Part shown: positions 1 to 64,000 of the stretch, piece after piece
Layout: each line of letters opens with the position of its first letter
Numbering within the stretch: the stretch's first letter is position 1
From: Gaiellales bacterium
GTDB lineage: Bacteria > Actinomycetota > Thermoleophilia > Gaiellales > JAICJC01
Reading direction: 5' to 3'
Length of the DNA: 64,000 bases
NCBI GenBank assembly: GCA_038212095.1
Contig: JBBQUW010000010.1
Span: 11,084-75,083, forward strand
Notes under the pieces: model-generated
The model's input: the letters and a program-made list of their open reading frames with translations, nothing else
What the model was told of the DNA's origin: nothing
The model's database searches: none
Made by a program: the position numbers and the translations under genes

Positions 1-983
1 GTCTCGTAGAACACCGTCGACAGCCTGCCGATCCGGCTGTCGCCGTCCACCAGCGCCACCTCACCCAACCGGCAGGCGCCCTCGTCGCTGGCGGCCCTGC
101 CGCGCAGCACCTCGACGCCGCTGTCGGCGTCGATCGCCACCGCCCGTCCACCCTCGAACCGCACCTCGAGTCCGCGAACGACCGTGCCGCCCACGTCCAG
201 CGGCTTGGTGGAGCGCACGTGCCCCTCGGTGCAGGTCGGGTCGGGGGTCGTGAACACCTCCTCGGACGGCAGGTTGGGCCGGTGAGGGATCCCCGCCTTC
301 GTCACGACGCCACCGGCCACGAACATGGCGCGCGGCAGCAGGCCGACCCGCAGATCGGTTCCGGGGCCTTCGAAGTGCAGCAGCTCGAACCGCCGCTCGG
401 TCAGCCGTCCGGCCGTCGCTGACAGGGCCGCCATCCGCTCCGTCCACGCCGCCACCGGGTCCGGTTCGTCCAGCCGGCAGACGTGGCCGATCTCCGTCCA
501 CAGCGCGTCCAGCGCGGCCTGGGGCCCCAGGTCGGGGTGCGTCAGCGCCGCCCACGTCGGCGTCGGCCCGGGTCCGATCGACCAGTTCACCAGCTGCTGC
601 ATGACCGACCGCAGCCACTCCTTGCGGGTGGGCGGATTGTCGCGCCCCAGCCGCTGCTGATCCAGCCCTTCCAGCACGGATGGGTCGGCGCCGCCGACCA
701 GCGTGATCGACGCGCAATGATGCTCGCCGATCTCGCGCGCCCGGTCGACCGCCCAGCTGGGCGCGTAGCCCACCGCGTCGTCTCCGCCGAACTCGATCCG
801 CGCCCGCTTCAGGTATGGATCGGAGTACTCCGCCTCGACGTGCAACGCGCCCGCCCGGTAGCAGCGATCCGCCACCGCTCGCACGAGCTCCCGGCACTCC
901 AGCGAGGCGTTCACGATCACGATCTGTCCCGGCTGGACGTTGGCGCCGAAGCCGACCATCAGGTCGGCCAGCCGCCCGGTCAT
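1..983 (-). CDS. M29-family aminopeptidase (AmpS/PepS-like), paralog 2; C-terminus runs off the left edge
   Basis: Absent from the ORF track because it has no stop inside the window. Reading the complement from ATG at 983-981 gives MTGRLADLMVGFGANVQPGQIVIVNASLE...FEGPGTDLRVGLLP...PSEEVFTTPDP...RFEGGRAVAIDADSG...LGEVALVDG, collinear block for block with the 992-2191 product. Confidence 0.8.
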   Translation of the reverse strand, partial: MTGRLADLMVGFGANVQPGQIVIVNASLECRELVRAVADRCYRAGALHVEAEYSDPYLKRARIEFGGDDAVGYAPSWAVDRAREIGEHHCASITLVGGADPSVLEGLDQQRLGRDNPPTRKEWLRSVMQQLVNWSIGPGPTPTWAALTHPDLGPQAALDALWTEIGHVCRLDEPDPVAAWTERMAALSATAGRLTERRFELLHFEGPGTDLRVGLLPRAMFVAGGVVTKAGIPHRPNLPSEEVFTTPDPTCTEGHVRSTKPLDVGGTVVRGLEVRFEGGRAVAIDADSGVEVLRGRAASDEGACRLGEVALVDGDSRIGRLSTVFYE

Positions 984-991
984 GTCGGCTC

Positions 992-2191
992 TTAGATCTG
1001 CCATGCGCCCGCCCTCAGCAGCGGCACCCGCTCGCCGTCGGCGCCGATGCCGTCGACGTCCACCTCGTCGCTGCCGATCATGAAGTCGATGTGGATCGAG
1101 CTGGCGTTGGTGCGCGCTCTGTCCTCGTCGTCGCCGATGGTGAACGGATAGGCGTTGCCGAGTGCGATGTGGCTGGCCGCATTCTCGTCGATCAGCGTGG
1201 TGCAGAAGACGGTGTTGGTCGCCCCCACCCGGCCCTCTCCGTCCACCAGCGCGACCTCTCCCAGCCGAGCGCCTCCCTCGTCATGGGCGATCCGGGCTCG
1301 CAGAAGGTCGACGCCGCTGTCTGCATCGATCTCGACCGCCCGTCCGCCCTCGAAGCGCACCCTCAGCCCGTTCACCATCGTGCCGTCGATGTCGAGCGGC
1401 TTGGTGGAGCGGACGATGCCCTCCGTTCGGTTCGGATCGGGGCTGGTGAAGATCTCCTCCGAGGGCAGGTTGGGATGGTGCCTGAGTCCGGTCGCGGTGG
1501 TGAATGCGGCCGCCATCCAGTTCGAGGTGGGCAGCAGGCCGACCGTGAGGTCTGTTCCGGGCCCGCGGAAACCGATCGCCGAGAACCGCCGCTGGTTGAT
1601 CCGGCCGGCAACCGCGTTCAGGGTATCCATGCGCTGGTTCCAGACCGAGACCGGATCGGCCTCGTCCAGCCGGCACATCCACTCGACCTGCGTCCACAGC
1701 AGCTCGAGCGCCGCCTCCGGCGACAGATCAGGGTGCACCTTGCGCGCCCAGTCGATGGTCGGACAGGCGATGATGCACCAGTTGATCAGCTGGCCCGTCA
1801 CCAGCTCCAGGTACTCGTGTCGAACCGGCGATTGGTCGGCGCCCAGCCGCGCGGCGTCGAGCCCATCGGTGGCTGCCGGATCGAGCGCGCCGTCCAGCGT
1901 GATCACGGCGACGCGCTGTTCGCCCATCTGCTTGACCCGGTCGACCTGCCACGGCGGCGCATACCCGAGCGCGTCGTCGATGCCGTGCTCGATCAGCGTC
2001 CGTCGCACGAGAGCGTCCAGATAGCTGACCTCCACGTGCCGCGCGCCGGCCCGGTAGGCGGCCGCCGCGACAGCACGGGCGACGTCCTCGCGGCCAAGCT
2101 CGGCATTGACGACCAGCGTCTGTCCCGGCTGGACGTTCGCTCCGAAACTCACCGCGAGTTCAGCCAACCGATCGATCCTCTGGTCACCCAT
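992..2191 (-). CDS. M29-family aminopeptidase (AmpS/PepS/aminopeptidase T-like), paralog 1
   Basis: 399-aa ORF with family-typical blocks FGANVQPGQ, GPGTDLTVGLLP, PSEEIFTSPDP, RFEGGRAVEIDADSG, LGEVALVDG, IHIDFMIG. Confidence 0.9.
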   Translation of the reverse strand: MGDQRIDRLAELAVSFGANVQPGQTLVVNAELGREDVARAVAAAAYRAGARHVEVSYLDALVRRTLIEHGIDDALGYAPPWQVDRVKQMGEQRVAVITLDGALDPAATDGLDAARLGADQSPVRHEYLELVTGQLINWCIIACPTIDWARKVHPDLSPEAALELLWTQVEWMCRLDEADPVSVWNQRMDTLNAVAGRINQRRFSAIGFRGPGTDLTVGLLPTSNWMAAAFTTATGLRHHPNLPSEEIFTSPDPNRTEGIVRSTKPLDIDGTMVNGLRVRFEGGRAVEIDADSGVDLLRARIAHDEGGARLGEVALVDGEGRVGATNTVFCTTLIDENAASHIALGNAYPFTIGDDEDRARTNASSIHIDFMIGSDEVDVDGIGADGERVPLLRAGAWQI

Positions 2192-2227
2192 CGCCCGGCA
2201 CTCTACACAAGCTAGTATCCGCCCCCG

Positions 2228-2554
2228 ATGAGTACTCTGGCCGACCAGTGGGATGCGATCATCGCCCGCCAGCCGGCCGACTGGTCGACGGTGGACATCC
2301 AGCTCGACCTGATGGATGCCAACCAGAGCGAGGAGGTTGCGCTGGTGCTGTCACCGCTCAACCCATGGCACGCTCGCGACTGGCGCAGCGGCACGTTCCG
2401 TTTCCGTGCAGCACGCGCGTTCGGCTACGGCACGGCGGCCGACCTCTGTCGCAAGCGGCTCTCGACGCTGGACACGGTCGGCGTCTCTGGCACGATGCGC
2501 GTGGTGTCGCGGATGGCGGACATCCGCCCGGTCGGCACCCAGGGCACCGTGTAG
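2228..2554 (+). CDS. hypothetical protein (108 aa)
   Basis: ATG-started ORF filling the gap between the aminopeptidase and pheT. Composition is not Arg/Pro-shadow-like. No family recognised. Confidence 0.45.
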   Translation: MSTLADQWDAIIARQPADWSTVDIQLDLMDANQSEEVALVLSPLNPWHARDWRSGTFRFRAARAFGYGTAADLCRKRLSTLDTVGVSGTMRVVSRMADIRPVGTQGTV

Positions 2555-2567
2555 TCGATCAGCTGGC

Positions 2568-4922
2568 TCAGCTCCGCAGCGACCCGCCCAGCCGGTCGGC
2601 CAGCGCGGTCACGATCCGGTCGCGGGCAGCGTTCGCCTCGTCGTCGGTCAGCGTGCGGTCGTCGGCCTGGAACACGAGGTGGATCGCGAGGCTGCGCCTG
2701 CCCTCGCCCACCTGCGGGCCCTCGTAGACGTCGAACACCTCGGCCGAGGCGAGCAATGGCCCAGCCGCCTCGCGCGTCACGGCCAGCGCCTGGCCGGCGC
2801 TCACGTCGAGCTCGAGCACCACGGCGATGTCCTGGCGGACGGACGGATAGCTGATCACGTCGCGGAAGAGCGGGATCTCGCCGTCGCGCTCCAGCTCGGC
2901 CAGGTCAAGCTCGAAGATGGCCACCGGCGCATCGATGCCGAACGCCTCCGCCACCAGCGGATGGAGCTCGCCCACGAAGCCGGCTCGCCCCAAGCTGGCG
3001 GAACGGCCCGGATGCAGGAACGGCTCCCCACCGGTCGCCACCGGCAGCTCGACACCCAGGGCCGCGGCCAGCGCCTCCGCCACCCCCTTGATGCGCGCGA
3101 AGCCGGCGCCCGCGCCGGCCAGCATCGCCGCTATCCGCACCGGCTGGAACGGCAGCTCCCCGCTGGACGGAAGCACGACGCGTCCCGTCTCGAACAGCTC
3201 GACCCGTGGCCTTCCGGCGTCCAGGTTGCGGCGGGCGGCGTCCAGCAGTCCGGGAAAGAGCGTGGTTCGCAGCAGCGCCTGGTCGGCGCCCATCGGGTTC
3301 GCCACCCGCACCGCCTCGCGGCGTGGGTCGGCGGCCGCCAGCCGCAGCCGATCAGCCAGCTGCTCGTCGCGGAACGCGGTCGTCACGGCCTCGCTGAGGC
3401 CGGTGCCGAGCAACACGTCCACCACCCGCCGGCGGAGCCGCACGTCGTCGGCCAGCCCACCTACCGCGTCGGCATGCGGCGGCATCACCGTCGGCACCTT
3501 CCAGACGCCGTCGACGCGAGCCACCTCCTCGATCAGGTCGACCTCGCGGTAGGTGTCTGCCGCTCGCCAGCTGGGCACTCGCCACCCGCCATCGCCGGCC
3601 TCGTAGCCCAGGCGGCCCAGCGCGGAGGCGATCTGCTGCTCGCTGTAGGCGCGGCCGATCAGGTGCTCGAGCCGCTCTGGCCGCAGCGGCACCACCCGCG
3701 GTTGGGGCAGCTCGCCGTGCAGATCGATGGTTCCCGGCACCAGGCGCGCGCCGCACAGCTCGACCATCAGCTGCGATGCCAGCGCCAGCCCGCGCGGCAC
3801 CAGCTGCGGGTCGAGACCCTTCTCCCAGCGGGTCGAGCCCTCGGTGCGCAGGCCCAGCCGGGTCGAGGCGGCCTGCGTCGCCGGCCCATCGAAGTTGGCG
3901 CACTCCACCAGCACCGTCGTCGTCTCGTCGCGCACCTCGCTCCACTCGGCGCCCATCAGTCCGGCGATCGCCGAGGGCCGATCCCGGTCGGCGATCACCA
4001 GCACGTCACGATCGAGGCCGCGGCTTTGACCGTCCAGCGTCACCACCTGCTCGCCGGGCGCCGCTCGTCGCACGATGATCTGCCGGCCCGCCACCCGGTC
4101 GAGGTCGAAGGCGTGCGTCGGCTCACCCAGGCACAGCATCACGTAGTTGGTGATGTCCACCACGTTCGAGATCGAGCGCATGCCGGCGGCCGTGATGCGC
4201 GCCTTCAGCCACGGCGGCGACGGCCCCACCCTGACGTCGGCGAACACGCGTCCCGCCCAGCGTGGACAGAGTTCGGGCGCCTCGATGCGGGCGGTCAGGT
4301 AATCGCCGATGGTGTCGTCGCCGCGCGGCTGCGGATCGATGCCCGGCCAGCCGGCCAGGTCGGCGTCGATCGCCGCCGATACCACACGAGCGATGCCGTA
4401 AACCCAGAGGCAGTCGGGCCGGTTGGACGTGATCTCGAACTCCATCACCTGATCGGCGATCGGCAGCACCTCGGACAGCGGCGTTCCCGGCACCAGCGTG
4501 TCCGGCAGCAACATGATGCCCTCGTGCTCCTGCGACAGCTCGAGCTCTCGCTCCGACAGCATCATGCCGTCCGACTCAACGCCGCGCAGCTTGGCCTTGC
4601 GCAGCACCGTCCCGTCCGCCAGCGTGGCGCCGGGAAGCACGACCGCCACGGTCGCGCCGGCCTGGAAGTTGGAGGCGCCGCACACGATCTGGCGCGGCTC
4701 GTCCTCGCCCACGTCGACGCTGCACAGCGAGAGCCGGTCGGCATCCGGGTGGCGATCGCGGCTGATCACCCGTCCCACCCGGTACAGCTCGACGCCGGCC
4801 GGCACGCCCCGATCGCTGATCGACTCCAGCTTGGTGCCGGTCATGCTGAGCAGCTCACCCAGCTCGGCCACGGACATGTCGAAGCTGACGTACTCGCGCA
4901 GCCACGAGACGGGCACCCTCAT
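2568..4922 (-). CDS. pheT: phenylalanine--tRNA ligase beta subunit
   Basis: 817-aa ORF trimmed to the internal ATG at 4922, which gives the canonical N-terminus MRVPVSWLREYV. That start overlaps the pheS stop as ATGA. Blocks IVCGASNFQAG and NVVDITNYVMLCLGEPTHAFD are present, and the C-terminal anticodon-binding-like domain is present. Confidence 0.95.
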   Translation of the reverse strand: MRVPVSWLREYVSFDMSVAELGELLSMTGTKLESISDRGVPAGVELYRVGRVISRDRHPDADRLSLCSVDVGEDEPRQIVCGASNFQAGATVAVVLPGATLADGTVLRKAKLRGVESDGMMLSERELELSQEHEGIMLLPDTLVPGTPLSEVLPIADQVMEFEITSNRPDCLWVYGIARVVSAAIDADLAGWPGIDPQPRGDDTIGDYLTARIEAPELCPRWAGRVFADVRVGPSPPWLKARITAAGMRSISNVVDITNYVMLCLGEPTHAFDLDRVAGRQIIVRRAAPGEQVVTLDGQSRGLDRDVLVIADRDRPSAIAGLMGAEWSEVRDETTTVLVECANFDGPATQAASTRLGLRTEGSTRWEKGLDPQLVPRGLALASQLMVELCGARLVPGTIDLHGELPQPRVVPLRPERLEHLIGRAYSEQQIASALGRLGYEAGDGGWRVPSWRAADTYREVDLIEEVARVDGVWKVPTVMPPHADAVGGLADDVRLRRRVVDVLLGTGLSEAVTTAFRDEQLADRLRLAAADPRREAVRVANPMGADQALLRTTLFPGLLDAARRNLDAGRPRVELFETGRVVLPSSGELPFQPVRIAAMLAGAGAGFARIKGVAEALAAALGVELPVATGGEPFLHPGRSASLGRAGFVGELHPLVAEAFGIDAPVAIFELDLAELERDGEIPLFRDVISYPSVRQDIAVVLELDVSAGQALAVTREAAGPLLASAEVFDVYEGPQVGEGRRSLAIHLVFQADDRTLTDDEANAARDRIVTALADRLGGSLRS

Positions 4923-5944
4923 CCGAACTGCTCCATGAACCGCAGGTCGTTCTCCCACAGCATCCGGATGTCGGGGATCGCGTGGCGCAGAGCCGCGATC
5001 CGCTCCACGCCCATCCCCCACGCGTAGCCGGTCAGCCGCTCCGGGTCGTAGCCGGCAACGTGGTCGAACAGCGTCGGGTCGATCATTCCCGCGCCCAGGA
5101 TCTCGACCCAGCCCTCACCGCGGCAGACGCGGCAGGGGGAGCCGTCGCGGGCACAGTTGAAGCAGGACACGTCCACCTCGACCGATGGCTCGGTGAAGGG
5201 GAAGAAGTGCGGCCGCAGCCGCACCTCGCGGTCGGCGCCAAACAGCTCGCGGGCGAATGCCAGCAGCGTGCCCTTGAGGTGGGCCAGCGAGAGCCCCTCG
5301 TCCACCGCCAGTCCCTCGATCTGCGTGAACATCGCCGTGTGTGTGGCGTCCGGCGTATCGCGGCGGAAGCAGCGCCCCATCGTCGCCATGTAGACTGGCG
5401 GCGGCTGCGCCTCCATGGTGCGGATCTGCATCGGCGAGGTGTGCGTGCGAAGCACCAGCTCGGGCGAGATGTAGAAGGTGTCCGTCCACTGCCGCGAGGG
5501 ATGGGTGATGGGCGTGTTCAGCGCGTCGAACGTGTGGTGGGTGGTCTCCACCTCGGGGCCGTCCGCGATCCGGTAGCCGAGGCCGACGAACACCTCCAGG
5601 ATGTCACGCCCGGTCTGTTCGATCAGGTGAGAATGGCCGCGTCGCACCGGCTCGCCGGGCAGCGAGACGTCGATCCGGTCGCGCAGCAACCGTTCGTCCA
5701 GCTCGGCCGCAGACAGCTCCGCCTCGCGCGCGGCAAGCGCCGCCTCCAGCGACTGCCGCACCTGGTTCAGCGCCTTGCCGCGCGGCCCGCGCTGCTCGGG
5801 CGGCAGGCCGCCAAGCTCGCGCAGCGCCAGCACCAACGGCGCCCGCCGGCCCAGCAGGGCGATCCGTGCCTGCTCGAGCTGGCCGGTGTCTCGCGCGGCG
5901 GCGATCGCCGCCAGGCCCTCGCTGTTGACGGCGTCGGCATCCAT
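4919..5944 (-). CDS. pheS: phenylalanine--tRNA ligase alpha subunit
   Basis: 341 aa with class II aaRS blocks HPSRQWTDTFYI, RTHTSPMQIR, GRCFRRD, GWVEILGAGMIDP, AWGMGVERIA. Confidence 0.95.
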   Translation of the reverse strand: MDADAVNSEGLAAIAAARDTGQLEQARIALLGRRAPLVLALRELGGLPPEQRGPRGKALNQVRQSLEAALAAREAELSAAELDERLLRDRIDVSLPGEPVRRGHSHLIEQTGRDILEVFVGLGYRIADGPEVETTHHTFDALNTPITHPSRQWTDTFYISPELVLRTHTSPMQIRTMEAQPPPVYMATMGRCFRRDTPDATHTAMFTQIEGLAVDEGLSLAHLKGTLLAFARELFGADREVRLRPHFFPFTEPSVEVDVSCFNCARDGSPCRVCRGEGWVEILGAGMIDPTLFDHVAGYDPERLTGYAWGMGVERIAALRHAIPDIRMLWENDLRFMEQFG

Positions 5945-5991
5945 GAGCGGCCAAGTCTACCCGCGGCCGTACACGGTACGCTTCGCAGACG

Positions 5992-6729
5992 ATGGCCACG
6001 CTCCAGAGCACACCTGACGCCTATGGCGCGCTCGGGGCGGACTACGACCGCTGGTGCCGGTCGGTCACCGAGGATATCGACTTCTACGTCGCCCTGGCGC
6101 TCGAATCGGGCGGTCCGGTGCTCGAGCTGGGCGTCGGCTCGGGGCGCATCGCTGTGCCGACCGCGATCGCCGGAGTGCCGGTGGTGGGCGTCGACCTCTC
6201 GATGGAGATGCTCGACCTGGCCTGGGCGCGCGCGCTGCCGCATGGGGTTGGGCTGGGGCTGGTACGGGCCGACATGAGAGCACTTCCCGACCTGGGCCGC
6301 TTCGCACTGGTGACGGTCCCGTTTCGCGCACTGCTGCATCTGCGCGACGACCAGGAGCGGATGGCGGTGCTGACCGCCGCCCGGGATCGGTTACTGCCGG
6401 GCGGACGGCTGGCGTTCGACGTCTTCCACCCCGACCGGATCGATATCGAGGAGACACATGGACGATGGCTGGAACGCGAGCCGGGCATCCAAGAGCGCGC
6501 CCTCTGGCGCCCTGAGGAGCGCAGCCTGACGCTGTCGGTGCGGACAGAGCACCGCCAATCGACTATGGAGCTCTGGTGGGTCGAGCCACGCAGATGGGCT
6601 GGCCTGCTCGCCCAGTGTGGATTCTCGACGATCGAGTCCTACGGCTGGTTCGATGGCCGTGCTTTGGCGGTCGGCAGTGCAGACTCGGTATGGGTCGCAG
6701 CAGCAACGGCGGCCGCGGCGCCTGGTTGA
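5992..6729 (+). CDS. class I SAM-dependent methyltransferase
   Basis: 245 aa with SAM motif [15 protein letters not shown] and post-I VVGVDLS. The 3' 167 nt overlap the convergent 6563-8077 ORF. Confidence 0.8.
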
Positions 6730-8077
6730 AGTTGAACTCCGCGAACAGGTTGCCCAACTGGCTGGCGTTCTCCCGCACGCTGGGCCGCGAGTCGGGCCGG
6801 CCGTCGCTGGCGGGGTCGATGCGGGCGCCGCCCAGGAAGTCGTCCTCGATGAACTTCAGGTATGCGTCGAAGCTGAGCGTCTGATGGTCGATCATGCCGC
6901 GCCGGGCGTAGGGGCTGATCATCAGGCCGGGCACGCGCAGGCCGTAGCCCTGGCCGTCGACGTGCGGCGGCGCCACGTGGTCGTAGAAGCCGCCCCAGTC
7001 GTCCCAGCTGATGAAGATCGCGGTCGAGTTCCAGTTCGGTGAGCGCATCACCGCGTTCACCAGCGTCGTCACCCACGCCTCGCCCACCAGCGGCGTGGCC
7101 GGCGGGTGTTCGCTGTTCTGGTAGCTGGGCACGACCCACGAGACGTTGGGCAGCGTGCCTGCGCGAGCGTCTGCAAAGAACCGTCCGGCCGGCTGCACGT
7201 TCCCCAGCTGGCCGTCCGCCCTGACGTCGGCGAACCTGGGCAGCGGGTTCCAGATGCTGGGCGTGACCGCGTTCTGCTGCTTGACCAGGCAGCTCATCGC
7301 GCCGGTCGGGCAGTCCGGCTGGAGGCCGCCGGAGACGTAGTAGCGCCAGCTGACGTTGTGCGTGTGCATCAGGTAGGTGAGATCTGTCCATGGGAAGAGC
7401 GGCTGGCCGCGCTGAACGTGCGGCGGGATCGTGCGGTTGCTGGACGGCGTGCAGCTCATCGGGTCGCTGCCCGAGCTGCACTGGGCCGACCAGCCGGACA
7501 CCATCGCCAGGTGCGATGGCAGGCTCCAACCCAGGTTGGACGCGAACATGTGGTCCTGCAGCACGAAGTGGCGGGCGAAGGCCCAGTAGTTGGGGATGTC
7601 CGCGCCCGTGTGGTATCCCATCACGTCCGGCCGCTTGACGTTGATGATGCAGCGGGGATCGATCGCGGTATGCAGGCAGCCCGGCGTGCGCGCCTTCACC
7701 GCCTGCGCGACGAAGCCGTTCATCCGTCCGCCGGCGATATCCGAGACGGCGTTGATGGGCGAGTGCGGGCCGCCGCTGTCCACCTGCCCGAGGTCGTGGT
7801 AGGGCGGGACGCAGTGGCCGGAGGTGGGATCTGGCACGCACACAGTCGGGTGTCCGTGGCGCATCGGGATGCCGTCGGCGCCGGGGTACGTACCGAAGTA
7901 GTTGTCGAACGACCGGTTCTCCTGCATGATCACGATCACGTGCTGAATGCGGTGGATGGCCGCGGGCACCTGCACCGTTGGCGGCACGACTGCGGAGCTG
8001 CCACAGCCGCCGGCCACCGCTGGGATGCATGACGCCAGCCCCGCCAGCAGGTAGCGCGTGATGATCGCCCGGGACAC
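6563..8077 (-). CDS. phosphoesterase-family protein (phospholipase C / acid phosphatase type), probable lipoprotein
   Basis: Signature [20 protein letters not shown] and later [13 protein letters not shown]. The N-terminus [18 protein letters not shown] is lipobox-like. The last ~50 codons are Arg/Pro-rich and may not be genuine. Confidence 0.85.
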
Positions 8078-8121
8078 TGCTTACACGGTACGGCGACCAG
8101 GTTGGAGTTTCGTGGGTGCGC

Positions 8122-8877
8122 TCAGCCGGTGGCGCGCTGGCGCACGGCTTCGTACAGCGCCACGGTCGCCGCCGCGGCCGCGTTCAGCGACTCCGAGCCC
8201 TCGGCCTGCGGGATCGAGGCCGTCTCCTCGCAGGTGGCCACCACCTCGTCGGGCAGGCCGTGTCGCTCCGCTCCCACCACGAACACCGTCGGCTGCCGCA
8301 GGTCGAGCTCCCAGATCGAGCGGTCGGCGGTCGGCACCAGAGCCACTCGCCGCACGCCCTCGGGCGGCAGCGGTGCGTGCTCGATCGGCACCCGGAAGAC
8401 GGCGCCCATCGAGGCTCGCACGCCCTTGCCGGAGAGCGGGTCGGAGCAGCCCGGTGAGAGCGAGACGAATGCCGGGCCGAGCGCGCCGGCCGCACGCACC
8501 ACCGTGCCGACGTTGCCCGGATCGATCACGCGGTGCAGGTGGACGCCCAGGTCGCCTCCCGCACGAGGCGGCAGGCTATCGATGCGGTAGACCGAGATCA
8601 CGCGAGCGGGATGACCGAGCGTGCCCAACTCGGCCATCAGCGGATCGCTGACCACCTGCACGGGACCGCCGCGGGCAAGACGAGCACGCAGACCATCTTC
8701 GATCGGGCGGTCGGCGGCCACGAACGTCTCGACAGGCAACACGCCGCAGGCAAGCGCCTCGGCGACGATGTCCTCACCCTCGGCCAGGAACAGACCCACG
8801 GTCAGCCGGTTGCGCTTGGTCTGCAGCTTGCGCGCAGCCTTCAGCCGCGCGTTCGATCGCGCCGTGATCGGTTCCAC
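8122..8877 (-). CDS. TrmH/SpoU-family RNA 2'-O-methyltransferase
   Basis: 251 aa with SpoU blocks LDPGNVGTVVRAAGA, VVGAERHGL, IPQAEGSESLNAAAAATVALYE. Sits in the usual position after rplT. Confidence 0.85.
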   Translation of the reverse strand: MEPITARSNARLKAARKLQTKRNRLTVGLFLAEGEDIVAEALACGVLPVETFVAADRPIEDGLRARLARGGPVQVVSDPLMAELGTLGHPARVISVYRIDSLPPRAGGDLGVHLHRVIDPGNVGTVVRAAGALGPAFVSLSPGCSDPLSGKGVRASMGAVFRVPIEHAPLPPEGVRRVALVPTADRSIWELDLRQPTVFVVGAERHGLPDEVVATCEETASIPQAEGSESLNAAAAATVALYEAVRQRATG

Positions 8878-8904
8878 TGCCTCTGTCCTCTCGGCCGGTC
8901 GGCT

Positions 8905-9270
8905 CTACTTGGCCGCGGCCAGCGCGGTCTTCGCCGCTTCGGCCAGCGCCGTGAACGCCTCAGGATCGGCGACAGCGATGTCGGCCAGCACCTTGCGGTC
9001 GAGCTCGATCTCGGCCAGCTTCAGTCCATGGATCAGCTGGTTGTAGGACAGCCCGTTCAGGCGGGCGCCGGCATTGATGCGGATGATCCACAGACGACGG
9101 AAGTCGCGCTTGCGGGTCCGCCGATCGCGGTAGGCGTAGGTGAGCGACTTCATCACCTGTTCCTTGGCCCGCTTGTAGGTGTTCTTCTTCAGGCCGCGGT
9201 ACCCCTTGGCCTGCTCCAGCATCTCTCGACGCTTCTTCTTTGCATGAACGCTGCGCTTGACGCGTGCCAT
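8905..9270 (-). CDS. rplT: 50S ribosomal protein L20
   Basis: [26 protein letters not shown]...[23 protein letters not shown], a textbook L20 sequence. Confidence 0.97.
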
Positions 9271-9278
9271 CGCTCCTC

Positions 9279-9476
9279 CTACCTCTTGCCCAGGAGGCGC
9301 AGCGCCTCACGGTTGTCAGCCGGCGCCAGGCCGGTGTCGCGGCGCTTGAAGCGGCGACGCTTGGCGCTCTTGTGCTCCAGCAGATGCGACTTGAAGGCGC
9401 GACGGCGCAGCAGCTTGCCGCCGGCCGACAGTCGCAGCCGCTTCTTGGCGGCCGATTTCGTCTTCATCTTTGGCAT
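9279..9476 (-). CDS. rpmI: 50S ribosomal protein L35
   Basis: [37 protein letters not shown], a textbook L35 sequence. Confidence 0.97.
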
Positions 9477-9485
9477 CGGTGTCTC

Positions 9486-10418
9486 CTACTTCTCGCCGTC
9501 GGCGGGCTTGGCCGCCGTCTCGGTGTCGCTCGCGGTGGCGCTCTTTGCGGTGCTCTTGGTGGTGGTCGTCTTCTTCGTGCTCTTCGCTGCTGCCGGTTTC
9601 GCGGCGGCGGGTTTGGTCGCCGGCTTCTTTGCCGCCGGCTTGGCGGCGGGCTTCGCAGCCGCAACTGCGACAGTGGGCTCGGCCTCCGGCGCGGACTCGA
9701 CGACCGGCTCGGGCGCCACGACGGCCGGCTCCGGCTCGGGATCCGCCGCCGCCGCTGGTGCCGGCTCGCTCTCGGGCGCCGTCGCCGGTGCCGCCGCAAC
9801 GGGCGCGGGCTGGGCTTCGTGCGTAGGCTGTTCGGGAATCGGCGATCCGTCGGCGGCCACCTGCGCCGTCACCACGTTCTTGTGGGGCGCGAGCATCATC
9901 ACCATGTTGCGGCCGTCCTGCAGCGGTGCAGACTCGACGACGCCCAACTCCTGCACCTCGTCGGCCAACCGCAGCAGCAACACGCGGCCACGGTCGGGAT
10001 GCGTCATCTCCCGTCCCCGGAACATGATCGTCACCTTGACCTTGTCGCGGTTCTTGAGAAAGCGGACGACGTGCCCCTTCTTGGTGGCATAGTCGTGAGG
10101 ATCGATCTTTGGTCGCAGCTTGATCTCTTTGATCGTGATGGTGGACTGGTGCTTGCGGGCGAGCTTCGCCTTCTGCTCCTGCTCGTACTTGTACTTCGAG
10201 TAGTCCATCACCCGGCAGACGGGCGGCTTCGCGTCCGGAGCCACCTCGACCAGGTCGAGGTTGGCGTCCCAGGCGTACTTCAGCGCCTCATCCGTGCTCT
10301 TGATGCCGATCTGCTCCCCGTCGGCGCCGATCAGGCGCACCTGTGGGACACGGATGGCGTCGTTGATGCGGGTGGTTGGCTCCGCCGGCCGTTGGTCGAA
10401 CCGTCGCCGCGGTCTCAA
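9486..10418 (-). CDS. infC: translation initiation factor IF-3 with a 129-aa low-complexity C-terminal tail
   Basis: IF3 blocks [81 protein letters not shown]. The 5' end is uncertain. I place it at in-frame TTG 10418, which gives a 181-aa core. The track ORF start (GTG 10490) would translate a terminator hairpin and U-tract. Confidence 0.88.
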
Positions 10419-10466
10419 GACGAGTGCCCAGTCACGATCTGTGTCAAGCCCGGAGTCTCCCTCCGT

Positions 10467-10501
10467 CGAAAACAGAAAAACGGGCGCCACATGGGCACCC
10501 G
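10467..10501 (-). terminator. intrinsic-terminator-like hairpin plus U-tract inside the infC leader (candidate attenuator)
   Basis: The minus-strand RNA reads CGGGUGCC-CAUGU-GGCGCCCG (8 bp including one G.U) followed by UUUUUCUGUUUUCG. The SD-like GGAGGGAG (10464-10457) comes immediately after. Confidence 0.55.
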
Positions 10502-10716
10502 TTCTCGCACTCCCAGATCGGAAGCGACCGCCAAACTGCTCGGTTGAACCCGGCTCACGCGTTGCGCGGCGGGTGAGAAGCGGGAAGCCTCTGCTTTGCC
10601 AGGGTGCGAGTATAGCCCATGGGACGTGGACCCCTCCGCATCCGCTGTTGTCGCAACTGTCACGGTCGCGTCACGATCGCGGCCACGGCCCTTGACCTGG
10701 GAAGGATACGTGCGCA

Positions 10717-11376
10717 ATGATCGCGGTCGTGTTCAATGACCGAGCCCAAGCTGGGGCAGGTCTGGCGGCGGCACTGCCCGATCTGCGCATGAAGTCGAAC
10801 GTCACCGTGATCGGGCTTGCCCGGGGCGGCGTGGAGGTCGCGTACGAGACGGCGCACCTGCTGCGGCTACCGCTGGACGTGTTGTGCGTCCGCAAGGTCA
10901 GCATGCCGGGGTATGCCGAGCTGGCGATGGGCGCGGTGGCGCCACAGGGCGAGCGGTTCACCAACCGCCGCATCGCCTCGCTGCTGACCACCCGCCAGAT
11001 CGAGGAGGCGTATGACTCGGCGATGGTCGAGGCGCGGGCGATGGACGACCGTCTCCGCGCCGGCCTTCCCCTCAACCTGGTCGGCCGCGTCGCGCTGATC
11101 ATCGATGATGGCGCGGCCACCGGCGCATCGGTGCGGGCCGCGATCGCCGCCGTCCGCAACGCCGGCGCGCGCCAGATGATCGTGGCACTTCCGGTGTTGC
11201 CACGGCCGGCAGCCGAGCGGCTGGCACGCGAGTGCGACCGGCTGGTCACGCTGCGCGCACCTCAGCGGTTCCAGTCGGTCGGCCAGTTCTATCAGGACTT
11301 CCAGCCCGTGCCCGAGGACCGTGTGCGCGAGCTGTTGGCGGCGGCCCAGCCGGCCGCCGAGCAGCAGCCGGTGTGA
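10717..11376 (+). CDS. phosphoribosyltransferase-family protein
   Basis: 219 aa with the PRPP-binding loop VALIIDDGAATGASV. The architecture resembles stand-alone predicted PRTases. Confidence 0.8.
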   Translation: MIAVVFNDRAQAGAGLAAALPDLRMKSNVTVIGLARGGVEVAYETAHLLRLPLDVLCVRKVSMPGYAELAMGAVAPQGERFTNRRIASLLTTRQIEEAYDSAMVEARAMDDRLRAGLPLNLVGRVALIIDDGAATGASVRAAIAAVRNAGARQMIVALPVLPRPAAERLARECDRLVTLRAPQRFQSVGQFYQDFQPVPEDRVRELLAAAQPAAEQQPV

Positions 11377-11657
11377 TCGCCCGCAGACCGTTCGCGGCCT
11401 GGGCGGTCGTGGGGTTCGTGCTCGGCCTCGCCGCGACGCCGCTGTTTGTGATTGCGCTGCCGCTCGCGGTGGTTGCGATCGTCGTGGTGGCTCGCCGGGC
11501 ACACGAACCCGACGACCTGCTGGGCGCCGTGTGTGGAGTCGGACTGGTTTTGTTGCTGTCGTCGACCGCCACGGTGCGTCTGGCCGGCTTCGCCGCGCTG
11601 GTGGGCGGCCTCGCGTTGCACGCGCTGATCGGCCGGCTGGGCGGCCCGGCCCCCTGA
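11373..11657 (+). CDS. small integral membrane protein (94 aa)
   Basis: GTG at 11373 overlaps the upstream stop as GTGA. The product VIARRPFAAWAVVGFVLGLAATPLFVIALPLAVVAIVVVA... has 3 hydrophobic helices. The part of the track ORF upstream of 11373 lies out of frame inside the PRTase gene. Confidence 0.5.
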   Translation: MIARRPFAAWAVVGFVLGLAATPLFVIALPLAVVAIVVVARRAHEPDDLLGAVCGVGLVLLLSSTATVRLAGFAALVGGLALHALIGRLGGPAP

Positions 11658-11661
11658 CCGT

Positions 11662-12480
11662 TCAGGCCAGGCCGAGCAGCTCCCGCGCCGCCGCCGGCGT
11701 TGCCGGGCGTCGGCCGGCCAGCGCCGCGATCGCAGCCACCCGCTCCACCAGCGCGGCGTTCGATGGCGCCGGCACCCCCGCGTCGGCCTCGACCTGATCC
11801 TCGAACCCGCAGCGCACGTGGCCGCCGCAGGCGATCGCTGCCGTCACGACCGGCAGGAAGCTGCGGCCGATCCCGGTCGCCGTCCAGGTGGAGCCGGCCG
11901 GCAGCCGGTCGCTGAGGTCGACCACGTTGCGCGGGGTGCCGGCCGCGCCGCCGGGCACGCCCAGCACCAGATCGTAGTGCTGGGGCCCATCGAGCGGCGC
12001 CTTCGCGATCAGCCAGGCCGCGTTGTCCAGGTGGCCGAGGTCGAAGATCTCGAGCTCGGACCGCACCCCGGCCGCGATCTGGGCGCGTGCAAACGCGAGC
12101 ATCAACGGCGCAGGATTCTCGAACACTCCCTGGCCGAAGTTGACGCTGCCGCACGTCAGCGTGGCCATATCCGGCGCGGCGGCCAGCGAGCCCAGCCGTT
12201 CCTCCGCCGACATGCCGATCGCGCCGCCGGTGGACACCTGGACGATCATCTCCGGCACCTGGTCTCGGATCTCGTCCACGATGATCCGATAGCGCTCGCC
12301 GTCCTGCGTAGGCGTGCCGTCGTCCCAGCGCGCATGCACGTGCACCATCCGCGCGCCTGCGTCGAACGCCCGCCGCGTCTCGGCCGCGATCTCACCTGGG
12401 GTGTGGGGCACCGCCGGGTTATGGCTGCGCGTCGTCTCCGCCCCGCAGGGCGCGACGGTGATGATCAGGTCGTCAGACAC
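11662..12480 (-). CDS. beta-keto acid cleavage enzyme (BKACE / 3-keto-5-aminohexanoate cleavage enzyme family, DUF849)
   Basis: 272 aa: MSDDLIITVAPCGAETTR...MVHVHARWDDGTPTQD...QVSTGGAIGMS...ATLTCGSVNFG...GHVRCGFEDQV, typical of the Kce/BKACE TIM-barrel family. Confidence 0.9.
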   Translation of the reverse strand: MSDDLIITVAPCGAETTRSHNPAVPHTPGEIAAETRRAFDAGARMVHVHARWDDGTPTQDGERYRIIVDEIRDQVPEMIVQVSTGGAIGMSAEERLGSLAAAPDMATLTCGSVNFGQGVFENPAPLMLAFARAQIAAGVRSELEIFDLGHLDNAAWLIAKAPLDGPQHYDLVLGVPGGAAGTPRNVVDLSDRLPAGSTWTATGIGRSFLPVVTAAIACGGHVRCGFEDQVEADAGVPAPSNAALVERVAAIAALAGRRPATPAAARELLGLA

Positions 12481-12497
12481 GGCGTCGCGCGCGGCCG

Positions 12498-12908
12498 CTA
12501 CGCCCCGTGGCCGCCGGGGCCACGGTGGAACTCGCGCTTGACCACATACGTGCCGCGGGCCCGGGTCACCAGCACCGGCGGCTCGAGCAGATCAGCGGCC
12601 GACTCGTTGACGTCCCCGCGGGCGGTGATCTCCTTCCACAGCTCCAGATCGACCGTGCGGCTGGTGGTGCCCATGCGCACGATCGTGCCGCTCGCGCGCA
12701 CGAAGTCGCCGGCGTGCACCGGCGCCAGGAACTCCACCTTCTCGTAGCCGGCGAACAATCCCTCGTCGCCATCGGTGCGCACGGCCAGCTCGGTGACGAT
12801 GTCACCGAAGATCTCGAGCCCGTGCGCTCCGTCGACGAGGTTGCCTCCATAGTGGGCATCCGCGGCCGACAACCGCACCCGCAGCTCGACCTTCAGTCCC
12901 TCGCTCAT
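12498..12908 (-). CDS. hotdog-fold protein (3-aminobutyryl-CoA ammonia-lyase-like or acyl-CoA thioesterase-like)
   Basis: Track ORF trimmed to ATG 12908 (MSEGLKVELRVRL...), 136 aa. The hotdog core is FLAPVHAGDFVRASGTIVRMGTTSRTVDLELW. The size and the BKACE neighbour match Kal-type proteins, but a thioesterase cannot be excluded. Confidence 0.7.
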   Translation of the reverse strand: MSEGLKVELRVRLSAADAHYGGNLVDGAHGLEIFGDIVTELAVRTDGDEGLFAGYEKVEFLAPVHAGDFVRASGTIVRMGTTSRTVDLELWKEITARGDVNESAADLLEPPVLVTRARGTYVVKREFHRGPGGHGA

Positions 12909-13082
12909 GCGTTCCCCCGTCGAATCAGTTCCTGCGCCATCCATGCCGCCACCTGGGACGGCCCGGGCCCTGGCCCGAGGCCGGCATCGTATCCGAGCGC
13001 CGACCCGGCTGGTCACGGTCGATCTCGAAGGCGCGGCCAGGCCCGATCCCCCGCCCGGAGATAGCGGCCGAGGCCGGCCTGC

Positions 13083-14021
13083 TCACGCCCGCCGAGCGAG
13101 GTCGACCGGAAACCGCGGCTGCAGCCGGCCGTCCCGCTTGCGCAGCTCGGGCCGGTCGGCCACCAGGCAGTTGTAGACCGCCTCCTCGGCCGCCTCGTAG
13201 GCGGCGGCGAAGTACGGGTTCAGCTGGTCGTTCTCGAGCGTCTGCGGCCGGGCGGTGGTGAATGAGACGGCGATCTCGCCGGAGCCGTTGTGGGCGTACG
13301 ATCCCGCCCGCGCCAGGCCCAGCAGCGGCCGCAGCGCGAGCCGCCGCAGCTGCATCGCCGTCATCGGCGCGTCGGTGGCACAGACCGCGATGCACGAGCC
13401 CTCAGCGGGAGCCGGCTGTTCGGCCGGGTCGAAACGCAGCCCGCCGGCGGCCAGCCGTTCACGTTCGCCGAAGTTGCACATCAGGAGCACGCCCAGCGTG
13501 TGGTCGCCGACGCGTCGCGAGGCGGTGCCGATGCCGCCGGCGAACTCGAAGCACGTCATACCGGTGCCGCCGCCGACGGAGCCCTCGGGGACGTCGCTGG
13601 AGAGAGCGGCCCGCGCTCGCATCACGTCCTGCACGGTGATGGTGCGCGAATCGGCCAGATCGCTGTCGTCGCACTCCCCCACCACGGGAATCAAGGTGTT
13701 ATCGGGATCACCGCCCTCGGCCAGCACGGCGGCGTGATAGACCATGCCCAGCGCGTGCGTGCCGCACAGGTAGATGCCGGTCTGGATGATGCCCCACTCG
13801 TCGATCTCGAGCTTCTTGGTCAGCTCGCCGACGCCGTTCACGGTGGCCACGCCGGCCCTGACGGGCAGCGATGGCGGCGCGATCACGGTCACGCCGGTGA
13901 GCTCACCGCTCTCGGCCTGCGAGTGACCAACCAGCACACCGGGTACATCGGTGATCGAGTTGCGCTCGCCGATCGGCAGCAGTCCCACGGGACCGGCGAT
14001 ATCTCTCCAGCGTTCGGGCAT
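13083..14021 (-). CDS. S58 (P1) family peptidase, DmpA/BapA-type L-aminopeptidase / beta-peptidyl aminopeptidase
   Basis: Trimmed to ATG 14021 (MPERWRDIAGP...), 312 aa. Blocks NSITDVPGVLVGH, GVTVI, GGGTGMTCFEFAGGIGTASR (self-cleavage/nucleophile region), GSGEIAVSF. Confidence 0.85.
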   Translation of the reverse strand: MPERWRDIAGPVGLLPIGERNSITDVPGVLVGHSQAESGELTGVTVIAPPSLPVRAGVATVNGVGELTKKLEIDEWGIIQTGIYLCGTHALGMVYHAAVLAEGGDPDNTLIPVVGECDDSDLADSRTITVQDVMRARAALSSDVPEGSVGGGTGMTCFEFAGGIGTASRRVGDHTLGVLLMCNFGERERLAAGGLRFDPAEQPAPAEGSCIAVCATDAPMTAMQLRRLALRPLLGLARAGSYAHNGSGEIAVSFTTARPQTLENDQLNPYFAAAYEAAEEAVYNCLVADRPELRKRDGRLQPRFPVDLARRA

Positions 14022-14101
14022 GAACGGTGCTCTATACCAGACTGACACCGGGTCGCGCTGAGACGACCGGCGTGGCGGCAGGTTGGGCACGCATCCTCGT
14101 G

Positions 14102-14503
14102 TCAGGAGGCCGAGGGGTACTCGTCGTGCTGAGGCAGGTGGTCGAGGATCGGATACCACGGAGCCTTCGAACCGACGAAGATATGCGCCGTCGGCGTGTG
14201 CCCCGGCTGGTCGACGAGGCCGCCGTACGGAACCCGTACGCAGCCGCGCTCGCGCACGGTCCAGTACAGCAGCGAGAAGCAGAGCCGGCAGCGGATCTCG
14301 TGATCCGCGGTCTTCTCGCCGACCTCCAACAACAGATCGACACCCTTCAAAATCATCAGCTTTTCCCGCTCGATCTCACCCCACGGCAAGAACGCCGACC
14401 CGGTGGTCGCGCGACAGTTCGAGCAGTGGCAGTTGTACGCGACGACGAACTCATCCGCGACCTCGTATGCCACCGCATCGCATCCACAGCGACCTCTCAG
14501 CAT
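14102..14503 (-). CDS. GFA-family (glutathione-dependent formaldehyde-activating / CENP-V-like) zinc protein
   Basis: 133 aa with Cys pattern GRCGCDAV...CHCSNCR...CRLC, typical of GFA. Confidence 0.8.
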   Translation of the reverse strand: MLRGRCGCDAVAYEVADEFVVAYNCHCSNCRATTGSAFLPWGEIEREKLMILKGVDLLLEVGEKTADHEIRCRLCFSLLYWTVRERGCVRVPYGGLVDQPGHTPTAHIFVGSKAPWYPILDHLPQHDEYPSAS

Positions 14504-14512
14504 GCGGCCATC

Positions 14513-15873
14513 CTAGCGCCGAAGCCCGCGCATCACCCGCTCATCCGGCCCCGCCGAAAACCTCCACGGATGCGCCGCCTCGAATGCCGCCGCCGCCCGA
14601 AGCACCAGCGCGTCCGCCCCACGGCGGCCGATGATCTGGAGGCCTACCGGCATGCCGTCAACGCTGCCGCAGGGCACGGTCGCCGCCGGCTGGCCGGAGA
14701 CGTTGAACGGATAGGTGAACGCCGTCCAGGAGAGGTACTCGGTCGGCACGCCGGCCACCGAGCCCGGCTGGTCGAGGCCGGCCGCGAACGCCGTCAGCGG
14801 CAGCGTCGGCGTCAGCATCAGGTCGTGGTCGTGCATGAACGCGTCCCAGACCGCTGCGTAGCGAGCCTTGGCGCCCTGGGCCGAGACCAGCGCGGTCGCC
14901 GGCAGCCGAAGACCCCGCTCGATCACCGTCACGCGGCCGGGGTCGAGCAGCTCCTCCACCTCCGCCAGACGTCCGTCGGCGAACGGCGCCGCCTGGCTGG
15001 TGCACCAGATCGTGTCGACGATCGGCCACGGATCGGGCAGCGACGGGTGGCGCGCGTCCAGCCCGCTCCCAGCGCGGCGAAGCTGCGCGCCGCCGCCTCG
15101 CAGACCGCGACCACCTCCGGCTCGACGGCGGCGTAGCCCAGGTCGGCCGACCACGCGACTCGAACGCCGGCCACGCCGCCCGCCAGACCCGCGAGCGTCT
15201 CGCTCCCCGTCAGCACATCAAGCAGCAGCGCTGACTCGGCCACGTGGCGGCTGATCGGCCCCTGCACCGACAGCCCGGAGTTGACGACATCGGTCGGCAC
15301 CAGGCCCCAGGTCGGCTTGAGGCCGAACACGCCGCACATCGAGGCCGGGATGCGGATCGAGCCGGCGCCGTCGCCCCCGTGGTGCAGGACGCCGGGCAGG
15401 CGCGCCGCCGCGGCCGCCGCCCCGCCGCTGGATCCGCCGGCCGCCTGCGATGGCCGCCACGGGTTGAGCGTCGACCCGTGCACACGGCTCGAGGTCTCGC
15501 CCTTCCAGCCGTTCTCCGGCGTCGCCGTCTTGCCGATGATGGCGGCGCCGGCTGCCCGGACGATCGCCACCAGCGGCGAGTCCGCCGCTGCGATGCGGTC
15601 GCCACCCAGCAGCGAGCCGGCGGCCGTGCGCACGCCGGCCACGTCCAGCAGATCCTTGATCGTGACCGGCACGCCCGCCAGCGGCCCGGCGGTGCCGTCA
15701 GCGTAGGCCCGCTCGGCGGCCGCCGCCTGCCGCAGGGCCAGATCCGGTGTCAGCGTGACGAACGCGTGCAGCTCGCGGTCGACGTCATCGGCCCGCTGCA
15801 GCGTCTCGCGCACCACCTCGACCGGCGAGCGCTCTCGCCGCCGGTAGGCGTCGAGCAGGTCGAGGACGTTCAC
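14513..15873 (-). pseudogene. amidase-signature (GatA-like) amidase, split by a -1 frameshift near 15062-15064
   Basis: ORF 14929-15873 carries the AS core GGSSGGAAAAAA...GGDGAGSIRIPASMCGVFGLKPT and stays family-like to ...SFAALGA. ORF 14513-15154 continues as GLDARHPSLPDPWPIV...FTYPFNVSGQPAATVPCG...GLQIIGRRGAD. The total length of 1361 nt plus 1 is divisible by 3. Confidence 0.8.
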
Positions 15874-15888
15874 CGCGCCCCGCCCGCG

Positions 15889-16902
15889 TCAGCCGGGCGC
15901 GGTGACGATGCAGGCCGCGCGATGCTCGGCCACGTGCGACTCGCGCGCCCGGTGCAGCTGGGGGTCGATCGACTTGCAGCGCTCCTCGGCGATCGGACAG
16001 CGCGGGTGGAAGCGGCAGCCGGACGGCACGTGCACCGGGTTGGGCGTCTCGCCCTTGAGGATCTGTGGCACCGTCTGCTCGCGAGGATCGCGTTTTGGCA
16101 CCACAGAGATCAGCGCCCGCGTGTAGGGGTGCTGTGGATTTCGCACCACCTCCTTGGCCGGCCCCTCCTCGACGATCCGGCCCAGGTACATGACCGCGAT
16201 CCGATCGGCGAAGTGTGCCGCCGTGGAGAGGTCGTGCGTGATCATCAGGATGCCGAGCCCCTGCCGGCGCAGACCGTCCAGAAGCGAGAGGATGCCGGCC
16301 CGCACCGAGACGTCGAGCATCGACACCGGCTCGTCTGCCACTAGCAGCTTGGGATCGAGCACCAGGCTGGCCGCGATCGCGACCCGCTGGCGCTGGCCGC
16401 CGGACAGCTCGTGCGGGAACCGGTCGATGAACAGGTCAGGCGGCGTCAACCCGGCCCGGTCGAGCGCCTCGCGCACCTTCGCCTCGCGTTGCGGCTTGGA
16501 GCCGGCGATGCCGTGCACCAGCAGCGGCTCCTCGATCGTGTCGCGCACGGTGAAGCGCGGGTCGAGCGACTCGTAGGGATCCTGGTAGATCATCTGGATC
16601 TCGCGCCGCAGGGGCCGCAGCGAGCGCGCCGAGAGGCTCGAGATCTCGCGGCCGCGAAACTTGATCGAGCCTGACTCGTTCTCGACCATCCGGATCACCG
16701 TCTGCGCGGTCGAGGTCTTGCCGCATCCCGACTCGCCCACCAGCGCCACCATCTCGCCCTCGCCGACGCTGAACGAGACGCCCTCCACCGCGTGCACCGA
16801 GAGCTTCGGTCGCCGTGCCACCGCGCCGATCACCCCACGCGGCACCGGGTAGCGCGTGACCAGGTCGGCGACCTCGAGCAGCGTGCCGCCGACCGTGCTC
16901 AT
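15889..16902 (-). CDS. peptide/nickel ABC transporter ATP-binding protein (DppF/OppF-like)
   Basis: Walker A GESGCGKTS, signature LSGGQRQR, Walker B LLVADEP. C-terminal oligopeptide-type extension with CRFHPRCP. Confidence 0.9.
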   Translation of the reverse strand: MSTVGGTLLEVADLVTRYPVPRGVIGAVARRPKLSVHAVEGVSFSVGEGEMVALVGESGCGKTSTAQTVIRMVENESGSIKFRGREISSLSARSLRPLRREIQMIYQDPYESLDPRFTVRDTIEEPLLVHGIAGSKPQREAKVREALDRAGLTPPDLFIDRFPHELSGGQRQRVAIAASLVLDPKLLVADEPVSMLDVSVRAGILSLLDGLRRQGLGILMITHDLSTAAHFADRIAVMYLGRIVEEGPAKEVVRNPQHPYTRALISVVPKRDPREQTVPQILKGETPNPVHVPSGCRFHPRCPIAEERCKSIDPQLHRARESHVAEHRAACIVTAPG

Positions 16903-17882
16903 GCCGGCTGCTCCAGGGTGACGCGGTCATTGAGGTGGCACATCGCCTCGTGGCCGGGTGCCACCTCCAGCCTGCGAGGATGCGTGTCGGCACAGGGTGA
17001 GAACGCCGAGTCGCAGCGTGGCGCGAATGGACAGCCCACGATCGCCCGATCGAGCCGCGGCGGCGCGCCCGGGATCGAGATCACCGAGTCGTCGCCCAGC
17101 ATGTCCGGCGTGGCCGCAAACAGCATCCGCGTGTAGGGGTGGCGCGGCTCGTGGTAGATCTCGGCCATATCGCCCATCTCGGCGATCTCGCCCGCGTACA
17201 TCACGGCGGCCCGGTCGCAGACCTGCGCCACCACCGGCAGGTCGTGCGTGACCAGCACCATCGAGAGCCCCAGGTCGCGCGTCAGCTGCGTCAACAGCTC
17301 CAGGATCTGCGCCTGCACCATCACGTCCAGCGCGGTGGTCGGCTCGTCCGCCAGCAGCACCTTCGGCTCGCAGGCCAGCGCCAGGGCGATCGCCGCCCGC
17401 TGCCGCATGCCGCCCGAGAACTCGTGGGGATAGCGGTCGGCGCGGTCGCCCGAGATGCCGACGAGGTCCAGCAGCCGCCGCACCTGGGCCCGCGCCACCT
17501 TGCCGCTGGCGATGCCGTGCATCTCCAACGGCTCGGCGATCTGGCTGCCGACCGTCTTGACCGGGTTGAACGCGTTCATGGCACCCTGAAACACCATCGA
17601 GATGTCCTTCCAGCGGTGCGGGCTGACCGTCTCCTCGCCCTTGGCCAGGATGTCCTCACCGTCCAGCAGCACGCGCCCGGCCGCCGATGCGCTGGACGGC
17701 AGCAGGCCCATCAGCGCCAGGATGGTGGTGGTCTTGCCGCAGCCCGACTCGCCCACCAGCCCCAACCGCTCGCCGGCCCGCAGCTCGAAGCTGACGCCCT
17801 GCACGGCGTGCAGCTCGCGTCCGCCGCTGAGATCGAACCAGACGTGCAGATCCTCGACCTTCAGTACCGGCGCGTCACTCAC
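16899..17882 (-). CDS. peptide/nickel ABC transporter ATP-binding protein (DppD/OppD-like)
   Basis: Trimmed to GTG 17882 (VSDAPVLKVEDLHVWF), which overlaps the permease stop as GTGA. Walker A GESGCGKTT, FSGGMRQR, LLADEPTTALD, C-terminal CPFAPRC. Confidence 0.9.
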   Translation of the reverse strand: MSDAPVLKVEDLHVWFDLSGGRELHAVQGVSFELRAGERLGLVGESGCGKTTTILALMGLLPSSASAAGRVLLDGEDILAKGEETVSPHRWKDISMVFQGAMNAFNPVKTVGSQIAEPLEMHGIASGKVARAQVRRLLDLVGISGDRADRYPHEFSGGMRQRAAIALALACEPKVLLADEPTTALDVMVQAQILELLTQLTRDLGLSMVLVTHDLPVVAQVCDRAAVMYAGEIAEMGDMAEIYHEPRHPYTRMLFAATPDMLGDDSVISIPGAPPRLDRAIVGCPFAPRCDSAFSPCADTHPRRLEVAPGHEAMCHLNDRVTLEQPA

Positions 17883-18853
17883 TCGGCGTCGAGCTCCCCC
17901 TGCAGCGGCCGCATGCGGAAGCGGCGAACGGCCAGGTGCCCGACCTTGAGCCGCGGGTTGAGCGCATCCTCCATCGATTGGCCCACCATCGTGCAGGCCA
18001 GGATCACGACCGTCACCGCCAGCCCGGGCGGCACCACCGCCCACCACGCGTTGTTCAACACGGCGTTGCCAAGGAAGGCGTTCTCGATCAGCTTGCCCCA
18101 CGAGACCGTGCTTGGGTCGCCCAGGCCGAGGAACGTGATGTAGGTCTCGAGGAACACCGCCAGCGCGATCATCAGCACAGTGTTTGCGATCAGCAGCGGC
18201 GCCACCTGAGGCAACACGTGCTTTCGGATCAGGCGGCCGTTGCCCGCGCCCAGCGATCGCGCCCGTTTCACGTACACCCGCTCGCGCACGCTCTTGACCT
18301 GCGCCCGGATCAGACGCGCCGTGCTGGTCCAGTAGATGATCCCGATGATCAGGATGATGTTCGCCAAGGTGCGTCCAAACACCGCGGCCACCACGATGAT
18401 CAGCGGCAGGTCGGGAATGACCAGGAAGATGTCGGTGATCCGCATCAGCACGATGTCCACCCAGCCGCCGAAGAATCCCGCCACCACGCCCACCGCGCCG
18501 CCGATCAGCATCGCCACCAGCGCGCCGGCGAATCCCACCTCCAGCGAGACGCGGCTGCCGTACACCATCAGCGAGAACATGTCGACGCCGCCGTCGTCGG
18601 TGCCCAGCCAGTGCGAGCTGCTCGGTGCCTGGTAGATCGGGCCCGTCTTCTGGGTCACGCTGTGGGTCGCGATCAGCGGCGCGAAGATCGCGATCAGCAC
18701 GAATGCGATCACGATCGCGAGCCCGACCACGGCCTGCGGTTCGCCGCGCAGCGTGGCGCTGAAGAAGCCCGGCCGGCGAGTGCTGGCCGGCTCGATCGCC
18801 TCCGGCGCCGCGCCCTCGGGCACCAGTCCGGGCTCGGTGATAAGGCCGCTCAC
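17879..18853 (-). CDS. ABC transporter permease (DppC/OppC-like)
   Basis: 324 aa, 6 predicted TM helices, with the binding-protein-dependent transport motif region ARSLGAGNGRLIRKHVLPQ. Confidence 0.9.
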   Translation of the reverse strand: MSGLITEPGLVPEGAAPEAIEPASTRRPGFFSATLRGEPQAVVGLAIVIAFVLIAIFAPLIATHSVTQKTGPIYQAPSSSHWLGTDDGGVDMFSLMVYGSRVSLEVGFAGALVAMLIGGAVGVVAGFFGGWVDIVLMRITDIFLVIPDLPLIIVVAAVFGRTLANIILIIGIIYWTSTARLIRAQVKSVRERVYVKRARSLGAGNGRLIRKHVLPQVAPLLIANTVLMIALAVFLETYITFLGLGDPSTVSWGKLIENAFLGNAVLNNAWWAVVPPGLAVTVVILACTMVGQSMEDALNPRLKVGHLAVRRFRMRPLQGELDAE

Positions 18854-19824
18854 GTCGTCACCCGCGGGTCGAGCTTGAAGTACAGCAGGTCGGCGATGAA
18901 GTTACACAGGATCACGGACAGCGTCAGCACCAGGAAGGCGCCCTGTAGGAACGAGAAGTCGCGTTTGTCGATCGCGTCGACGATCGCCAGGCCGATGCCC
19001 GGGTAGTCGAACACGTACTCGATCACGAACGTGCCGCCCAGAATGAAGCCCAGCGAGAGCGCGATCAGCGTCACCACCGGCAGCATCGCATTTCGGAAGC
19101 CATGCCTCCACACGATCGCCCAGTTGCTGAGGCCCTTGGCGCGGGCCGTCAGCACGTAGTCCTCGCCCAGCGTCTCGAGCATCGACGAGCGCACGATCAG
19201 CGTGTAGTCGCCGTACAGCACCAGCCCCAGCGTCAGCGCCGGCAGGACGATGTGGGAGAGCCTGTCCTGGAGGAAAGCCGTCGTGCCGGGATCTCCCAGC
19301 ACGCCGTAGTCCGGGCTCTGGATGCCGCCGTGCGGCAGGCCGATCCGATCGGCCAGGAAGTAGACGATCATCAGGCCCAGCCACTGGGTCGGCACGGAGT
19401 AAAAGGCCAGGCTCGTCCACACCGAGATCTTGTCTAAGAACGTACCCCGCCGCCAGGCGGAGATCACCCCCGTGAACACGCCGAACACGATCGAGAACAC
19501 GGTGCCCAGCGTGATCATCGCCAGCGTCTTTTTGATCGGATCCCACAGCTCGCCGCGCACCGGCTGGTGCGAGACGTCCGACCGGCCGAGGTCGCCGTGC
19601 ACCAGCCGGCCGAGATAGATCGTGTACTGCTGCCATTTTGGCTTGTCCAGCCCCAGGTCGTGTCGCAGCGCCGCCTTGTACTGCAGCGTGCAGTGCTGGC
19701 AGCGCAGGCCGGATACGGCATCACCCGGCAGGGCGCGGAACAGCACGAAGTTGATGGTCACCGCGACGAACACCGTGATCAGCGCGAACAACGTCCGCTT
19801 GACGATGTAGTCGGTTCGTCCCAT
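18850..19824 (-). CDS. ABC transporter permease (DppB/OppB-like)
   Basis: 324 aa, typical N-terminus DYIVKRTLFALITVFVAVTINFVLFRALPGD and EAA-loop region TARAKGLSNWAIVWRHGFRNA. Confidence 0.9.
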   Translation of the reverse strand: MGRTDYIVKRTLFALITVFVAVTINFVLFRALPGDAVSGLRCQHCTLQYKAALRHDLGLDKPKWQQYTIYLGRLVHGDLGRSDVSHQPVRGELWDPIKKTLAMITLGTVFSIVFGVFTGVISAWRRGTFLDKISVWTSLAFYSVPTQWLGLMIVYFLADRIGLPHGGIQSPDYGVLGDPGTTAFLQDRLSHIVLPALTLGLVLYGDYTLIVRSSMLETLGEDYVLTARAKGLSNWAIVWRHGFRNAMLPVVTLIALSLGFILGGTFVIEYVFDYPGIGLAIVDAIDKRDFSFLQGAFLVLTLSVILCNFIADLLYFKLDPRVTT

Positions 19825-19860
19825 CTGCTGTCGTGCTGCCCGCGCCCTTCCGGCCGGCCG

Positions 19861-21579
19861 CTAGCCCTTCTTGTAGGGGTCGGTCATGTACCCGTAGTTG
19901 TATCCGTTCAGCTCGGGGTGGTACCCGCCCCAGCTTGGCTGCGCAGCCGAGATCGCCTGCTCGTTCACCAGCTGGGTGTAGATGTAGGCGTCCGAGACGA
20001 TCTTGTCCATCTTCTGGACGATCGCCTTGCGGGCGTCACCGGCCAGCGTTCCCTCCTGCTTGTAGAGGGCGTTGTAGGCCGCGTTGTCGTAGCCCGTGTC
20101 GCTCCAGCTGCACCACTGCCCCTTGGTGGCGACAGAAAGCATGAAGTCGGGATCCGGGTACGAGAACCAGTCCCACAGGGCGATGTCGAACTTGGCGTAC
20201 CCGGTCGACTTGGAGGCGTCGCAGTTGCCATCGGTCTCGACGGCGTAGGACGCCGACGAGTCACCGCCGGCCTGCTCGGTCACCTTGATGCCGGCCGCCA
20301 AGAATCCCGCCTGAACGATTGAGAACTCGCGGTTGCCGTTGAAGTCGAGGCTTCCCGGCACCATCACCTGGTACTCCATCTTATGTGCCGGCTGGGCGTA
20401 CTTGCCCGTGGTTGCCGGCACCACGCGGACGCCATCAGCGCCCTTCTTGTACCCAAGCGCGTCCAGCGCCGCGTTGCCCGCCGCGCAGTCGTACTTCAGC
20501 ATCGGCACGGTCGGGTTCTGCCAGCTTGGGGCAAGCGGCCCCAGCACGCTGGGCGTCGCCAGCGTGGCGTTGCCCGCGTAGATCACCGAGATGATCTGCT
20601 GGCGGTCGACGCACTCGGACATCGCCTGCTTGACCGCCGGGTTCAGGAGCTCCCGGTTCTGCGGCTTGCGCGGGTTCGAGTTCCACGTGATGTTGGTGAA
20701 CTCGCCGTACTTGTAGGGGTGGATCGCCAGCCCCTTGGTCGTCTTGAGCGCGTTGACCGTGGTGTACGGCACCTGGTCGACGGCCGCGATCTGACCCGAC
20801 TTGAGGTCTGCGATCATCGAGTCGGAGTTGGTGTAGTAGACCAGCGCCACCGCGTCGACGTGCGGCTTGGGGCCCCAGAAGCCCGGGTTGGGCTTGAAGA
20901 CCGTCTGGCCCTTCTTGTCGTACTTGGTGATCTGGAACGGGCCGCCGGATACCAGCGGCAGATGCGTCTCGGGCTGGAAGGACTTGAGGTCCTTGCCCTT
21001 GTTGCCCGTGTACTTGCTCCAGACGTGCTGCGGCACGATGTACATGGACGAGATCGCCGACAGCACCAGCTGCGGATCGATCGGTGCGTCGTAGTGGAAC
21101 ACGACCGTGTTGGGGTCGGGCGCATCCACGGTCGTCACGTGGTTGACCGACGAGGCCAGTGTGGCGGTCGCGTCGGACTGGTACTTGACGATCGTGTTGG
21201 CCGTCCAGGCGACGTCTGCAGACGTCAACGGCTTGCCGTCCGACCACTTGGCGCCGGGATGCAGGTGGTACGTCCAGGTCTTGAAGTCCGCGCTGTGCTC
21301 CCACGAGCTTGCGTAGCTGCCCTCGTAGGTCGTCAGGTCGGGGCCGAGCTGGACCAGCTCGGGGTAGACCTCGAGGTAAGCCGTCACGGCCTCTGCCTCG
21401 ATGTAGTTGAACGGGTTCAGCGTATCGATGTAGTTGGTGGTACCGATCGTGAAGATGCCGCCCTGCTTGATCTGGCTGCCGCTCCCGCCTCCACCTCCCG
21501 ATGAGCCGCTGCCACAGCCGGCCGCGGTGACCAGCACCGCCACCAGGGCAACTGCTCCCAGCATTCGTCGTGCTCTCAT
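19861..21579 (-). CDS. ABC transporter substrate-binding lipoprotein, family 5 (peptide/nickel)
   Basis: Trimmed to ATG 21579, preceded by GGGAGGGGAG. The N-terminus MRARRMLGAVALVAVLVTAAGCGSGSSGG has a lipobox. 572 aa with the SBP_bac_5-type body. The start overlaps the upstream stop as ATGA. Confidence 0.9.
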   Translation of the reverse strand: MRARRMLGAVALVAVLVTAAGCGSGSSGGGGGSGSQIKQGGIFTIGTTNYIDTLNPFNYIEAEAVTAYLEVYPELVQLGPDLTTYEGSYASSWEHSADFKTWTYHLHPGAKWSDGKPLTSADVAWTANTIVKYQSDATATLASSVNHVTTVDAPDPNTVVFHYDAPIDPQLVLSAISSMYIVPQHVWSKYTGNKGKDLKSFQPETHLPLVSGGPFQITKYDKKGQTVFKPNPGFWGPKPHVDAVALVYYTNSDSMIADLKSGQIAAVDQVPYTTVNALKTTKGLAIHPYKYGEFTNITWNSNPRKPQNRELLNPAVKQAMSECVDRQQIISVIYAGNATLATPSVLGPLAPSWQNPTVPMLKYDCAAGNAALDALGYKKGADGVRVVPATTGKYAQPAHKMEYQVMVPGSLDFNGNREFSIVQAGFLAAGIKVTEQAGGDSSASYAVETDGNCDASKSTGYAKFDIALWDWFSYPDPDFMLSVATKGQWCSWSDTGYDNAAYNALYKQEGTLAGDARKAIVQKMDKIVSDAYIYTQLVNEQAISAAQPSWGGYHPELNGYNYGYMTDPYKKG

Positions 21580-22436
21580 GTGCTCCCCTCCCTCGTTTGC
21601 AGCGCACGCATGGCGCCGTCGTGATGATCTCGGCCAGGACGCGGAGCGCGCCGGGCCAGCTCGTCGATGTGCTCGGCGGTCTCCTCGACCGCCCGTTGCA
21701 ACCACAGCCGCCCCTTCTCAGCGGTGGCGACGGTTGCGTCCCCGATCACGCCTGACTCAGTCCACCCGCTCCACTGCCCCTTGATCGAGAGCGGGCCGTC
21801 CGTCCAGTCCATCCACACGGTGTCGGAGTCCCACTCGGGGATCTCCCGCACCGCCTTGTCCATCTGCACCAGCTCGGGACGGATCGCGAGGTAGAGCGAC
21901 GTCTCCAGCTCGCAGGCGTGGGCGATGCCGCCGGGACTGTCGCTGTCTCGGGTGCGCTCGAGCAGCTCCATCGAGGAGGGCGTCGAGAGGTACCAGAAGG
22001 TTGCCGCCAGCACGTCGCGTCGTTCCAGCATCAGCAGCCGCGCGGCCATCTCGACCAGCGGCACGTTCGAGCCGTGGCCGTTGACGAACAGGATGCGGCG
22101 AAAGCCGTGGTGGATCAGGCTCTTGCCGATGTCCAGCAGGTACTCGACGAACCTGTTCCACTCGATCGTGATCGAGCCCGGGAAGTCCATGTGGTGCGGC
22201 GTGTAGCCATGGGTGACGGTGGGCAGGAGCAGCGCGGCGCCAGGGCGCGCCTGCACGGCGCGCTCCGCCAGCGTCTCGGCGATCACAGCATCTGTATCGA
22301 TCGGCAGGTGGTGGCCGTGATCTTCCAGCGTCGCCACCGGGATCACACAGACCGGATCCTCGGCCGCCCGCGCGGCGACCTCGGGCCAGGTCAGCTCGGC
22401 GTACCGGTGGGTTGCTGGAGGAGGGTCAGAAGGCAT
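21576..22436 (-). CDS. creatininase-family amidohydrolase
   Basis: 286 aa with family motifs LEDHGHHLPIDTD, FVNGHGSN, HACELETS. Confidence 0.85.
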   Translation of the reverse strand: MPSDPPPATHRYAELTWPEVAARAAEDPVCVIPVATLEDHGHHLPIDTDAVIAETLAERAVQARPGAALLLPTVTHGYTPHHMDFPGSITIEWNRFVEYLLDIGKSLIHHGFRRILFVNGHGSNVPLVEMAARLLMLERRDVLAATFWYLSTPSSMELLERTRDSDSPGGIAHACELETSLYLAIRPELVQMDKAVREIPEWDSDTVWMDWTDGPLSIKGQWSGWTESGVIGDATVATAEKGRLWLQRAVEETAEHIDELARRAPRPGRDHHDGAMRALQTREGST

Positions 22437-23487
22437 ACAGCTGGTCGTCAGAGTCGCATGGGTTACCGCGACCGTACGTGATCTCTCCCTCTGTGACGTC
22501 GGCGATGCACCAAAAGACAGTCTTGGTCTGAGAATCCGCCTGCGGGTGCCGGCAGATCGAGTCCGGCGCGTCGCGGTGATCGCTCAGCGCGGCCCGAAGA
22601 TCCGCCGCCGTGATCGTGTTGTGCGTCAACCATCCGAGCGCGCGACGATACCGGACGTCAGAGCGTGCTGCATAGGCAACGTCGCCCTCGTAGCGCCGCA
22701 TGCGGTCGCTGACGTAGTGGTTGGTGTGGGCCAGCGTGCCGCGGGCGTCCGGCCGCAGCAGCTCGGCGTCGGTGGCGGAGCCCTCGACGTCGATCACGTT
22801 GCCGTCCCGGTGGCTGAGCACGTTGTTGTACGACGAGGCCCGCAGGGGATGCAGCGCTGCGGCCACCGCCTCGTCCAGCGTGCGCCGGCGGAGGATGTCT
22901 CGCACCTGCAGCAGCCGCGGGATACCGACCCGGTTGTCGTTGGGCGTCAGCTCGTTGCCCGTCAGGGCGAGGCCGGCGGAGTTGAAGCCGACGCTGATCC
23001 ACGAACCGACGCCGATCGTGAACAGCACAGGATCGCCGTCCACACGCCACTCGATCGCGATCAGGTCGCGCTCGCTGTCGGCGGAGAGGTCGTTGGTGTG
23101 GGCAACCCACAGGTGGCCGTCGGCGGTCGCGGGCGGACACGCGACCAGGTCGGAGCAGCCGCGAGCCGGCTCAGGCGCAGGCTCGTCGAGCTCCTCGATC
23201 CCGGCCGCAAACAGCGCTAAGGGGTCGACGCCGGCGCCGCGGGCGACGCCGTCCAGCTCCTCCACCAGCCACGGCAGCTCACGCCGCGTGACCTCCCGAT
23301 AGGGCTGGGCGGCTGCCAGGGCGGCCGGTGAGAGCCCGCGACAGCGGCGGCCGATCGGCTCGCCGCACGCCGCGCCGATCTGCTCGCCCACGGCGGCGAG
23401 GCTGCCGACGACACGCAGCAGCTCGATTGGACGCGGCCGGGCCGTCTCAGCCACCGCTGCCGATCCAGCGGGCGACGATGGCAGCAC
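22426..23487 (-). CDS. peptidase C45 / acyl-CoA:6-aminopenicillanate acyltransferase-like Ntn hydrolase
   Basis: 353 aa with the putative self-processing nucleophile context RGCSDLVA, then WVAHTNDL, SYNNVL, AHTNHY. Confidence 0.75.
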   Translation of the reverse strand: MLPSSPAGSAAVAETARPRPIELLRVVGSLAAVGEQIGAACGEPIGRRCRGLSPAALAAAQPYREVTRRELPWLVEELDGVARGAGVDPLALFAAGIEELDEPAPEPARGCSDLVACPPATADGHLWVAHTNDLSADSERDLIAIEWRVDGDPVLFTIGVGSWISVGFNSAGLALTGNELTPNDNRVGIPRLLQVRDILRRRTLDEAVAAALHPLRASSYNNVLSHRDGNVIDVEGSATDAELLRPDARGTLAHTNHYVSDRMRRYEGDVAYAARSDVRYRRALGWLTHNTITAADLRAALSDHRDAPDSICRHPQADSQTKTVFWCIADVTEGEITYGRGNPCDSDDQLYAF

Positions 23488-23499
23488 CCAGCGGCTCCA

Positions 23500-24087
23500 T
23501 CACGGCTGGGGTGGCCTGCTGCCGACCACCAGCGTGATCGTGGATCCGGGCCCGTAGGTACCGTCGGTGGAGTAGCCGGTGGCGCGCAGCACGGTGCCGC
23601 GGGCGCCGTATGACACCCGCCTGATCACGTAGCGAACCGGCCCGTGGCGGTCGAACAGAGCCCGCGCCCGTGTCAGCGGCAGCCCGACCACCGCCGGGAA
23701 CGGCGATCCTCGCCCACCCGCCGCCTGTGCCCGGTCTCCCAGTGCGATGCCGGTCGCGATCAGCACGACGCCGGCGGCGAACGCGGCCGCGACGGCCGCC
23801 ACGGCGGCGTCTCGGCGCAGCGCGGCCACCACCACCAGCGCCAGGCCGGCCAGCAGCACCACCGCCATCAGCACCGATCCGCCGGCGCCGGACAGCGCCG
23901 CCAGCGCGACCACTGCCACAGCGGCGGCGATCGCCACCCCATCCCACGGCAGCTGCGGCGGACGCGAGCGCGCGCGACTGCGGCGGCGGCGCAGCGCGGC
24001 TGCAGCGGTCGGCGGCGGCGGCTCGTCGGTCGGCTGCATCGACGCGTCGTCTGCGGTCGGTGGCTGTTCGCTCATCGTCGCAACCAT
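23500..24087 (-). CDS. membrane-anchored protein with C-terminal PASTA-like domain
   Basis: Pro-rich N-terminus, two hydrophobic helices, then FPAVVGLPLTRARALFDRHG...GTVLRATGYSTDGTYGPGSTITLVVG, which resembles a PASTA fold. Confidence 0.55.
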   Translation of the reverse strand: MVATMSEQPPTADDASMQPTDEPPPPTAAAALRRRRSRARSRPPQLPWDGVAIAAAVAVVALAALSGAGGSVLMAVVLLAGLALVVVAALRRDAAVAAVAAAFAAGVVLIATGIALGDRAQAAGGRGSPFPAVVGLPLTRARALFDRHGPVRYVIRRVSYGARGTVLRATGYSTDGTYGPGSTITLVVGSRPPQP

Positions 24088-24100
24088 AACCTCCCGCTGA

Positions 24101-24868
24101 TTGAGACGGGAGGCAACGTGGTATAGATCGTTAATGGTGTCAACAGGGTCAACCCGTCCCTCGCCGCGCTACCGGCAGGTCGCCGACATGCTCGAGTCCG
24201 ACATCGTCTCGGGCGCGCTGCAGACCGGCCAGCGCGTGCCATCCGAGCGATCGATCGCCGAGCAGCATGGGCTCTCTCGCATGACCGCCCGCCAGGCCGT
24301 CGAGCTGCTCGTGCGCCGCGGCGTCGTCTACCGCCGCCCCGGATCGGGGACGTACGTCGCACCGGCGCGCGTCGTGCACACGCTCCAGCGTCTGGCGGGC
24401 TTCTCGGAGCAGATGCGATCGCAGGGCATCGAACCCGGCGGCCGCCTGCTGGCGGCACAGCTGTGCGAAAACCCCGATCCGCACATCGAGGATGCGATGG
24501 GGCTGGCAGACGGTGAGCGCTACTGGCGGTTGCGGCGGGTGCGCCTGGGCGATGGCCAGCCACTGCTGGTCGAGCTCTCGCACCTGCCCGCGGCGATCTT
24601 CCCGGCCCTCACGGAGCACGACCTCGGGCACGGCTCGCTGTACGACCTGATGCGCTCGCAGTACGGCGTCGATCCCGTACGCGCCCACGAGACGATCGAG
24701 ACGACGGCCTGCGAGCCGGATGACGCCCGCCACCTGCAGACCCGCCCCGGCGCCCCCGCGATCGTGGTGACGCGGCTCGCCTACGACGCGAGCGGCCGCG
24801 TGGTCGAGCATGCCCGCGACGTGTTCCGCGGCGATCGCGCGCGGTTCGTGGTCGACCTCACCAGCTGA
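24101..24868 (+). CDS. GntR-family transcriptional regulator (HutC subfamily, UTRA effector domain)
   Basis: PRYRQVADMLESDIVSGALQTGQRVPSERSIAEQHGLSRMTARQAVELLVRRGVVYRRPGSGTYV winged HTH followed by a UTRA-like C-terminus. The start could instead be ATG 24134. Confidence 0.85.
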   Translation: MRREATWYRSLMVSTGSTRPSPRYRQVADMLESDIVSGALQTGQRVPSERSIAEQHGLSRMTARQAVELLVRRGVVYRRPGSGTYVAPARVVHTLQRLAGFSEQMRSQGIEPGGRLLAAQLCENPDPHIEDAMGLADGERYWRLRRVRLGDGQPLLVELSHLPAAIFPALTEHDLGHGSLYDLMRSQYGVDPVRAHETIETTACEPDDARHLQTRPGAPAIVVTRLAYDASGRVVEHARDVFRGDRARFVVDLTS

Positions 24869-24869
24869 G

Positions 24870-26777
<1,908 letters not shown>

Positions 26778-26847
26778 GGCAGCGCAGCATACCGAGGGGC
26801 GTCGCCACGGTCGGCCACGTGCGCGGATGATCATCTAGGCTGGCCGC

Positions 26848-28035
26848 ATGCTGGCGATCACGATCGTGCTGGCGGTGCTGCTGGCGCTCGCGCTGGCGAC
26901 GATCGCGCGCCGCGAGATCGAGCGGCGCCGCGCGCTGGCGACGCTGGGCGGCAACGACCTGGCGGCGTCCGCGCGGATGGCGATGGAGGGCCGCTGCGAC
27001 CGCTCCCAGCTTGATGCGGCGCTGGCGCTGCGCGACGCGATCATGGCGGCCTCCCCCACGCCGGTGCTGCTGTTCGATCGCTCGGCGCGGCTGGTGCGAA
27101 CCAACGACGCCGCCCGGGAGGCGCTCCCGGATATGGAGATCGGCGCCACGCTCGCGTTGCAGCGAGTGGCTACGGCGGTGCATGAGGCGTTGGCCGGGCG
27201 TCAGCCACGCCCGTTCGAGGTGACGGTGTACGAGCCGGAGCGGCGCCGGTTCCACGTCCACCTCTCCACCTACAGCGACCAGGGCGCCCGAGCCTGCGCG
27301 GTGGTGCTGGCGGACGAGAGCGCCGAGGCCGACTACCGCGATGCACGGCGACTCTTCTCGGCCGGCGTCTCGCACGAGCTGCGCACGCCGTTGGCGCGGA
27401 TGCTGGCGTTGGTGGACACGCTCTCGCTGCCGCCGGACGAGGCTGAGCGCGAGGAACTGCTGGATCAGATGCGGCGCGAGGTGGACGCGATGCGGCAGCT
27501 GATCGAGGACATGATGCTGCTGACGCGGCTGGAGAGCGAGGGCGTCGGTGAGGGCGAGCTGGTGGACGTCGCCGTAGCGGTGGCAGACAGCGTGCAGCGT
27601 CACGGTTCCGCGGCCCGCGCGGCGGGTATCGGGCTGGACGGCACGGTGCCCGCGGCCGTGGTCACGGTGATGCCGAAGCGGCTGTTCGAGGTCGTGCTGG
27701 ACAACCTGATCGAGAACGCGATCCGCCACGGTGGGCCCGGCACCCGCGTGGACGTGCGCGCCCGCGGCGTTGCCGGCGCAGTCGAGCTGGAGGTCGAGGA
27801 CACCGGCGCCGGCATCCCGGCGGAGCACCTGGGCAAGGTGTTTGAACGCTTCCACCGCGTCGAGGGATCGCGCACGGCGCCCGGCACCGGCCTGGGCCTG
27901 GCGATCGTCAAGCACATCGCCGAAGCACGCCGCGGACGAGTCGCGATCGAGAGCGTCGAGGGGCAGGGCACGACGGTGCGGGTGGTGCTGCCGGCGCCCG
28001 AGGCGGCCGGCGCCGGCTCGGCACCGGCTACGTAA
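26848..28035 (+). CDS. sensor histidine kinase (HisKA / HATPase_c, SenX3/PhoR-like)
   Basis: N-terminal TM helix, a PAS-like segment, H-box FSAGVSHELRTPLARM, N-box LIENAIRHG, G-boxes DTGAGIP and GTGLGLAIV. Confidence 0.85.
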   Translation: MLAITIVLAVLLALALATIARREIERRRALATLGGNDLAASARMAMEGRCDRSQLDAALALRDAIMAASPTPVLLFDRSARLVRTNDAAREALPDMEIGATLALQRVATAVHEALAGRQPRPFEVTVYEPERRRFHVHLSTYSDQGARACAVVLADESAEADYRDARRLFSAGVSHELRTPLARMLALVDTLSLPPDEAEREELLDQMRREVDAMRQLIEDMMLLTRLESEGVGEGELVDVAVAVADSVQRHGSAARAAGIGLDGTVPAAVVTVMPKRLFEVVLDNLIENAIRHGGPGTRVDVRARGVAGAVELEVEDTGAGIPAEHLGKVFERFHRVEGSRTAPGTGLGLAIVKHIAEARRGRVAIESVEGQGTTVRVVLPAPEAAGAGSAPAT

Positions 28036-28063
28036 CGTCGCCTTTGGCCGGTAGAGTTGACCG

Positions 28064-28540
28064 GTGCAGTCCGACCCTCTCGAAGCGGCGTCCAACCCCT
28101 CCGTTGAGCGGTTCTGGCGTGAGTTCGTCGCCGCCACCGGCATCGATGGCCCGTACACCGCATGGGCGTTCGGCAGCGATGCGACCGGGCTCGGCCGGCT
28201 CGTCAGGGACGGTCCCAAGCGGGCCACGGCCAGCAACTACTCATGGTATCGGGACGACGGCGAGCCGATGCCGGCGGTCGGCGAGATCTCGGTGGTGCTC
28301 GACGGCGCCGGCGAGCCCCTGTGCGTGATCCGCACCACCTCGGTCGAGGTGCGACGGTTCGGCGATGTCGACGAGGAGTTCGCGTGGACCGAGGGGGAGG
28401 GCGATCGCAGCCTCGCGCACTGGCGCGAGGCGCACCTCGAGTTCTTCGCCGGCGAGGGTCGCCCGGTTGACGACGAGAGCCAGGTCGTGCTGCAGCGGTT
28501 CGAGCTGCTGTGGCCCGGCGCCGACAACGCCCGTCGCTAG
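28064..28540 (+). CDS. ASCH-domain protein
   Basis: 158 aa: ...GPKRATASNY...VVLDGAGEPLCVIRTTSVEVRRFGDVDEEFAWTEGEGDRSLAHWREAHLEFF, the typical ASCH pattern. Confidence 0.75.
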   Translation: MQSDPLEAASNPSVERFWREFVAATGIDGPYTAWAFGSDATGLGRLVRDGPKRATASNYSWYRDDGEPMPAVGEISVVLDGAGEPLCVIRTTSVEVRRFGDVDEEFAWTEGEGDRSLAHWREAHLEFFAGEGRPVDDESQVVLQRFELLWPGADNARR

Positions 28541-28544
28541 CGCA

Positions 28545-29249
28545 TCACGCCTCCCTCTTCGCCTCCGCGCCGAACCGGTATCCCACCCCGTAGTGCGTCT
28601 GGATGTAGGTGAACCGCGCCGCACGGCGGTCGATCTTGTCTCGCAGCTTGCGCACGCACACGTCGACGGTTCGGTCGCGGTGGCGGTGGGGGATCCCCCA
28701 CACCCGCTGCTGCAGCTGGTCGCGCGACAGCGCCTTGCCATGCTCGCTGGCCAGCACGTACAGCAGCCGAAACTCGGTCGCGGTCAGGCCAACGTCCTCG
28801 CCGTCCAGCAAGGCAGCGTGCAGGTCGGGGTCGATCACCAGCCCGTCCACCTCGATCCGCTCGGCGCCCGCGCTGGCGGGTGACATGCCGGCCCGCCGCA
28901 GCACCGCCTCGACCCGCGCCACCAGCTCGCGCATGCCGAACGGCTTGGAGAGATAGTCGTCCCCGCCGATGCCGAGCGCGTGCACCTTGTCGTGCTCCGA
29001 GCCCCGCGCGCTGACGATCACGATCGGCGTCTCGATGCCCTCGCCACGCAGCGTCTCGACGATGCTCCAGCCATCCGTGCCAGGCAGCATCAGGTCGACC
29101 ACCGCGACGTCCGGCCGCTCGAACCGCAGCTTGGCCAGCGCGCGGTCGCCGTCCTCGGCAACCTCGACGTCCATGCCCGCCCGGCGCAGGTGCGTGGCCA
29201 TCGCATTTGCGATCACGCGGTCGTCCTCTGCGATCAGTACCCGTGGCAT
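28545..29249 (-). CDS. OmpR/PhoB-family response regulator
   Basis: MPRVLIAEDD...VVDLMLPGTDG...SKPF receiver domain plus a winged-helix output (LTATEFRLLYVLA...VGYRF). Confidence 0.9.
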   Translation of the reverse strand: MPRVLIAEDDRVIANAMATHLRRAGMDVEVAEDGDRALAKLRFERPDVAVVDLMLPGTDGWSIVETLRGEGIETPIVIVSARGSEHDKVHALGIGGDDYLSKPFGMRELVARVEAVLRRAGMSPASAGAERIEVDGLVIDPDLHAALLDGEDVGLTATEFRLLYVLASEHGKALSRDQLQQRVWGIPHRHRDRTVDVCVRKLRDKIDRRAARFTYIQTHYGVGYRFGAEAKREA

Positions 29250-29274
29250 GAGATGGCCAATGGTAAACGGGACC

Positions 29275-29384
29275 AGAGATTCGCCGCCCCGGCTTGCCTT
29301 TTGTCCCTCGATCGAACGGACTTTCGAGTCACCTCTACGGCCCGTCCGCTCGGTTTCAACCTACTCGGCTGCCCTGAGCGGCGC
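29275..29384 (-). promoter_or_regulatory. candidate structured 5' leader RNA (riboswitch-like), copy 1, upstream of the response regulator
   Basis: Gap-free 110-nt match (93/110 by my count) to 29873-29982. The minus-strand fold has a closing helix CGCCGCU/GGCGGCG, hairpin GGU-UGAA-ACC, an 8-bp helix GAGCGGAC/GUCCGUUC, and hairpin GAG-GUGA-CUC (GNRA loop). Confidence 0.5.
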
Positions 29385-29391
29385 ACACGGG

Positions 29392-29420
29392 AACATACGA
29401 CCGGGTGCCCCACCCTGCAA
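29392..29420 (-). promoter_or_regulatory. predicted promoter for leader copy 1
   Basis: The minus strand reads TTGCAG - 17 nt - TATGTT. The -10 box ends 7 nt before the first conserved leader nucleotide. Confidence 0.4.
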
Positions 29421-29461
29421 GCCACAACGTCGCAAAATGCGAACGTTTTGTGCCGCCGTGG

Positions 29462-29866
29462 TCACCAGCGGTCGAGCACCTCACGATCTCGGTCGTAGCT
29501 GAGCAGCTCGCGAGCGGCCGCCCGGTCGAGCCAGCGCAGCTCGTCCACCTCATCGCCCGGTTCGAACTCGCCGCCCTGGTCTCGCATCACGAAGTAGCGC
29601 ACCACCTTCGGTGCCACCACCCCGCGCCGCTCTGTCAGGTACTCGATCGTCCCCAGGTCGCGCTCGATCACGCCGGTGTGGCCCGTCTCCTCCCACACCT
29701 CGCGCCGCGCCGCCGCGCGATCATCTTCGCCCGGATCGTTCTTGCCCTTGGGCAGCGTCCAGTCGTCGTAGCGCGGCCGGTGGACGATCGCGACGGCACC
29801 GTCACGCACCAGCACGGCGCCGGCGGCACGGACGATATCGGGGGGAGCCTCTGCCATCGCCTGCAC
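29462..29866 (-). CDS. NUDIX hydrolase (MutT1-type N-terminal-domain-like)
   Basis: Nudix box GKNDPGEDDRAAARREVWEETG, flanking AAGAVLVRDGAVAIVHRPRYDDWTLPKG and LSYDRDREVL. The start is GTG 29866 or ATG 29857. Confidence 0.85.
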   Translation of the reverse strand: MQAMAEAPPDIVRAAGAVLVRDGAVAIVHRPRYDDWTLPKGKNDPGEDDRAAARREVWEETGHTGVIERDLGTIEYLTERRGVVAPKVVRYFVMRDQGGEFEPGDEVDELRWLDRAAARELLSYDRDREVLDRW

Positions 29867-29872
29867 GATTAA

Positions 29873-29982
29873 AGAGGTTCGCCGCCCCGGCTTGCCTTTC
29901 GTCCACCGGCCGAACGAACCTTCGGGTTGCCCCTACGACCCGTCCGCCCGGTTTCAACCTACTCGACTGCCCTCGGCGGCGC
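29873..29982 (-). promoter_or_regulatory. candidate structured 5' leader RNA (riboswitch-like), copy 2, upstream of the NUDIX hydrolase
   Basis: Paralog of 29275-29384. Same fold with compensated differences: hairpin GGG-GCAA-CCC instead of GAG-GUGA-CUC, closing pair C-G instead of U.G, helix GGGCGGAC/GUUCGUUC. Confidence 0.5.
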
Positions 29983-29988
29983 AGACAC

Positions 29989-30017
29989 ACCGTACGTCAC
30001 GCGTCCACGAATTGCAA
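29989..30017 (-). promoter_or_regulatory. predicted promoter for leader copy 2
   Basis: The minus strand reads TTGCAA - 17 nt - TACGGT. The -10 box ends 6 nt before the first conserved leader nucleotide. Confidence 0.4.
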
Positions 30018-30057
30018 GCGCAGAAGCGGCGCCATATCGAGTGCCGCGGAGGAGTCG

Positions 30058-30513
30058 CTACGCTCGTCGTCGCGGGCCCAGCCCGGCGACCCAGAACACC
30101 AGGCCGACGAGGCCAACCAGGCCCAGCACGAGCGCCGAGAAGCCCCACAGCAGGCCGCGGTCGCCGCCGACGATCACGCCCACCACCAGCATCGCGATCG
30201 CCAGCACGCCGAACGCCTGGGTGGCGACGAACGGCCCCGGCAGCCCGGCCGGCGTGATCGGCGTCGCGGCACGGCTCAGCCGACTGGGATCGGCCTCGTC
30301 CTTGCGCCGGCTGCGCACGGCAAGCGCGACGATGCCGCCGAGCACCACCAGCACATAGATCACCTGTGACCAGAAGTCGCCCACCCAGTCCACCAGGTAT
30401 GTGAACAGCACGATCAGGCCGACCGCGGCGGCGGTTGCCCCCACCGCCACGCCGATCGACGTCTGCCAGTCGTACACCGCCGGCGGCTGTCGCTGCTCGC
30501 TCATCGCTGGCAA
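30058..30513 (-). CDS. integral membrane protein (4 predicted TM helices)
   Basis: 151 aa with hydrophobic stretches IGVAVGATAAAVGLIVLFTYLV, VIYVLVVLGGIVALAV, AFGVLAIAMLVVGVIVGG, GFSALVLGLVGLVGLVFWVAGL. Confidence 0.6.
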   Translation of the reverse strand: MPAMSEQRQPPAVYDWQTSIGVAVGATAAAVGLIVLFTYLVDWVGDFWSQVIYVLVVLGGIVALAVRSRRKDEADPSRLSRAATPITPAGLPGPFVATQAFGVLAIAMLVVGVIVGGDRGLLWGFSALVLGLVGLVGLVFWVAGLGPRRRA

Positions 30514-30553
30514 GATTACCGCAGGTCGTCGACGGCGCGGTGTGGCATCCCGT

Positions 30554-31570
30554 TCACCGCGTCCACGAGACCGAGCTGGGGTCGACGTGCGGCAACGTCA
30601 CGAAGTCGCCCGTCACCAGGTTGACCACCCGCAGCGCGCCTGGCAGCGCGACGGCCACGAAGCGGCCGTCCGGCGAGAACGCCAGCCCACGGCTGAGGGC
30701 TGGTACGGCCGGCGGGGGCTTCGCCGCGTCCATGGCAACAATTCTGGTCGCCCCGGTGATCTGGTACCCGATCGAGAGCCAGGCGCCGTCCGGCGAGACG
30801 CCGATCGCGTCCACCGTCCCCCGCGGCACCAGGTCGATGCGGGCGACGTTGCCGTTGGGATGCACCGTGACCAGCATCGTCCTGTTGGGAACGGCCCGAT
30901 CCGAGAGCGCCAGCACCAGCCCCGCCGGCGACTCCGCCATCGCGGTCACCTCCACCGACCGCCGCGAGCCGTGCACCAGCAGGGGCAGGGTGCGATCTAT
31001 CAGCCGCTGTCCCTGGCCGTAGACGTGGTGGCCGTCGCTGGTGATCAGACGCGAGCCGCGTGTCCAGGTCGCCGCGCATCGATGCCGCAGCGGCCGTTCG
31101 TACCGCGTCGGTGAGACCTGCAGGCGCATCACCTCGGGCTGCGCGCCCCGCGTCGCACAGAACGCCAGCGCTGAGCTGTCCGGCGCCCACGTTGGAGACG
31201 ATTCGAGGGTGGTCCTCCGCGGGAAGACGGACGTCAGGATCGAGCGCGCGCCATCCCGCGCCAGCAGCGCCGCCGTCGAGGTGCCGGCGGTGGCCAGTGC
31301 CACCCGTCCCGACGGCGCCGGCCACAGCCGGCAGTGACCCGTGCCGCCGCGCACCCGAGCGCCGCTTGGCAGCCGCACCAGTTCGACGCGACAGCCGGCG
31401 TCGACCCACCAGATCGTGCCTCGCGCGGAGCGCAGCAGGTCGGTGGCCGGGGTCGCCAGCCGCGGATCGTGGCTGACGTGGCTCGCCGTGCGCCCGTCCG
31501 ACGACCAGCTCAGCAGCGCCAGCGCACCGATCGCCGCGATGATCGCGACCGCGGCCCGCGGCACGACCAC
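30554..31570 (-). CDS. membrane-anchored PD40/TolB-like beta-propeller repeat protein
   Basis: N-terminal anchor AVAIIAAIGALALL. Repeated WAPDSSALAF, VSPDGAWLSIGY, FSPDGRFVAVAL motifs. Confidence 0.55.
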   Translation of the reverse strand: MVVPRAAVAIIAAIGALALLSWSSDGRTASHVSHDPRLATPATDLLRSARGTIWWVDAGCRVELVRLPSGARVRGGTGHCRLWPAPSGRVALATAGTSTAALLARDGARSILTSVFPRRTTLESSPTWAPDSSALAFCATRGAQPEVMRLQVSPTRYERPLRHRCAATWTRGSRLITSDGHHVYGQGQRLIDRTLPLLVHGSRRSVEVTAMAESPAGLVLALSDRAVPNRTMLVTVHPNGNVARIDLVPRGTVDAIGVSPDGAWLSIGYQITGATRIVAMDAAKPPPAVPALSRGLAFSPDGRFVAVALPGALRVVNLVTGDFVTLPHVDPSSVSWTR

Positions 31571-31578
31571 ACCTCGCC

Positions 31579-33165
31579 CTACGACTCGCCCAGGTACGCC
31601 TTGCGCACGCGCTCGTTGCTGGCAAGCGCGGCGGCGTCATCGCTGAGCGCGATGTGCCCTGTCTCGAGCACGTAGCCGCGTTGCGCGATGCCAAGCGCCA
31701 TCAGCGCGTTCTGCTCGACCAGCAGGATCGCTGTGCCCTCCTTGTTGATCTCGAGGATGATCTCGAAGATCTTCTCGACCAGGATCGGGGCCAGGCCCAG
31801 CGACGGCTCGTCCAGCAGCAGCAGCTTGGGCCGAGCCATCAGCGCGCGTCCGATCGCGCACATCTGCTGCTCGCCGCCAGACAGCGTGCCGGCCTTCTGC
31901 GCCCGCCGCTCCTGCAGGCGCGGGAACAGCTCGTAGACATGGTTGATGTCCTTCTCGATCTCGGCCCGGTCGTTGCGCTGGAAGGCGCCCATCTCGAGGT
32001 TCTCGCGCACGGTCATGCGCGGGAACAGCCGCCGCCCCTCGGGTGACTGGCTGATGCCGCGTTTGACGATGTCGTGCGGCGCCATGTCGCGGATGTTCTG
32101 CCCGCCGAACGTGATCGTGCCACGCTTCGGGCGCGTGATGCCCTGGATCGAACGCAGCGTCGTCGACTTGCCCGCGCCGTTGGCGCCGATCAGGGTCACG
32201 ATCTCGCCCTCGTGCACGGTCAGCGAGATGCCCTTCACGGCCTCGATCCGGCCGTAGTAGGTGTGCACGTCGTCCAGCTCGAGCAGCGGCGAGCCGGTGA
32301 TGTCGACCGGGGGCGGCCGGTGCGACACGACCTCGATCTGCGGGTCGTTCTCGAGCGCGCGGTCGGGGTTGCCGGGGTGTCCCGCCTGGCCGGCCGCGCC
32401 GGCTCCCAGGTAGGCCTCGATCACGCGTTCGTCGGCCTGCACCTCGCTGGGCGAGCCCTCGGCGATCTTCTCGCCCCGGTCGAGCACGGTGACGCGGTCG
32501 GAGACGCCCATCACGACCTTCATGTCGTGCTCGATCATCAGCACGGTCATGCCGCGGTCATCCCGCAGCTTGGCGACGAAGGCCGTGAAGTCGGCGCTCT
32601 CCTGCGGGTTCATGCCCGCGGTCGGCTCGTCCAGCAGCAGCAGCTTGGGGTCGGTGGCAAGCGCCCGCGCCACCTCCAGCCGGCGCTGGTCGCCGTAGGA
32701 GAGGTTCATCGCGTACTCCTCGTCGACCTTGTCGGGCAGCGCGCAGTAGCGCAGGATCTCGCGCGCCTTCTCGGCCGACTCTCGCTCCTCGCGGCGTACG
32801 GCCGGCGTGCGCAGGATGCTGCCGACGATACCGCCCTTGGTGCGGCTGTGCATGCCCACCAGCACGTTCTCGAGCGAGCTCATCGTCTGGAACAGGCGGA
32901 TGTTCTGGAACGTGCGGCCGATGCCGAGTTGGGTGATCGCGTGCGCCGGCAGCCCCGCCACCTCCTTGCCGTCGAAGATCACCTCGCCGGAAGTAGGCGT
33001 GTAGGCACCGGTCAGCATGTTGAAGAAGGTTGTCTTGCCGGCGCCGTTGGGGCCGATCAGGCTGACGATGCTGCCCTGCGGCACCGTGAAGTTGACGTCG
33101 TTGCAGGCCACCAGGCCGCCGAACTCCTTGCGCACCATGCGCGCCTCAAGCAGGTTGTCACTCAT
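31579..33165 (-). CDS. branched-chain amino acid ABC transporter, fused LivG-LivF ATP-binding protein
   Basis: Two complete ABC cassettes in one ORF: GPNGAGKTT...LSYGDQRRLEVAR...LLLDEPTAGM, then GANGAGKST...LSGGEQQMCAIGR...LLLDEPSLGL. Start taken at ATG 33165 (MSDNLLEARMVRKEF); ATG 33180 is also possible. Confidence 0.9.
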   Translation of the reverse strand: MSDNLLEARMVRKEFGGLVACNDVNFTVPQGSIVSLIGPNGAGKTTFFNMLTGAYTPTSGEVIFDGKEVAGLPAHAITQLGIGRTFQNIRLFQTMSSLENVLVGMHSRTKGGIVGSILRTPAVRREERESAEKAREILRYCALPDKVDEEYAMNLSYGDQRRLEVARALATDPKLLLLDEPTAGMNPQESADFTAFVAKLRDDRGMTVLMIEHDMKVVMGVSDRVTVLDRGEKIAEGSPSEVQADERVIEAYLGAGAAGQAGHPGNPDRALENDPQIEVVSHRPPPVDITGSPLLELDDVHTYYGRIEAVKGISLTVHEGEIVTLIGANGAGKSTTLRSIQGITRPKRGTITFGGQNIRDMAPHDIVKRGISQSPEGRRLFPRMTVRENLEMGAFQRNDRAEIEKDINHVYELFPRLQERRAQKAGTLSGGEQQMCAIGRALMARPKLLLLDEPSLGLAPILVEKIFEIILEINKEGTAILLVEQNALMALGIAQRGYVLETGHIALSDDAAALASNERVRKAYLGES

Positions 33166-34348
33166 GCTCGGCAACCGCATGGCCGACGTCGACGCCCTCG
33201 GCGGCCGCCCGGAACTCGACTCGCCGCCGACGGCTGGGGATCAGCCCCTCGGGGCGCAGCAGCATCATGATCACGATGATGCCGCCGAAGAAGCCGTAGG
33301 AGTAGGTCGAGATATCGATGTTGAGCTGCCGACCGATCGCCGCCAGACCCTGGTAGTTGAGGTACGTCAGCACCACCGCGCCCAGCATCACGCCCCACAC
33401 GTTGCCCATGCCGCCCAGGATCACCATGCACAGCACGAAGATCGAGATGTTGAGCGAGAAGTCGCCGGGGAAGGTGGAGTTCTTCTCGATCGCATAGAAG
33501 CAGCCCGCCATGCCGCCGAAGAAGGCGCCGATCGCGTATGCCCAGGTCTTGGTGCGCATCAGCGGCACGCCCATCGCGGCGGCCGCGATCTCGTCCTCGC
33601 GGATCGCCACCCATGCCCGCCCCAGCCGCGAGTCGCGCAGCCGGATGCAGCAGAACAGCGTGAATGCGACCAGCGCCAGGCCGGTGTAGTAGTAGTAGTC
33701 AAGGTAGTTGATCTCGTTGTGGTAGTTGGCTGGCAGGAACGAGACCACGTTGTGGATGCTGGTGCCAAAGCCCAGCTGGTCGATCGGCGTCAGGCCGTTG
33801 GGGCCGTTGGTGACGTTGCGGCCGAACACGTTGTCACCATTGTTGACGGCCTGCGGGATGATCTCGCCGAAGCCGAGCGTGACGATCGCGAGGTAGTCAC
33901 CGCGCAGCCGCAGCGTGGGCAGGCCGATCGCTATGCCGAGCACGGCGGCGAACGCGGCCCCCAGCGCCAGCAGCAGCCAGACGCTGATGTGGATGCCGGG
34001 CAGGATCTGCGGCACCGCCACCGGCAGGAAGTGGAACTTCCACTGGAAGGTGGTGTTGGCGAACTGCTGGGTCGCGAACATGCCGGCGATGTACGAGCCG
34101 GCGGCGTAGAACGCGACGTAGCCGAGGTCGAGCAGACCGGCGTAGCCGACCACGACGTTCAGTCCCAGCGCCATCATCGCGAACACGCACATCTGCACCA
34201 TCACGCCCATCTGCGGGAACCACTGCACCGGCAGCTGCGTGACGTACTTGGGATACAGCACGAACAGCGCAACCACGACCGCGGGTACCGCCAGCCGACG
34301 CACAGCCCACGGCAGCCTGTACCAGGACTCCGAGAGCGAGTGCTTCAT
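33158..34348 (-). CDS. branched-chain amino acid ABC transporter permease (LivM-type)
   Basis: Track ORF trimmed to ATG 34348 (MKHSLSESWYRLPW...), which overlaps the LivH-type stop as ATGA. Contains GLNVVVGYAGLLDLGYVAFYAAG and RLGRAWVAIREDEIAAAAMG. Confidence 0.9.
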   Translation of the reverse strand: MKHSLSESWYRLPWAVRRLAVPAVVVALFVLYPKYVTQLPVQWFPQMGVMVQMCVFAMMALGLNVVVGYAGLLDLGYVAFYAAGSYIAGMFATQQFANTTFQWKFHFLPVAVPQILPGIHISVWLLLALGAAFAAVLGIAIGLPTLRLRGDYLAIVTLGFGEIIPQAVNNGDNVFGRNVTNGPNGLTPIDQLGFGTSIHNVVSFLPANYHNEINYLDYYYYTGLALVAFTLFCCIRLRDSRLGRAWVAIREDEIAAAAMGVPLMRTKTWAYAIGAFFGGMAGCFYAIEKNSTFPGDFSLNISIFVLCMVILGGMGNVWGVMLGAVVLTYLNYQGLAAIGRQLNIDISTYSYGFFGGIIVIMMLLRPEGLIPSRRRRVEFRAAAEGVDVGHAVAEHE

Positions 34349-35418
34349 GCTCTGTCCGCCGTCGCCTCGCCCAGCAGACCCTGCGGACGGAAGACCAGGA
34401 TCAGGATCAGCACCGCGAACACCACCGACTGCGTCCAGCTCGACCCCGGCACGTGCCAGGAGAGGCCATCGTTGCCGGCCTGCAGCAGGCCGATGATGAA
34501 GGCGCCCAGGGCGGCGCCGTTGAGGTTGCCTATGCCGCCCAGCACGGCCGCGGTGAACGCGAACAGGCCGAGCTGGAAGCCGAGGTCGTAGCGGGTCGAG
34601 GTCTGCCACAGCACCCACAGCGTCCCGCCTGCGCCGGCCAGCACGCCGCCCAGCGCGAACGTGAACGAGATCGTGCGGTCGACGTCGATGCCCATCATGC
34701 GCGCGGCGTCGGTGTCCTGGGCCACTGCCCGCATCGCCTTGCCCTGGCGGGTGCTGCGCACCAGGTAGACCAGCGCCGCCAGCACCGGCAGCGTGATCAG
34801 GACAACGATCAGGTTCTTCTGGGCGTAGCCGTAGATACCGATCGTGAACAGGTGGTGGCTGGAGTCCGGCAGCACGTTGTCGGCGGTCTGCTCGCTGGGG
34901 CCGTAGAATTTCAGTGCCAGCGTCTGAAGGATGAACGACATGCCGATCGCGGTGATCAGCGGCGCCAGCTTGGGAGCGGAGCGCAGCGGCTTGTAGACCA
35001 GCCGCTCGATGATCACGTTGCCGGTACCGCACAGCGCCATCGCGCCGGCCATCGTCACCAGGAGCAGCAGCGCGGTCACGATGCCACTCTGGCTTCCGTC
35101 CAGCCCGAGCGTCGAGACGCCGATCGTGACGGCGAACATCGAGCCCCACATGAACACGTCGCCGTGGGCGAAGTTGATCAGCTCGATGATGCCGTACACC
35201 AGCGTGTAGCCCAGCGCCACAAGGCAGTACATCGACCCCAGCGTGATGCCGGTCAGCATCACGCTGACGAACTGGCGCCAGTCCTGGATGGCGTTGCCTA
35301 TTAGCACGATCGCGACCATGCCGACCACCACCACGCCCATCACCAGGTTGAGGTTCTTGGCCAGAGCGGGGAGCGCCGCCAGCTTCGGCCGACCGGACGC
35401 TGGACTGTCAGTCGCCAC
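34345..35418 (-). CDS. branched-chain amino acid ABC transporter permease (LivH-type)
   Basis: 357 aa with GSMYCLVALGYTLVYGIIELINFAHGD and GKAMRAVAQDTDAARMMGI. Confidence 0.9.
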   Translation of the reverse strand: MATDSPASGRPKLAALPALAKNLNLVMGVVVVGMVAIVLIGNAIQDWRQFVSVMLTGITLGSMYCLVALGYTLVYGIIELINFAHGDVFMWGSMFAVTIGVSTLGLDGSQSGIVTALLLLVTMAGAMALCGTGNVIIERLVYKPLRSAPKLAPLITAIGMSFILQTLALKFYGPSEQTADNVLPDSSHHLFTIGIYGYAQKNLIVVLITLPVLAALVYLVRSTRQGKAMRAVAQDTDAARMMGIDVDRTISFTFALGGVLAGAGGTLWVLWQTSTRYDLGFQLGLFAFTAAVLGGIGNLNGAALGAFIIGLLQAGNDGLSWHVPGSSWTQSVVFAVLILILVFRPQGLLGEATADRA

Positions 35419-35496
35419 GGCGGCGCCCCCCGGTCAATGGCTGGTCGAGCCCACGGAATCCGTGGTATCTGGACGACGTGGGCTCGACCGTGTGCA

Positions 35497-36828
35497 CTAG
35501 CCCGTCTCCACCAGGCTCTTCGGTGGCGTGATCACCTGGGCATTGCCCAGCTGGCCGCCGACCGCCTGGTAGATCGTCATCGAGCCCTGGTTGGTGTCAC
35601 CGTTGGCGTCGATGGCGAAGTCACCCAGCACCGTGCCGGTCAGCTGGATGCCGAACAGGTTGGACGAGACCGATGCGCGGGTGCCGTCGGAGGCCGCGAT
35701 GGCCTGCAGGAGCACCTCGGTGGCGGCGGCCGCGTACGGCGTGTACGGGTCGACGGCATCGGGGCTGTACTTGGCCTTGAAGTCCGACAGGAACGTCGAA
35801 CCGGCACCGGTCAGCTGATCGACGGGAACGCCGCCGACCGACATGTAGGCACCTTCAGCGATCTTCGCGCCGGAGTCCGTGATCGTGGACTGGGTCGTGA
35901 ACCCGTCCGGCAGCAGCAGCTTCACTCCGCTGTTGGCGCCGAGCACCGCGACCTTGTCCTTGATCAGCTGGCCACCGTTCTCGCAGATCAGGCCACCGAC
36001 CATGATCGCGTCCGGATGCTTGGACGCGATGCCCTGGAACAGGGCCTGGTAATTGGTACCGGTCTTGGTGTTGTACGCGTCGTTGCCGAGCACGGTGATG
36101 CCGAGCTTCTTGGCGGCATCCTCGAAGTAGTGCGCGACGCCGGCACCGTAGGCCTGCTTGTCGTTGATGATGTACACGGTCTTCACGTTCAGCTTCTGGG
36201 CGAGCAGCGCGAGCGCCGGTCCCTGGAAGTTGTCCGCGGGGATCACACGAGCGTAGTTGCGGGTGCCCGACGGGTAGTACTTGAGGGGCTCCGCGGGATC
36301 AGACGTCGTTTTCTGGGTCAGTCCGGGCCACGTGTTGGCCGGGCTGACGAACGCCAGCGCGCCACCGGGGGCCTGGTTGGCCACCGGCACCTCGAGCTCG
36401 GCACAGCCCGAGTTGAAGGTACCGATCACGCCGATCACCGATGGCGTGGTGGCGTATGCGTTGGCGTTTGCCGAGCATGTCGCCGAGTCCCACGATCCCA
36501 GCTGTGCCGTTGAGTCGTCGCAGGCCTGGAACTGCAGGGTCTTGTCGCCGGCCTTCCAGTGATGCTGCTCGAGCACCAGCTGGATCGCCTGGTTCATCTG
36601 CACCGTCTGGTGCTGGGATGAGCCCTGCAGCGGGAAGTCCGACGCGATCGTGTACTTGCCACTGCCAACGACGTTCTGGCAGGTGGAGGCGGTGATTCCG
36701 GCACTGCCTCCGCTACCACCTCCGGTGCCACCTGAGCCACCGCCGCTACTGCTGCCACAGCCCGCTGCGAACGCGAGCCCAGCCAGCAGCGCCGCGGCCG
36801 CTAAGGCACGGCTTCGTACCGATTTCAT
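35497..36828 (-). CDS. branched-chain amino acid ABC transporter substrate-binding lipoprotein (LivJ/K-type)
   Basis: Trimmed to ATG 36828, 7 nt after GGAGGGA. The signal and lipobox are MKSVRSRALAAAALLAGLAFAAGCGSSSGG. The body is Peripla_BP_6-like. Confidence 0.9.
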   Translation of the reverse strand: MKSVRSRALAAAALLAGLAFAAGCGSSSGGGSGGTGGGSGGSAGITASTCQNVVGSGKYTIASDFPLQGSSQHQTVQMNQAIQLVLEQHHWKAGDKTLQFQACDDSTAQLGSWDSATCSANANAYATTPSVIGVIGTFNSGCAELEVPVANQAPGGALAFVSPANTWPGLTQKTTSDPAEPLKYYPSGTRNYARVIPADNFQGPALALLAQKLNVKTVYIINDKQAYGAGVAHYFEDAAKKLGITVLGNDAYNTKTGTNYQALFQGIASKHPDAIMVGGLICENGGQLIKDKVAVLGANSGVKLLLPDGFTTQSTITDSGAKIAEGAYMSVGGVPVDQLTGAGSTFLSDFKAKYSPDAVDPYTPYAAAATEVLLQAIAASDGTRASVSSNLFGIQLTGTVLGDFAIDANGDTNQGSMTIYQAVGGQLGNAQVITPPKSLVETG

Positions 36829-36907
36829 CTGCATTCCCTCCGTGGTTTGTTGACCTCTGACGCTTGGTGGCGCACGCCGCACCGCCGAAGGGGTGTAATT
36901 ATCACCC

Positions 36908-37546
36908 ATGGCGCACGGATACAAGAGTCGGAGAACCCTTTCGCTCACAAGTGCGCACGGCCGCTGCGCATTTCTCTCGATCGCGGCCATCCTGCTGGCG
37001 GCCTGTGCGGGTTGCGGCGGATCGAGCAGCGCGGCTACGGCACCGCCGCCCTCCTCGGCCGCGCCGCCCCACGTCTGCCCGATCGAGTGGGCAGCCGGCT
37101 GGCAGCGGTGGACGAACCAGATCGGAGCGGTCGTCTACTGCCCGACCTTCTTCCCCGGGCCGTTGACGGCCGAGATCGGCGGTCAGTGGAACACGGCCAA
37201 GGCGCCCGGCAAGGAGTGGCAGCTGGGGTACGCCTGGCTGGAGCACGGCCAGCTGGTGCACGTCGTCTTCGAGGGCTACCCGGAGGCCCGCTGGCCGCCC
37301 ACCTGTCCCGGCCAGCCCTGCTTTGCCCACGTCGTCGACCACCAGCGGATCGGCGCCTTCGACGTCACCTGGTACGACCGCAACTCGGCCTCGCACTGGC
37401 ACCACCTGGCCGGCGTGTTCCACGCCGGCGGCGACGTCTACGTCGTCAGCATGCACATCATCACGCCGTATGACACCGAGGCGAAGGTGCGCGCTGCTCT
37501 CACCAAGACGATCGCCGGCCTTGTCCCGTTGCACCCGGCGGGATAG
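36908..37546 (+). CDS. hypothetical lipoprotein
   Basis: 212 aa with signal/lipobox FLSIAAILLAACAGCGGSS. No family recognised. Confidence 0.55.
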   Translation: MAHGYKSRRTLSLTSAHGRCAFLSIAAILLAACAGCGGSSSAATAPPPSSAAPPHVCPIEWAAGWQRWTNQIGAVVYCPTFFPGPLTAEIGGQWNTAKAPGKEWQLGYAWLEHGQLVHVVFEGYPEARWPPTCPGQPCFAHVVDHQRIGAFDVTWYDRNSASHWHHLAGVFHAGGDVYVVSMHIITPYDTEAKVRAALTKTIAGLVPLHPAG

Positions 37547-37559
37547 GCTGCCGCGGGCC

Positions 37560-38669
<1,110 letters not shown>

Positions 38670-38682
38670 GCCTGCCCGGCCG

Positions 38683-39153
38683 ATGATCCGCCCGCTGGTC
38701 GGCGACGACCGGGTTTGGCTGGCCGGGTTCGCGCGCGAGCGATGGGGCTCGCCTCTGGTCGTCGCTGATGGGCGGGCGCACCGCATCGACGAGCTGCCCG
38801 GCTTCGTCGCGCCTGAGGCCGGGCGGGTGGTGGGACTGCTCACCTACCTGATCGAGGACGATCGCTGCCACGTCGTCTCGCTGGACGCGGTCGACCAGGG
38901 CCGCGGCATCGGCAGCGCGTTGCTGGAGCGGCTGGTCGACGCCGCGGGTGAGGCCGGCTGCGGGCGGGTCGAGCTGATCACCACCAACGACAACGTGCGC
39001 GCGCTGCGCTTCTACCAGCGGCGCGGCTTCCGGCTGGCAGCGCTGCACGCCGGTGCGCTGGAGCGATCGCGCGAGCTGAAGCCCGAGATCCCGCTGGTTG
39101 GCGAGCACGGCATCCCGCTGCGCGACGAGCTGCTGCTCGTGCGCGACCTCTAG
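38683..39153 (+). CDS. GNAT-family N-acetyltransferase
   Basis: Trimmed to ATG 38683 (MIRPLVGDDRVW...). Acetyl-CoA motif A: QGRGIGSALLERLVDAAGEAGCGRVELITTNDNVRALRFYQRRGF. Confidence 0.8.
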   Translation: MIRPLVGDDRVWLAGFARERWGSPLVVADGRAHRIDELPGFVAPEAGRVVGLLTYLIEDDRCHVVSLDAVDQGRGIGSALLERLVDAAGEAGCGRVELITTNDNVRALRFYQRRGFRLAALHAGALERSRELKPEIPLVGEHGIPLRDELLLVRDL

Positions 39154-40184
39154 CGCCGCGACCACAGCGAGAGCGAGAACTCGTTCGCATCGTCGGTCCA
39201 GAACCGCACCGCGGCGAGGCCGGCCACCGCCATCTCGGCCACCAGCCCGTCGCGCCGGAACTTGGCGCTGATCTCGGTCTGGAGCTTCTCGCCCTCGCCG
39301 AACTCGACCGTCATGTCCAGCTCGGCCAGCGTCACGACCTGGCGCTGGAGCGAGACGAGGCCGATCTCCATCCACTCGTTGCGGTCGTCCCACACGGCCT
39401 CGTGGCGGAACCGGCGCACCTCGAAGTCGGCTCCCAGCTCGCGGTTCAGCATCGTCAGCAGGTTGAGGCTGAAGCGCGCGCTGAAGCCGCCCGGATCGTC
39501 GTAGGCCGCCTCCAGCTGCGCCCGCGGCTTGATCAGGTCGGCGCCCAACAGCAGCATGTCGTCGTCATCCAGCGAGCGCGCCAGTCCGGCCAGCAGGCGC
39601 GCACGACCGTCCGGCTGCAGGTTGCCGATCGTGCCACCCAAAAACGCCACCAGCCGCCGGCCGGTGCGCGGCAGCGCGTCCAGGTGGCGCTCGAAGTCAC
39701 CAACGATGCCGCGCACCTCGATGCCGGGGTACTCGCGCAGGATCGCCTCGGCCGACTCGCGCAGGATCGTTTCGGACACGTCGAACGGCACGAACCGTCT
39801 CAGCCTGCCGCCGGCGGCCAGCGCGGTCAGCAGCAACCGCGTCTTCTCACCGGTGCCTGATCCCAGCTCGATCAGCGTGTCGGCCTGCGTCAACGCCGCG
39901 ATCTCGTCCACTCGTGCCACCAGGATCTCGCGCTCGCGCCGGGTCGGGTAATACTCCGGCATGCGCGTGATCTGGTCGAACAGGAGCGACCCGGCCTCGT
40001 CGTAGTGCCACTTGGCGGGCAGCCGCTTGGGACTGTCCCCCAGGCCGCTTCGGACGTCCTCGCGTAGCGACGCGCGCAGCGCTCCGGTAGCGAGCCGGAC
40101 GTCGATGTGCAGCTGGTCGCCGGCGCGGATCATTCCCTGAAGTGTAGGTTCGCCCGGCCTGGTCGCCACGGCGCCGTCCTGCAT
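39150..40184 (-). CDS. egtD: EgtD-like L-histidine N(alpha)-methyltransferase (DUF2260 / EasF-type methyltransferase)
   Basis: LPAKWHYDEAGSLLFDQITRMPEYYPTRREREIL, LIELGSGTGEKT, FLGGTIGNL, AYDDPGGFSARFSLNLL, EISAKF all match the EgtD pattern. The start may be ATG 40133 (MIRAGDQLHIDV). Confidence 0.75.
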   Translation of the reverse strand: MQDGAVATRPGEPTLQGMIRAGDQLHIDVRLATGALRASLREDVRSGLGDSPKRLPAKWHYDEAGSLLFDQITRMPEYYPTRREREILVARVDEIAALTQADTLIELGSGTGEKTRLLLTALAAGGRLRRFVPFDVSETILRESAEAILREYPGIEVRGIVGDFERHLDALPRTGRRLVAFLGGTIGNLQPDGRARLLAGLARSLDDDDMLLLGADLIKPRAQLEAAYDDPGGFSARFSLNLLTMLNRELGADFEVRRFRHEAVWDDRNEWMEIGLVSLQRQVVTLAELDMTVEFGEGEKLQTEISAKFRRDGLVAEMAVAGLAAVRFWTDDANEFSLSLWSRR

Positions 40185-40198
40185 CTACTCTGAGAGCT

Positions 40199-40999
40199 AT
40201 GCGATCACGCGTCCTGCGAGCCAGAGACTGCGCCCGGGCACTGTGGCTGCTGGGCCTCCAGCCCCCGGTCGAGGCGGACGAGCTTGCCCGTGCCTGGAAG
40301 GCGCGCGTTGCGCGCAGCCACCCCGACCTGCACGCCATGTCGGAGGCCCGCAGCGAGGCGGCGACCGTGCTGACGCGTGCGCTCAACGATGCCCGCGACA
40401 CCGTGGCCGCGTGGATTGCGAGCGGCCGCGAGTGGCCAGAACCCTCGATGGGCGGCCGCCGGCCACCGCCCCGCCGCCGGCCGTCGGCCGAGCCGCCTTC
40501 GGCGACGGTCTGCAGCCGCACCGGCCTTCGGGCGGGTGACCGGGTGCGGGTGTGGCCGTACGTGAGCGACCCGGTGGTCGTGCGGGGGACGGAGCTCGAG
40601 CCGGGTGCGGGCGTCGTGTGGGTGTTGCTGGCCGACGATCAGGCCGCTCCCGCCGATCGGGTGCGGCTGGCCTCGTTCGGCTGCCCCGTGTGCGGTGCCT
40701 GCGAGGGCCCGGCCGGCGATCCGGTGGTGACCCGCCCGTGCGGCGACTGTTTGGCCGATCTGCGCCGGCTCGATCAGCGTCCTTCCGACGCCGCGCGCAT
40801 CCGCACGGCGATCGAGGCCCGCTCCGAGGCGGGCCGCGCCACCGCGCGCACGCTGGACAGCGAGTGGCTGGCGCAGCGGGCGACCGATCGTGGGCGCTGG
40901 GCGAGACGGCTCAAGATGGCCGGCCCAGACGACCTGTACGCGGCGCTGCTGAGCGCATTCACGCAGGCCTTCGAGCGATGGTCGGCGCCGGTCACGTAG
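40199..40999 (+). CDS. J-domain-like protein with HPD motif and Cys cluster
   Basis: N-terminus LLGLQPPVEADELARAWKARVARSHPDLH (J-domain helix II-HPD pattern). Later FGCPVCGACEG...RPCGDC. No further family recognised. Confidence 0.55.
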   Translation: MRSRVLRARDCARALWLLGLQPPVEADELARAWKARVARSHPDLHAMSEARSEAATVLTRALNDARDTVAAWIASGREWPEPSMGGRRPPPRRRPSAEPPSATVCSRTGLRAGDRVRVWPYVSDPVVVRGTELEPGAGVVWVLLADDQAAPADRVRLASFGCPVCGACEGPAGDPVVTRPCGDCLADLRRLDQRPSDAARIRTAIEARSEAGRATARTLDSEWLAQRATDRGRWARRLKMAGPDDLYAALLSAFTQAFERWSAPVT

Positions 41000-41094
41000 G
41001 GGCACCATGGTAAAATCGTGACGCGTCGGTCAAGCAGCGGCCGCGCCTGCGCGCCAGCATGTCTCTCACGCCGACGTCGCGAAGGAGCACCACC

Positions 41095-41805
41095 ATGGCG
41101 GAATCGAGCCGGAACGAACCGATCGTTGTGTCCGATATGGCCGAAGGCCGCTGGTTGGTCACGCTCAGCGGGGAGCACGACCTCTCGACCGCGGGCGACC
41201 TGCGTCAGCATCTGGAGCCGATCTTTCGTAGCGGAAGAGCGCTGGTGATCGACCTCGTTGCGGCCGGCTTCATCGACTCGTCGATCCTGGGGGTGCTGGT
41301 CGAGGCCAAGCAGCGTTCCGAGGACTCGGCCTGCACGCACCTGGCGCTCGTGGTCACTCCTGGCACGGCTCCCGATCGGCTGCTCGACCTGACCGGCCTG
41401 CGCCGCGCGTTCATGATCTTCGAGTCGGTCGATGCCGCGTTTGCCAGCTTCGAGGAGGCGGTCCGCAACGAGCCGGCCGCCTCCCAGCTGTGGTCTGCCC
41501 GAAACCACCGCATCGTCAAGAACGAGCAGACGTTCCGCGACTACAACAACCGCCGCATGGCGTCCGAGCCGATCGAGCCCACGGATGACGACGAGCTGAT
41601 CCCGTTCGTGTGCGAGTGCGGCGACTCCGACTGCATCGAGGCGCTGTTGATCACCGCCGCCAGCTTCACCGAGGCGCACTCAGCGCCGAACAGGTTCCTC
41701 GTCAAGCCCGGCCACGTCTACCCAGACGTGGAGCGCGTGATCATCATCGAGGAAAACTTCCTGGTGGTCGAGAAGGTCGCCGCGATCGTCAACGAGGCGT
41801 CGTAG
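41095..41805 (+). CDS. STAS-domain (anti-sigma-factor-antagonist-like) protein with uncharacterised C-terminal domain
   Basis: Start moved to ATG 41095, 7 nt after GAAGGAG. STAS pattern LSGEHDLSTAGDLRQHLEPIF...LVIDLVAAGFIDSSILGVLV. The C-terminal half contains CECGDSDC. Confidence 0.65.
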   Translation: MAESSRNEPIVVSDMAEGRWLVTLSGEHDLSTAGDLRQHLEPIFRSGRALVIDLVAAGFIDSSILGVLVEAKQRSEDSACTHLALVVTPGTAPDRLLDLTGLRRAFMIFESVDAAFASFEEAVRNEPAASQLWSARNHRIVKNEQTFRDYNNRRMASEPIEPTDDDELIPFVCECGDSDCIEALLITAASFTEAHSAPNRFLVKPGHVYPDVERVIIIEENFLVVEKVAAIVNEAS

Positions 41806-42289
41806 AGCCAACGCCGGGGCTCGTGGGTGAGTCGTCACCCGCCGGCACGACCACGTGGGCGTCGGCGTTGCGATGGGCCCTGTAGCCGGCGTACGCGCCC
41901 GCTCCGACCATGCCGGCGCCAACCACGAGCCTGCCGATCCGTCCTCGCCGCGAATGCTGCTGCTCGGTTGCCGCGAGACCGGCCGACATCGCTGCCGCTG
42001 CAGCCTGGAGCTCGCGCAGCACTCCGGGATCAGTTGCCGCGCGGGTCGCTCCCAGCGCACGGGCGCGCTTTGCCGCCCGGCCTGCTGCGTCCAGGGCGAG
42101 GCGACCCTGTCGTTTCGCATGAGGATCGTTGGCGAACCGTTCCGCCGTGACCTTGGCCCGCTTCACGCCGGTAGCCACAGCGGCGGCGCCACCAGGTCGG
42201 CGCGCCGCGGCGCGGGCAACTCGTATCAGCGGCTTTCGGTTGCGGATCGCAAACATCAGAGCAGCTCGGGCTATCCATTTTTGAATCAT
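41789..42289 (-). CDS. hypothetical protein with one C-terminal TM segment
   Basis: 166-aa ATG ORF with an Ala/Arg-rich helical region, then IGRLVVGAGMVGAGAYAGY. It overlaps the convergent STAS gene by 17 nt. Confidence 0.45.
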   Translation of the reverse strand: MIQKWIARAALMFAIRNRKPLIRVARAAARRPGGAAAVATGVKRAKVTAERFANDPHAKRQGRLALDAAGRAAKRARALGATRAATDPGVLRELQAAAAAMSAGLAATEQQHSRRGRIGRLVVGAGMVGAGAYAGYRAHRNADAHVVVPAGDDSPTSPGVGSTTPR

Positions 42290-42419
42290 GCTTCATGTGT
42301 ACCCGGCCCTGGCCGCGGTCAAACCTGCTGGGCACGCCAGGGGCGCGCTCGCCCGGTGGTAGGTGGCGCGCTCGGTTGCTCTTCCCGCCCGGGCGAACCG
42401 GGTGTACAACTGCAGTCAG

Positions 42420-43820
42420 GTGAGACGGCGTGTGGCACTTCTGTGGCTTCTGTGGGGGCTCTGTGGCCCCGCAGCGATGGCGTGGGCAGGCGACTGGCCG
42501 GCGTACCTGGGTGGCGTCGAGCACAGCTCCTCGTCACCTGAGTCGGCGATTACGCTGGCCAACGCGGCAACGCTGACAACGGCGTGGAGCTGGACGATTC
42601 CGACGGCGGCCACCGGCCAGCCGGCGGCGCGGCTGTTCGCGAGCCCGACTGTGGCCGGCGGGATGGTGTTCATCGGATCGAACACCGGCGTCTTCTACGC
42701 CAGGTCGGTGGCGACCGGTGGCGGCGTCTGGTCTCAGAACCTCGGCCACACGAGCACGCTCACCTGCCAGGGCCGCGGCATCACGGCCACCGCCACGGTC
42801 GCGTCCGATCCCACCCGAGGGGGAGCGGCGACCGTCTATGTGACAGGCCCTACCGACAAGATGTTTGCCCTTGACGCAGCCACTGGCGCGGTGATCTGGA
42901 AGCGCCAGATCGCGCCCGTATCCGCCACCGCGAACGCCTACTATGGCTGGTCGTCGCCAACAGTCGTGGCCGGGCACGTCTATGTCGGCTTGGCGTCGCA
43001 ATGTGACAATCCTCTGGTGCGGGGCGGAGTGGTCGAGCTCGATCAGGCGACCGGTACCGTGCTGCACCGCCACTGGACGATCGGACTGGGCAAGGTCGGT
43101 GCCGGGGTCTGGACGAGCGTGGCGGCGACGCCGGACGGGGCATCGGTCTACGCCACCACAGGAAACGGCGACGAGATCCCCGGCGACGACCAGGGCGAGG
43201 GGTACTCGCTGCTGCGACTGGATGGCACGACGATGGGGCGCACCAGCATATGGACGGTACCCGGCAGCGCCCGGCCCGGCGATTCGGATTTCGGCGCGTC
43301 ACCGACGCTGTTCACGGCCGCCATCTCCGGCACTCCCACCACGCTGGTCGCAGCCTGCAACAAAAACGGCGTGCTCTACGTCTGGCGCGCGGGCACGCCG
43401 TCGGCCGGCCCGCTCTGGCAGACCCGCATCGACGACGGCGGACCGAACGCGAACTGTCTCGCAAGCAGCATCGTCGACGGCACTGCCCTGTATCAGGCAG
43501 GCGGATCCACCAGCATCAACGGCGCCGCCGTGAGTGGATCGGTGTCGCGACTCGACCCGGCCACCGGACAGACCGTCTGGCAGATCGCGCTGCCTGCCCC
43601 GGTATTCGGGACGGGGTCGATCGATCAGGCGGGCGTGCTGGCCATACCGCTGTATGGGTCGTCCACCAACGGCGGCGTGCAGCTGCTAGACGCGACCACC
43701 GGTGCGGAAATCACCCGCCTCGGCACCGGCAGCGTGTATGCCCAGCCACTCTTCAGCAACGGCCAACTGCTCGTCGCGACCGTTGCGGGCACCCTGACCG
43801 CCTACGCACCTACCCCGTGA
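42420..43820 (+). CDS. secreted PQQ-like (BamB-like) beta-propeller repeat protein
   Basis: Start moved to GTG 42420, giving signal peptide VRRRVALLWLLWGLCGPAAMAWA. Repeated G-x-V(Y/F)..D..(L/F)(Y/F)ALDAATGAVIW type blades. Confidence 0.8.
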   Translation: MRRRVALLWLLWGLCGPAAMAWAGDWPAYLGGVEHSSSSPESAITLANAATLTTAWSWTIPTAATGQPAARLFASPTVAGGMVFIGSNTGVFYARSVATGGGVWSQNLGHTSTLTCQGRGITATATVASDPTRGGAATVYVTGPTDKMFALDAATGAVIWKRQIAPVSATANAYYGWSSPTVVAGHVYVGLASQCDNPLVRGGVVELDQATGTVLHRHWTIGLGKVGAGVWTSVAATPDGASVYATTGNGDEIPGDDQGEGYSLLRLDGTTMGRTSIWTVPGSARPGDSDFGASPTLFTAAISGTPTTLVAACNKNGVLYVWRAGTPSAGPLWQTRIDDGGPNANCLASSIVDGTALYQAGGSTSINGAAVSGSVSRLDPATGQTVWQIALPAPVFGTGSIDQAGVLAIPLYGSSTNGGVQLLDATTGAEITRLGTGSVYAQPLFSNGQLLVATVAGTLTAYAPTP

Positions 43821-43835
43821 GCGCGTCAATCAGTT

Positions 43836-43864
43836 GGGGTCACGAGCCGGCAAGGCTCGTGACC
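43836..43864 (+). terminator. perfect 12-bp hairpin after the propeller gene (possible bidirectional terminator)
   Basis: GGGTCACGAGCC-GGCAA-GGCTCGTGACCC, 16 nt after the stop. It is followed by GTTCTCC, so there is no clear U-tract. Confidence 0.45.
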
Positions 43865-44232
43865 CGTTCTCCAGACGGCTCAGCGCTGCGGCGTGCGCCG
43901 CGACCGCCACGCAGCGTCCACGAGCGACTCTTTTAGCCGCAGGCGCGTCGTCGCGAGCGTGACGTCGTGCTCGCGCTTCACCGCCGAGGCCGCCCTCTGA
44001 TTGGATTGCTTCGTGCCTGACATCTTTCCGCCCATTCCCGCGCGTACCGAATATTGAAACGCCGTCTCTCGCTTTGGGCGCGACGCCGGATCCGGGTCAT
44101 GCCTCCTCCGTGCCCGTCGCAGACCATGCGGGGTCGGACAGGGGCGTGGCGCTGCTCGTGGTTGGGTTGACCGACCTTTGGGGGCGGTGTATGGTCGGCG
44201 GCGCTCCACTGTCAAACCACCGGGGGGTCGGG

Positions 44233-45174
44233 ATGAGACGGGTACGCTGGGGTGCGGTGTGTGTGCTGGTTGTGACCGGAGCGTTGGGGTTCGCCACGCC
44301 GGCCTCTGCGACGACTCCGGGCAACAACGGCCGGATTGTGTTCGGCGCAGCCACCGAGAATGGCAGCGTCCAGTTGTTCGTCATCGGCCCGCACGGCGAC
44401 GGGCTGCATCAGATCACACACGTGAACGGCGACGCGGTGCACCCAGACTGGTCACCGAACGGTCGCTGGATCGTATTCGAACTCGACGGCCCCGTCCGGT
44501 GCGACGTCGTCCTGATGCGACCCGACGGCGAGCACATGCGAACATTGCCTGCGCCGCCGGGAAGCGTGTGCGATGCTCAGCCGTCGTTCACGCCGGCAGG
44601 AGGACGAATCCTGTTTGACAGCTTCAACGCATCGCAGAACGACGAGGCGATCTGGGTCGAACGCCTGGATGGGTCTCACCAGCGTCGACTCGGAAGAGGC
44701 GGCGCATTCGGTGCGACCGACCCGAACGCCTCACCGGATGGGCTGCGGATGACGTTCGTCGCGTTCAACGGACACGATCTCGGCCAGGGCCTGATGCGGA
44801 CCGGCATAAACGGCCACCATCCGAAGCTGCTCCTTCCCTACAGCTTCGACGTGGCGATCAAGCATGACTGGGCGCCGAACGGCCGGCGGATCGTGTTCAC
44901 CAAGTATGCGGATACCTTCGACTTCTCAGCGAACATCGGCACGGTCCGGCCGGATGGCACTCACCTGCGCTGGCTCACCCATTACACCGACCCAGATGTC
45001 CGCGCTTACGTCGGCGGCTACTCCCCCGACGGTCAATGGATCGTGTTCCGCCTCGAGAACCACGGCAGATACGCACTGATGCGGATGCACCCAGACGGCA
45101 CTCACAAGCGAGTCATCCTGCCTCTCTCAGACTTCCGCCCACGCTACATCGACTGGGGTGCCACCCCACGGTAA
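44233..45174 (+). CDS. secreted PD40/TolB-like beta-propeller repeat protein
   Basis: Trimmed to ATG 44233 (MRRVRWGAVCVLVVTGALGFATPASA signal). Repeats HPDWSPNGRWIVFE, ASPDGLRMTFV, DWAPNGRRIVFT, YSPDGQWIVFRL. Confidence 0.75.
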   Translation: MRRVRWGAVCVLVVTGALGFATPASATTPGNNGRIVFGAATENGSVQLFVIGPHGDGLHQITHVNGDAVHPDWSPNGRWIVFELDGPVRCDVVLMRPDGEHMRTLPAPPGSVCDAQPSFTPAGGRILFDSFNASQNDEAIWVERLDGSHQRRLGRGGAFGATDPNASPDGLRMTFVAFNGHDLGQGLMRTGINGHHPKLLLPYSFDVAIKHDWAPNGRRIVFTKYADTFDFSANIGTVRPDGTHLRWLTHYTDPDVRAYVGGYSPDGQWIVFRLENHGRYALMRMHPDGTHKRVILPLSDFRPRYIDWGATPR

Positions 45175-45234
45175 CTCGAGTAACCGAATCGTGGCGGCCG
45201 GGTCCGGCCGCCGAGACGACCGAGGAGGTCAGTC

Positions 45235-45771
45235 ATGCGCAAGGGGATAGCTGTCGTGATATCGATCGCGGCCGTGTCCGCGGCGCTGGTTTCGATCAGC
45301 GCAGGGGGCGCGTCAGCCTCGAACAGTCGGCCGACGTTCAAACCGTGGGGCCACTCCCCCACCGCTGCCCGCGGCGGGGCCGCCCTGACCACCGCTGACG
45401 GCGTGCAGAGGCTCGTGCTGAACACCAAGAGCGGGCAGTTCAAGCCGATCGATGCCGACCACAGCGGCAGCGATTCGGTCGGCGACTACTTCCTGTTCAC
45501 GGAGACGTTGTGGAACGCGGGCGGAGATCGGATCGGCAACGTCCGGGCGACCTGCACGCACCACTTCAACGGGTCGCTCTGCCAGGCGAGCATCCGGCTC
45601 GCCGGTCGCGGCACGCTGCAGGTTGCAGGTTTGATCACCAGGCGCAACGGGCTGCTCGCCGTGACCGGCGGTACCGGTGATTTCTCTGATGCCGGCGGAG
45701 AGATGGACACATCGGCCGACAATGGAGGCACCACCGGGCAGCTGGTGATCTCGCTGCGGCACCTGGCCTGA
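45235..45771 (+). CDS. secreted hypothetical protein (dirigent / allene-oxide-cyclase-barrel-like, tentative)
   Basis: ATG preceded by GAGGAGG. Signal peptide MRKGIAVVISIAAVSAALVSISAGGASA. The body GDYFLFTETLWNAGGDRIG...AVTGGTGDFSDAGGEM resembles the AOC-barrel pattern. Confidence 0.6.
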   Translation: MRKGIAVVISIAAVSAALVSISAGGASASNSRPTFKPWGHSPTAARGGAALTTADGVQRLVLNTKSGQFKPIDADHSGSDSVGDYFLFTETLWNAGGDRIGNVRATCTHHFNGSLCQASIRLAGRGTLQVAGLITRRNGLLAVTGGTGDFSDAGGEMDTSADNGGTTGQLVISLRHLA

Positions 45772-45852
45772 TCGAGGTCGAGCCGGGGGAACCAGCCATT
45801 CCCCCCGGCTCACCAGGCGCACGGGTGGGTTGCCGCTCTGCCTTCTTGCATG

Positions 45853-45881
45853 TTGACTTTTTTGTTATGCCCGCGTACGGT
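45853..45881 (+). promoter_or_regulatory. predicted promoter driving a leaderless transcript
   Basis: TTGACT - 17 nt - TACGGT. The GTG at 45888 lies 6 nt after the -10 box. Confidence 0.4.
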
Positions 45882-45887
45882 CGGGGG

Positions 45888-46088
45888 GTGGACATAGCTC
45901 GGTATCGCGCCACGCTCCAGGCGCTCACCGAGGCTCGTCGGTCGGCCGTGACAGCGATGCTGTGCGGCGACGTTGACGATGCCGAGCGGGAGCAGTGGCA
46001 TTGGATCATAGAACTGCTCGACTCGATCGAGCGGGCGTCGCGACGATCGCTGCGGCAAACCATCGTGGTCGCCGAACCGCGAGGATGA
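45888..46088 (+). CDS. small hypothetical protein (66 aa), probably leaderless
   Basis: VDIARYRATLQALTEARRSAVTAMLCGDVDDAEREQWHWIIELLDSIERASRRSL..., helical-looking. Starts at the predicted transcription start site. Confidence 0.4.
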   Translation: MDIARYRATLQALTEARRSAVTAMLCGDVDDAEREQWHWIIELLDSIERASRRSLRQTIVVAEPRG

Positions 46089-46130
46089 ACCCGCGCCGCG
46101 CATCCGAAGCTGGGGCCACACCCACGGGCG

Positions 46131-46343
46131 TTGCCAGACCAGCGCCCGACGTGGTTGACTTGCGCTGTGTCGTGTGACGTCAAGAAACCGCGGGGCTGCA
46201 AGCGCGACGCGATCGCCCACGTGTGGGTCGTCTCGTCTGGCCGCCGAATCAGGGTCGCGCTGTGCGAAGCTCACCTCGCCGAATACGATCACCTGCCGGA
46301 CGCCGAGCGGCTCCAGTTCGCCGAGTGCCACGGCATGCGCTAG
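46131..46343 (+). CDS. small Cys/His-containing hypothetical protein (70 aa)
   Basis: ATG ORF ...CAVSCDVKKPRGCKRDAIAHVWVVSSGRRIRVALCEAHLAEYDHL...ECH, followed by a strong hairpin. No family recognised. Confidence 0.4.
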   Translation: MPDQRPTWLTCAVSCDVKKPRGCKRDAIAHVWVVSSGRRIRVALCEAHLAEYDHLPDAERLQFAECHGMR

Positions 46344-46366
46344 CGCCGCCGGCCGAGCGCGAAGCG

Positions 46367-46401
46367 GCGCCGATGCACTCAGGGTGAGGATGCATCGGCG
46401 C
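46367..46401 (+). terminator. perfect 11-bp hairpin after the small ORF
   Basis: GCGCCGATGCA - 13 nt - TGCATCGGCGC, 24 nt after the stop at 46343. No U-tract. Confidence 0.4.
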
Positions 46402-46879
46402 GCTTGGCGCGTACGCCGCCTGACACGGGAGCCCACAAACGGTCAGGAGCGGCACCTTCGACGATACGAGGCTCAGGGATCATGTCAACTCTCTCAACGT
46501 GCGGGATCCTGGAGTTGGGGTCGAGCGGGCGTTGGAGCGCATCGGGCCGAGCGCTGAGGACGTCGTGTTGTGGCGAAGTATGTGCCAGCCAGCTGTTGGT
46601 AAGGGCCGCGGTGTCGCCGGGCTGCCGCCGATGCGTCGCGGCTTGTACGGGCATAGCGAACTGCATCGACGTGCGCGCGCCGAAGTCGCGGGGCTCGATG
46701 CCCAAGCCGCCGGGTAGCGCGCCGCGCTCACCGGCACTCCCATGCCCATGGTGGTGCCCCAGATCACCCCGACCCCTACCCACTCGCGCGCTTAGCGTCG
46801 CCGAAGATCGGGGAGAGCTCTCTTGATCGTTTCTGGGCTGGCTGGTACAGTCGCAGCGTCTCGGAGGGGCGGTGCAGGC

Positions 46880-48007
46880 GTGAGATCCAGGTCGTGGACG
46901 GCTGGTCTTGGTGTGGGCTTGCTGTGCGCGATAGTGGTAGCGCCGACGGCTTCTGCATCGACGGACGTGGTGGCGAACGCGGGTTTCGAGACCGGGAACG
47001 TGACGGGGTGGATCGCATCGCCGGCACCGGGTGGGGCGGTCTCGGTCGTATCGAGCTTCGGGTATGCCGATGGTTGTGGCGATACCTTTCTAGGGCAGAC
47101 GTGGGCGCCGGTCGATGGGTCGAGCTTCGCGCTTCTCAACGCTGGGTCGGCGGCCGGCGGTAATTACACGATCCTCGACCAAGCGGTTCGCGTGACGGCG
47201 GGCTCGACGATCTCGGGACTCGCCTTCCTCTGTTCCAGCGAGACGTATGCCAACAACACTGCGCCATTCGATGATGACGCCGAGATCGCGATACGCAAGT
47301 CAGGAGTTGACACAGCAGTCGTCTACAGGGATCACGCTCGAGCCGAGTTGCCGTGCGGGTACACCGGATCAATTCCGATCCCAGGACAGACGGTGTGCAG
47401 CGGGCTAGGGAACCCGGCGTGGGCCCTGCAATGGTCGTACACCTTCCCCAGCACCGGGACGTATACGGTCGAAGCACGCGTCGAAAACGTCGGCGACGCG
47501 CTCTTACCGACGTGGCTGGGCGTGGACGCGGTGCGCCTGGTCTCGGCCCAGACGTTCGCGCCACTGTCAGGGATCACCGGTAGCACAGTGACGATTACCG
47601 GCACCGATCTTGGCGGCGCGACCGCGGTGGACTTCGCCGGCCTGGCCGCGCGCTTCATGGTGCTCTCCCCAACCCAGGTGCGCGTCACCGTTCCGGTCGG
47701 TGCCAGCAGTGGCCGGATCGCGGTGACAACGCCGGACGGCATAGCGACCTCCCAGTACGGCTACGCCGTCACCCTGTCGATCTGGACTCGCAGCCCTGCA
47801 AAGGCCGCTCCTGGATCATCGGTGACCTTGACCGGCGTCGGCTTCGCGAACGCGTCAGCCGTCGCATTCGCGGGTACACCGGCCCAGTTCACCATCCTCT
47901 CCGACGGCCGCATCAGCACCATCGTGCCCGCCGGCGCCACATCGGGCCCGATCACCGTCACGACACCGCTCGGCACCGTTCGCAGCAAGAAGTTCACCGT
48001 AGCCTGA
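46880..48007 (+). CDS. secreted protein: CBM-like N-terminal domain plus two IPT/TIG domains
   Basis: Start moved to GTG 46880 (signal VRSRSWTAGLGVGLLCAIVVAPTASAS). ANAGFETGNVTGW is a CBM4/9-type opening. Two repeats follow: GSTVTITGTDLGGATAVDFAG...RVTVPVGASSGRIAVTTPDG and GSSVTLTGVGFANASAVAFAG...STIVPAGATSGPITVTTPLG. Confidence 0.7.
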   Translation: MRSRSWTAGLGVGLLCAIVVAPTASASTDVVANAGFETGNVTGWIASPAPGGAVSVVSSFGYADGCGDTFLGQTWAPVDGSSFALLNAGSAAGGNYTILDQAVRVTAGSTISGLAFLCSSETYANNTAPFDDDAEIAIRKSGVDTAVVYRDHARAELPCGYTGSIPIPGQTVCSGLGNPAWALQWSYTFPSTGTYTVEARVENVGDALLPTWLGVDAVRLVSAQTFAPLSGITGSTVTITGTDLGGATAVDFAGLAARFMVLSPTQVRVTVPVGASSGRIAVTTPDGIATSQYGYAVTLSIWTRSPAKAAPGSSVTLTGVGFANASAVAFAGTPAQFTILSDGRISTIVPAGATSGPITVTTPLGTVRSKKFTVA

Positions 48008-48244
48008 ACTCCCTGTAGCGCGTACGCCCGCGCCTAGTCGCGGCTCCGGTCGGAGCCGCGATCGACGCTAAACTTGCTACGCCCACGTCTTCGCCGATGC
48101 ACAGATCCGTACCGCGGTGCAGATTGGGGACGCTGTACAGACGGACCGGTTGGGTGTGCGCAATATGTGCGTAACGGCCGAAGGCGCCGGCTCCGGCAGG
48201 CGACCCCACTCTCGTGAGGCCGCCGCCAGAACCGTTTCCGGTTA

Positions 48245-48317
48245 TGGGCGGTACTGGGCTCGAACCAGTGACCCCCAGCTTGTCGAGCTGGTGCTCTCCC
48301 AACTGAGCTAACCGCCC
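48245..48317 (-). tRNA. tRNA-Val (anticodon GAC), no encoded CCA
   Basis: GGGCGGT-TA-GCTC-AGTTGGGA-GAGC-A-CCAGC-TCGACAA-GCTGG-GGGTC-ACTGG-TTCGAGC-CCAGT-ACCGCCC-A. All four arms pair perfectly. The anticodon loop reads U-C-G-A-C-A-A. Confidence 0.9.
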
Positions 48318-48374
48318 TCGTGTCCGCCGCGCGGACGGCACGATTCTAGACGACCGACCGGCGGCCCGTTCCGG

Positions 48375-49940
48375 CTACGCGGCCAACCGCCGCGCCGCCT
48401 CGTCACTGGCGAAGATGGCACCGTCCAGATAGCACACCGCGCCCTGCTCGTCGCGGATCCCCCGCCCCTGCTCTCGCACCCAGCGCGTGCCGCCACCGGC
48501 CACGACGATCCGGTACTCGATGATGAACGGCCGGTCGGCCTCGACCGCCTCGGCCACGGTGCGCTCCACCATCGCCCGATCGTCGGGGTGGATCACGCTG
48601 GCGAAGCTGCGCACGCTGCTGTCGATGAACTCGGCGGCGGGGTACCCGGTGATGCCCTCGATCTGCTCGCTGATGAACTCCATCCGCCACTCGCTTGCGG
48701 CCGAGCAGCGGTAGATCGCGCCGGGCACGTTTTCGATCAGCGCCCGCAGCCGGTCTACGTCCCACTTGTCGTGGCGGCCGATGCCAAGGTGTTCGCGGCC
48801 GACCGCCATCACCCCGCTGACCTCGCCCTGCCCGTCGCGCAGCGGTACCACCTCGACGGTATAGGTGTGCTCCCCCGCCTCATGCACGAACTCGTGCGCC
48901 TGGCCCTCAAGGCCGGCTTGGTAGTGGCGGCGCAGCTCGTCCAGCTGCTCGGGCGCGACCACCTCGGCCAGCGTTCGGCCGATCATCTCCTGCGGATCGC
49001 GACCACCGCGGGCAAGCGCCGCACCCGAAGCCATCTCCAGGCGCAGCTCGCGGTCGAACACCAGGATCAGCGTCTCGGGCAGGCTGTCCAACAGCACACG
49101 GTTGCGCTCGGCAGCCTCGCGGTGCAGCCGTCCCACGATCTGCACCTCGACCTGCGACGCGGCGGCCGCGGCCAGGCTGGTCAGCATCCGCACGTCGCTC
49201 TGTGACCAGCGCCGCGGAGTCGTGTCGGCGACGCACAGGGTGCCAAAGGGCGCTCCGTCGCCGGAGATCAGCGGCAGCCCGACGTACGCCCGCAGACCAA
49301 ACTCGGTCACGGCCGGGTTGTCACGCACCAGCGGATCCTGGGCAGCGTCGAAGATCACGAGCGGCGCTGCGGCGGCCACGACGTGGCGGCAGATCGAGCG
49401 CCCCAGCGGCAGCTCGCGCCGCATCAGCGCGTCCGGCACGCCCACGCCGCTGGTGATCACCTCGGCGTGATCGTTGACCATCGAGACGAAGCTGATCGGC
49501 GCGTGTAGCAGCCATCCGGCCAGCGCGGTGAGGCGGTCGAGCCCCTCGTCGGTCTCGACCTCCCCCGGGCAACTGGAAGGCGGCAGAGCGTCAGCCGGCG
49601 CTGCGTCAGTATCGGCGGCGGCGGGCGACGGATCGCCGCCCTGCTTCCACTGCACCAGCCCCGAGAGCAGCGAGCCGACCACTCGCTGCGCCAGCGCCGG
49701 GTGCGGGAACGGCTTGTTCGCGTCGACCGAGTAGCGGTTGCGCCGCCCGATCCGCGTCCGCTGCACGTACCCCGCGGCGACCAGGTCGTTGACGATCGAC
49801 TGCACCGCCCGCTCGGTGATGCCCAGCCGCTGTGCGACCTCGCGCAGACGCACGTCCGGATCCTCGGCGATCGCGATCAGCGCCTGGCCGTGGTTGGTGA
49901 GCAGCACGAACGGCGCGGCGTGGGTAGATGCCTGACTCAT
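48375..49940 (-). CDS. transcriptional regulator: winged HTH (MarR/ArsR-like) + GAF + two PAS domains
   Basis: Trimmed to ATG 49940 (MSQASTHAAPFVLL...). HTH is VRLREVAQRLGITERAVQSIVNDLVAAGYVQRTRIGRRNRY. GAF-like segment is ...ICRHVVAAAAPLVIFDAAQDP...YVGLPL.... PAS blocks carry HPDD and EYRIV..GG.RWV. Confidence 0.8.
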   Translation of the reverse strand: MSQASTHAAPFVLLTNHGQALIAIAEDPDVRLREVAQRLGITERAVQSIVNDLVAAGYVQRTRIGRRNRYSVDANKPFPHPALAQRVVGSLLSGLVQWKQGGDPSPAAADTDAAPADALPPSSCPGEVETDEGLDRLTALAGWLLHAPISFVSMVNDHAEVITSGVGVPDALMRRELPLGRSICRHVVAAAAPLVIFDAAQDPLVRDNPAVTEFGLRAYVGLPLISGDGAPFGTLCVADTTPRRWSQSDVRMLTSLAAAAASQVEVQIVGRLHREAAERNRVLLDSLPETLILVFDRELRLEMASGAALARGGRDPQEMIGRTLAEVVAPEQLDELRRHYQAGLEGQAHEFVHEAGEHTYTVEVVPLRDGQGEVSGVMAVGREHLGIGRHDKWDVDRLRALIENVPGAIYRCSAASEWRMEFISEQIEGITGYPAAEFIDSSVRSFASVIHPDDRAMVERTVAEAVEADRPFIIEYRIVVAGGGTRWVREQGRGIRDEQGAVCYLDGAIFASDEAARRLAA

Positions 49941-50050
49941 GAAATGAAGATCACCTTTTTGGGGATGGTCGATCGGGAGCGTCCCGCACAGTATGTGTTG
50001 GACACCTGAACCCTTCTTCGGCATTTCAGGATCATCTTTCACTCCCCCTT

Positions 50051-50692
50051 TTGAAAGGAACGTCTTTGTTCGCTCCCCCCTCGCTCTCTGGCGCGTCTCG
50101 GAAGCTGCTGCTTTCGCTGGCCGCCGTTGGCTCCGCGGCCGCAATTGCCGGCCTCGGCACCTACGCAACGTTCACCAGCTCCACGTCCGTCAGCCAGTCG
50201 GTCGCATCCGGCACGGTCACGATCGCGCTCGGCTCGACCGGCGCGGCCACCAACCGGCTCAACATCGGCGCCTCCAACATCGCCGCCGGCGACACGATCC
50301 AGCGCAGCGTCGATCTGATCAACCAGGGCACGATCAACCTGTCCGCGGTGACGCTTACCACCAGCGCAACCACCAGCTCGCTGCTGAATACTGACACCAC
50401 CACCGGCCTGCAGATGGCGATCGACAGGTGCTCGGTGGCCTGGACCGAGAGCGGCACGGCGCCGGCCTATACCTACACCTGCTCCGGCACCACCTCAGTC
50501 GTGCTGGCGTCGACCCCGGTGGTCGGCAGCAACCTGGCGCTGTCCAACCTGGGCGCGCTGACGGCCGGCGTGACCGACCGACTGCGTGTCACGCTGACAC
50601 TGCCCAGCGGCGCCGCCAACGGGCTCCAGAGCCAGTCCTCGGTGATCCAGTACGCGTTCACCGGCACGCAGCGCACGGCCACGAACCAGTAG
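50051..50692 (+). CDS. TasA/camelysin-like exported protein with SipW-type signal peptide
   Basis: SRKLLLSLAAVGSAAAIAGLGTYATFTSSTSVSQSVASGTVTI followed by a Thr/Ser-rich beta-type body. TTG start at 50051 or 50066, no obvious SD. Confidence 0.7.
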   Translation: MKGTSLFAPPSLSGASRKLLLSLAAVGSAAAIAGLGTYATFTSSTSVSQSVASGTVTIALGSTGAATNRLNIGASNIAAGDTIQRSVDLINQGTINLSAVTLTTSATTSSLLNTDTTTGLQMAIDRCSVAWTESGTAPAYTYTCSGTTSVVLASTPVVGSNLALSNLGALTAGVTDRLRVTLTLPSGAANGLQSQSSVIQYAFTGTQRTATNQ

Positions 50693-50697
50693 TACCG

Positions 50698-51303
50698 GTG
50701 GCTGTGAGCGAACCGCTAAGGGGAAGGGAGGCGTCGCCGCTGGCGGCGCTTCCCCGCGGCGTTCCGGCACTGGCCGGGGCGCTGCGCACCTCCCTGAACT
50801 TCGCCGCCACGTTGCTGGCGGTGACCGCGGTGGCCGCCCTGGTGGCGGTCGAGGTGGGGCCACGGCTGGGCCTGTACCGCATCCAGACCGTGCTGTCGGG
50901 CAGCATGCAGCCGACCTTCGCGCCCGGCGACCTGATCGTGGTGACGCCTGAGAACACGTCCAGCGTCCGCACCGGACAGGTGATCAGCTACCAGATCCCG
51001 ACGGGCGATCACCATGTCGAGAGCCACCGTGTGATCAAGATCGGCCACGACGGTGGCCGGCCGACGGTGATCACCAAGGACGACGCGAACCCTGCCGCCG
51101 ATCCGTGGCGGGCCAGGCTGACGTCCGACACCGCTTGGCGTGAGCGGCTGGTGATCCCCAAGCTGGGATGGCTGATCATCTGGCTGCGCCAGCCCTTGCT
51201 GGGGCACCTGCTGGTGCTGGTCGTGCCGTTCCTGCTGGCGGTATGGTGGCTGGTGGGCATCTGGCGCCCAAGCTCGCCGCCGCAGCGGCAGACCGCGCGA
51301 TGA
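50698..51303 (+). CDS. signal peptidase I, SipW / archaeal-ER (S26B) type
   Basis: Start at GTG 50698. TM anchor, then the catalytic Ser box VLSGSMQPTFAPGDLIVV and later HRVIKI...TKDDANPAADP. A second C-terminal TM helix is typical of SipW. The stop overlaps the next start as ATGA. Confidence 0.85.
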   Translation: MAVSEPLRGREASPLAALPRGVPALAGALRTSLNFAATLLAVTAVAALVAVEVGPRLGLYRIQTVLSGSMQPTFAPGDLIVVTPENTSSVRTGQVISYQIPTGDHHVESHRVIKIGHDGGRPTVITKDDANPAADPWRARLTSDTAWRERLVIPKLGWLIIWLRQPLLGHLLVLVVPFLLAVWWLVGIWRPSSPPQRQTAR

Positions 51304-52187
51304 AGGGGCGCCGGCCGACGCTGGTGGGCGTGGCCCTGCTGACCGCGACCGCCGTCTCGGCCGTCGCAGCCAACTTCGCACAGGCCGCCTTCAGCTCGGC
51401 TGCCACGGCCAGCCAGAGCGTGTCCAGCCGCTCGCTGGGCGCCCCGTCCGCGCTGTCCGCCTCGGCCAGCGGGCACAACGTCGCCCTCTCCTGGTCGGCC
51501 GGCACCAACGGCAACGGCTACCAGCTGCTGACCGCTGCGAACGGCACCAACCCGGCCTGCGGCGCCGCCAGCTTCACCTCGCTCTCGACGACGGCCGCGC
51601 TCAGCGCCACCGATAGCGGCCGCTACCTGCCGCAGGGCAGCTACCAGTGCTACCAGGTGCGCACGACCTACAACACCTGGTGGAGCGTGAGCGGCAACCC
51701 GATCGCCGCCGTCCAGCTCGGCTTCGTCGCCGCCTCGGTCACGGTCACCAGCGGCGGCGTGGCCGGTGACCTCGACGCCGGCGACTCGATCGTCGTCACC
51801 TACAACCAGCCGGTCAACACCACCACCGGCCCGGTCGCCGCCGACAACATCTGCACCGACTCGATCAGCAACACGATCGTGCTGGGCAGCAACGGCTCCG
51901 GCACCACCTGTAACGCGACGCCCGCCTCGGTCGGCACGATCACCGGCATGACGGTGGCCAAGAAGGGCCGCTTCGCCGCAACCTGGTCGTGGAACGGCGC
52001 GCACACGGTGCTGACGATCACGCTCGGCGCCAAGTCGGCCGGTTTCTCGGGCGCCGTCTCTGGCAGCGGCACCTTCAACCCCACCACCACCGCCGGCGGC
52101 ATGCTCTCGGCCACCGGCGCGTTCCACAACTGCGACACAAACAGCGGCAGCGGCAACTGCCTGCCCGCCGTCAGCGCCGGCTTCTGA
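51300..52187 (+). CDS. exported protein with SipW-type signal and FN3-like domain
   Basis: Trimmed to ATG 51300. MKGRRPTLVGVALLTATAVSAVAANFAQAAFSSAATASQSVSS repeats the (A/T)F(T/S)S..(A/V)SQSV(A/S)S motif of the 50051 product. Followed by APSALSASASGHNVALSWSAGTNGNGYQL (FN3-like). Confidence 0.65.
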   Translation: MKGRRPTLVGVALLTATAVSAVAANFAQAAFSSAATASQSVSSRSLGAPSALSASASGHNVALSWSAGTNGNGYQLLTAANGTNPACGAASFTSLSTTAALSATDSGRYLPQGSYQCYQVRTTYNTWWSVSGNPIAAVQLGFVAASVTVTSGGVAGDLDAGDSIVVTYNQPVNTTTGPVAADNICTDSISNTIVLGSNGSGTTCNATPASVGTITGMTVAKKGRFAATWSWNGAHTVLTITLGAKSAGFSGAVSGSGTFNPTTTAGGMLSATGAFHNCDTNSGSGNCLPAVSAGF

Positions 52188-52245
52188 TCGCATCTCGGCG
52201 ATCCCCCATCAGAGGGACGCCGCAGACGCAACATGCCGCCACCAT

Positions 52246-53346
52246 GTGACAGCGCGTATACCCGACGCGCCCCGCTCCCGATCTGACGAGACGATCTGCA
52301 TGCACCCCAAGGTTCGTCGATACGCCACCACACCCGAACGCGGCCAGACCGTCGTTTTGGTCGCGGTGTTCATGATGAGCCTGATGGGCATGGCCACGTT
52401 CGCGATCGACATGGGCTCCTGGTACCAGTCCAAGCGGGCGGTGCAGGCCGCCGCCGACGCGGCCGCGCTTGCAGGGGCCAGCCGTCTGCCCGTCTCGAGC
52501 AGCGCCGCGACCACCGCGGCCAGCGCTGAGTACCAGAAGAACGGCCTGGGCTCGGACTCGGTCAGCTACCAGGTGACCACCAACCAGCACTCCAGCGACT
52601 CGCTCACGGTGACGGCCACCCGCGTCGTGCCGACCTGGTTCGCGAAGCTGTTCGGCTACAACTCGACCACCATCACGGCCACCTCACGCGCGACGGTGCA
52701 GTCGTTCCAGCAGGTTGTACCCAACCAGAACGTGATGCCGTGGGGCGTCCTGTAGGGCGCCTACACGCCCGGCCAATCATTCCCGATCTACACCAAGGAC
52801 ACCGCCAACGCCAACAACGGCGCGCTGTCGCCGCCGTACGTCAGCGGCGCCAGCTGCCCGACGCCGAACGGCGCGAATGACTACAAGAACGAGATCAGCG
52901 GCGTCGACAACGTCTGCCCGATCACGCTCGGCGAGTCTATCGACACCAAGCCCGGCAACAACTCCGGCCCAACGTCACAGGGACTGGTCGCCCGGATCGG
53001 CAACGGCGGCTGGGAGACGTTCAGCCAGGTCGTCACGCTGAACGCCGACGGCAGCTACTCGATCAAGGATGCGGCCAGCAAGCAGCTCGTCCTGGTGCCC
53101 GTCGTCGTCAACCAGAACGGGTCGAGCACGTGGCCGAACGGCACCAGCACACCGATGACGGTGGTCGGTTTCGCCTGGTTTGTGATCACCAGCTGCGGCA
53201 CCTCGCCGGTCAGCTACTGCGCGGCGTCCGACGGCAGCCAGGTCAACGGCACCTTCGTTGGGCTCGATACCACCAACAGCACCGGCACCACCGGTGCCTG
53301 GACCGGTTCGGCCGCCGACGCCTACGCCGTCGCCCTGACCAGCTAG
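52246..53346 (+). pseudogene. TadE/TadG-like pseudopilin-family protein interrupted by an in-frame TAG at 52753-52755
   Basis: N-terminus (likely ATG 52300) MHPKVRRYATTPERGQTVVLVAVFMMSLMGMATFAIDMGSWYQSKRAVQAAADAAALAGA is the Tad (PF13400-type) pattern. After ...NVMPWGVL-TAG the same frame stays open with GC-rich third positions for 113 codons that contain no ATG, GTG or TTG, and continues to TAG 53346. Confidence 0.65.
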
Positions 53347-56300
53347 GCGTCCACCGCCACCGGCTGCTCCCCGGCCGGCTCGGCCGGTAGCGGCTCGGCC
53401 GGCAGCGTCAGCTGGAAGCGCGCGCCCTGGCCGGGCGCGGAGTCGACCATCAGCTCGCCGCCGGCCAGCCGGATCCGCTCGACGGTGGCGTCCAGGCCGA
53501 CGTGCATCTCCATCCGCTTGCGGTCGAGCGCGACGGCGGGGTCAAAGCCGGCGCCGTCGTCGGCCACGTCGAACACCAGCAGCCCGTCTTGCTGGCGGCC
53601 GGTGATCTCGATCCGCGTCGCGTTGCTGTGCTTGCGGGCGTTGATGATCAGCTCACGCACCGCCCGGTAAACGATCGCCTCAACCGTCACCGATTGTCGC
53701 GGCAGCTCGATCGCGACCACCGCCTCACTCCAAGGCCCTTCCCCGGCGATGCGAGACAGCGCCGCGCCCAGCCCCTCCCGCTCCAGGATCTGCGGCCGCA
53801 GCTCGAACATCAGCCGCCGCGTGCGGTCGAGCGCTTCAGCCACCATGGTAGCGGTCGGCGCGAGGCTGGGATCCTTGCGCATCAGCATGTGCACCTGCAT
53901 CAGCAGCGCCGCCATCACCTGCACCGTGTCGTCGTGCAGCTCGACGGCGATCCGCGCCTGCTCGGCCTCGGCGGCGGTCACCAACGCGGCCATCACGTCG
54001 CGGCTGCGCCGCTCAGCGCGGCGCAGGTCTGTCAGGTCGACGATCACGCCCTGGGTGTGGGTGACGACGCCGCTTTGGTCGCGGAGGGCGCGGGCGACCA
54101 GCTGCACCTCGCGGACGTCGCCGGTGGCGGTGATCATGCGTGCCGAGTGGTCGACCGAGTCGACGGCACCGCTCACCAGATCCCGCAGCGTCTGCGCCAG
54201 CCGATCGTGGTCGTCGGGGTGGTACGTCTCGCGCAGCCGCGGCTCGATCTGCTCGTACTGGCGCAGGTACTGCTGCGGCGGAATTCCTAGCAGCCGCTCG
54301 ACCTGCGAGCTGATGTAGATCATGCGCCCGTCGGCGTCGGTCAGGTACGTCGTCACCGGCGTCTGCTCGACCAGCGCCGAGTAGCGCCGTTCGCTGGCCT
54401 CCAGCTCGGCTCGCGCCGCCACCTCGTCGGTGACGTCGATCATGACGCCCTGCACCTGCACCGAGCCGGCGTCGTCCTTGAGCGCGCGCGCGATCATCCG
54501 CACGTGCCGGTGCGATCCGTCGGCGTGGAACATGCGCGCCTCAAAGCTGTGGCCATCGATGCGGCCCTCGCGCAGGGCGATGGTGTCATCCATCAGCCGC
54601 TCGACGTCGTCCGGGTGGAACCACTCCACCTGCCGCTCCAGCGAGCTGCCGTCGGCCACCAGCCACTCGGGCGTGCGCCCCAGGATCTGCTCGGCCTGCG
54701 GGCTGGCGTAGGTGAGTGCGCCGTCCTGGCCGATGATGTACGTGGCCACCGGCAGCTGCTCGACCAGCGTCTGGTAGCGCCGCCGCTGCTCGGCCAGCCC
54801 GAGCGCTGCCTCCATCTCGGCCGTGACGTCGAACAGCAGCGCGATGTACTCGCTGTCTGAGCCGGGCCGCGGGCTGGTGGTCTCGCGGATCCAGATCGTG
54901 CGACCATCGCTGCGCGTCCAGCGGTACACGCCCGGCGCGGGATCGTCGGCCGGGCGCCAGCGGGTGGCATCGGCCAGTCGTCGGGGTGCACGCGCGACCG
55001 GAAGCGGGCGACCGCCTCGCCGCCCAGCCACACCTCGCGCGGCTCGCCGGTCAGCTGCTCGATCTGGGGTGATGCGAACACCGCCCACTCGGTGTCGCGG
55101 TCCCAGATCGTGCTGGTAGCCGGCATCCGGTTGATCAGGTCCTCGTAGCGCCGCTCGGCGAGCACCCGATCGTGGATGTCCATGATGATCGCGTGGCGCC
55201 AGCGCGGAACGCCGTGCTCGTCCGGCACGGTGGTGGCCTGCTCCTGCATCCAGCGGTAGCTGCCGTCGCGGCACCGCACGCGGTAGCTGGCGGTGAACTC
55301 ACCCGAGGTGGTGCGGCCGTCCACGATGCCGCTGGCACGGATCCGCTCGGGCAGGTCGTCGGGATGGATCTTCTCGTGCCACCACTCGGCGCTGTGGCCG
55401 CCCGCCATCCACTCGTCGACGGTGTAGCCGAGCATCGACTCGATCTGGGGGCTGACGAACAGCGGCTGCCCGGTCTGGGTGTCGTCGCGGTAGACGATCA
55501 GCGGCAGCTGTTCGACCAGGTGGCGGTAGATGGTGCTGGTCTCTGACAGCTCCTGGGCGGTGGCGACGGCGTCGCTGACGTCGAACGCGACGCCCATCCA
55601 GAGGTGGTCTGAGCCCTGGATCGGCCGCTCGGCGCCAGCCACCCAGATCTCGCGGTCGTCGCCGCACGTCCAGCGGTAGCGCTCCGCCCACGGCGTGCCT
55701 GTCGCCATCGAGCGGTGCCAGGCCGAGGTCACCCGCTCGCGATCGTCCTCGTGCACGCGCGACACCCAATCGAAGCTCTCGCTCTCGACCTGTTCGCGGC
55801 TGAGGCCGTACATCTCGAGGTACTGAGGGCTGACGTAGGTGCGCCGCTTCAGGCGGGCGTCGTAGACGTGGGTGGCGGCCGGGATCTGCTCGATCAGCGT
55901 CTGGTGCTCGGCGGTGCGCGTCCGCAACCGGCGGCGGGCACGGCGGCGGTCGGCCAGCATCGCCACCACCAGCAGGGCCGCCAGGCCGTCCAGCGTCAGC
56001 ACGACGATCAGCGCACCCCGCTCGATCCGGTTCAGCGAGTCGAGCGCGGCGATCCGCTCAGCGCTGGTGTCGGCCACCAACCGGCTCGACGTCTGCGCCA
56101 TCTGGTGGTAAATCGCCGTCTCGGGCGCGATCGCCAGCTGCACCGCGGCAGCGTGGTCACCCCGCTGGATGGCCGCGAACACCTGCACATCCAGCGCCCG
56201 GAACCGGGTCGTATCGCGGGTCAGGGCGCGCAGTAGCGTCCTGTCAGCGGCCGACGAGTCGGCCAGCCGTGCCGCCGCCAGGCCGAGCTGGACCGCCGCT

Positions 56301-56595
56301 GCGAGGCCTCGAAGCTGCTGCGGCTGGCGCCACCGTCCAGCACGTACAGGTTCTGGGCGCCGTTCATGTCGGCGACGTCGAACTGCAGCTGTTGGGCGGC
56401 CGTCAGCGAGCTGGTGGCCTGGTCGTGCAGCGTCGAATCAGCCCGCTGAATGGCCACGAACGCGACCAGGTTGACGACCGCCATCGCGACGATCACCGCG
56501 ATCGCGGCGACGAACGTGCGGCTGGGCTGCTCCGCGCCGGGCGCCGCGTCGGGGCGGGAGGATGGTCGGCGAAAGAGGCGGTCAGGGAGCGTCAC
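53343..56595 (-). pseudogene. membrane sensor histidine kinase (N-terminal helical sensor, at least 4 PAS domains, HisKA_3 + HATPase_c) broken by two -1 frameshifts
   Basis: Three track ORFs (56221-56595, 54593-56188, 53343-55274) join into one protein if 1 nt is restored near 56305 and 1 nt near 54976. 3253+2 nt is divisible by 3. The C-terminus has EQARIAVELHDDTVQ (HisKA_3 H-box) and RELIINARKH...DDGAGF...GQGARF. Confidence 0.75.
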
Positions 56596-56642
56596 GGCAG
56601 CACCACGATCCTACCGGTTCTGGCGCGGATTGCAGCGGTTTT

Positions 56643-57638
56643 CTAGGCCGCCGCGGCCCGCGTTGCGTCGCCGCTCAGCGCCCGCGCCGTGAGCACGGTA
56701 AAGAGGGTCGAGAACAGCGTCTGGTAGATCGTCACCAGCAGGGAGATCACGATGCCAAGGGCGATCCAGATGCCACCCTGCGAGAAGAGCAGGTTGGTCA
56801 CCTGTGACGCCACGCCGCCGGCGATCGAGATCACGATCGTGAGCCCGATGAACGCCCATGCCTGGCCGATCGTGGGATGCACGGCGCCCCAGCACTCGCC
56901 GAAGGGCCGGTCGTCGACCACCATCAGCATGACGGCCAGGGTCGCGCGCACTCCAAGCGGAGCAACCCACTGGATCACCAGCCAGATGCTGACCGGGATC
57001 ACGATCACGAGCAGCAGCGGCAGGACTCTCACCAGCACCACCACGATCACGATCCACAGGATCCACGCCACCATCGCCAGCAGCGCCAGCGTGACGCCCC
57101 AGCCGATCGCTCGGCGGGCCGCCCGCAGCAGCACGCGCGGCCCCGGCCACAGGCGGTAGCGGTCGTCGGCCAGGTATGCCGCCGCCCTCGCCGTCATCAC
57201 CCAGCCCAGGATCAGCGCCAGGATGTACGCCACCACTGTGGCAACAGCGACCGGCACCAGCAGCGACCACTCGGGATCGATACGCAGCAGGTCACAGCCG
57301 GGCACCTGCTGCAACGTCGAGCTGCCGTACGTCGTGTGGGTGTGGACGAGGCAGTTGGTGTTGACGATCCGCCGTGGCCACAGCGTGCCGAAGCCGGCCA
57401 GCACCGTCAGCGCCAGCCCGACCGCGACCACCAGGTAGCCGAGCAGCGTCGCCGCCAGCACGGTCGGCACAGAGACGCGGCTTCTGCGCGAGAACAGTCC
57501 ACTGGCCGCCGACCCGAACGCGCCGGTCAGTGACCGCCGCGGCCACGAGGGGTCGGTCGGCTCGCCGTAGGAGGCGCCGCAGGTGGGACAGAAGCGGGCA
57601 TCGTCCGGCCGCTGGGTTCCGCAATGCTGGCAGTACAC
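56643..57638 (-). CDS. zinc-ribbon-containing polytopic membrane protein
   Basis: MYCQHCGTQRPDDARFCPTCG zinc ribbon followed by about 6 hydrophobic helices. Confidence 0.7.
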   Translation of the reverse strand: MYCQHCGTQRPDDARFCPTCGASYGEPTDPSWPRRSLTGAFGSAASGLFSRRSRVSVPTVLAATLLGYLVVAVGLALTVLAGFGTLWPRRIVNTNCLVHTHTTYGSSTLQQVPGCDLLRIDPEWSLLVPVAVATVVAYILALILGWVMTARAAAYLADDRYRLWPGPRVLLRAARRAIGWGVTLALLAMVAWILWIVIVVVLVRVLPLLLVIVIPVSIWLVIQWVAPLGVRATLAVMLMVVDDRPFGECWGAVHPTIGQAWAFIGLTIVISIAGGVASQVTNLLFSQGGIWIALGIVISLLVTIYQTLFSTLFTVLTARALSGDATRAAAA

Positions 57639-58191
57639 CGGGTAAGCATGGTGGCGATGCCGGACGTACGCCCTCCCCCATCGCGGGGATGGCCTGTCTG
57701 GCCGGGCGGGTGCCCAATGGAAGCGTCATCATGGTGCACCTGTTCTCACTCCCCGTCGTGCTGTTGCTGGGCCTGGTCGGCCTGGGGCTCTCGCTGGCCG
57801 AGGGCGCAAGCGCGGCTCCTGGCGCCAGATGGTCGATTCCATGGGATGTGTGGTTGCTGGACGCAGGATGGGGTGTTCCAGACGGCGGGAGCGCCTGCAG
57901 TGCAGGCTGGACGAAGCCTGTGCAAAGGCGATCGTGACGTCTGGGACGGCCCAGACCAGTGCCACAGCCGCGCAGCTCGTGGAATCAATCATCTAGGCGC
58001 GTCCGCTCGGCGTCGTTCTGGATCTCGGTCGTGCTGTGCGGCCTGGCCGGCGGGCTGATCGGTGGCGTGGTGAACGTGGGCGCCTACTCGCTGGGCCGCA
58101 GGATGTTCTCCGCCTGACGTCCGGCACCGCGCGTCTCAGGCCCGCCGCCGGCATCAGATGTGTCAGAGCGCGCGTCGCGGACGATACCGCG

Positions 58192-58500
58192 TCAACGGGC
58201 GGCCAGTGAGTCGCCCGGCGTCGGCTCGCCGGCCTGCTCAGGGCCGGCCAAGCATCCCTGCCTGCGGTCGCGCAGCCAAACCTCGACGGATGCCTCGTCC
58301 CAGAGCGTGCGACCGCGGAAATAGCCGGCCGGAGCCGGGAATCCAGGCGTCTCGATCACGCCGCTAAAGTCGCTTCGGCACATCGACATCCGCTCGGCCA
58401 GTTGCTGGCGGTCGACTAAGCGGGCGAGCGGGGCCGCGCCATGCCGCTCCGAACCGATCCCTGAGCCGGCGGCTTGGTAGCGATTCGGCACGTAGTCCAT
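58192..58500 (-). CDS. small HTH protein (excisionase/AlpA/MerR-like, tentative)
   Basis: 102 aa. LVDRQQLAERMSMCRSDFSGVIETPGFPAPAGYFRGRTLWDEASVEVWL resembles Xis/AlpA-type HTH-wing proteins. No partner integrase seen. Confidence 0.4.
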   Translation of the reverse strand: MDYVPNRYQAAGSGIGSERHGAAPLARLVDRQQLAERMSMCRSDFSGVIETPGFPAPAGYFRGRTLWDEASVEVWLRDRRQGCLAGPEQAGEPTPGDSLAAR

Positions 58501-58678
58501 CCGTCAAACTCCCGCCCGTGGACTCTGAGAATGCCACCGGCGGGTGTAGTTGTCAACTTGAATCCTGCCGGGGCCTAGGGCGGACTGCCGGTGATCCCGC
58601 CGCACCGTCGCCCGCGTGGATGCACCGGGCGGGCACCTGGGTGTCGGTTGAGCGCTGACGATCATCGCCTACGGCACG

Positions 58679-59986
58679 ATGCGTGCCAATAGGAAATGGC
58701 CAGGCGGCAGCCATGTACCATCGCCCCTCGTGCCCCCCACACCCTTGCGATCCCGACTGCCTTCCCTGATCGGCCCTGCCGGCGTCGGCTTCCGCCGTTT
58801 CTGGCTGGCGACGCTGATCAGCGTGCTGGGGTCGTGGATGGCGGCGATCGCGCTCTCGATCCGGATGTACGACGTTACCGGCTCGCCGGGCTGGGTGTCG
58901 GCGCTGCTGGTGGCCGAGTTCGTGCCCTCGGTGGTGATCGGCCTGCTGCTGGGAAACCGGCTGAACCGGCTTCGGGTGCGAAGCGCGCTGATCGTCTGCG
59001 ATCTGGGTAGCGCCGCGATCTTCGGCCTGCTGGCGCTGACCAGCACGCCTTGGCTGGTGGTCGCTCTGGCGGGCAGCGTCGGCATCGCGGTGGGCGTGTT
59101 CAAGCCGCTGGCCAGCTCGGCCGTGCCGATGCTGGTCTCCGACCAGCAGCTCGACTCGGCCACCGGCGCGATCGCCTCGGCCGAGGACTCGATGACCTTT
59201 CTGGGCGCCGCGCTGGGCGGCATCCTGGTCGGCACCGTGGGCGCAAACGTCGCGCTCTCGCTGAACGCCGTCTCGTTCCTGGCCTCGGCCGTGCTGATCG
59301 CGAGCTGCGCCAGGCTGTCTGGCGGCGGCGGCCCAGCCGCGCTGCCGGCTGACGAGGAGTGGCACATCCGCCGCATGGCGCGGCGGGTGGCCGGCACGCC
59401 CGTGCTGCGACAGATCGCCGTCGGCTGGACGCTCACCACGCTCGTGGTGGGCGCCGTCAACGCCGTCCAGGTGCCGCTGTTGCGCGGCACCTACCACGCC
59501 CGGCCGGGCGTCGTCGGCGTGCTGATCGGCCTGGTCGCGCTCGGACTGGTGGCCGGCAGCCTGATCGCCGGCGCACGCCGCTTGGGCCGCAGCGCATACC
59601 CGCTGGCGCTGGCCGGCATCGGGGCGGCCGCGATGATCGCCGGCGCCGCACCCCAGATCGCGCTGGCCGGCTTTGGCCTGCTGCTGCTCGGCATCTTCAA
59701 CGGCGTGGCCGTGATCCTCAACCGCACCCGCGTAATCCGCGCCACCGAGCCGGGCGAGCGGGCCGGGCTGATCTCGTTCCTGATCTCGCTCAGCATCAGC
59801 GGCCAGGCGCTGGGGACGATCGGCGGCGGACTGATTGCCAGCCTCGCCTCGCCGCGCTGGGCGCTCGTCGCATTCGGGCTGGTGGCACTTGTGCTGGCCG
59901 CGCCGATCGCGTTCACGATCGGCCCCCGCGCCGAGTGGCTGCTGCAGCCCTCGCCATGGGCCGAGCGCGACGACGGCCACCGATAA
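58679..59986 (+). CDS. MFS transporter (EntS/MFS_3-like)
   Basis: FRRFWLATLISVLGSWMAAIALSIRMYDVTGSPGWVSALLVAEFVPSVVIGLLLG and about 12 hydrophobic segments. The start may be GTG 58730. Confidence 0.85.
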   Translation: MRANRKWPGGSHVPSPLVPPTPLRSRLPSLIGPAGVGFRRFWLATLISVLGSWMAAIALSIRMYDVTGSPGWVSALLVAEFVPSVVIGLLLGNRLNRLRVRSALIVCDLGSAAIFGLLALTSTPWLVVALAGSVGIAVGVFKPLASSAVPMLVSDQQLDSATGAIASAEDSMTFLGAALGGILVGTVGANVALSLNAVSFLASAVLIASCARLSGGGGPAALPADEEWHIRRMARRVAGTPVLRQIAVGWTLTTLVVGAVNAVQVPLLRGTYHARPGVVGVLIGLVALGLVAGSLIAGARRLGRSAYPLALAGIGAAAMIAGAAPQIALAGFGLLLLGIFNGVAVILNRTRVIRATEPGERAGLISFLISLSISGQALGTIGGGLIASLASPRWALVAFGLVALVLAAPIAFTIGPRAEWLLQPSPWAERDDGHR

Positions 59987-60058
59987 CCGGTCGCTCACCG
60001 ATCCCTTACGGATAGATCACGTCCGGCTTGCAACCGGCCCCTACAACGAGAGTGGGCC

Positions 60059-60979
60059 ATGGGTCACCACCACCGCCATCCGCTCCGATGGGCGCTGTGC
60101 GCACTCGCCTGCGCCACCGTCGCGGCCACGCCGCTGCTGAGCGCTGCTCCCGCCCAGGCGGCGCAGCGCTCGACCGCTCCCAGCCACGTGCTGCGGCTGG
60201 GCGACCACGGCCCGATGATCACCACGCTGCAGCGGATGCTGGGCATCACCGCGGACGGCATCTTCGGCCCCGGCACCCGCCACGCAGTCACCGCGTTCCA
60301 GCACGCCCACGGGCTGCTGGCAGACGGCCAGGTCGGCCGACACACCTGGAACGCCCTCGCGGCGCTCGCCCACCGCCGCGCCGCGCACCGCAGGCACCAC
60401 GACGGCATCCTCGAGCTGGGCGAGAAAGGCTCCGCCGTGCGCGAAGTGCAGCGGCTGCTGCACATCCGCGCCACCGGCCTGTATGACCGCCGCACCTGGC
60501 GGGCGGTGCGCCGCTTCCAGAGCCACCACGGCCTCTTCGTGGGCGGCGCGGTGGGAGAGCACACGCTGCGCGCGCTGAAGGCCAGCGCCCACCACCACCC
60601 CACCCCCAGCGGCAGATCGCTGGGCGCGCGAGCGGCACACCTCTCACGCAGCTTCACCGGAATCCGCTACGTCTGGGGCGGCTCGCGGCCCAGCCAGGGC
60701 TTCGACTGCTCCGGCCTGGTGCAGTGGGTGTACGGCCGGCTGGGCGTCCAGCTGCCGCGCGTCACCTACCAGCAGTGGCACGCCGGCCACCGCATCCGCC
60801 ACCGCGCCAACCTGCGGCCCGGCGACCTGGTGTTCTTCCACCACCTCGGCCACGTCGGCATCTTCCTCGGCCACGGCTGGTTCATCAGCGCGCCGCGCAC
60901 CGGCCAGCGCGTCCACGCCAGCCGCATGCAAGGCTGGTACCTGCGCCAGTACCAGGGCGGCGTGCGCGTACCCAGCTAG
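60059..60979 (+). CDS. secreted NlpC/P60 peptidoglycan endopeptidase with two PG_binding_1 repeats
   Basis: Signal ALCALACATVAATPLLSAAPAQA. Two LQRMLGI.ADGIFGPGTRHAVTAFQ-type repeats. Catalytic core YVWGGSRPSQGFDCSGLVQWVY...GDLVFF...HVGIFLG. Confidence 0.9.
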   Translation: MGHHHRHPLRWALCALACATVAATPLLSAAPAQAAQRSTAPSHVLRLGDHGPMITTLQRMLGITADGIFGPGTRHAVTAFQHAHGLLADGQVGRHTWNALAALAHRRAAHRRHHDGILELGEKGSAVREVQRLLHIRATGLYDRRTWRAVRRFQSHHGLFVGGAVGEHTLRALKASAHHHPTPSGRSLGARAAHLSRSFTGIRYVWGGSRPSQGFDCSGLVQWVYGRLGVQLPRVTYQQWHAGHRIRHRANLRPGDLVFFHHLGHVGIFLGHGWFISAPRTGQRVHASRMQGWYLRQYQGGVRVPS

Positions 60980-61402
60980 GCCGCGCTCACAGCGTCCACG
61001 TAGCACGGCGTCCAGCGCCACCAACGGCCGCTGCTCGCTCAGGTGCGCGATGAACGTGAGCTACTGACCGCAGACGAGTACGGGCAGGGCGGGAGCCCCC
61101 TACCGGCTCGATCGTGCGCAACTGCCGGGTGGGCCGGTAGAGGTTGATGGTGACGGTGAGACTGCCGCGACGCGGCCCGGTCGACACCACCAGCGCCCCC
61201 TGCCGTCCGCTCCTCGTGGTCTGGCTGATCGTGAAGCCGGCGCCGTTCTGGGTCGCGTACCTGTGGACACGGCCACCTGTCGGCCACCTGCTTCCATGGC
61301 CGGCGCTCGGCCGTACTCGTCGGTCGCTGCCCCGCTATTGCACGTTGAACAGCGCACTACTGCCCGTCGGCGTGGGCGTGACGCCGGATCCGTCGGTGGC
61401 GG

Positions 61403-64000
<2,598 letters not shown>

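Follow-up and report, generated by a model that had tools for sequence, protein, structure and literature searches.

A Gaiellales operon of a peptide importer, amide hydrolases and Kce and Kal orthologues is probably a partly eroded beta-lysine degradation operon

What can a bacterium do with a putative operon that places a peptide importer and several amide hydrolases beside orthologues of two lysine fermentation enzymes, while the upstream pathway genes are missing? The question is raised by a stretch of 64,000 nucleotides (JBBQUW010000010.1:11084-75083, termed the window below) from an uncultured soil bacterium of the Gaiellales, whose genome (GCA_038212095.1) is a 61-contig bin that is 95% complete. 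Comparison with relatives suggests an answer. The island is probably a partly eroded copy of a family-wide operon, the full form of which would be a kamA-less route from beta-lysine to crotonyl-CoA. The features of the locus are as follows.

10717-11376, plus strand: type-I phosphoribosyltransferase, convergent (Pfam Pribosyltran)
11662-12480, minus strand: Kce, 3-keto-5-aminohexanoate cleavage enzyme orthologue, BKACE family (PF05853, 316.9 bits, profile 2-274 of 274)
12498-12908, minus strand: Kal, 3-aminobutyryl-CoA ammonia-lyase orthologue, hotdog fold (NF052388, 163.7 bits, a narrow pass of the cut-off of 160)
12917-13068, minus strand: deletion scar, comprising a kamE 3′ remnant (12917-12997) and a possible kamD fragment (13000-13068)
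13083-14018, minus strand: S58 (DmpA/BapA-family) Ntn aminopeptidase (PF03576, 265 bits)
14029-14040, minus strand: CTGGTATAGAGC motif, 10 nt upstream of the S58 ATG
14102-14503, minus strand: GFA-family zinc protein (PF04828, E 3e-18)
14513-15873, minus strand: amidase-signature enzyme, interrupted by a single frame change near 15067, its N-terminal half carrying the Lys / cis-Ser / Ser triad motifs
15889-16902, minus strand: ABC ATPase 2 (ABC_tran and oligo_HPY)
16899-17882, minus strand: ABC ATPase 1 (ABC_tran and oligo_HPY)
17879-18853, minus strand: ABC permease 2 (BPD_transp_1 and OppC_N)
18850-19824, minus strand: ABC permease 1 (BPD_transp_1 and N-terminal domain)
19861-21579, minus strand: family-5 solute-binding lipoprotein of a Dpp/Opp-type importer (PF00496; signal peptide with AAGC lipobox)
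21576-22436, minus strand: creatininase-family metal hydrolase (PF02633, 232 bits)
22426-23487, minus strand: C45-family Ntn acyltransferase/hydrolase proenzyme (NF040521, 170.8 bits, cut-off 85; Pfam AAT)
23500-24087, minus strand: membrane-anchored protein with a putative C-terminal PASTA-fold domain, in an open frame 12 nt upstream of the C45 gene
24118-24129, plus strand: GTGGTATAGATC motif, conserved, 5 nt upstream of the gntR ATG
24135-24868, plus strand: GntR/HutC-type regulator (GntR HTH and UTRA effector domain), divergent from the operon (Pfam GntR, UTRA)

The twelve genes between 11662 and 23487 are all real, closely packed and encoded on the minus strand. Pfam and NCBIfam confirm every family named in the first-pass annotation of this DNA, namely C45, the creatininase family, SBP_bac_5, two BPD permeases, two Opp/Dpp-type ATPases with oligo_HPY, an amidase spread over two frames, GFA, S58, hotdog and BKACE. 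That annotation described a tightly packed, single-strand unit of twelve genes. The block is indeed co-oriented, but it is longer than twelve genes, as a conserved thirteenth gene (23500-24087) precedes that of the C45 protein. Tight packing likewise holds at most junctions, which have 4-11 nt overlaps or 9-36 nt gaps, but not between GFA and S58 (83 nt) or between S58 and Kal (174 nt). Gene bounds were also corrected. S58 starts at 14018 instead of 14159, which removes its overlap with GFA, and Kal starts at 12908 instead of 13016, while the binding protein and ATPase 1 start at 21579 and 17882, respectively.

The block separates thrS from infC. Because these two genes directly adjoin each other in other Gaiellales families, as seen in four genomes, the block is regarded as an insertion. 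The phosphoribosyltransferase is part of it, being found at this position in all family loci and not between thrS and infC in other families.

The operon was found in every examined member of this family of uncultured soil Gaiellales (41 loci from 24 same-family genomes). Gene order is the same in all 41 loci and in 16 longer loci, and this synteny bears out the view that the genes form one conserved unit. Kal occurs in 24 of 24 same-family genomes, while 16 genomes of four other families gave only one weak match of 23.7 bits. The C45 orthologue occurs in 23 of the 24 and was found nowhere else. Many relatives also encode an M19 dipeptidase, which is absent here.

In seven of the 24 genomes the operon is fuller, with kdd at its head and kce at its tail, and with kamB-kamD-kamE separating the S58 gene from kal. 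In the four full-form genomes examined for it (G008, G015, G018, G022), Kdd scores above its cut-off and is encoded directly upstream of C45. KamA gave no match to PF12544 or TIGR00238 in the genome studied here, while control genomes gave matches, and it was not found in full-form relatives (PF12544 tested in five, TIGR00238 in four). The combination of genes in the island had been left without a name. It can be named from the seven sister genomes in which kdd, kamB, kamD and kamE stand at fixed positions. No published description of the operon was found.

The island Kce occurs in exactly the seven full-form genomes and in this one, and was lost in every other genome without kamBDE. Sister genomes carry an unrelated lipoprotein gene in its place. 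The window is the sole intermediate seen, with Kce kept and kamBDE lost. In all, 34 of the 41 family loci lack the beta-lysine genes and keep the rest of the operon. Beta-lysine may be a by-product of the operon and not its principal substrate. On a marker tree, a history of losses only requires about 8 events compared to 3–4 gains, and in some lineages the full form may have been re-acquired by recombination.

The present copy bears several marks of decay. The 174-nt gap between S58 and Kal is not empty, as it holds the kamE remnant, 27 codons with 78% identity to KamE residues 310-336 (E 1e-8 in the window, 6e-7 in the genome). By tblastn this is the only KamE-like stretch of the genome. The possible KamD fragment beside it is weak (E 0.047 only). 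KamD, KamB and Kdd were found nowhere else in the 95%-complete genome, which gave no PF09043 or NF052381 match. The reported absence of kamA, kamDE and kdd therefore extends genome-wide in profile and tblastn searches, the kamE remnant excepted. Two other genomes with an orphan Kal carry kdd pseudogene remnants.

Both halves of the amidase are approximately 80% identical to an intact orthologue of 451 amino acids, and the frame change falls at 15067-15070. An independent contig shows no differences over 14679-15900, although the two assemblies probably derive from a single sample. In a related strain the gene carries an additional base at 15062. The GFA gene has no counterpart in the 41 related loci, where relatives have non-coding DNA or nothing, and its nearest paralogue within the genome is only 31% identical; judged by these comparisons, it is a lineage-specific insertion. 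The best explanation of the window copy, which we hold to be the probable one as a whole, is a decay product in which kdd and kamBDE were deleted, the amidase was frameshifted and GFA was inserted.

The hotdog and BKACE proteins are Kal and Kce orthologues, with activities predicted from sequence. Whether the hotdog protein is closer to Kal or to thioesterases is settled on the Kal side. In addition to passing the Kal equivalog cut-off, it matches best in the PDB a beta-alanyl-CoA ammonia-lyase (4MTU, E 7e-26), compared to E 8e-7 or weaker for thioesterases, and thioesterase models score at most 19 bits. It is about 60% identical to the Kal of lysine fermenters. For Kce, NF052387 is the best model by about 100 bits, yet its score of 338.2 is under the cut-off of 382, as are those of all Gaiellales island orthologues (332-356 bits). 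Kce aligns with PDB 2Y7D at E 8e-69, and the HxH, ExE and GFED motifs, which we take from the 2Y7D work to serve in zinc binding and catalysis, are unchanged. It adjoins kal and is 76-82% identical to the Kce at the same position in relatives with the full operon, and these seven positional orthologues sit with kdd, kamBDE and kal. Carnitine, suggested earlier for growth tests, finds no support as a substrate, given that Kce is the best model and that the orthologues stand beside kdd, kamDE and kal.

Both genes are intact and still under purifying selection. Kal has a dN/dS of 0.04-0.12 in orphan-Kal genomes, and no alignment column distinguishes orphan from full-form Kal. The dN/dS of Kce is 0.17-0.27 on the branch of the window compared to 0.13-0.23 on full-form branches, with no excess of unique substitutions. 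Kal and Kce may now act on a beta-aminoacyl-CoA or beta-keto acid formed independently of KamDE and Kdd. If Kce is truly constrained without them, the label "remnant" is incomplete.

In the C45 protein, the Gly-Cys self-cleavage pair aligns with Gly102-Cys103 of isopenicillin-N acyltransferase (2X1D). The S58 protein has its best PDB matches in 2DRH, 5TZB, DmpA (1B65, E 2e-32) and BapA (3N2W, E 4e-28), and its self-cleavage stretch GGG/TGM aligns with GAG-TGM of 2DRH; the cleavage site is presumably Gly|Ser/Thr, as in the DmpA literature. Because the protein is nearer to 2DRH and 5TZB, structures of uncharacterised "D-aminopeptidases", than to BapA, a preference for beta-amino acids is not established. 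In relatives the S58 gene always adjoins Kal or kam genes. The creatininase-like protein retains its metal motifs in part, with GHGSN where creatininase has a ligand Glu. It is neither a strict creatininase (TIGR04448, 110.6 bits, cut-off 235; one metal ligand missing) nor MftE in the strict sense (131 bits, cut-off 172), and is placed in the Pfam family only. In view of these sub-threshold scores and the missing ligand, a creatinine or hydantoin-like substrate, as proposed earlier, finds no support.

In the proposed pathway, the lipoprotein-dependent Dpp/Opp-type ABC importer would take up a small peptide-like amide. The Ntn- and metal-type hydrolases (C45, creatininase-like and S58) would then dismantle it, with help from the amidase and the M19 dipeptidase in other family members, although the bond that each would cut can only be conjectured. 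Since there is no KamA, beta-lysine must come from outside the cell, presumably as part of the imported amide. In the full form, beta-lysine would be converted to 3,5-diaminohexanoate by KamDE, for which KamB would be the reactivase, and then to 3-keto-5-aminohexanoate by Kdd. Kce would yield 3-aminobutyryl-CoA and acetoacetate, and Kal would finally form crotonyl-CoA and ammonia. After deletion of kamB, kamD, kamE and kdd, this lineage could still import and hydrolyse the substrate, but could not degrade beta-lysine. The earlier suggestion that an unusual amide containing a beta-amino acid feeds CoA metabolism is partly supported and survives as the most coherent reading, but because kdd and kamBDE are gone the flow from beta-lysine cannot run in this copy.

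Among the closest known systems is the lysine fermentation cluster (kamA, kamB/C, kamD, kamE, kdd, kce, kal) of Fusobacterium nucleatum, Acetoanaerobium sticklandii and "Ca. Cloacimonas". Kce and Kal of the window are orthologous to its products, as are KamB, KamD, KamE and Kdd of the sister genomes. Identity to the proteins of these anaerobes is about 60% for Kal and 45-49% for Kce, and Kal, together with KamD, KamE and Kdd from sister genomes, is above the NCBIfam equivalog cut-offs. Unlike that cluster, the Gaiellales operon has neither kamA nor kamC, genes for a peptide importer and four to five amide hydrolases alternate with those of the pathway in one operon, and in the window kamBDE and kdd are deleted. 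Gaiella, the sole cultured genus known in the Gaiellales, is aerobic. An aerobic beta-lysine catabolism was reportedly described by the Barker laboratory in Pseudomonas B4, with an N6-acetyl-beta-lysine transaminase and a 3-keto-6-acetamidohexanoate cleavage enzyme. That route likewise has beta-lysine as its starting compound and includes a BKACE-type cleavage that uses acetyl-CoA, but its intermediates differ and it lacks a 5,6-aminomutase, Kdd and Kal. We know of no importer/hydrolase operon for it.

Two individual enzymes also have known relatives. DmpA (Ochrobactrum anthropi) and BapA (Sphingosinicella), which release N-terminal D- or beta-amino acids, share the family and the self-processing motif region of the S58 protein, but that protein has a fixed genomic partner (Kal or kam genes), and none is known for DmpA or BapA. 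Acl2, the beta-alanyl-CoA:ammonia lyase of Clostridium propionicum (4MTU), is the nearest solved structure to Kal, with the same hotdog fold and the chemistry predicted for Kal, elimination of ammonia from a beta-aminoacyl-CoA. Unlike Acl2, the Gaiellales protein fits the Kal equivalog model and not that of Acl.

Alternatively, the operon of the window may be a complete pathway for another ligand, whose hydrolysis immediately supplies Kce and Kal with a 3-aminobutyryl, beta-alanyl or 3-keto-5-amino acid unit, so that KamDE and Kdd are not required. The beta-lysine genes of sisters would then be an addition leading into these final steps. We consider this rather unlikely. Retention of Kal at every one of the 41 loci, with purifying selection acting strongly on it and no residue systematically separating orphan from full forms, would fit it well, as would an intact Kce with a dN/dS of about 0.2, the constant S58-Kal adjacency and the promoter-like motifs before S58 and, in relatives, before Kal. 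The operon, however, includes no CoA ligase or transferase that could activate a free beta-amino acid, and we know of no natural source of free 3-keto-5-aminohexanoate. Loss of Kce from every other kamBDE-less genome ties it to the beta-lysine branch, and sisters have replaced it by the unrelated lipoprotein gene.

The thirteenth gene bears on another explanation. Its C-terminal domain is 36-77% identical in relatives, including full-operon genomes, and is modelled by AlphaFold with a pLDDT of 81-92. The top 17 Foldseek matches are almost all PASTA domains (probability up to 1.0, TM by target 0.56-0.67), with weak E-values of about 0.01 or weaker, and the protein-atlas lead for this assignment scores 0.84. 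The product has no Pfam match, even at E up to 1, and the domain would be PASTA at the fold level only. In this explanation the PASTA protein would bind muropeptide-like ligands and the operon would mainly scavenge cell-wall-derived or other D-amino-acid-containing peptides, with the DmpA-like S58, M19 and amidase cutting D-amino-acid bonds and the beta-lysine/CoA genes as accessories. A PASTA fold in the first gene of the operon, the annotated D-aminopeptidases that S58 matches best, the M19 dipeptidase of many relatives and the Opp/Dpp type of the importer all point this way. We nevertheless judge it improbable, as the PASTA call has weak E-values and is at fold level, beta-lysine is to our knowledge no component of peptidoglycan, no part in muropeptide recycling is known for C45 or creatininase-family enzymes, and universal retention of Kal is left unexplained. 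Finally, a chance juxtaposition or a metagenome-bin artefact, as the 61 contigs and one frameshifted gene might suggest, is rejected as next to impossible by the synteny data, since 41 independent assemblies from several studies share this gene order, the island is mid-contig and the independent contig agrees with it over 14679-15900.

The eroded beta-lysine operon, as we read it, is probably under the control of the divergent GntR/UTRA regulator, which adjoins the operon in relatives as well and whose start was set by alignment and sequence. The GTGGTATAGATC motif is identical in five genomes and has one exact copy in the window. It may be the -10 box of a leaderless gntR mRNA, a HutC-type operator, or both. 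The CTGGTATAGAGC motif is a candidate internal promoter or operator. Promoter-like motifs precede S58 in this genome and Kal in relatives.

In its full form, the island encodes a route from beta-lysine to crotonyl-CoA, and the window carries an intermediate state of that operon, in which 3-keto-5-aminohexanoate cleavage enzyme (Kce) and 3-aminobutyryl-CoA ammonia-lyase (Kal) stand beside a deletion scar. The window has a GC content of 70% and comes from a host genome of 2.94 Mb in 61 contigs that is 95% complete. All genes listed in the first-pass annotation have Pfam and NCBIfam family matches, and its observation of an importer, amide hydrolases, a BKACE protein and a Kal-like hotdog protein on one strand is confirmed and extended. 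The features are as follows, in window positions.

24135-24868, divergent from the operon: GntR/UTRA regulator (Pfam/NCBIfam and alignment)
24118-24129 and 14029-14040: TGGTATAGA sites, putative, candidate GntR operators
23500-24087, minus strand as for C45: thirteenth gene, membrane-anchored protein, 12 nt before C45
22426-23487, minus: C45 Ntn acyltransferase/hydrolase (Pfam/NCBIfam)
21576-22436, minus: creatininase family (Pfam/NCBIfam)
19861-21579, minus: family-5 binding protein with AAGC lipobox (start corrected by alignment to relatives)
Following, minus: two permeases (Pfam/NCBIfam)
16899-17882, minus: first of two Opp/Dpp-type ATPases, both minus (start of the first corrected by alignment to relatives)
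Following, minus: amidase, in two frames (Pfam/NCBIfam)
Amidase-S58 gap, minus: GFA zinc protein (Pfam/NCBIfam)
13083-14018, minus: S58 DmpA/BapA-family aminopeptidase (start corrected by alignment to relatives)
12498-12908, minus: Kal, the hotdog protein (start corrected by alignment to relatives)
From 11662, minus: Kce, the BKACE protein (Pfam/NCBIfam)

A comparison of the hotdog protein with Kal and thioesterases, suggested earlier, came down on the side of Kal. The protein narrowly passes the curated NCBIfam Kal equivalog (163.7 bits against 160), and among solved structures it comes closest to beta-alanyl-CoA ammonia-lyase rather than to a thioesterase. The best model for the BKACE protein is Kce (338 bits, below the cut-off of 382) and its best structure is 2Y7D, to which the metal and catalytic motifs align unchanged.

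The whole block, including a convergent phosphoribosyltransferase gene (10717-11376), sits between thrS and infC. These two genes are direct neighbours in four genomes from other families of the same order, and in other Gaiellales families their spacing is only ~210-280 bp (loci L114-L118, compared with window 9486-10490). In the window's family, the 14-kb block has thus been inserted into a conserved cluster of translation genes. Kal has an orthologue in all 24 genomes of the window's family and C45 in 23 of them, while both are absent in 16 genomes of four sister families, where the sole match to the Kal model is weak (23.7 bits). The related loci come from uncultured Gaiellales and Thermoleophilia of soil and sediment metagenomes. 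Conservation of gene order, which had been proposed as a check, holds across 16 long loci and 41 Gaiellales loci, with the following arrangement (genes that vary among loci in parentheses):

GntR, divergent; PASTA gene - (kdd) - C45 - creatininase-like - binding protein - permease - permease - ATPase - ATPase - (M19 dipeptidase) - (amidase) - S58 - (kamB-kamD-kamE) - Kal - (Kce); phosphoribosyltransferase - infC

Genes for KamD (~720 bits), KamE and a KamB-like protein lie between S58 and Kal in 7/24 genomes, and island-type Kce is found in exactly those seven and in the window. Kdd scores above its cut-off, directly upstream of C45, in all four full-form genomes checked (G008, G015, G018 and G022). 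Lysine fermentation proceeds from beta-lysine through 3,5-diaminohexanoate and 3-keto-5-aminohexanoate to 3-aminobutyryl-CoA (plus acetoacetate) and then crotonyl-CoA. The joint presence of kdd, kamBDE, Kal and Kce means that the full operon encodes the route from beta-lysine to crotonyl-CoA. Compared with the lysine fermentation set of Fusobacterium, Clostridia and Cloacimonas, the enzymes are orthologues (Kal ~60% and Kce 45-49% identical), whereas the Gaiellales operon has neither kamA nor kamC and the pathway is fused with an importer/hydrolase operon. In Anaerovirgula, a locus annotated for kdd beside kal (L082) contains only kal-kce and unrelated genes. Locus L071 was uninformative as well. 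In G022, kamE and Kal are separated by an inserted flavin amine oxidase gene and a TetR regulator gene, both of which run in the opposite direction (L015:3519-5527, plus strand).

No KamA-family protein was found in the window's genome or in the full-form genomes searched (PF12544 in five, TIGR00238 in four), and control genomes did give matches to these models. The KamC reactivase was likewise absent from the window's genome and from four full-form relatives. The full operon is thus without a means of making beta-lysine, and its beta-lysine catabolic genes bracket the importer and four to five amide hydrolases. The S58 family removes N-terminal beta- or D-amino acids. The best-fitting reading is that an imported beta-lysyl amide is the source: the amide would be taken up, beta-lysine would be released from it by a hydrolase, and the full-form enzymes would then degrade it. 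The earlier proposal that an unusual amide yields a beta-amino acid that enters CoA metabolism is partly supported: the full form encodes a beta-lysine route, but kamBDE and kdd have been lost here. Literature searches on a beta-lysine importer/hydrolase operon, S58 with Kal and Gaiellales aminomutases turned up no paper on such an arrangement.

The first-pass annotation had noted that the upstream lysine-pathway genes are absent; there is no match to kamA, kamD or kdd elsewhere in the genome either, and none to KamB. The 174 nt separating S58 from Kal are more than a neutral spacer: LGYDAGLGPGPGPSQVAAWMAQELIRR is encoded at 12917-12997. It matches the final 27 KamE residues ahead of the stop codon of a full-form relative at 78% identity (E 1e-8 within the window and 6e-7 across the window's genome), and nothing else in that genome resembles KamE. 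A weaker KamD-like fragment adjoins it (13000-13068, E 0.047), and the bases that immediately follow the S58 stop codon look like the beginning of kamB in relatives. The stretch 12917-13068 is thus a deletion scar, and kamBDE were once present in this lineage. Sister genomes carry the same kamE tail, even shorter. In two other orphan-Kal genomes, which keep Kal without kamBDE, on the opposite side of the family tree, kdd pseudogene fragments are found. No Kce remnants were found in genomes without Kce.

The full form is scattered at three places on a four-marker tree. Evolution by loss only would take ~8 losses; a gain scenario would take three or four events, each of which would place genes at three fixed positions. 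Since scars occur on each side of the root, presence in the ancestor followed by repeated loss is the favoured history. It is also possible that the full form was regained by homologous recombination between relatives.

Kal and Kce are still constrained. For orphan-Kal pairs, Kal dN/dS is 0.04-0.12, the same range as in full-form pairs and neighbouring genes, and no alignment column separates orphan from full-form Kal. (S58 values above 1 in some pairs were discarded, as they derived from fragmentary tblastn segments.) For Kce, dN/dS on the branch to the window is 0.17-0.27 (dS ~0.26-0.44), compared with 0.13-0.23 on full-form branches; lineage-unique substitutions at otherwise invariant columns number 8 on the window branch, and 7 and 9 on other long branches. 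On the four-marker tree the window groups with three genomes that have neither kamBDE nor Kce; there, the place of Kce is taken by a small lipoprotein gene that is unrelated to it. If the kamBDE deletion is older than this group, which the shared scar points to, Kce has persisted for a considerable period without the enzymes that feed it; the deletions may instead be independent, and Kce simply a recent orphan. The sister lipoprotein gene, downstream of Kal (L029:2590-3015, minus strand; also L031 and L034), encodes ~130-150 residues with a signal peptide and an LAGC lipobox.

In either case, the universal retention of Kal implies that these cells have a supply of a beta-aminoacyl-CoA that does not depend on KamDE, Kdd or Kce; the operon contains no CoA ligase or transferase. 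The retention of Kal, and here also of Kce, without feeder steps is a puzzle that hints at a second beta-aminoacyl-CoA source. An alternative beta-lysine route at a second locus of the same genome (L113; TPP enzyme, BKACE, class-III aminotransferase) was considered and set aside, with no link to the island found. That locus (G000:C37:18219-22004) encodes a Kce-like BKACE protein (308 bits to the Kce model) flanked by a TPP-dependent enzyme and a class-III aminotransferase, with cytochrome c, a MauE-like protein and a PLP decarboxylase nearby; the paralogue also occurs in three full-form relatives.

A further reading, which we consider improbable, is that the family-wide operon serves to consume ("antibiotic-eating") or detoxify aminoacyl antibiotics of the beta-lysine type made by soil actinomycetes, with streptothricin-, negamycin- or tuberactinomycin-like beta-lysyl amides as candidates. 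The Dpp-type importer would take up the antibiotic, S58 would clip off the beta-lysyl group, and lineages like the window's would keep uptake and de-acylation after loss of the energy-yielding beta-lysine branch. In a linked possibility, an Ntn hydrolase (S58 or C45) would hand the beta-aminoacyl group straight to CoA, and such a transfer would account for Kal, and here Kce, being kept without a ligase. No paper describing the operon under streptothricin catabolism was found in the literature search.

To our knowledge, the lower-pathway enzymes of lysine fermentation are described almost only from anaerobes that make their own beta-lysine. Here they occur inside a peptide-uptake/hydrolysis operon of abundant, almost uncultured soil actinobacteria that cannot make it themselves (no KamA-family gene in the genomes tested), which points to an unrecognised soil pool of beta-lysine-containing compounds. 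The operon is a pathway variant and no new principle. It also suggests a role for hydrolases of the S58, C45 and creatininase types, most of whose natural substrates are, as far as we know, unknown. The window supplies an evolutionary series, from the full form through Kce and Kal with a scar to Kal alone, and the continued selection on end enzymes after loss of the feeder steps is a testable puzzle. The operon class is worth experiments; the window's copy is partly broken.

A single frame change at ~15067 breaks the amidase in two, and each half is ~80% identical to an intact 451-residue orthologue. A contig independently assembled from the best-matching public run shows no difference over 14679-15900, and a strain of ~92% identity, from a separate study, carries an additional base at 15062. 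The frame shift is probably real; evidence was taken from the X1 contig only, and depth figures from mixed organisms were left out. M19 is absent, and GFA fills the amidase-S58 gap; none of 41 related loci has an equivalent of GFA, and its paralogues in the window's genome are only 31% identical. In one close relative, the GFA position holds a short open frame (~60 residues; L029:4455-4835, minus strand) that is rich in Cys and resembles a zinc ribbon. The C45 orthologue of G017 has an in-frame TAG (C3:798636-799679), and tblastn matches are split in C45, the binding protein or the ATPases of several relatives; other operon copies may also be decaying or poorly assembled.

At the operon head, the thirteenth protein combines a low-complexity N-terminus with a membrane segment and one domain of predicted PASTA fold, and this C-terminal domain is conserved among relatives. 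A profile search gave no Pfam match, and the high-confidence predicted fold matches almost exclusively PASTA domains, with weak E-values (protein-atlas lead score 0.84). A stand-alone PASTA protein at the head of a catabolic operon would be unusual. A Kdd-like match at 23519-23689 (E 0.55) was rejected as a kdd remnant, since it is the PASTA gene, read through in a relative's long open frame.

The motif GTGGTATAGATC, directly upstream of the gntR start, is invariant across five genomes. Within the 47 nt that separate gntR from the start of the PASTA gene there is also a 7-bp inverted repeat (CCTCCCG...CGGGAGG, 24089-24112), which overlaps the GGGAGG ribosome-binding site on the operon strand. 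Inside the island no Rfam families were found, nor consensus promoters or terminators, a weakly informative result in a 70% GC actinobacterium. The amidase-S58 gap of several relatives (350-390 nt; L024:4420-4791, L025:4378-4768, L028:4417-4775, L022:12698-13089) has stops in all frames, yet is partly conserved, with a TGATAGAAC motif at its end, ahead of where S58 starts. The gap may serve as a leader or contain an internal promoter; in L024, the one of these loci that was scanned, there was no Rfam match. Kal may have its own promoter: a CGTATCAT motif occurs shortly before Kal in many relatives (L052, L051, L035, L044, L066, L045 and L069), and GGATACGATG is embedded in the kamE tail before Kal in the window and others.

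Follow-up and report, generated by a model that had tools for sequence, protein, structure and literature searches.

The window analyzed here, a stretch of 64,000 nucleotides from a contig of a Gaiellales bacterium, contains two genes that are each preceded by a similar intergenic sequence. All window features given below by coordinates lie on the minus strand unless stated otherwise. The first gene (28545–29249) encodes an OmpR/PhoB-type response regulator with Pfam Response_reg and Trans_reg_C domains, the best NCBIfam match of which, PhoB, was below the cutoff. The second (29462–29866) encodes a NUDIX hydrolase similar to the MutT1 N-terminal domain, with a Pfam NUDIX match and an NCBIfam MutT1 match below the cutoff; its start in the database is the ATG at 29857, giving 131 amino acids, and P0001 was identical to this protein at 100%. 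Direct comparison of the two intergenic copies, designated copy A (regulator side) and copy B (NUDIX side), showed that 93 of 110 positions were identical between 29275–29384 and 29873–29982, the same number as in the preliminary description of this DNA, and a repeat search gave 84% identity over 114 nt (29275–29388 and 29873–29986). The conserved 17-mer and 20-mer were found at only these 2 sites in the 64 kb, where 0.00–0.05 were expected by chance. A covariance model built from homologues and run with the filters off also matched only these two sites, both on the minus strand, with scores of 127.3 bits (E = 2e-30) for copy A (29277–29385) and 122.6 bits (E = 3.3e-29) for copy B (29875–29983), whereas the opposite strand scored 17.8 bits. 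The proposal of two paralogous structured RNAs read from the minus strand was thus upheld. When counted from the first to the last base of the closing helix P1 (alignment columns 1–105), the RNA core extends over 29281–29385 in copy A and 29879–29983 in copy B. These results indicated that both repeats are genuine members of a family of RNAs of about 110 nt in soil Gaiellales.

The homologues gathered, approximately 200 with 95 distinct cores, came without exception from genomes of Gaiellales/Thermoleophilia or from soil metagenomes; because all of them were retrieved by sequence patterns drawn from the motif itself, this collection carries an ascertainment bias. The structure was analyzed with the 95 cores, the promoters with 165 or 170 distinct upstream regions, and the region ahead of the regulator gene with 48 spacers. 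The family was shallow: in 942 kb of collected loci, every full-length copy scored at least 93 bits with nhmmer and no divergent copies were found. The invariance of P1 and P2 may therefore partly reflect short divergence. Distant NUDIX loci (L175–L178) carried the same RNA and added no depth to the family. Each MAG had roughly three copies spread over different contigs, and complete modules also occurred in tandem. Repetition within genomes, together with a palindrome upstream of the RNA, would be expected of an element acting at the DNA level, for example a REP/MITE-type repeat or a longer stretch bound by protein, such as autoregulation sites of the regulator. However, the high-copy repeat that had been considered at the outset does not agree with two copies in 64 kb and about three per MAG, terminal inverted repeats were absent, BLAST searches of 72,556 plasmid and 50,697 phage records gave no match, and the paired positions showed compensatory covariation with tolerance of G-U. 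The DNA-level explanation is largely refuted, and we give it next to no weight.

A search of the whole window against Rfam 15 (4227 models, including ykkC, c-di-GMP-I/II, ydaO, glycine, ZTP, raiA, 6S, SRP, Y RNA, and 5S) at gathering thresholds detected one tRNA only. When hits with E up to 10 were accepted, the region 29200–30100 and the isolated 131-nt element, the latter on both strands, gave only chance matches with snoRNAs and lncRNAs. The sequence had earlier been left unmatched to ykkC, GEMM, and the other classes compared, and no Rfam family was found for it at either threshold; the RNA family is previously uncatalogued. The literature was also searched for riboswitches of Gaiella or Thermoleophilia, with no result. 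The ykkC subtype 2c, a riboswitch for nucleoside diphosphates that is associated with NUDIX genes, was rejected as a candidate, since models of the RF00442 type, which recognize the ykkC fold of P1-P1a-P1b plus P2 and P3, gave no match at E up to 10 and the present RNA is a single unbranched hairpin. The likeness consists of the association with a NUDIX gene and of the strings AGGGnnnCCG, GGGAYAAAAG, and CAGGGCA, which we take to be shared with ykkC 2c or c-di-GMP-I (GEMM-I), but the present RNA has neither the P3 hairpin nor the three-helix junction. Resemblances of short strings to GEMM-I, ykkC, Y RNA, 5S loop E, 6S, SRP, and T-box were also discarded, as none passed a model test or matched in topology.

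In the family alignment, 96.8% of 2943 cells were paired in one long unbranched hairpin, and 12 pairs had compensatory double changes (111 cells). None of 500 shuffles attained the observed value on any of five measures, and controls with slid registers showed 20–45% pairing. RNAalifold independently predicted helices P1, P2a, P2b, P4, and P5. The MFE z-scores of the single sequences were weak (−1.4 and −1.8), and MFE alone is therefore insufficient support for the structure. A conserved and covarying structured domain, as is expected of a cis-acting leader or riboswitch, was present in the family. In copy A, the 5′ strand of P1, CGCCGCUC (29376–29383), pairs with GGGCGGCG (29282–29289) according to the family structure counts, and this helix, which had been proposed from the two copies, covaried across the family at positions 8/100 (CG 79, UA 13, UG 3), 9/99 (CG 52, UG 27, UA 16), and 10/98 (CG 49, GC 8, AU 2, UA 1). 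P2a and P2b are formed by GGC-A-GCC (29367–29373) and the opposite strand GGC-AA-GCC, GGCAAGCC (29291–29298), as indicated by both the family counts and RNAalifold, and pair 17/91 was GC in 85, GU in 8, and AU in 2 sequences.

P4 of copy A (29340–29353 with 29308–29321), also assigned from the family counts and RNAalifold, had 11–15 bp in the register i+j=111 (A2 alignment columns), in which 98.3% of the cells were paired and six pairs were compensatory. Pairs 35/77 (GC 70, AU 22) and 42/70 (CG 61, GU 15, GC 8, UG 5) varied across the family, and pair 36/75 changed from A-U in copy A to G-C in copy B. The 8-bp helix of the preliminary description corresponds to the register i+j=107, in which 91.6% were paired compared with 98% at i+j=111, and the double changes C42G/G69C contradict it. 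The hairpin GGU-UGAA-ACC proposed at the same time was 85.6% paired, its inner pair failed in 32 of 95 sequences, and it was absent from the RNAalifold prediction; a K-turn accounts better for the invariant G29-A30-A31 facing G81-G82-A83. A pairing of GUU with GAC in the MFE structure (columns 26–28 with 81–83) was not adopted, as columns 26–28 vary and columns 81–83 are invariant. The P5 hairpin of copy A, GAG-GUGA-CUC (29326–29335), carries a GNRA loop and is flanked by an invariant GUA/GAA 3 × 3 loop; copy B has the same fold with GGG-GCAA-CCC as P5. This GNRA-capped hairpin had been recognized correctly, since pair 53/60 covaried (AU 74, GC 16, GU 5) and the loop fitted GNRA in all 95 sequences (GCGA 55, GUGA 27, GCAA 8, GAGA 4, GGGA 1).

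The internal loop between P2b and P4 consists in copy A of GAGUAG GUU GAA (29355–29366) and GGGAC-AAAA-G (29298–29306). Residues A21, G22, U23, A24, G25, G29, and A30 on the 5′ side and G81, G82, A83, C84, A86, A87, A88, and G89 on the 3′ side were invariant in 95/95 sequences, N27 was variable, and Y28 was C in 48 and U in 47. A K-turn (Kt-7 in the Lilley nomenclature) has a Watson-Crick C-helix pair, a 3-nt bulge, and tandem G·A/A·G pairs, with A·G at 3b·3n. At the sequence level, this signature was present: RNAalifold predicted the G25-C84 pair in 95/95 sequences, G26 (G 86, A 9), N27, and Y28 would form the bulge, and G29, A30, and A31 (95, 95, and 94 sequences) are opposite A83, G82, and G81 (95 each). 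The loop-E/sarcin-ricin (bulged-G) module consists of 5′-AGUA-3′ facing 5′-GAA-3′ with flanking Watson-Crick pairs, and its signature was found, again at the sequence level, in A21, G22, U23, and A24 opposite R85, A86, and A87. All of these columns were invariant except R85 (G 81, A 9, C 5), and a second GUA/GAA copy was formed by G49, U50, and A51 opposite G62, A63, and A64. We infer from these signatures that the 5′ side of the loop forms first a loop-E-like module of the AGUA/GAA type and then a K-turn bulge with tandem G·A pairs, and that the GNRA loop may dock elsewhere in the RNA.

Upstream of copy A, a −35 hexamer, TTGCAG (29415–29420), of which the family consensus retains TTGCA, was followed by a −10 hexamer, TATGTT (29392–29397), ending 6 nt ahead of the first conserved base. 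Copy B had TTGCAA (30012–30017), with CTTGCAATT common to the NUDIX-type copies, and TACGGT (29989–29994), which ended 5 nt ahead of the first conserved base. Both pairs of hexamers were separated by 17 nt (TTGnnn-17-TAnnnT). A generic sigma-70 scan of the window called no promoter at either copy because the hexamers match TTGACA/TATAAT too weakly. The geometry TTGnnn-N16-19-TAnnnT-N5-6 was kept in 170/170 distinct homologous upstream regions, and TAnnnT ended 5–6 nt ahead of column 1 in 165/165 and 170/170 distinct regions. In all 170 distinct upstream regions, the predicted transcription start is the first P1 nucleotide. Thus, the earlier suggestion that each copy has its own promoter, with the 5′ end at the first helix, held across the family, and the constant spacing between promoter and 5′ end that is expected of an independent RNA gene was found in 170/170 regions.

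Family comparison also revealed a palindromic operator core, CGC-ATTTT-GCG (29431–29441), upstream of the −35 hexamer of copy A with its center at about −51. A CGC-N5-GCG palindrome centered between −48 and −58 (near −52) was present in 147 of the 170 distinct upstream regions, compared with 2.3% of background windows, and the family consensus was TCGCAAAnTGCGnGAA. Copy B lacked this palindrome, and no additional significant sites of the operator pattern were found elsewhere in the 64-kb window. Since most copies share the operator, they are probably co-regulated, being switched on together by one DNA-binding protein, as we infer from the upstream sequences. The ClgR operator, which in actinomycetes lies ahead of clpP1P2 and clpC and serves their activation, has a CGC-N5-GCG core (PMC3613350). 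The palindrome of the 147 copies has the same core and adjoins the upstream side of the −35 hexamer, a position fitting an activator site, but the likeness is limited to the six specified bases of the core. The flanks of TCGCAAAnTGCGnGAA depart from what we take to be the extended Corynebacterium ClgR consensus.

A plus-strand, terminator-like site called at 29430–29442 by a generic scan is actually this family-wide operator palindrome. The call had been a point for reading the element from the opposite strand, where it would be a hairpin that terminates or stabilizes convergent or upstream genes at their 3′ ends. The position of many copies 5–50 nt past the stop codon of a convergent gene had been another such point. 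This reading is very improbable, because the covariance model scored 17.8 bits on the plus strand versus 127 bits on the minus strand, the many G-U pairs of the fold would turn into A-C mismatches on the other strand, the GNRA loops and promoters exist on the minus strand only, and no plus-strand gene ends at either copy in the window.

On the 3′ side of P1, copy A has a pyrimidine-rich tail, AUCUCUGGUCC (29269–29280; family tail class UCUUUGGUCC), conserved in regulator-linked and orphan copies, and the tail of copy B, ACCUCUUUAAUC (29867–29878), abuts the NUDIX start (GTG at 29866 or ATG at 29857). In the family, AAUC(C/U)UUU comes after P1, and the tail is the sole A/U-rich stretch in a region of 69% GC. 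An alternative pairing of the tail with the hairpin had been suggested, and the base counts were compatible with it (A-U 110, G-C 15, G-U 13, A-C 0); these counts were confounded by a single clade, and a slid control was equally good. Both window copies are physically leaders, as had been described: they lie 21–31 nt from a start codon, with no room for a separate terminator, and a generic scan of the window called no terminator-like site on the RNA strand. The lack of space for a terminator implies that the module promoter must read into the NUDIX and regulator genes, unless the rod and its U-rich tail terminate transcription.

The genes downstream of the RNA had no SD sequences. NUDIX-type copies were located 11–28 nt from the start codon without a TANNNT between, and methyltransferase and DUF1989-like genes likewise started 11–29 nt past the RNA without a −10 of their own. 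The regulator gene had its own −10-like hexamer, TACCAT (29260–29265), 10 nt ahead of the ATG at 29249. A TANNNT ending 6–10 nt before the ATG of the regulator gene was present in 48/48 distinct spacers of 30–245 nt, compared with a background of 0.5%, and a class III alcohol dehydrogenase gene had a TANNNT near its start like the regulator gene. Of the next genes, about 100 were co-directional with the RNA and about 70 (about 40%) were convergent, the latter including those for adenine deaminase (21), an amino-acid permease (22), and a methyltransferase. The adenine deaminase gene was flanked by two antisense copies, and a strong GC hairpin was located directly 3′ of the orphan copies between the adenine deaminase and permease genes. 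The orientation was therefore independent of the flanking genes, as for an RNA gene; a cis leader would be nearly always co-directional with, and immediately upstream of, its gene, which about 100 versus about 70 instances do not show. The NUDIX-side copy was missing in some relatives (L002–L007). The proposal of a dedicated cis leader co-regulating the regulator and NUDIX genes is unsupported across the family on these points, namely the regulator's own −10 in 48/48 spacers, the missing NUDIX copies, and the convergent 40%.

We consider the element best explained as a structured RNA unit that is self-contained and co-regulated and that serves some genes, here the NUDIX gene, as a 5′ leader, and assign this explanation a probability of roughly 45%. 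Each copy would be its own transcription unit with a sigma-70-type promoter, the −10 hexamer ending 5–6 nt ahead of the first paired base, and in most copies (copy A, not copy B) a palindromic operator near −52. The transcript would form a rod that consists, in order from the base, of P1 (8 bp), P2a, P2b, the invariant asymmetric loop, P4 (13–15 bp), the second GUA/GAA loop, and the 3-bp P5 with its GNRA loop. The asymmetric loop may form the AGUA/GAA loop-E-like module and then a Kt-7-type K-turn, the kink of which could bring the GNRA loop into contact with P1, which is invariant and rich in GC. It is the RNA itself that would be conserved as the product, and its downstream neighbor would vary by locus: a fused gene without its own promoter, for which the RNA would serve as 5′ leader (NUDIX, copy B), a gene with its own leaderless-type promoter (response regulator, copy A), or convergent genes. 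Given this varied downstream context, the RNA does not look like a switch reserved for the regulator and NUDIX genes. Instead, one common signal may induce the synthesis of a folded module that binds a protein or ligand, and this module would be set free as a small RNA at orphan loci and remain attached to some mRNAs as their 5′ domain. The 11–29 nt to the starts of the NUDIX, methyltransferase, and DUF1989-like genes count against an RNA unit, being typical of a cis leader. Among the families listed for the 47 other ORFs of the window, which were examined for RNA-binding partners, no TROVE, L7Ae, or similar family occurred.

The placement of these start codons, 11–30 nt past P1 in most co-directional cases and in some without another promoter, fits an extended form of the preliminary proposal, in which the RNA would act in cis as a sensor, be it as a riboswitch or through recognition by an RNA-binding protein, and would gate the polymerase arriving from the module promoter. 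Sense read-through would activate the NUDIX and methyltransferase genes and add a leadered transcript of the regulator, and antisense read-through would lower the convergent adenine deaminase and permease genes; the ligand might be nucleotide-derived. We regard this explanation as a strong competitor of the RNA unit, though a somewhat less probable one. Its aptamer-like build (invariant internal loops, GNRA loop, K-turn-like kink, and strong covariation), the several and sometimes tandem copies per genome, as in riboswitch classes, and the nucleotide-related neighbors (NUDIX and adenine deaminase) agree with it, and the closing helix with the U-run of AAUC(C/U)UUU could be a conditional terminator. 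However, about 40% of the members face a convergent gene, and the strong hairpin right after the adenine deaminase/permease copies argues against regulated antisense read-through. The regulator gene, which lies downstream of the RNA more often than any other, is served by a conserved leaderless-type promoter of its own, and the predicted start of transcription coincides, as is usual for RNA genes, with the first base of P1 in every copy. A window scan found no canonical terminator or SD-sequestering platform, and the downstream genes have no single pathway in common. A bolder version, which we think rather unlikely, is a new riboswitch class built of a single hairpin bent by a K-turn with the GNRA loop docked on P1, possibly binding a purine or nucleotide-derived metabolite. 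It would form a portable promoter-plus-sensor cassette that turns on genes in sense, represses adenine deaminase and permease genes in antisense, and elsewhere acts as a stand-alone, ligand-responsive RNA.

The RNA might also do no more than cap the 5′ end of a promoter cassette passively: the rod would block 5′-end-dependent decay, and the A/U-rich tail would provide a ribosome landing site without an SD sequence, with no sensing involved. The beginning of the transcript inside P1, the tail as the only A/U-rich stretch of the 69% GC region, and the downstream genes without SD sequences are consistent with this. Nevertheless, a stabilizer would have no need of at least 40 invariant loop nucleotides together with a GNRA loop and a K-turn-like module, all kept across paralogues, and the orphan and convergent copies would be left unexplained; we consider a passive role improbable.

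Riboswitch aptamers such as those of the lysine and SAM-I classes and stem I of the T-box contain K-turns and loop-E modules. The present RNA resembles them in its invariant purine-rich internal loops, K-turn signature, AGUA/GAA modules, and GNRA loop, and in often lying directly 5′ of coding regions. It differs in that it has no covariance-model match, is a single hairpin where they have a multi-way junction, faces a convergent gene in 40% of copies, and has no expression platform that we found. The raiA motif RNA is a structured noncoding RNA that was at first regarded as a cis element ahead of raiA. An orientation opposite to neighboring genes has been used as an argument against a cis role for it (PMC10861870). 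The present RNA is comparable in having a highly conserved, intricate fold, in often lying beside one particular gene, and in a position and orientation that speak against a purely cis role. In contrast to the raiA motif RNA, which is about 200 nt long, single-copy, found in Bacillota and Actinobacteria, and included in Rfam, the present RNA is about 110 nt long, multi-copy, and restricted to Gaiellales, with many copies 11–30 nt from a start codon.

The Gaiellales, actinobacteria that abound in soil, have almost entirely escaped cultivation, and to our knowledge essentially nothing is known of their RNA biology. A compact RNA of about 110 nt with covariation, putative recurrent 3D modules, a precisely placed promoter, and a common operator core in 147/170 upstream regions constitutes a well-defined new class of noncoding RNA that is amenable to direct synthesis and probing. 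If it bound a metabolite, it would be a riboswitch class tied to two-component signaling and nucleotide housekeeping; if it bound a protein, it would suggest an sRNA-sequestration circuit in a lineage lacking those already known. It also counsels caution, as one window presented a textbook-like tandem leader, yet family-wide the RNA was not tied to regulator or NUDIX genes.

Several multi-copy sRNA families are under a dedicated regulator acting through an upstream palindrome, e.g. RsmX/Y/Z under GacA, Qrr under LuxO, and GlmY beside glrK-glrR. Unlike these, the present RNA has no GGA-loop or seed-type features and is a single kinked rod with putative K-turn-like, loop-E-like, and GNRA modules. 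It is similar to them in having several near-identical paralogues within a genome with a conserved palindrome ahead of the promoter in most copies, and in keeping one copy beside the gene of a two-component system.

The minus-strand repeat described previously, with 93/110 positions identical between 29275-29384 and 29873-29982, was recovered with the same count, and each copy lay directly 5' of a minus-strand gene: copy A (core 29281-29385) of an OmpR/PhoB-type response regulator gene (28545-29249), and copy B (core 29879-29983) of a small NUDIX hydrolase gene (29462-29857 or 29866). A repeat search gave 84% identity across 114 nt between the two. The window has a GC content of 69%, and NUDIX homologues with names in public sources put it in or near Gaiellales, class Thermoleophilia. 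The longest words common to both copies (a 17-mer and a 20-mer) were unique to the two sites in the 64 kb, against a chance expectation of 0.00-0.05. A covariance model recognised these two sites and no others in the window, scoring them at 127.3 and 122.6 bits against 17.8 bits on the reverse strand; a role of the RNA as opposite-strand terminator is very improbable. The promoter-like pairs also stood where they had been placed on the minus strand, TTGCAG (29420-29415), 17 nt and TATGTT (29397-29392) for copy A, and TTGCAA (30017-30012), 17 nt and TACGGT (29994-29989) for copy B. The two copies are a real feature; the original observation is confirmed, and its interpretation as a cis-acting, ligand- or protein-responsive leader is partly supported.

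A five-helix model was scored on an alignment of 95 RNA cores (A3), consisting, from the base upward, of P1 (columns 3-10 with 98-105), P2a (13-15 with 94-96), P2b (17-19 with 89-91), P4 (35-36 with 76-77 and 38-46 with 66-74), and P5 (52-54 with 59-61). The model was 96.8% paired, compared with 20-45% for slid controls, with 12 pairs changed on both sides (111 cells), and 0 of 500 shuffles equalled the observed value on any of five measures. The alternatives included CG79, UA13, and UG3 at 8/100; CG52, UG27, and UA16 at 9/99; CG49, GC8, AU2, and UA1 at 10/98; GC85, GU8, and AU2 at 17/91; GC70 and AU22 at 35/77; CG61, GU15, GC8, and UG5 at 42/70; and AU74, GC16, and GU5 at 53/60. RNAalifold independently recovered all five helices, with P4 longer by 33/79 and 34/78. 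The fold in the preliminary description needed revision: its 8-bp helix was off by 4 nt in register, pairing in 91.6% as against 98%, and is contradicted by G-C for C-G swaps at 42/69, and its GGU-UGAA-ACC hairpin was 85.6% paired, failed at the inner pair in 32/95 sequences, and was not predicted by RNAalifold. Copies A and B themselves differed by two compensatory A-U to G-C swaps (36/75 and 52/59 in columns of the A2 alignment), and it is extremely improbable that the element is a DNA-level repeat.

Candidate three-dimensional motifs were assigned from the column composition of the 95 sequences. Columns 20-25 (G/A-A-G-U-A-G), opposite columns 84-89 (C-R-A-A-A-G), were essentially invariant and would fit an AGUA/GAA bulged-G (loop-E/sarcin-ricin) module, closed by G25-C84 in 95/95 sequences. 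After this pair came a 3-nt bulge (G26, variable N27, and Y28), and then G29, A30, and A31 facing A83, G82, and G81, all invariant; the bulge and G29-A31 opposite A83-G81 suggest the signature of a Kt-7-type K-turn. Beneath P5, an invariant GUA/GAA 3x3 loop repeated the first module, which explains the internally duplicated look noted earlier. The P5 loop was GNRA in 95/95 sequences (GCGA 55, GUGA 27, GCAA 8, GAGA 4, and GGGA 1). By bending the RNA at this point, a K-turn would lay the P4-P5 arm (about 24 layers) back against the P1-P2 arm (about 22 layers), and the GNRA loop could then dock on the CC:GG stretch that is invariant in P1. The string GAGUAGG (29355-29366, minus strand) is identical to the 3' strand of bacterial 5S rRNA loop E, and the order CAGGGCA ... 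GGGAC(G/A)AAAG (29355-29366 and 29298-29306, minus strand) resembles GEMM-I and ykkC strings; none of the covariance models supported kinship of the RNA with 5S loop E, GEMM-I, or ykkC.

The RNA had been matched to no riboswitch class in the preliminary description, and Rfam scans of both regions recovered no existing family, either at gathering thresholds or at E up to 10. The sole match of the whole window to Rfam 15 at gathering thresholds was a tRNA gene (48245-48317, minus strand, 64.9 bits). At E up to 10, 29200-30100 and the isolated 131-nt element gave only chance snoRNA/lncRNA matches, with no match of the RNA to the ykkC, GEMM, ydaO, raiA, 6S, SRP, Y RNA, and 5S models. Literature searches turned up no riboswitch work for Gaiella or Thermoleophilia. 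The search for homologues relied throughout on sequence patterns derived from the motif itself. A scan of GTDB (one genome per species) with the 20-nt 3' anchor GGACRAAAGGCARGCCGGGG gave 47 loci, of which the real copies all belonged to Gaiellales, Thermoleophilia, or 'uncultured Actinomycetes' MAGs; four loci (L016, L019, L044, and L052), from Bacteroidales, Chloroflexi, an unclassified MAG, and Celeribacter, lacked the rest of the motif, were rejected as chance matches, and gauge the false-positive rate of the anchor. A two-gap pattern, validated beforehand on the loci already collected, found at least 120 soil and rhizosphere contigs in metagenomes, and plasmid and phage collections gave no match to the RNA. 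The collected set held at least about 200 instances, with 95 distinct 109-nt cores among the matches listed. The family was very homogeneous, every full-length nhmmer match scoring at least 93 bits, and about three copies per MAG, on separate contigs, were typical. The regulator-side copy was present on contigs encoding NUDIX homologues of 68-88% identity. The NUDIX-side copy was present in loci L001 and L175-L178 and absent from other lineages, including L002-L007, where only 21 nt separate the upstream gene from NUDIX. The RNA is a new family inside a known kind, the bacterial structured small or leader RNAs; deeper relatives may exist, since retrieval was pattern-based, and ascertainment and short divergence account for part of the invariance seen in P1 and P2.

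Directly before column 1, TTGnnn-N16-19-TAnnnT-N5-6 was present in 170/170 distinct upstream regions, and this fixed spacing puts the predicted transcript start at or beside the first nucleotide of P1. A CGC-N5-GCG palindrome core, the operator, was found in 147 of these 170 regions and in 2.3% of background windows, centred at about -50.5 or -52.5, with the extended consensus TCGCAAAnTGCGnGAA. In copy A the palindrome (29429-29443; core CGCATTTTGCG, 29441-29431, minus strand) lay just upstream of the -35; most NUDIX-side copies, copy B among them, had no such palindrome. A plus-strand terminator called by a generic scan proved to be this copy A palindrome. The published activator core of ClgR is CGC-N5-GCG (PMC3613350), equal to the operator core, a resemblance of six bases that is only a lead.

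Genes at the loci were called by GC3-based ORF picking, with Pfam on representatives. The next gene was co-directional in about 100 cases and convergent in about 70. Co-directional genes were the regulator (58 instances), NUDIX (11), class III alcohol dehydrogenase, SAM-dependent methyltransferases, a DUF1989-like protein, and small or membrane proteins; convergent ones included adenine deaminase (21), amino-acid permease (22), and a methyltransferase whose stop codon lay 5-7 nt past the RNA. In eight loci (L009, L013, L015, L018, L026, L030, L051, and L053; e.g. L015:4359-4427 and 6270-6338), same-strand copies flanked adenine deaminase on both sides, antisense to it and to the upstream permease. 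These loci, in other Gaiellales genomes, carried GGDEF-EAL and NifU-like genes upstream. A very stable GC hairpin followed the copies between deaminase and permease by about 20 nt. Tandem complete modules of operator, promoter, and RNA, about 262 nt apart, occurred in L130 (2339-2669), L148, L091, L107, L139, and L159, preceding a DUF1989-like gene in the first three.

The RNA stood 30 to 245 nt from the regulator ATG, and TANNNT ended 6-10 nt before that ATG in 48/48 distinct spacers (background 0.5%); in the window the hexamer is TACCAT (29265-29260, minus strand), 10 nt before the ATG. TANNNT just before ATG is a hallmark of the actinobacterial leaderless mRNA promoter, and its presence implies a separate putative promoter of this type for the regulator. 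Copy A sits atop this promoter, so regulator transcripts both with and lacking the RNA can arise. The alcohol dehydrogenase gene likewise carried such a hexamer, TAGACT, 7 nt ahead of its ATG. No TANNNT hexamer preceded NUDIX, the DUF1989-like gene, or one of the methyltransferases, which started 11-29 nt past the RNA, and for these the RNA appears to be the true 5' leader. Both window copies are physically leaders because a separate terminator does not fit before the start codons, and copy B is the sole visible promoter-proximal route into NUDIX. A passive 5' stabiliser is an improbable role.

Operator, promoter, and RNA together form the invariant unit, and what comes after is interchangeable. 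Our best, still tentative, reading (probability about 0.45) is that of a structured RNA that is self-contained and co-regulated, and that probably acts as a folded module binding a protein or ligand, with some genes carrying it fused as a 5' domain. The main rival, somewhat less probable but strong, is a riboswitch-like cis sensor that would gate read-through, in the sense direction for NUDIX and similar genes and in the antisense direction for deaminase and permease. It is favoured by the aptamer-like architecture, by start codons lying a short distance away, and by the AAUC(C/U)UUU run after P1; the convergent copies that have strong downstream hairpins, the regulator's own apparent promoter, and the want of a recognisable expression platform speak against it. 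For the raiA motif RNA, variable orientation to neighbours was counted against a purely cis role (PMC10861870); by the same criteria, the variable orientation seen here disfavours such a role.

Near copy A, a PhoR-like histidine kinase (26848-28540 region, plus strand) was convergent with the regulator, with an ASCH-domain gene (28064-28540) between them; in the close relative L001 (5309-5911) an ANTAR-domain gene took the position of the latter. The ANTAR domain binds RNA, and ASCH is a putative RNA-binding domain. A direct repeat unrelated to the RNA (28-284 and 1224-1480; 257 nt, 77% identity, 1196 nt spacing) lay near or overlapped a peptidase M29 gene (992-2191).

Follow-up and report, generated by a model that had tools for sequence, protein, structure and literature searches.

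A conserved TasA-SipW cassette of Gaiellales with a candidate strand-donating accessory protein

Judged from their sequences, three adjacent genes of a Gaiellales bacterium (g1, g2 and g3) are a conserved cassette of soil Gaiellales, related in an unremarkable way to the operon for biofilm fibres in Bacillus. They lie in a window of 64,000 nucleotides, by which we mean the whole stretch of DNA that was analysed. Our best explanation, to which we give a probability of roughly 0.7, is a TasA/SipW operon for a donor-strand fibre, in which g3 takes a TapA- or AbpB-like role as initiator, anchor or tip and to which the neighbouring TadG-like gene (g4) is unrelated. The features referred to below are as follows.

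50066-52187, plus strand: g1-g2-g3, three-gene operon, the functional unit in our best explanation
50066-50692, plus strand: g1, TasA/camelysin-family (Peptidase_M73, PF12389) secreted protein, putative major fibre subunit
50165-50224, plus strand: N-terminal module of g1, ATFTSSTSVSQSVASGTVTI, residues 39-58 (sequence comparison, shuffle test)
50704-51303, plus strand: g2, Ser-His signal peptidase I of ER/archaeal type, SipW-like (TIGR02228)
51300-52187, plus strand: g3, exported accessory protein of 295 aa whose family has no Pfam/NCBIfam model (AF2, Foldseek, synteny)
51384-51443, plus strand: N-terminal module of g3, AAFSSAATASQSVSSRSLGA, residues 29-48, counterpart of the g1 module (shuffle test)
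52300-53346, plus strand: g4, orphan TadG-like gene outside the system (PF13400), with an in-frame TAG at 52753-52755
48375-49940, minus strand: divergent regulator with MarR-type HTH, GAF, PAS_4 and PAS_3 domains (Pfam, all above cut-off)
49941-50065, no strand: shared control region and g1 leader, low in GC, with conserved blocks
56595-56221, 56188-54593 and 55274-53343: pieces of a kinase open reading frame in three frames

The open reading frames at 50051-50692, 50698-51303 and 51300-52187 are confirmed as co-directional on the plus strand. An ATGA overlap at 51300-51303 joins g2 to g3, as had been claimed in an earlier note made from the sequence alone, and translational coupling of this kind recurs elsewhere, with overlaps of 4 nt in L001, L002, L003 and L017 and of 1 nt in L019. 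The order g1-g2-g3 is kept in every related locus having enough DNA, within Gaiellales/Thermoleophilia (L001, L002, L005, L009-L011, L017-L019) as well as in Acidimicrobiales (L012), Chloroflexota (Thermoflexales L013, Chloroflexia L016) and two distant loci (L021 and L022). In all of these, as here, g2 is flanked by g1 and g3, and a SipW-type gene lies directly upstream of g3 in 17/17 other loci for which upstream DNA was available, the window itself excluded. The SipW gene of L005 looks disrupted (100-aa call). All sequences of the cassette clade come from MAGs or metagenomes. Profile searches place g1, g2 and the N-terminal part of g4 above the cut-offs of PF12389, TIGR02228 and PF13400, respectively. 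The earlier proposal, in which a dedicated SipW-type peptidase stands between a TasA-family protein and another exported protein with the same N-terminal module, is thus borne out by the agreement of HMMs, strict synteny and motif co-variation.

g1 matches PF12389 over nearly the full profile (positions 7-192 of 196; 42.3 bits against a cut-off of 22.5, E 1e-10), in line with its original description as TasA/camelysin-like. Its likely true start is the TTG at 50066, giving 208 aa, a call also made in the deposited record; an alternative TTG lies upstream at 50051. Homologues number 3917, and NCBI names relatives 'TasA family protein [Gaiellales bacterium]'. Residues 23-56 give a weak score of 16.6 bits against TIGR04088, a model of SipW-dependent N-terminal signals, under its cut-off of 19. 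A search of PDB sequences with the g1 profile returned no match, and the AF2 model of g1, built from a shallow alignment, reached a pLDDT of only 47.2, so that a jelly-roll or Ig-like β fold is putative for g1. C127 and C144 are invariant. Together with the invariant cysteines of g3, this pairing is consistent with both being extracellular proteins.

The second gene had been called an S26B SipW-type peptidase, and we can confirm this assignment, with the true start probably at GTG 50704 (199 aa, also in the deposited record) and an alternative GTG at 50698. g2 scores 68.0 bits against the archaeal/ER-type signal peptidase I model TIGR02228 (cut-off 51.85), whereas the bacterial-type model TIGR02227 yields only 20.2 bits against a cut-off of 47. 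The SipW equivalog model NF046067 gives 60.2 bits, below its cut-off of 190, so that by this model g2 is not an orthologue of Bacillus SipW; it resembles SipW in its type and gene context without being an equivalog. Its SGSM and HRV motifs, with the catalytic Ser and His of a Ser-His rather than a Ser-Lys enzyme, align with those of human SEC11A/SEC11C (E 1e-7), and both ends of the protein carry hydrophobic segments.

g3 opens with a signal peptide and a strand like that at the N-terminus of TasA, and continues with two FN3/Ig-like β-sandwich domains; six cysteines and a C-terminal ...TGSF are conserved, the cysteines invariantly. The AF2 model (pLDDT 86.2, pTM 0.79) shows two confident β-sandwiches, with low confidence for residues 1-45. 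Searching the PDB with Foldseek gave 42 matches at E<=1e-3, and those listed are mostly tandem FN3 pairs. The best match reached 2.9e-5 with a probability of 1.0; TM scores were low (0.22-0.29), so the likeness to FN3 holds for fold class only, and the g3 sequence does not match Pfam fn3. The FN3-like domain suggested in the earlier note therefore stands at the level of fold. Searches of Pfam and NCBIfam with g3 and 28 relatives, including the TapA/YqxM models and TIGR04088, found no match, placing g3 outside the TapA family as modelled. Nevertheless, its N-terminal strand, Ig-like domain and sipW neighbour support a TapA-like way of working. At E<=1e-3 the g3 family counts 902 representatives, and at the stricter E<=1e-30 it counts 109 (clusters at 50% identity).

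g1 and g3 are linked by the N-terminal module that they share. Aligning ATFTSSTSVSQSVASGTVTI with AAFSSAATASQSVSSRSLGA yields a score of 39, a value reached by 0 of 2000 composition-preserving shuffles (22.6 ± 4.0). The string common to these two otherwise unrelated proteins, already pointed out in the earlier note, is thus real, and it changes in parallel across lineages. Gaiellales g1 modules score 28-46 against Gaiellales g3 modules and 16-24 against those of other lineages; conversely, Chloroflexota g1 modules reach 25-44 with g3 modules from outside Gaiellales but 13-23 with those of Gaiellales. The TasA and TapA modules follow the same pattern, scoring 31 with each other and 14-21 with others. 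Module length, 20 or 21 residues, likewise co-varies between g1 and g3. This co-variation is descriptive rather than statistical, the independent lineages being few (~4). Altogether, 87 family representatives carry a module of the same type.

The g1 module aligns without gaps to AAFNDIKSKDATFASGTLDL of B. subtilis TasA (TasA residues 28-47). SipW cleavage is predicted after GLGTYA in g1 and after NFAQA in g3, and the former places the g1 module largely within the mature protein, as a putative donor strand. The corresponding segment is the donor strand in both TasA and TapA (PMC10151520), and its role in TasA has been described (PMC10151520, PMC9674648). The N-terminus of TapA is homologous to that of TasA and starts filaments by strand complementation (PMC10151520). 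The string had been read as a private signal peptide; it is indeed shared, but by the TasA alignment most of it falls beyond the predicted cut and matches the TasA/TapA donor-strand segment. The string probably does more than serve as a private signal peptide.

In the mechanism that we propose, membrane-anchored g2 would cleave the signal peptide of g1 and likewise that of g3, exposing a homologous N-terminal segment of ~18 residues in each. g1 would then polymerise extracellularly by inserting its N-terminal strand into the next subunit, as in Bacillus TasA and archaeal AbpA. The matching strand of g3 would be donated to the first g1 subunit and could in this way initiate, anchor or cap the fibre as TapA does, with the β-sandwich domains serving as an anchor or adhesin. 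Since the FN3/Ig-like domains of g3 are complete, the proposed mechanism rules it out as an internal fibre subunit.

An alternative account would make g3 only a second cargo of the peptidase, for instance a free adhesin, matrix or cell-wall-associated protein, whose motif serves recognition and export and has no role in assembly. The predicted cleavage region does fall within the motif, and the FN3/Ig-like folds of g3 are of a generic kind. A SipW-type peptidase can serve several unrelated substrates with TIGR04088-type signals; in L021, a 364-aa protein with such a signal (22.3 bits) follows a second SipW. Co-variation would also be expected if the segment were merely recognised by a co-evolving peptidase. 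However, both similarity and co-variation run on for ~18 residues of the mature protein past the predicted cut. Signal peptidase I recognition follows a -3/-1 rule, and ~18 residues past the cut are normally more than it needs. The equivalent segment is moreover the TasA/TapA donor strand (PMC10151520), and g3 is strictly one-to-one adjacent to, and translationally coupled with, the peptidase gene. We therefore consider an export-only role for g3 unlikely. Far less probable still, and the least probable of the alternatives, is that g1 acts as a camelysin-type secreted metalloprotease with g3 as its substrate or partner and no fibre at all. This notion draws on the Pfam name Peptidase_M73 and on an older account that ascribed camelysin activity to B. 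cereus (cited in PMC9245690), yet the CalY protease assignment is held to be a likely misidentification (PMC11580942), and the structurally studied members TasA and AbpA are fibre subunits (PMC9674648, PMC9245690).

The earlier note had gone further and joined a Tad-type pseudopilin (52246-53346) to the TasA and SipW genes, proposing that all four genes make up one surface-fibre system. g4 is co-directional and starts 113 nt past g3, across a gap without a convincing terminator. Its Tad/TadE-G-like N-terminal domain is genuine, the N-terminal 169-aa fragment scoring 45.6 bits against Tad PF13400 (cut-off 22.3), and in Clostridium perfringens type IV pilus genes are reported to be functionally tied to the secretion of TasA-like matrix proteins (PMC11580942). 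Against this, 52246-53346 is not one open reading frame. The TAG at 52753-52755 lies inside a conserved MPWGVL(Q/K)G block, in a column occupied by Q in 22, K in 16 and R in 2 of the 40 homologues without an interruption, and the deposited record calls only a 151-aa N-terminal stub (52300-52755); g4 is either a pseudogene or a sequence error. Comparison of neighbourhoods, while confirming conserved g1-g2-g3 synteny, found a TadG-like gene downstream in 0/17 related cassette loci, and cassette genes near TadG-like genes in 0/43 metagenome loci and 0/3 looked-up homologue loci. The best g4 homologue (68% identity) belongs to a canonical flp-tadE-tadG-rcpC-cpaE-cpaF-tadB-tadC locus, whereas tblastn of nine L006 tad-locus proteins against the 64-kb window matched only the TadG-like gene itself. 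g4 therefore resembles the minor pseudopilins of Tad/Flp systems (TadE/TadF/TadG; PF13400, PF07811) in the PF13400 match of its N-terminal region, but differs in being isolated from all tad genes and cut by a stop codon; most sampled members of its family are orphans too. Of the TadE/TadG-like call, the domain survives, and the intact gene and membership of the system do not. Given the nonsense codon and the lack of synteny in ~60 related loci, we rejected a Tad pseudopilin as a cassette member. Synteny largely refutes the four-gene model, which we consider very improbable; the Tad linkage is an incidental adjacency to a broken gene, and in our best explanation g4 is an unrelated, inactivated orphan paralogue.

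Upstream of g1, the divergent HTH-GAF-PAS regulator of the earlier note has its domains confirmed by Pfam and recurs beside the cassette in most Gaiellales loci. Orthologues with 58-62% identity hold the same divergent position in L002, L005, L009, L010 and L011, and in L017 and L018 Pfam recognises a divergent gene of the MarR/GAF/PAS type; among the loci compared, the regulator is absent from the L001/L019 lineage and outside Gaiellales. It is probably the sensor-regulator of the cassette and would tie its expression to some signal. The shared intergenic stretch, described as the most AT-rich nearby, is indeed the lowest in GC (0.597). A seven-locus alignment of the control region shows the invariant blocks TCGGCA, TCATC.TT, CCCCC and GAAAGGA, the last being the conserved g1 Shine-Dalgarno sequence at 50053-50059, 6 nt ahead of TTG 50066; a scan for a sigma-70 consensus found no match. 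The '~1085-aa kinase' on the other side did not hold up as a single gene, as it breaks into three open reading frame pieces in three frames and needs frameshifts near 56200 and 54975.

The overall organisation is reminiscent of B. subtilis tapA-sipW-tasA, since one operon again unites a TasA-family subunit, an ER-type signal peptidase dedicated to it and an accessory protein, the three filling the same roles. In the accessory protein, an N-terminus homologous to the one in the major subunit precedes a complete Ig-like domain. However, the order here is tasA-sipW-accessory, the accessory protein differs from TapA in its 295 aa, two FN3-like domains and lack of a Pfam/NCBIfam model match, the regulator is of the MarR-GAF-PAS type instead of SinR/SlrR, and the hosts are Thermoleophilia and Chloroflexota. 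Pyrobaculum calidifontis abpA/abpB likewise pairs a TasA-like donor-strand pilin with a multi-β-domain accessory protein, AbpB, for which roles as an adhesin and as donor of the first complementing strand have been proposed (PMC9245690). Unlike the cassette here, archaeal abpA/abpB loci have no dedicated peptidase, and AbpB has three domains and is kin to TapA at fold level only. Clostridium perfringens sipW-bsaA-bsaB-bsaC also combines SipW, TasA-superfamily subunits and an accessory exported protein; there, isopeptide bonds lock the BsaA subunits, and the vWA protein BsaC needs a type IV pilin for its secretion, whereas we found no functional pilus link for the cassette. The survey in the C. 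perfringens paper reports fibronectin-domain and signal-peptidase neighbours as common (PMC11580942). The novelty claimed in the earlier note was thus overstated, as surveys of the TasA superfamily already take in Actinomycetota and mention nearby signal peptidases and fibronectin-domain proteins (PMC11580942; bioRxiv 10.64898/2026.01.04.697558).

We tentatively propose, at somewhat less than an even chance, that g3 represents a large family of fibre initiators or tips, lacking a Pfam/NCBIfam model, whose donor strand evolves in step with the one in the TasA-like subunit encoded nearby. The g3 family would be a reasonable candidate for a new family model, and the N-terminal strands of g1 and g3, being paired and co-varying, give a handle on how general the TapA-style initiation described in Bacillus is. 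If the proposal is true, strand-donating initiation of the TapA type would be general across Thermoleophilia, Acidimicrobiia and Chloroflexota rather than a peculiarity of Bacillus, and the FN3-like domains of g3 would sit at one end of the fibre and serve adhesion or anchoring. In soil, Gaiellales and their relatives among the Thermoleophilia are abundant and almost never cultured, and the cassette is a conserved, regulated candidate for their matrix or attachment fibres.

The cassette examined here consists of three forward-strand genes: g1 (TasA/camelysin-like), g2 (SipW-like signal peptidase) and g3 (a 295-aa accessory protein). These genes and their neighbours are arranged as follows.

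48375-49940, divergent from g1: regulator
50051/50066-50692, + strand: g1, TasA/camelysin family (Pfam Peptidase_M73)
50698/50704-51303, + strand: g2, SipW-like archaeal/ER-type signal peptidase I (TIGR02228)
51300-52187, + strand: g3, accessory protein with two FN3/Ig-like β-sandwich domains (AlphaFold, Foldseek)
52246/52300-53346, + strand: g4, TadG-like gene, interrupted
56595-56221, 56188-54593 and 55274-53343, - strand (span 53343-56595): pieces of a convergent multi-PAS histidine kinase

The earlier note had proposed four co-directional genes between 50051 and 53346 as a candidate surface-fibre system. All four ORFs are present on the forward strand, with the starts of g1 and g2 moved and the fourth gene broken. 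The family assignments of the first two genes were borne out. g1 matches Peptidase_M73 with 42.3 bits (gathering score 22.5), and its matches to the NCBIfam TasA equivalog and to the SipW-dependent signal model TIGR04088 (16.6 bits, cut-off 19) are weak. The AF2 model of g1 was too poor for structure searching (pLDDT 47), and a profile search of the PDB gave no match. g2 scores 68 bits against TIGR02228 (cut-off 51.85) and 60 bits against the Bacillus SipW equivalog, below the equivalog cut-off of 190; human SEC11A and SEC11C align with it through the catalytic motifs SGSM and HRV. Because the deposited record of the same contig calls g1 at 208 aa and g2 at 199 aa, and because GAAAGGA at 50053-50059 is invariant in a seven-locus spacer alignment, with a TTG six bases further on at 50066, the likelier starts are 50066 and 50704. 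The ATGA overlap proposed between g2 and g3 is present and is kept in most related cassette loci.

The third protein, g3, has no match in Pfam or NCBIfam, and none of the NCBIfam models matched 28 members of its family meaningfully. A word-indexed search returned 44 clusters, all "hypothetical". When representatives clustered at 50% identity were searched with a full HMM, 902 passed E<=1e-3, of which 336 passed E<=1e-10 and 109 passed E<=1e-30; most measure 290-350 aa. NCBI likewise names g3 orthologues "hypothetical protein", and g1 orthologues "TasA family protein". The AlphaFold model of g3 is confident (pLDDT 86.2, pTM 0.79) and comprises a low-confidence tail of ~45 residues followed by two β-sandwich domains. 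The PDB structures that Foldseek matched are for the most part tandem pairs of FN3 domains (best E 2.9e-5), in agreement with the FN3-like domain claimed previously; since the TM scores are low, this likeness is a statement about fold class only. Six cysteines are invariant in the family and the C-terminal ...TGSF is conserved. We ruled out a divergent TasA paralogue, as the g3 model shows two FN3/Ig-like sandwiches, and g3 has no M73 match and has only the N-terminal module in common with g1. One Chloroflexia homologue (L016, 5983-7791) reaches 602 aa through a ~300-aa repetitive insert of the type ...GNxxDNRxITGxGFQP... inside the second β-sandwich domain, which suggests that in certain lineages the accessory protein picks up additional modules, perhaps adhesive ones.

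The gene neighbourhood was compared across 17 other loci with g3 homologues, drawn from L001-L005, JGI sample 3300075153, L009-L016, L017-L019, L021 and L022, MAGs or metagenomes throughout. By tblastn of the window proteins, the order regulator-g1-g2-g3 is found in five Gaiellales or Thermoleophilia MAGs (L002, L005, L009, L010 and L011), and g1-g2-g3 also in L001 and L012 (Acidimicrobiales MAG). By gene calls, L017 and L018 also have all four genes in the order regulator-g1-g2-g3; L019 lacks the regulator and has g1-g2-g3. In the Chloroflexota, where ORFs were read directly, the g3 homologue follows one TasA-like gene (PF12389, 36.6 bits) in L013 (Thermoflexales) and two in L016, with a SipW-like gene also upstream of it in both. 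More distant g3 homologues, 46-49% identical over the BLAST-aligned regions, lie directly behind TIGR02228-positive peptidases in L021 (70.6 bits) and L022 (86.3 bits); weak M73 matches occur nearby; in L022 they lie upstream of the peptidase, in L021 downstream of it, within a second module. In this second module (L021, 2911-6399, same contig), another SipW-type peptidase (TIGR02228, 86.9 bits) comes after two to three TasA-like genes and is itself followed by a 364-aa protein with a TIGR04088 signal, which scores 22.3 bits, above cut-off. The order of TasA-like genes, SipW and an accessory protein with a cognate signal appears to be a repeated design. On the L005 contig (Gaiellales), the SipW-like gene at 6414-6980 is apparently disrupted, with a 100-aa call and the remaining homology in another frame, which points to a frameshift, or else a sequencing error, in this assembly.

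Upstream of the cassette, the divergent gene does encode a regulator as described, with a MarR-type HTH, a GAF and two PAS domains, and the spacer between it and g1 is, also as described, the lowest-GC stretch nearby (0.597). Within this spacer (49941-50065), the blocks GG.TGG, CCTGAA, TCGGCA, TCATC.TT, CCCCC and GAAAGGA are invariant across Gaiellales loci whose spacers otherwise differ; we regard them as candidate operators or promoter elements serving the MarR-GAF-PAS regulator. A sigma-70 consensus was not found in the spacer, and in scans for promoters, terminators and inverted repeats neither the control region nor the spacer between g3 and g4 gave anything above shuffle expectation. A further surface protein near the cassette is the 394-aa secreted product of 46823-48007 (+ strand), which carries 'choice-of-anchor Z' repeats (NF058597, 40.5 bits) as well as IPT/TIG domains; its gene precedes tRNA-Val (48245-48317) and the regulator.

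Downstream, the proposed fourth gene and its link to Tad-type pili did not hold. Translation of g4 meets an in-frame TAG at 52753-52755, and the deposited annotation retains a 151-aa N-terminal stub alone. At least 589 homologous proteins exist; the best 120 listed measure ~260-365 aa, and the closest among the matches listed are uninterrupted at ~320-360 aa. In 40 aligned homologues the stop column falls in a conserved MPWGVL(Q/K)G block and holds Q in 22, K in 16 and R in 2. A CAG>TAG nonsense change would be the simplest reading of this alignment, and a sequencing error is possible. We also considered read-through or recoding of the TAG; there is no sign of recoding, and the codon aligns to Q/K/R. 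The kinase, previously taken as one protein of ~1085 aa, is split over three ORF pieces, each in a different frame, and therefore needs two frameshifts, one directly after the HPDD motif near 54975 and the other near 56200. Together with the TAG, these make three lesions within 4 kb, attributable to gene decay in this region or to assembly errors.

No TadG-like gene lies downstream in any of the 17 g3-homologue loci (downstream ORFs were compared by direct BLAST in L001 and L002 only). A tblastn search of L001-L016 found g4 only in L006-L008, loci fetched through g4 itself, and g1, g2, g3 or the regulator occurred in the flanks of g4 homologues in 0/43 metagenome loci. The best g4 homologue (68% identity) sits within a classical tad locus (flp, tadE, tadG, rcpC, cpaE, cpaF, tadB, tadC), two further homologues stand alone in unrelated surroundings, and tblastn detected no other tad genes within the 64-kb window. 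g4 is outside the cassette system. The TadG-like family itself consists mostly of isolated 'orphan' genes away from tad machinery (L023-L065, L007, L008), with a tad gene in the flanks at none of the 43 metagenome loci and only at L006; its conserved C-terminal ~200 aa carry no Pfam domain.

What ties g1 to g3 is a module of ~20 N-terminal residues (39-58 in g1, 29-48 in g3). The string noted as common to both, ATFTSSTSVSQSVASGTVTI in g1 and AAFSSAATASQSVSSRSLGA in g3, aligns with a score of 39, against 22.6 +/- 4.0 for shuffles, and was reached by 0/2000 of these. The g1 module also aligns gap-free with AAFNDIKSKDATFASGTLDL of B. subtilis TasA; this alignment places the predicted g1 cleavage after GLGTYA, and most of the module would therefore belong to the mature protein. 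In g3, cleavage is predicted after NFAQA. Across the approximately four lineages compared, the g1 and g3 modules vary in parallel, lineage by lineage.

N-terminal modules of g1 and g3 by lineage
Gaiellales: g1 ...SQSV(A/S)S...; g3 ...SQSV(A/S)S...
Thermoflexales: g1 ...GDNVFTS...; g3 ...GNNFFAT...
Acidimicrobiales: g1 ...SNTFST...; g3 ...SNTFTT...

In a score matrix, same-lineage pairs are higher: Gaiellales g1 modules reach 28-46 against Gaiellales g3 and 16-24 against other lineages, and Chloroflexota g1 modules 25-44 against non-Gaiellales g3 and 13-23 against Gaiellales g3. The TasA module scores 31 against TapA and 14-21 against other g3-type proteins. The module type G-T-x-A-x-F ... N-x-x-N-x-F ... 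L-x-A-P recurs among 87 full-length g3 family representatives.

Actinomycetota sequences are already in the central TasA cluster of a TasA-superfamily survey (bioRxiv 10.64898/2026.01.04.697558), and signal peptidases and fibronectin-domain proteins are among the common neighbours of this superfamily (PMC11580942). Given this coverage and the NCBI naming of g1 orthologues, the cassette belongs to a known type of system. Literature searches on Gaiellales, Actinomycetota or Chloroflexota with TasA brought up no paper about the loci of this clade. What is new is limited to the g3 accessory family, for which no family model exists, and its co-varying strand.

In Bacillus, SipW processes TasA and TapA alike. 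The main rival explanation builds on peptidase recognition alone: g3 would be another cargo, carrying the motif for that purpose. Two points make this rival less likely: the segment that co-varies extends ~18 residues beyond where cleavage is predicted, and it has a known structural role in TasA and TapA. In TasA fibres each subunit inserts its N-terminal strand into the next (PMC9674648), and TapA, a complete Ig fold preceded by a TasA-homologous N-terminus, initiates filaments by donating a strand (PMC10151520); archaeal AbpB has been suggested to act in a similar way (PMC9245690). Point for point, the anatomy of the cassette, as read from its sequence, matches the Bacillus TasA/SipW/TapA scheme. 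On this anatomical match we favour a reading in which g1 would be the fibre subunit, g2 its dedicated peptidase and g3 a strand-donating initiator, anchor or tip.
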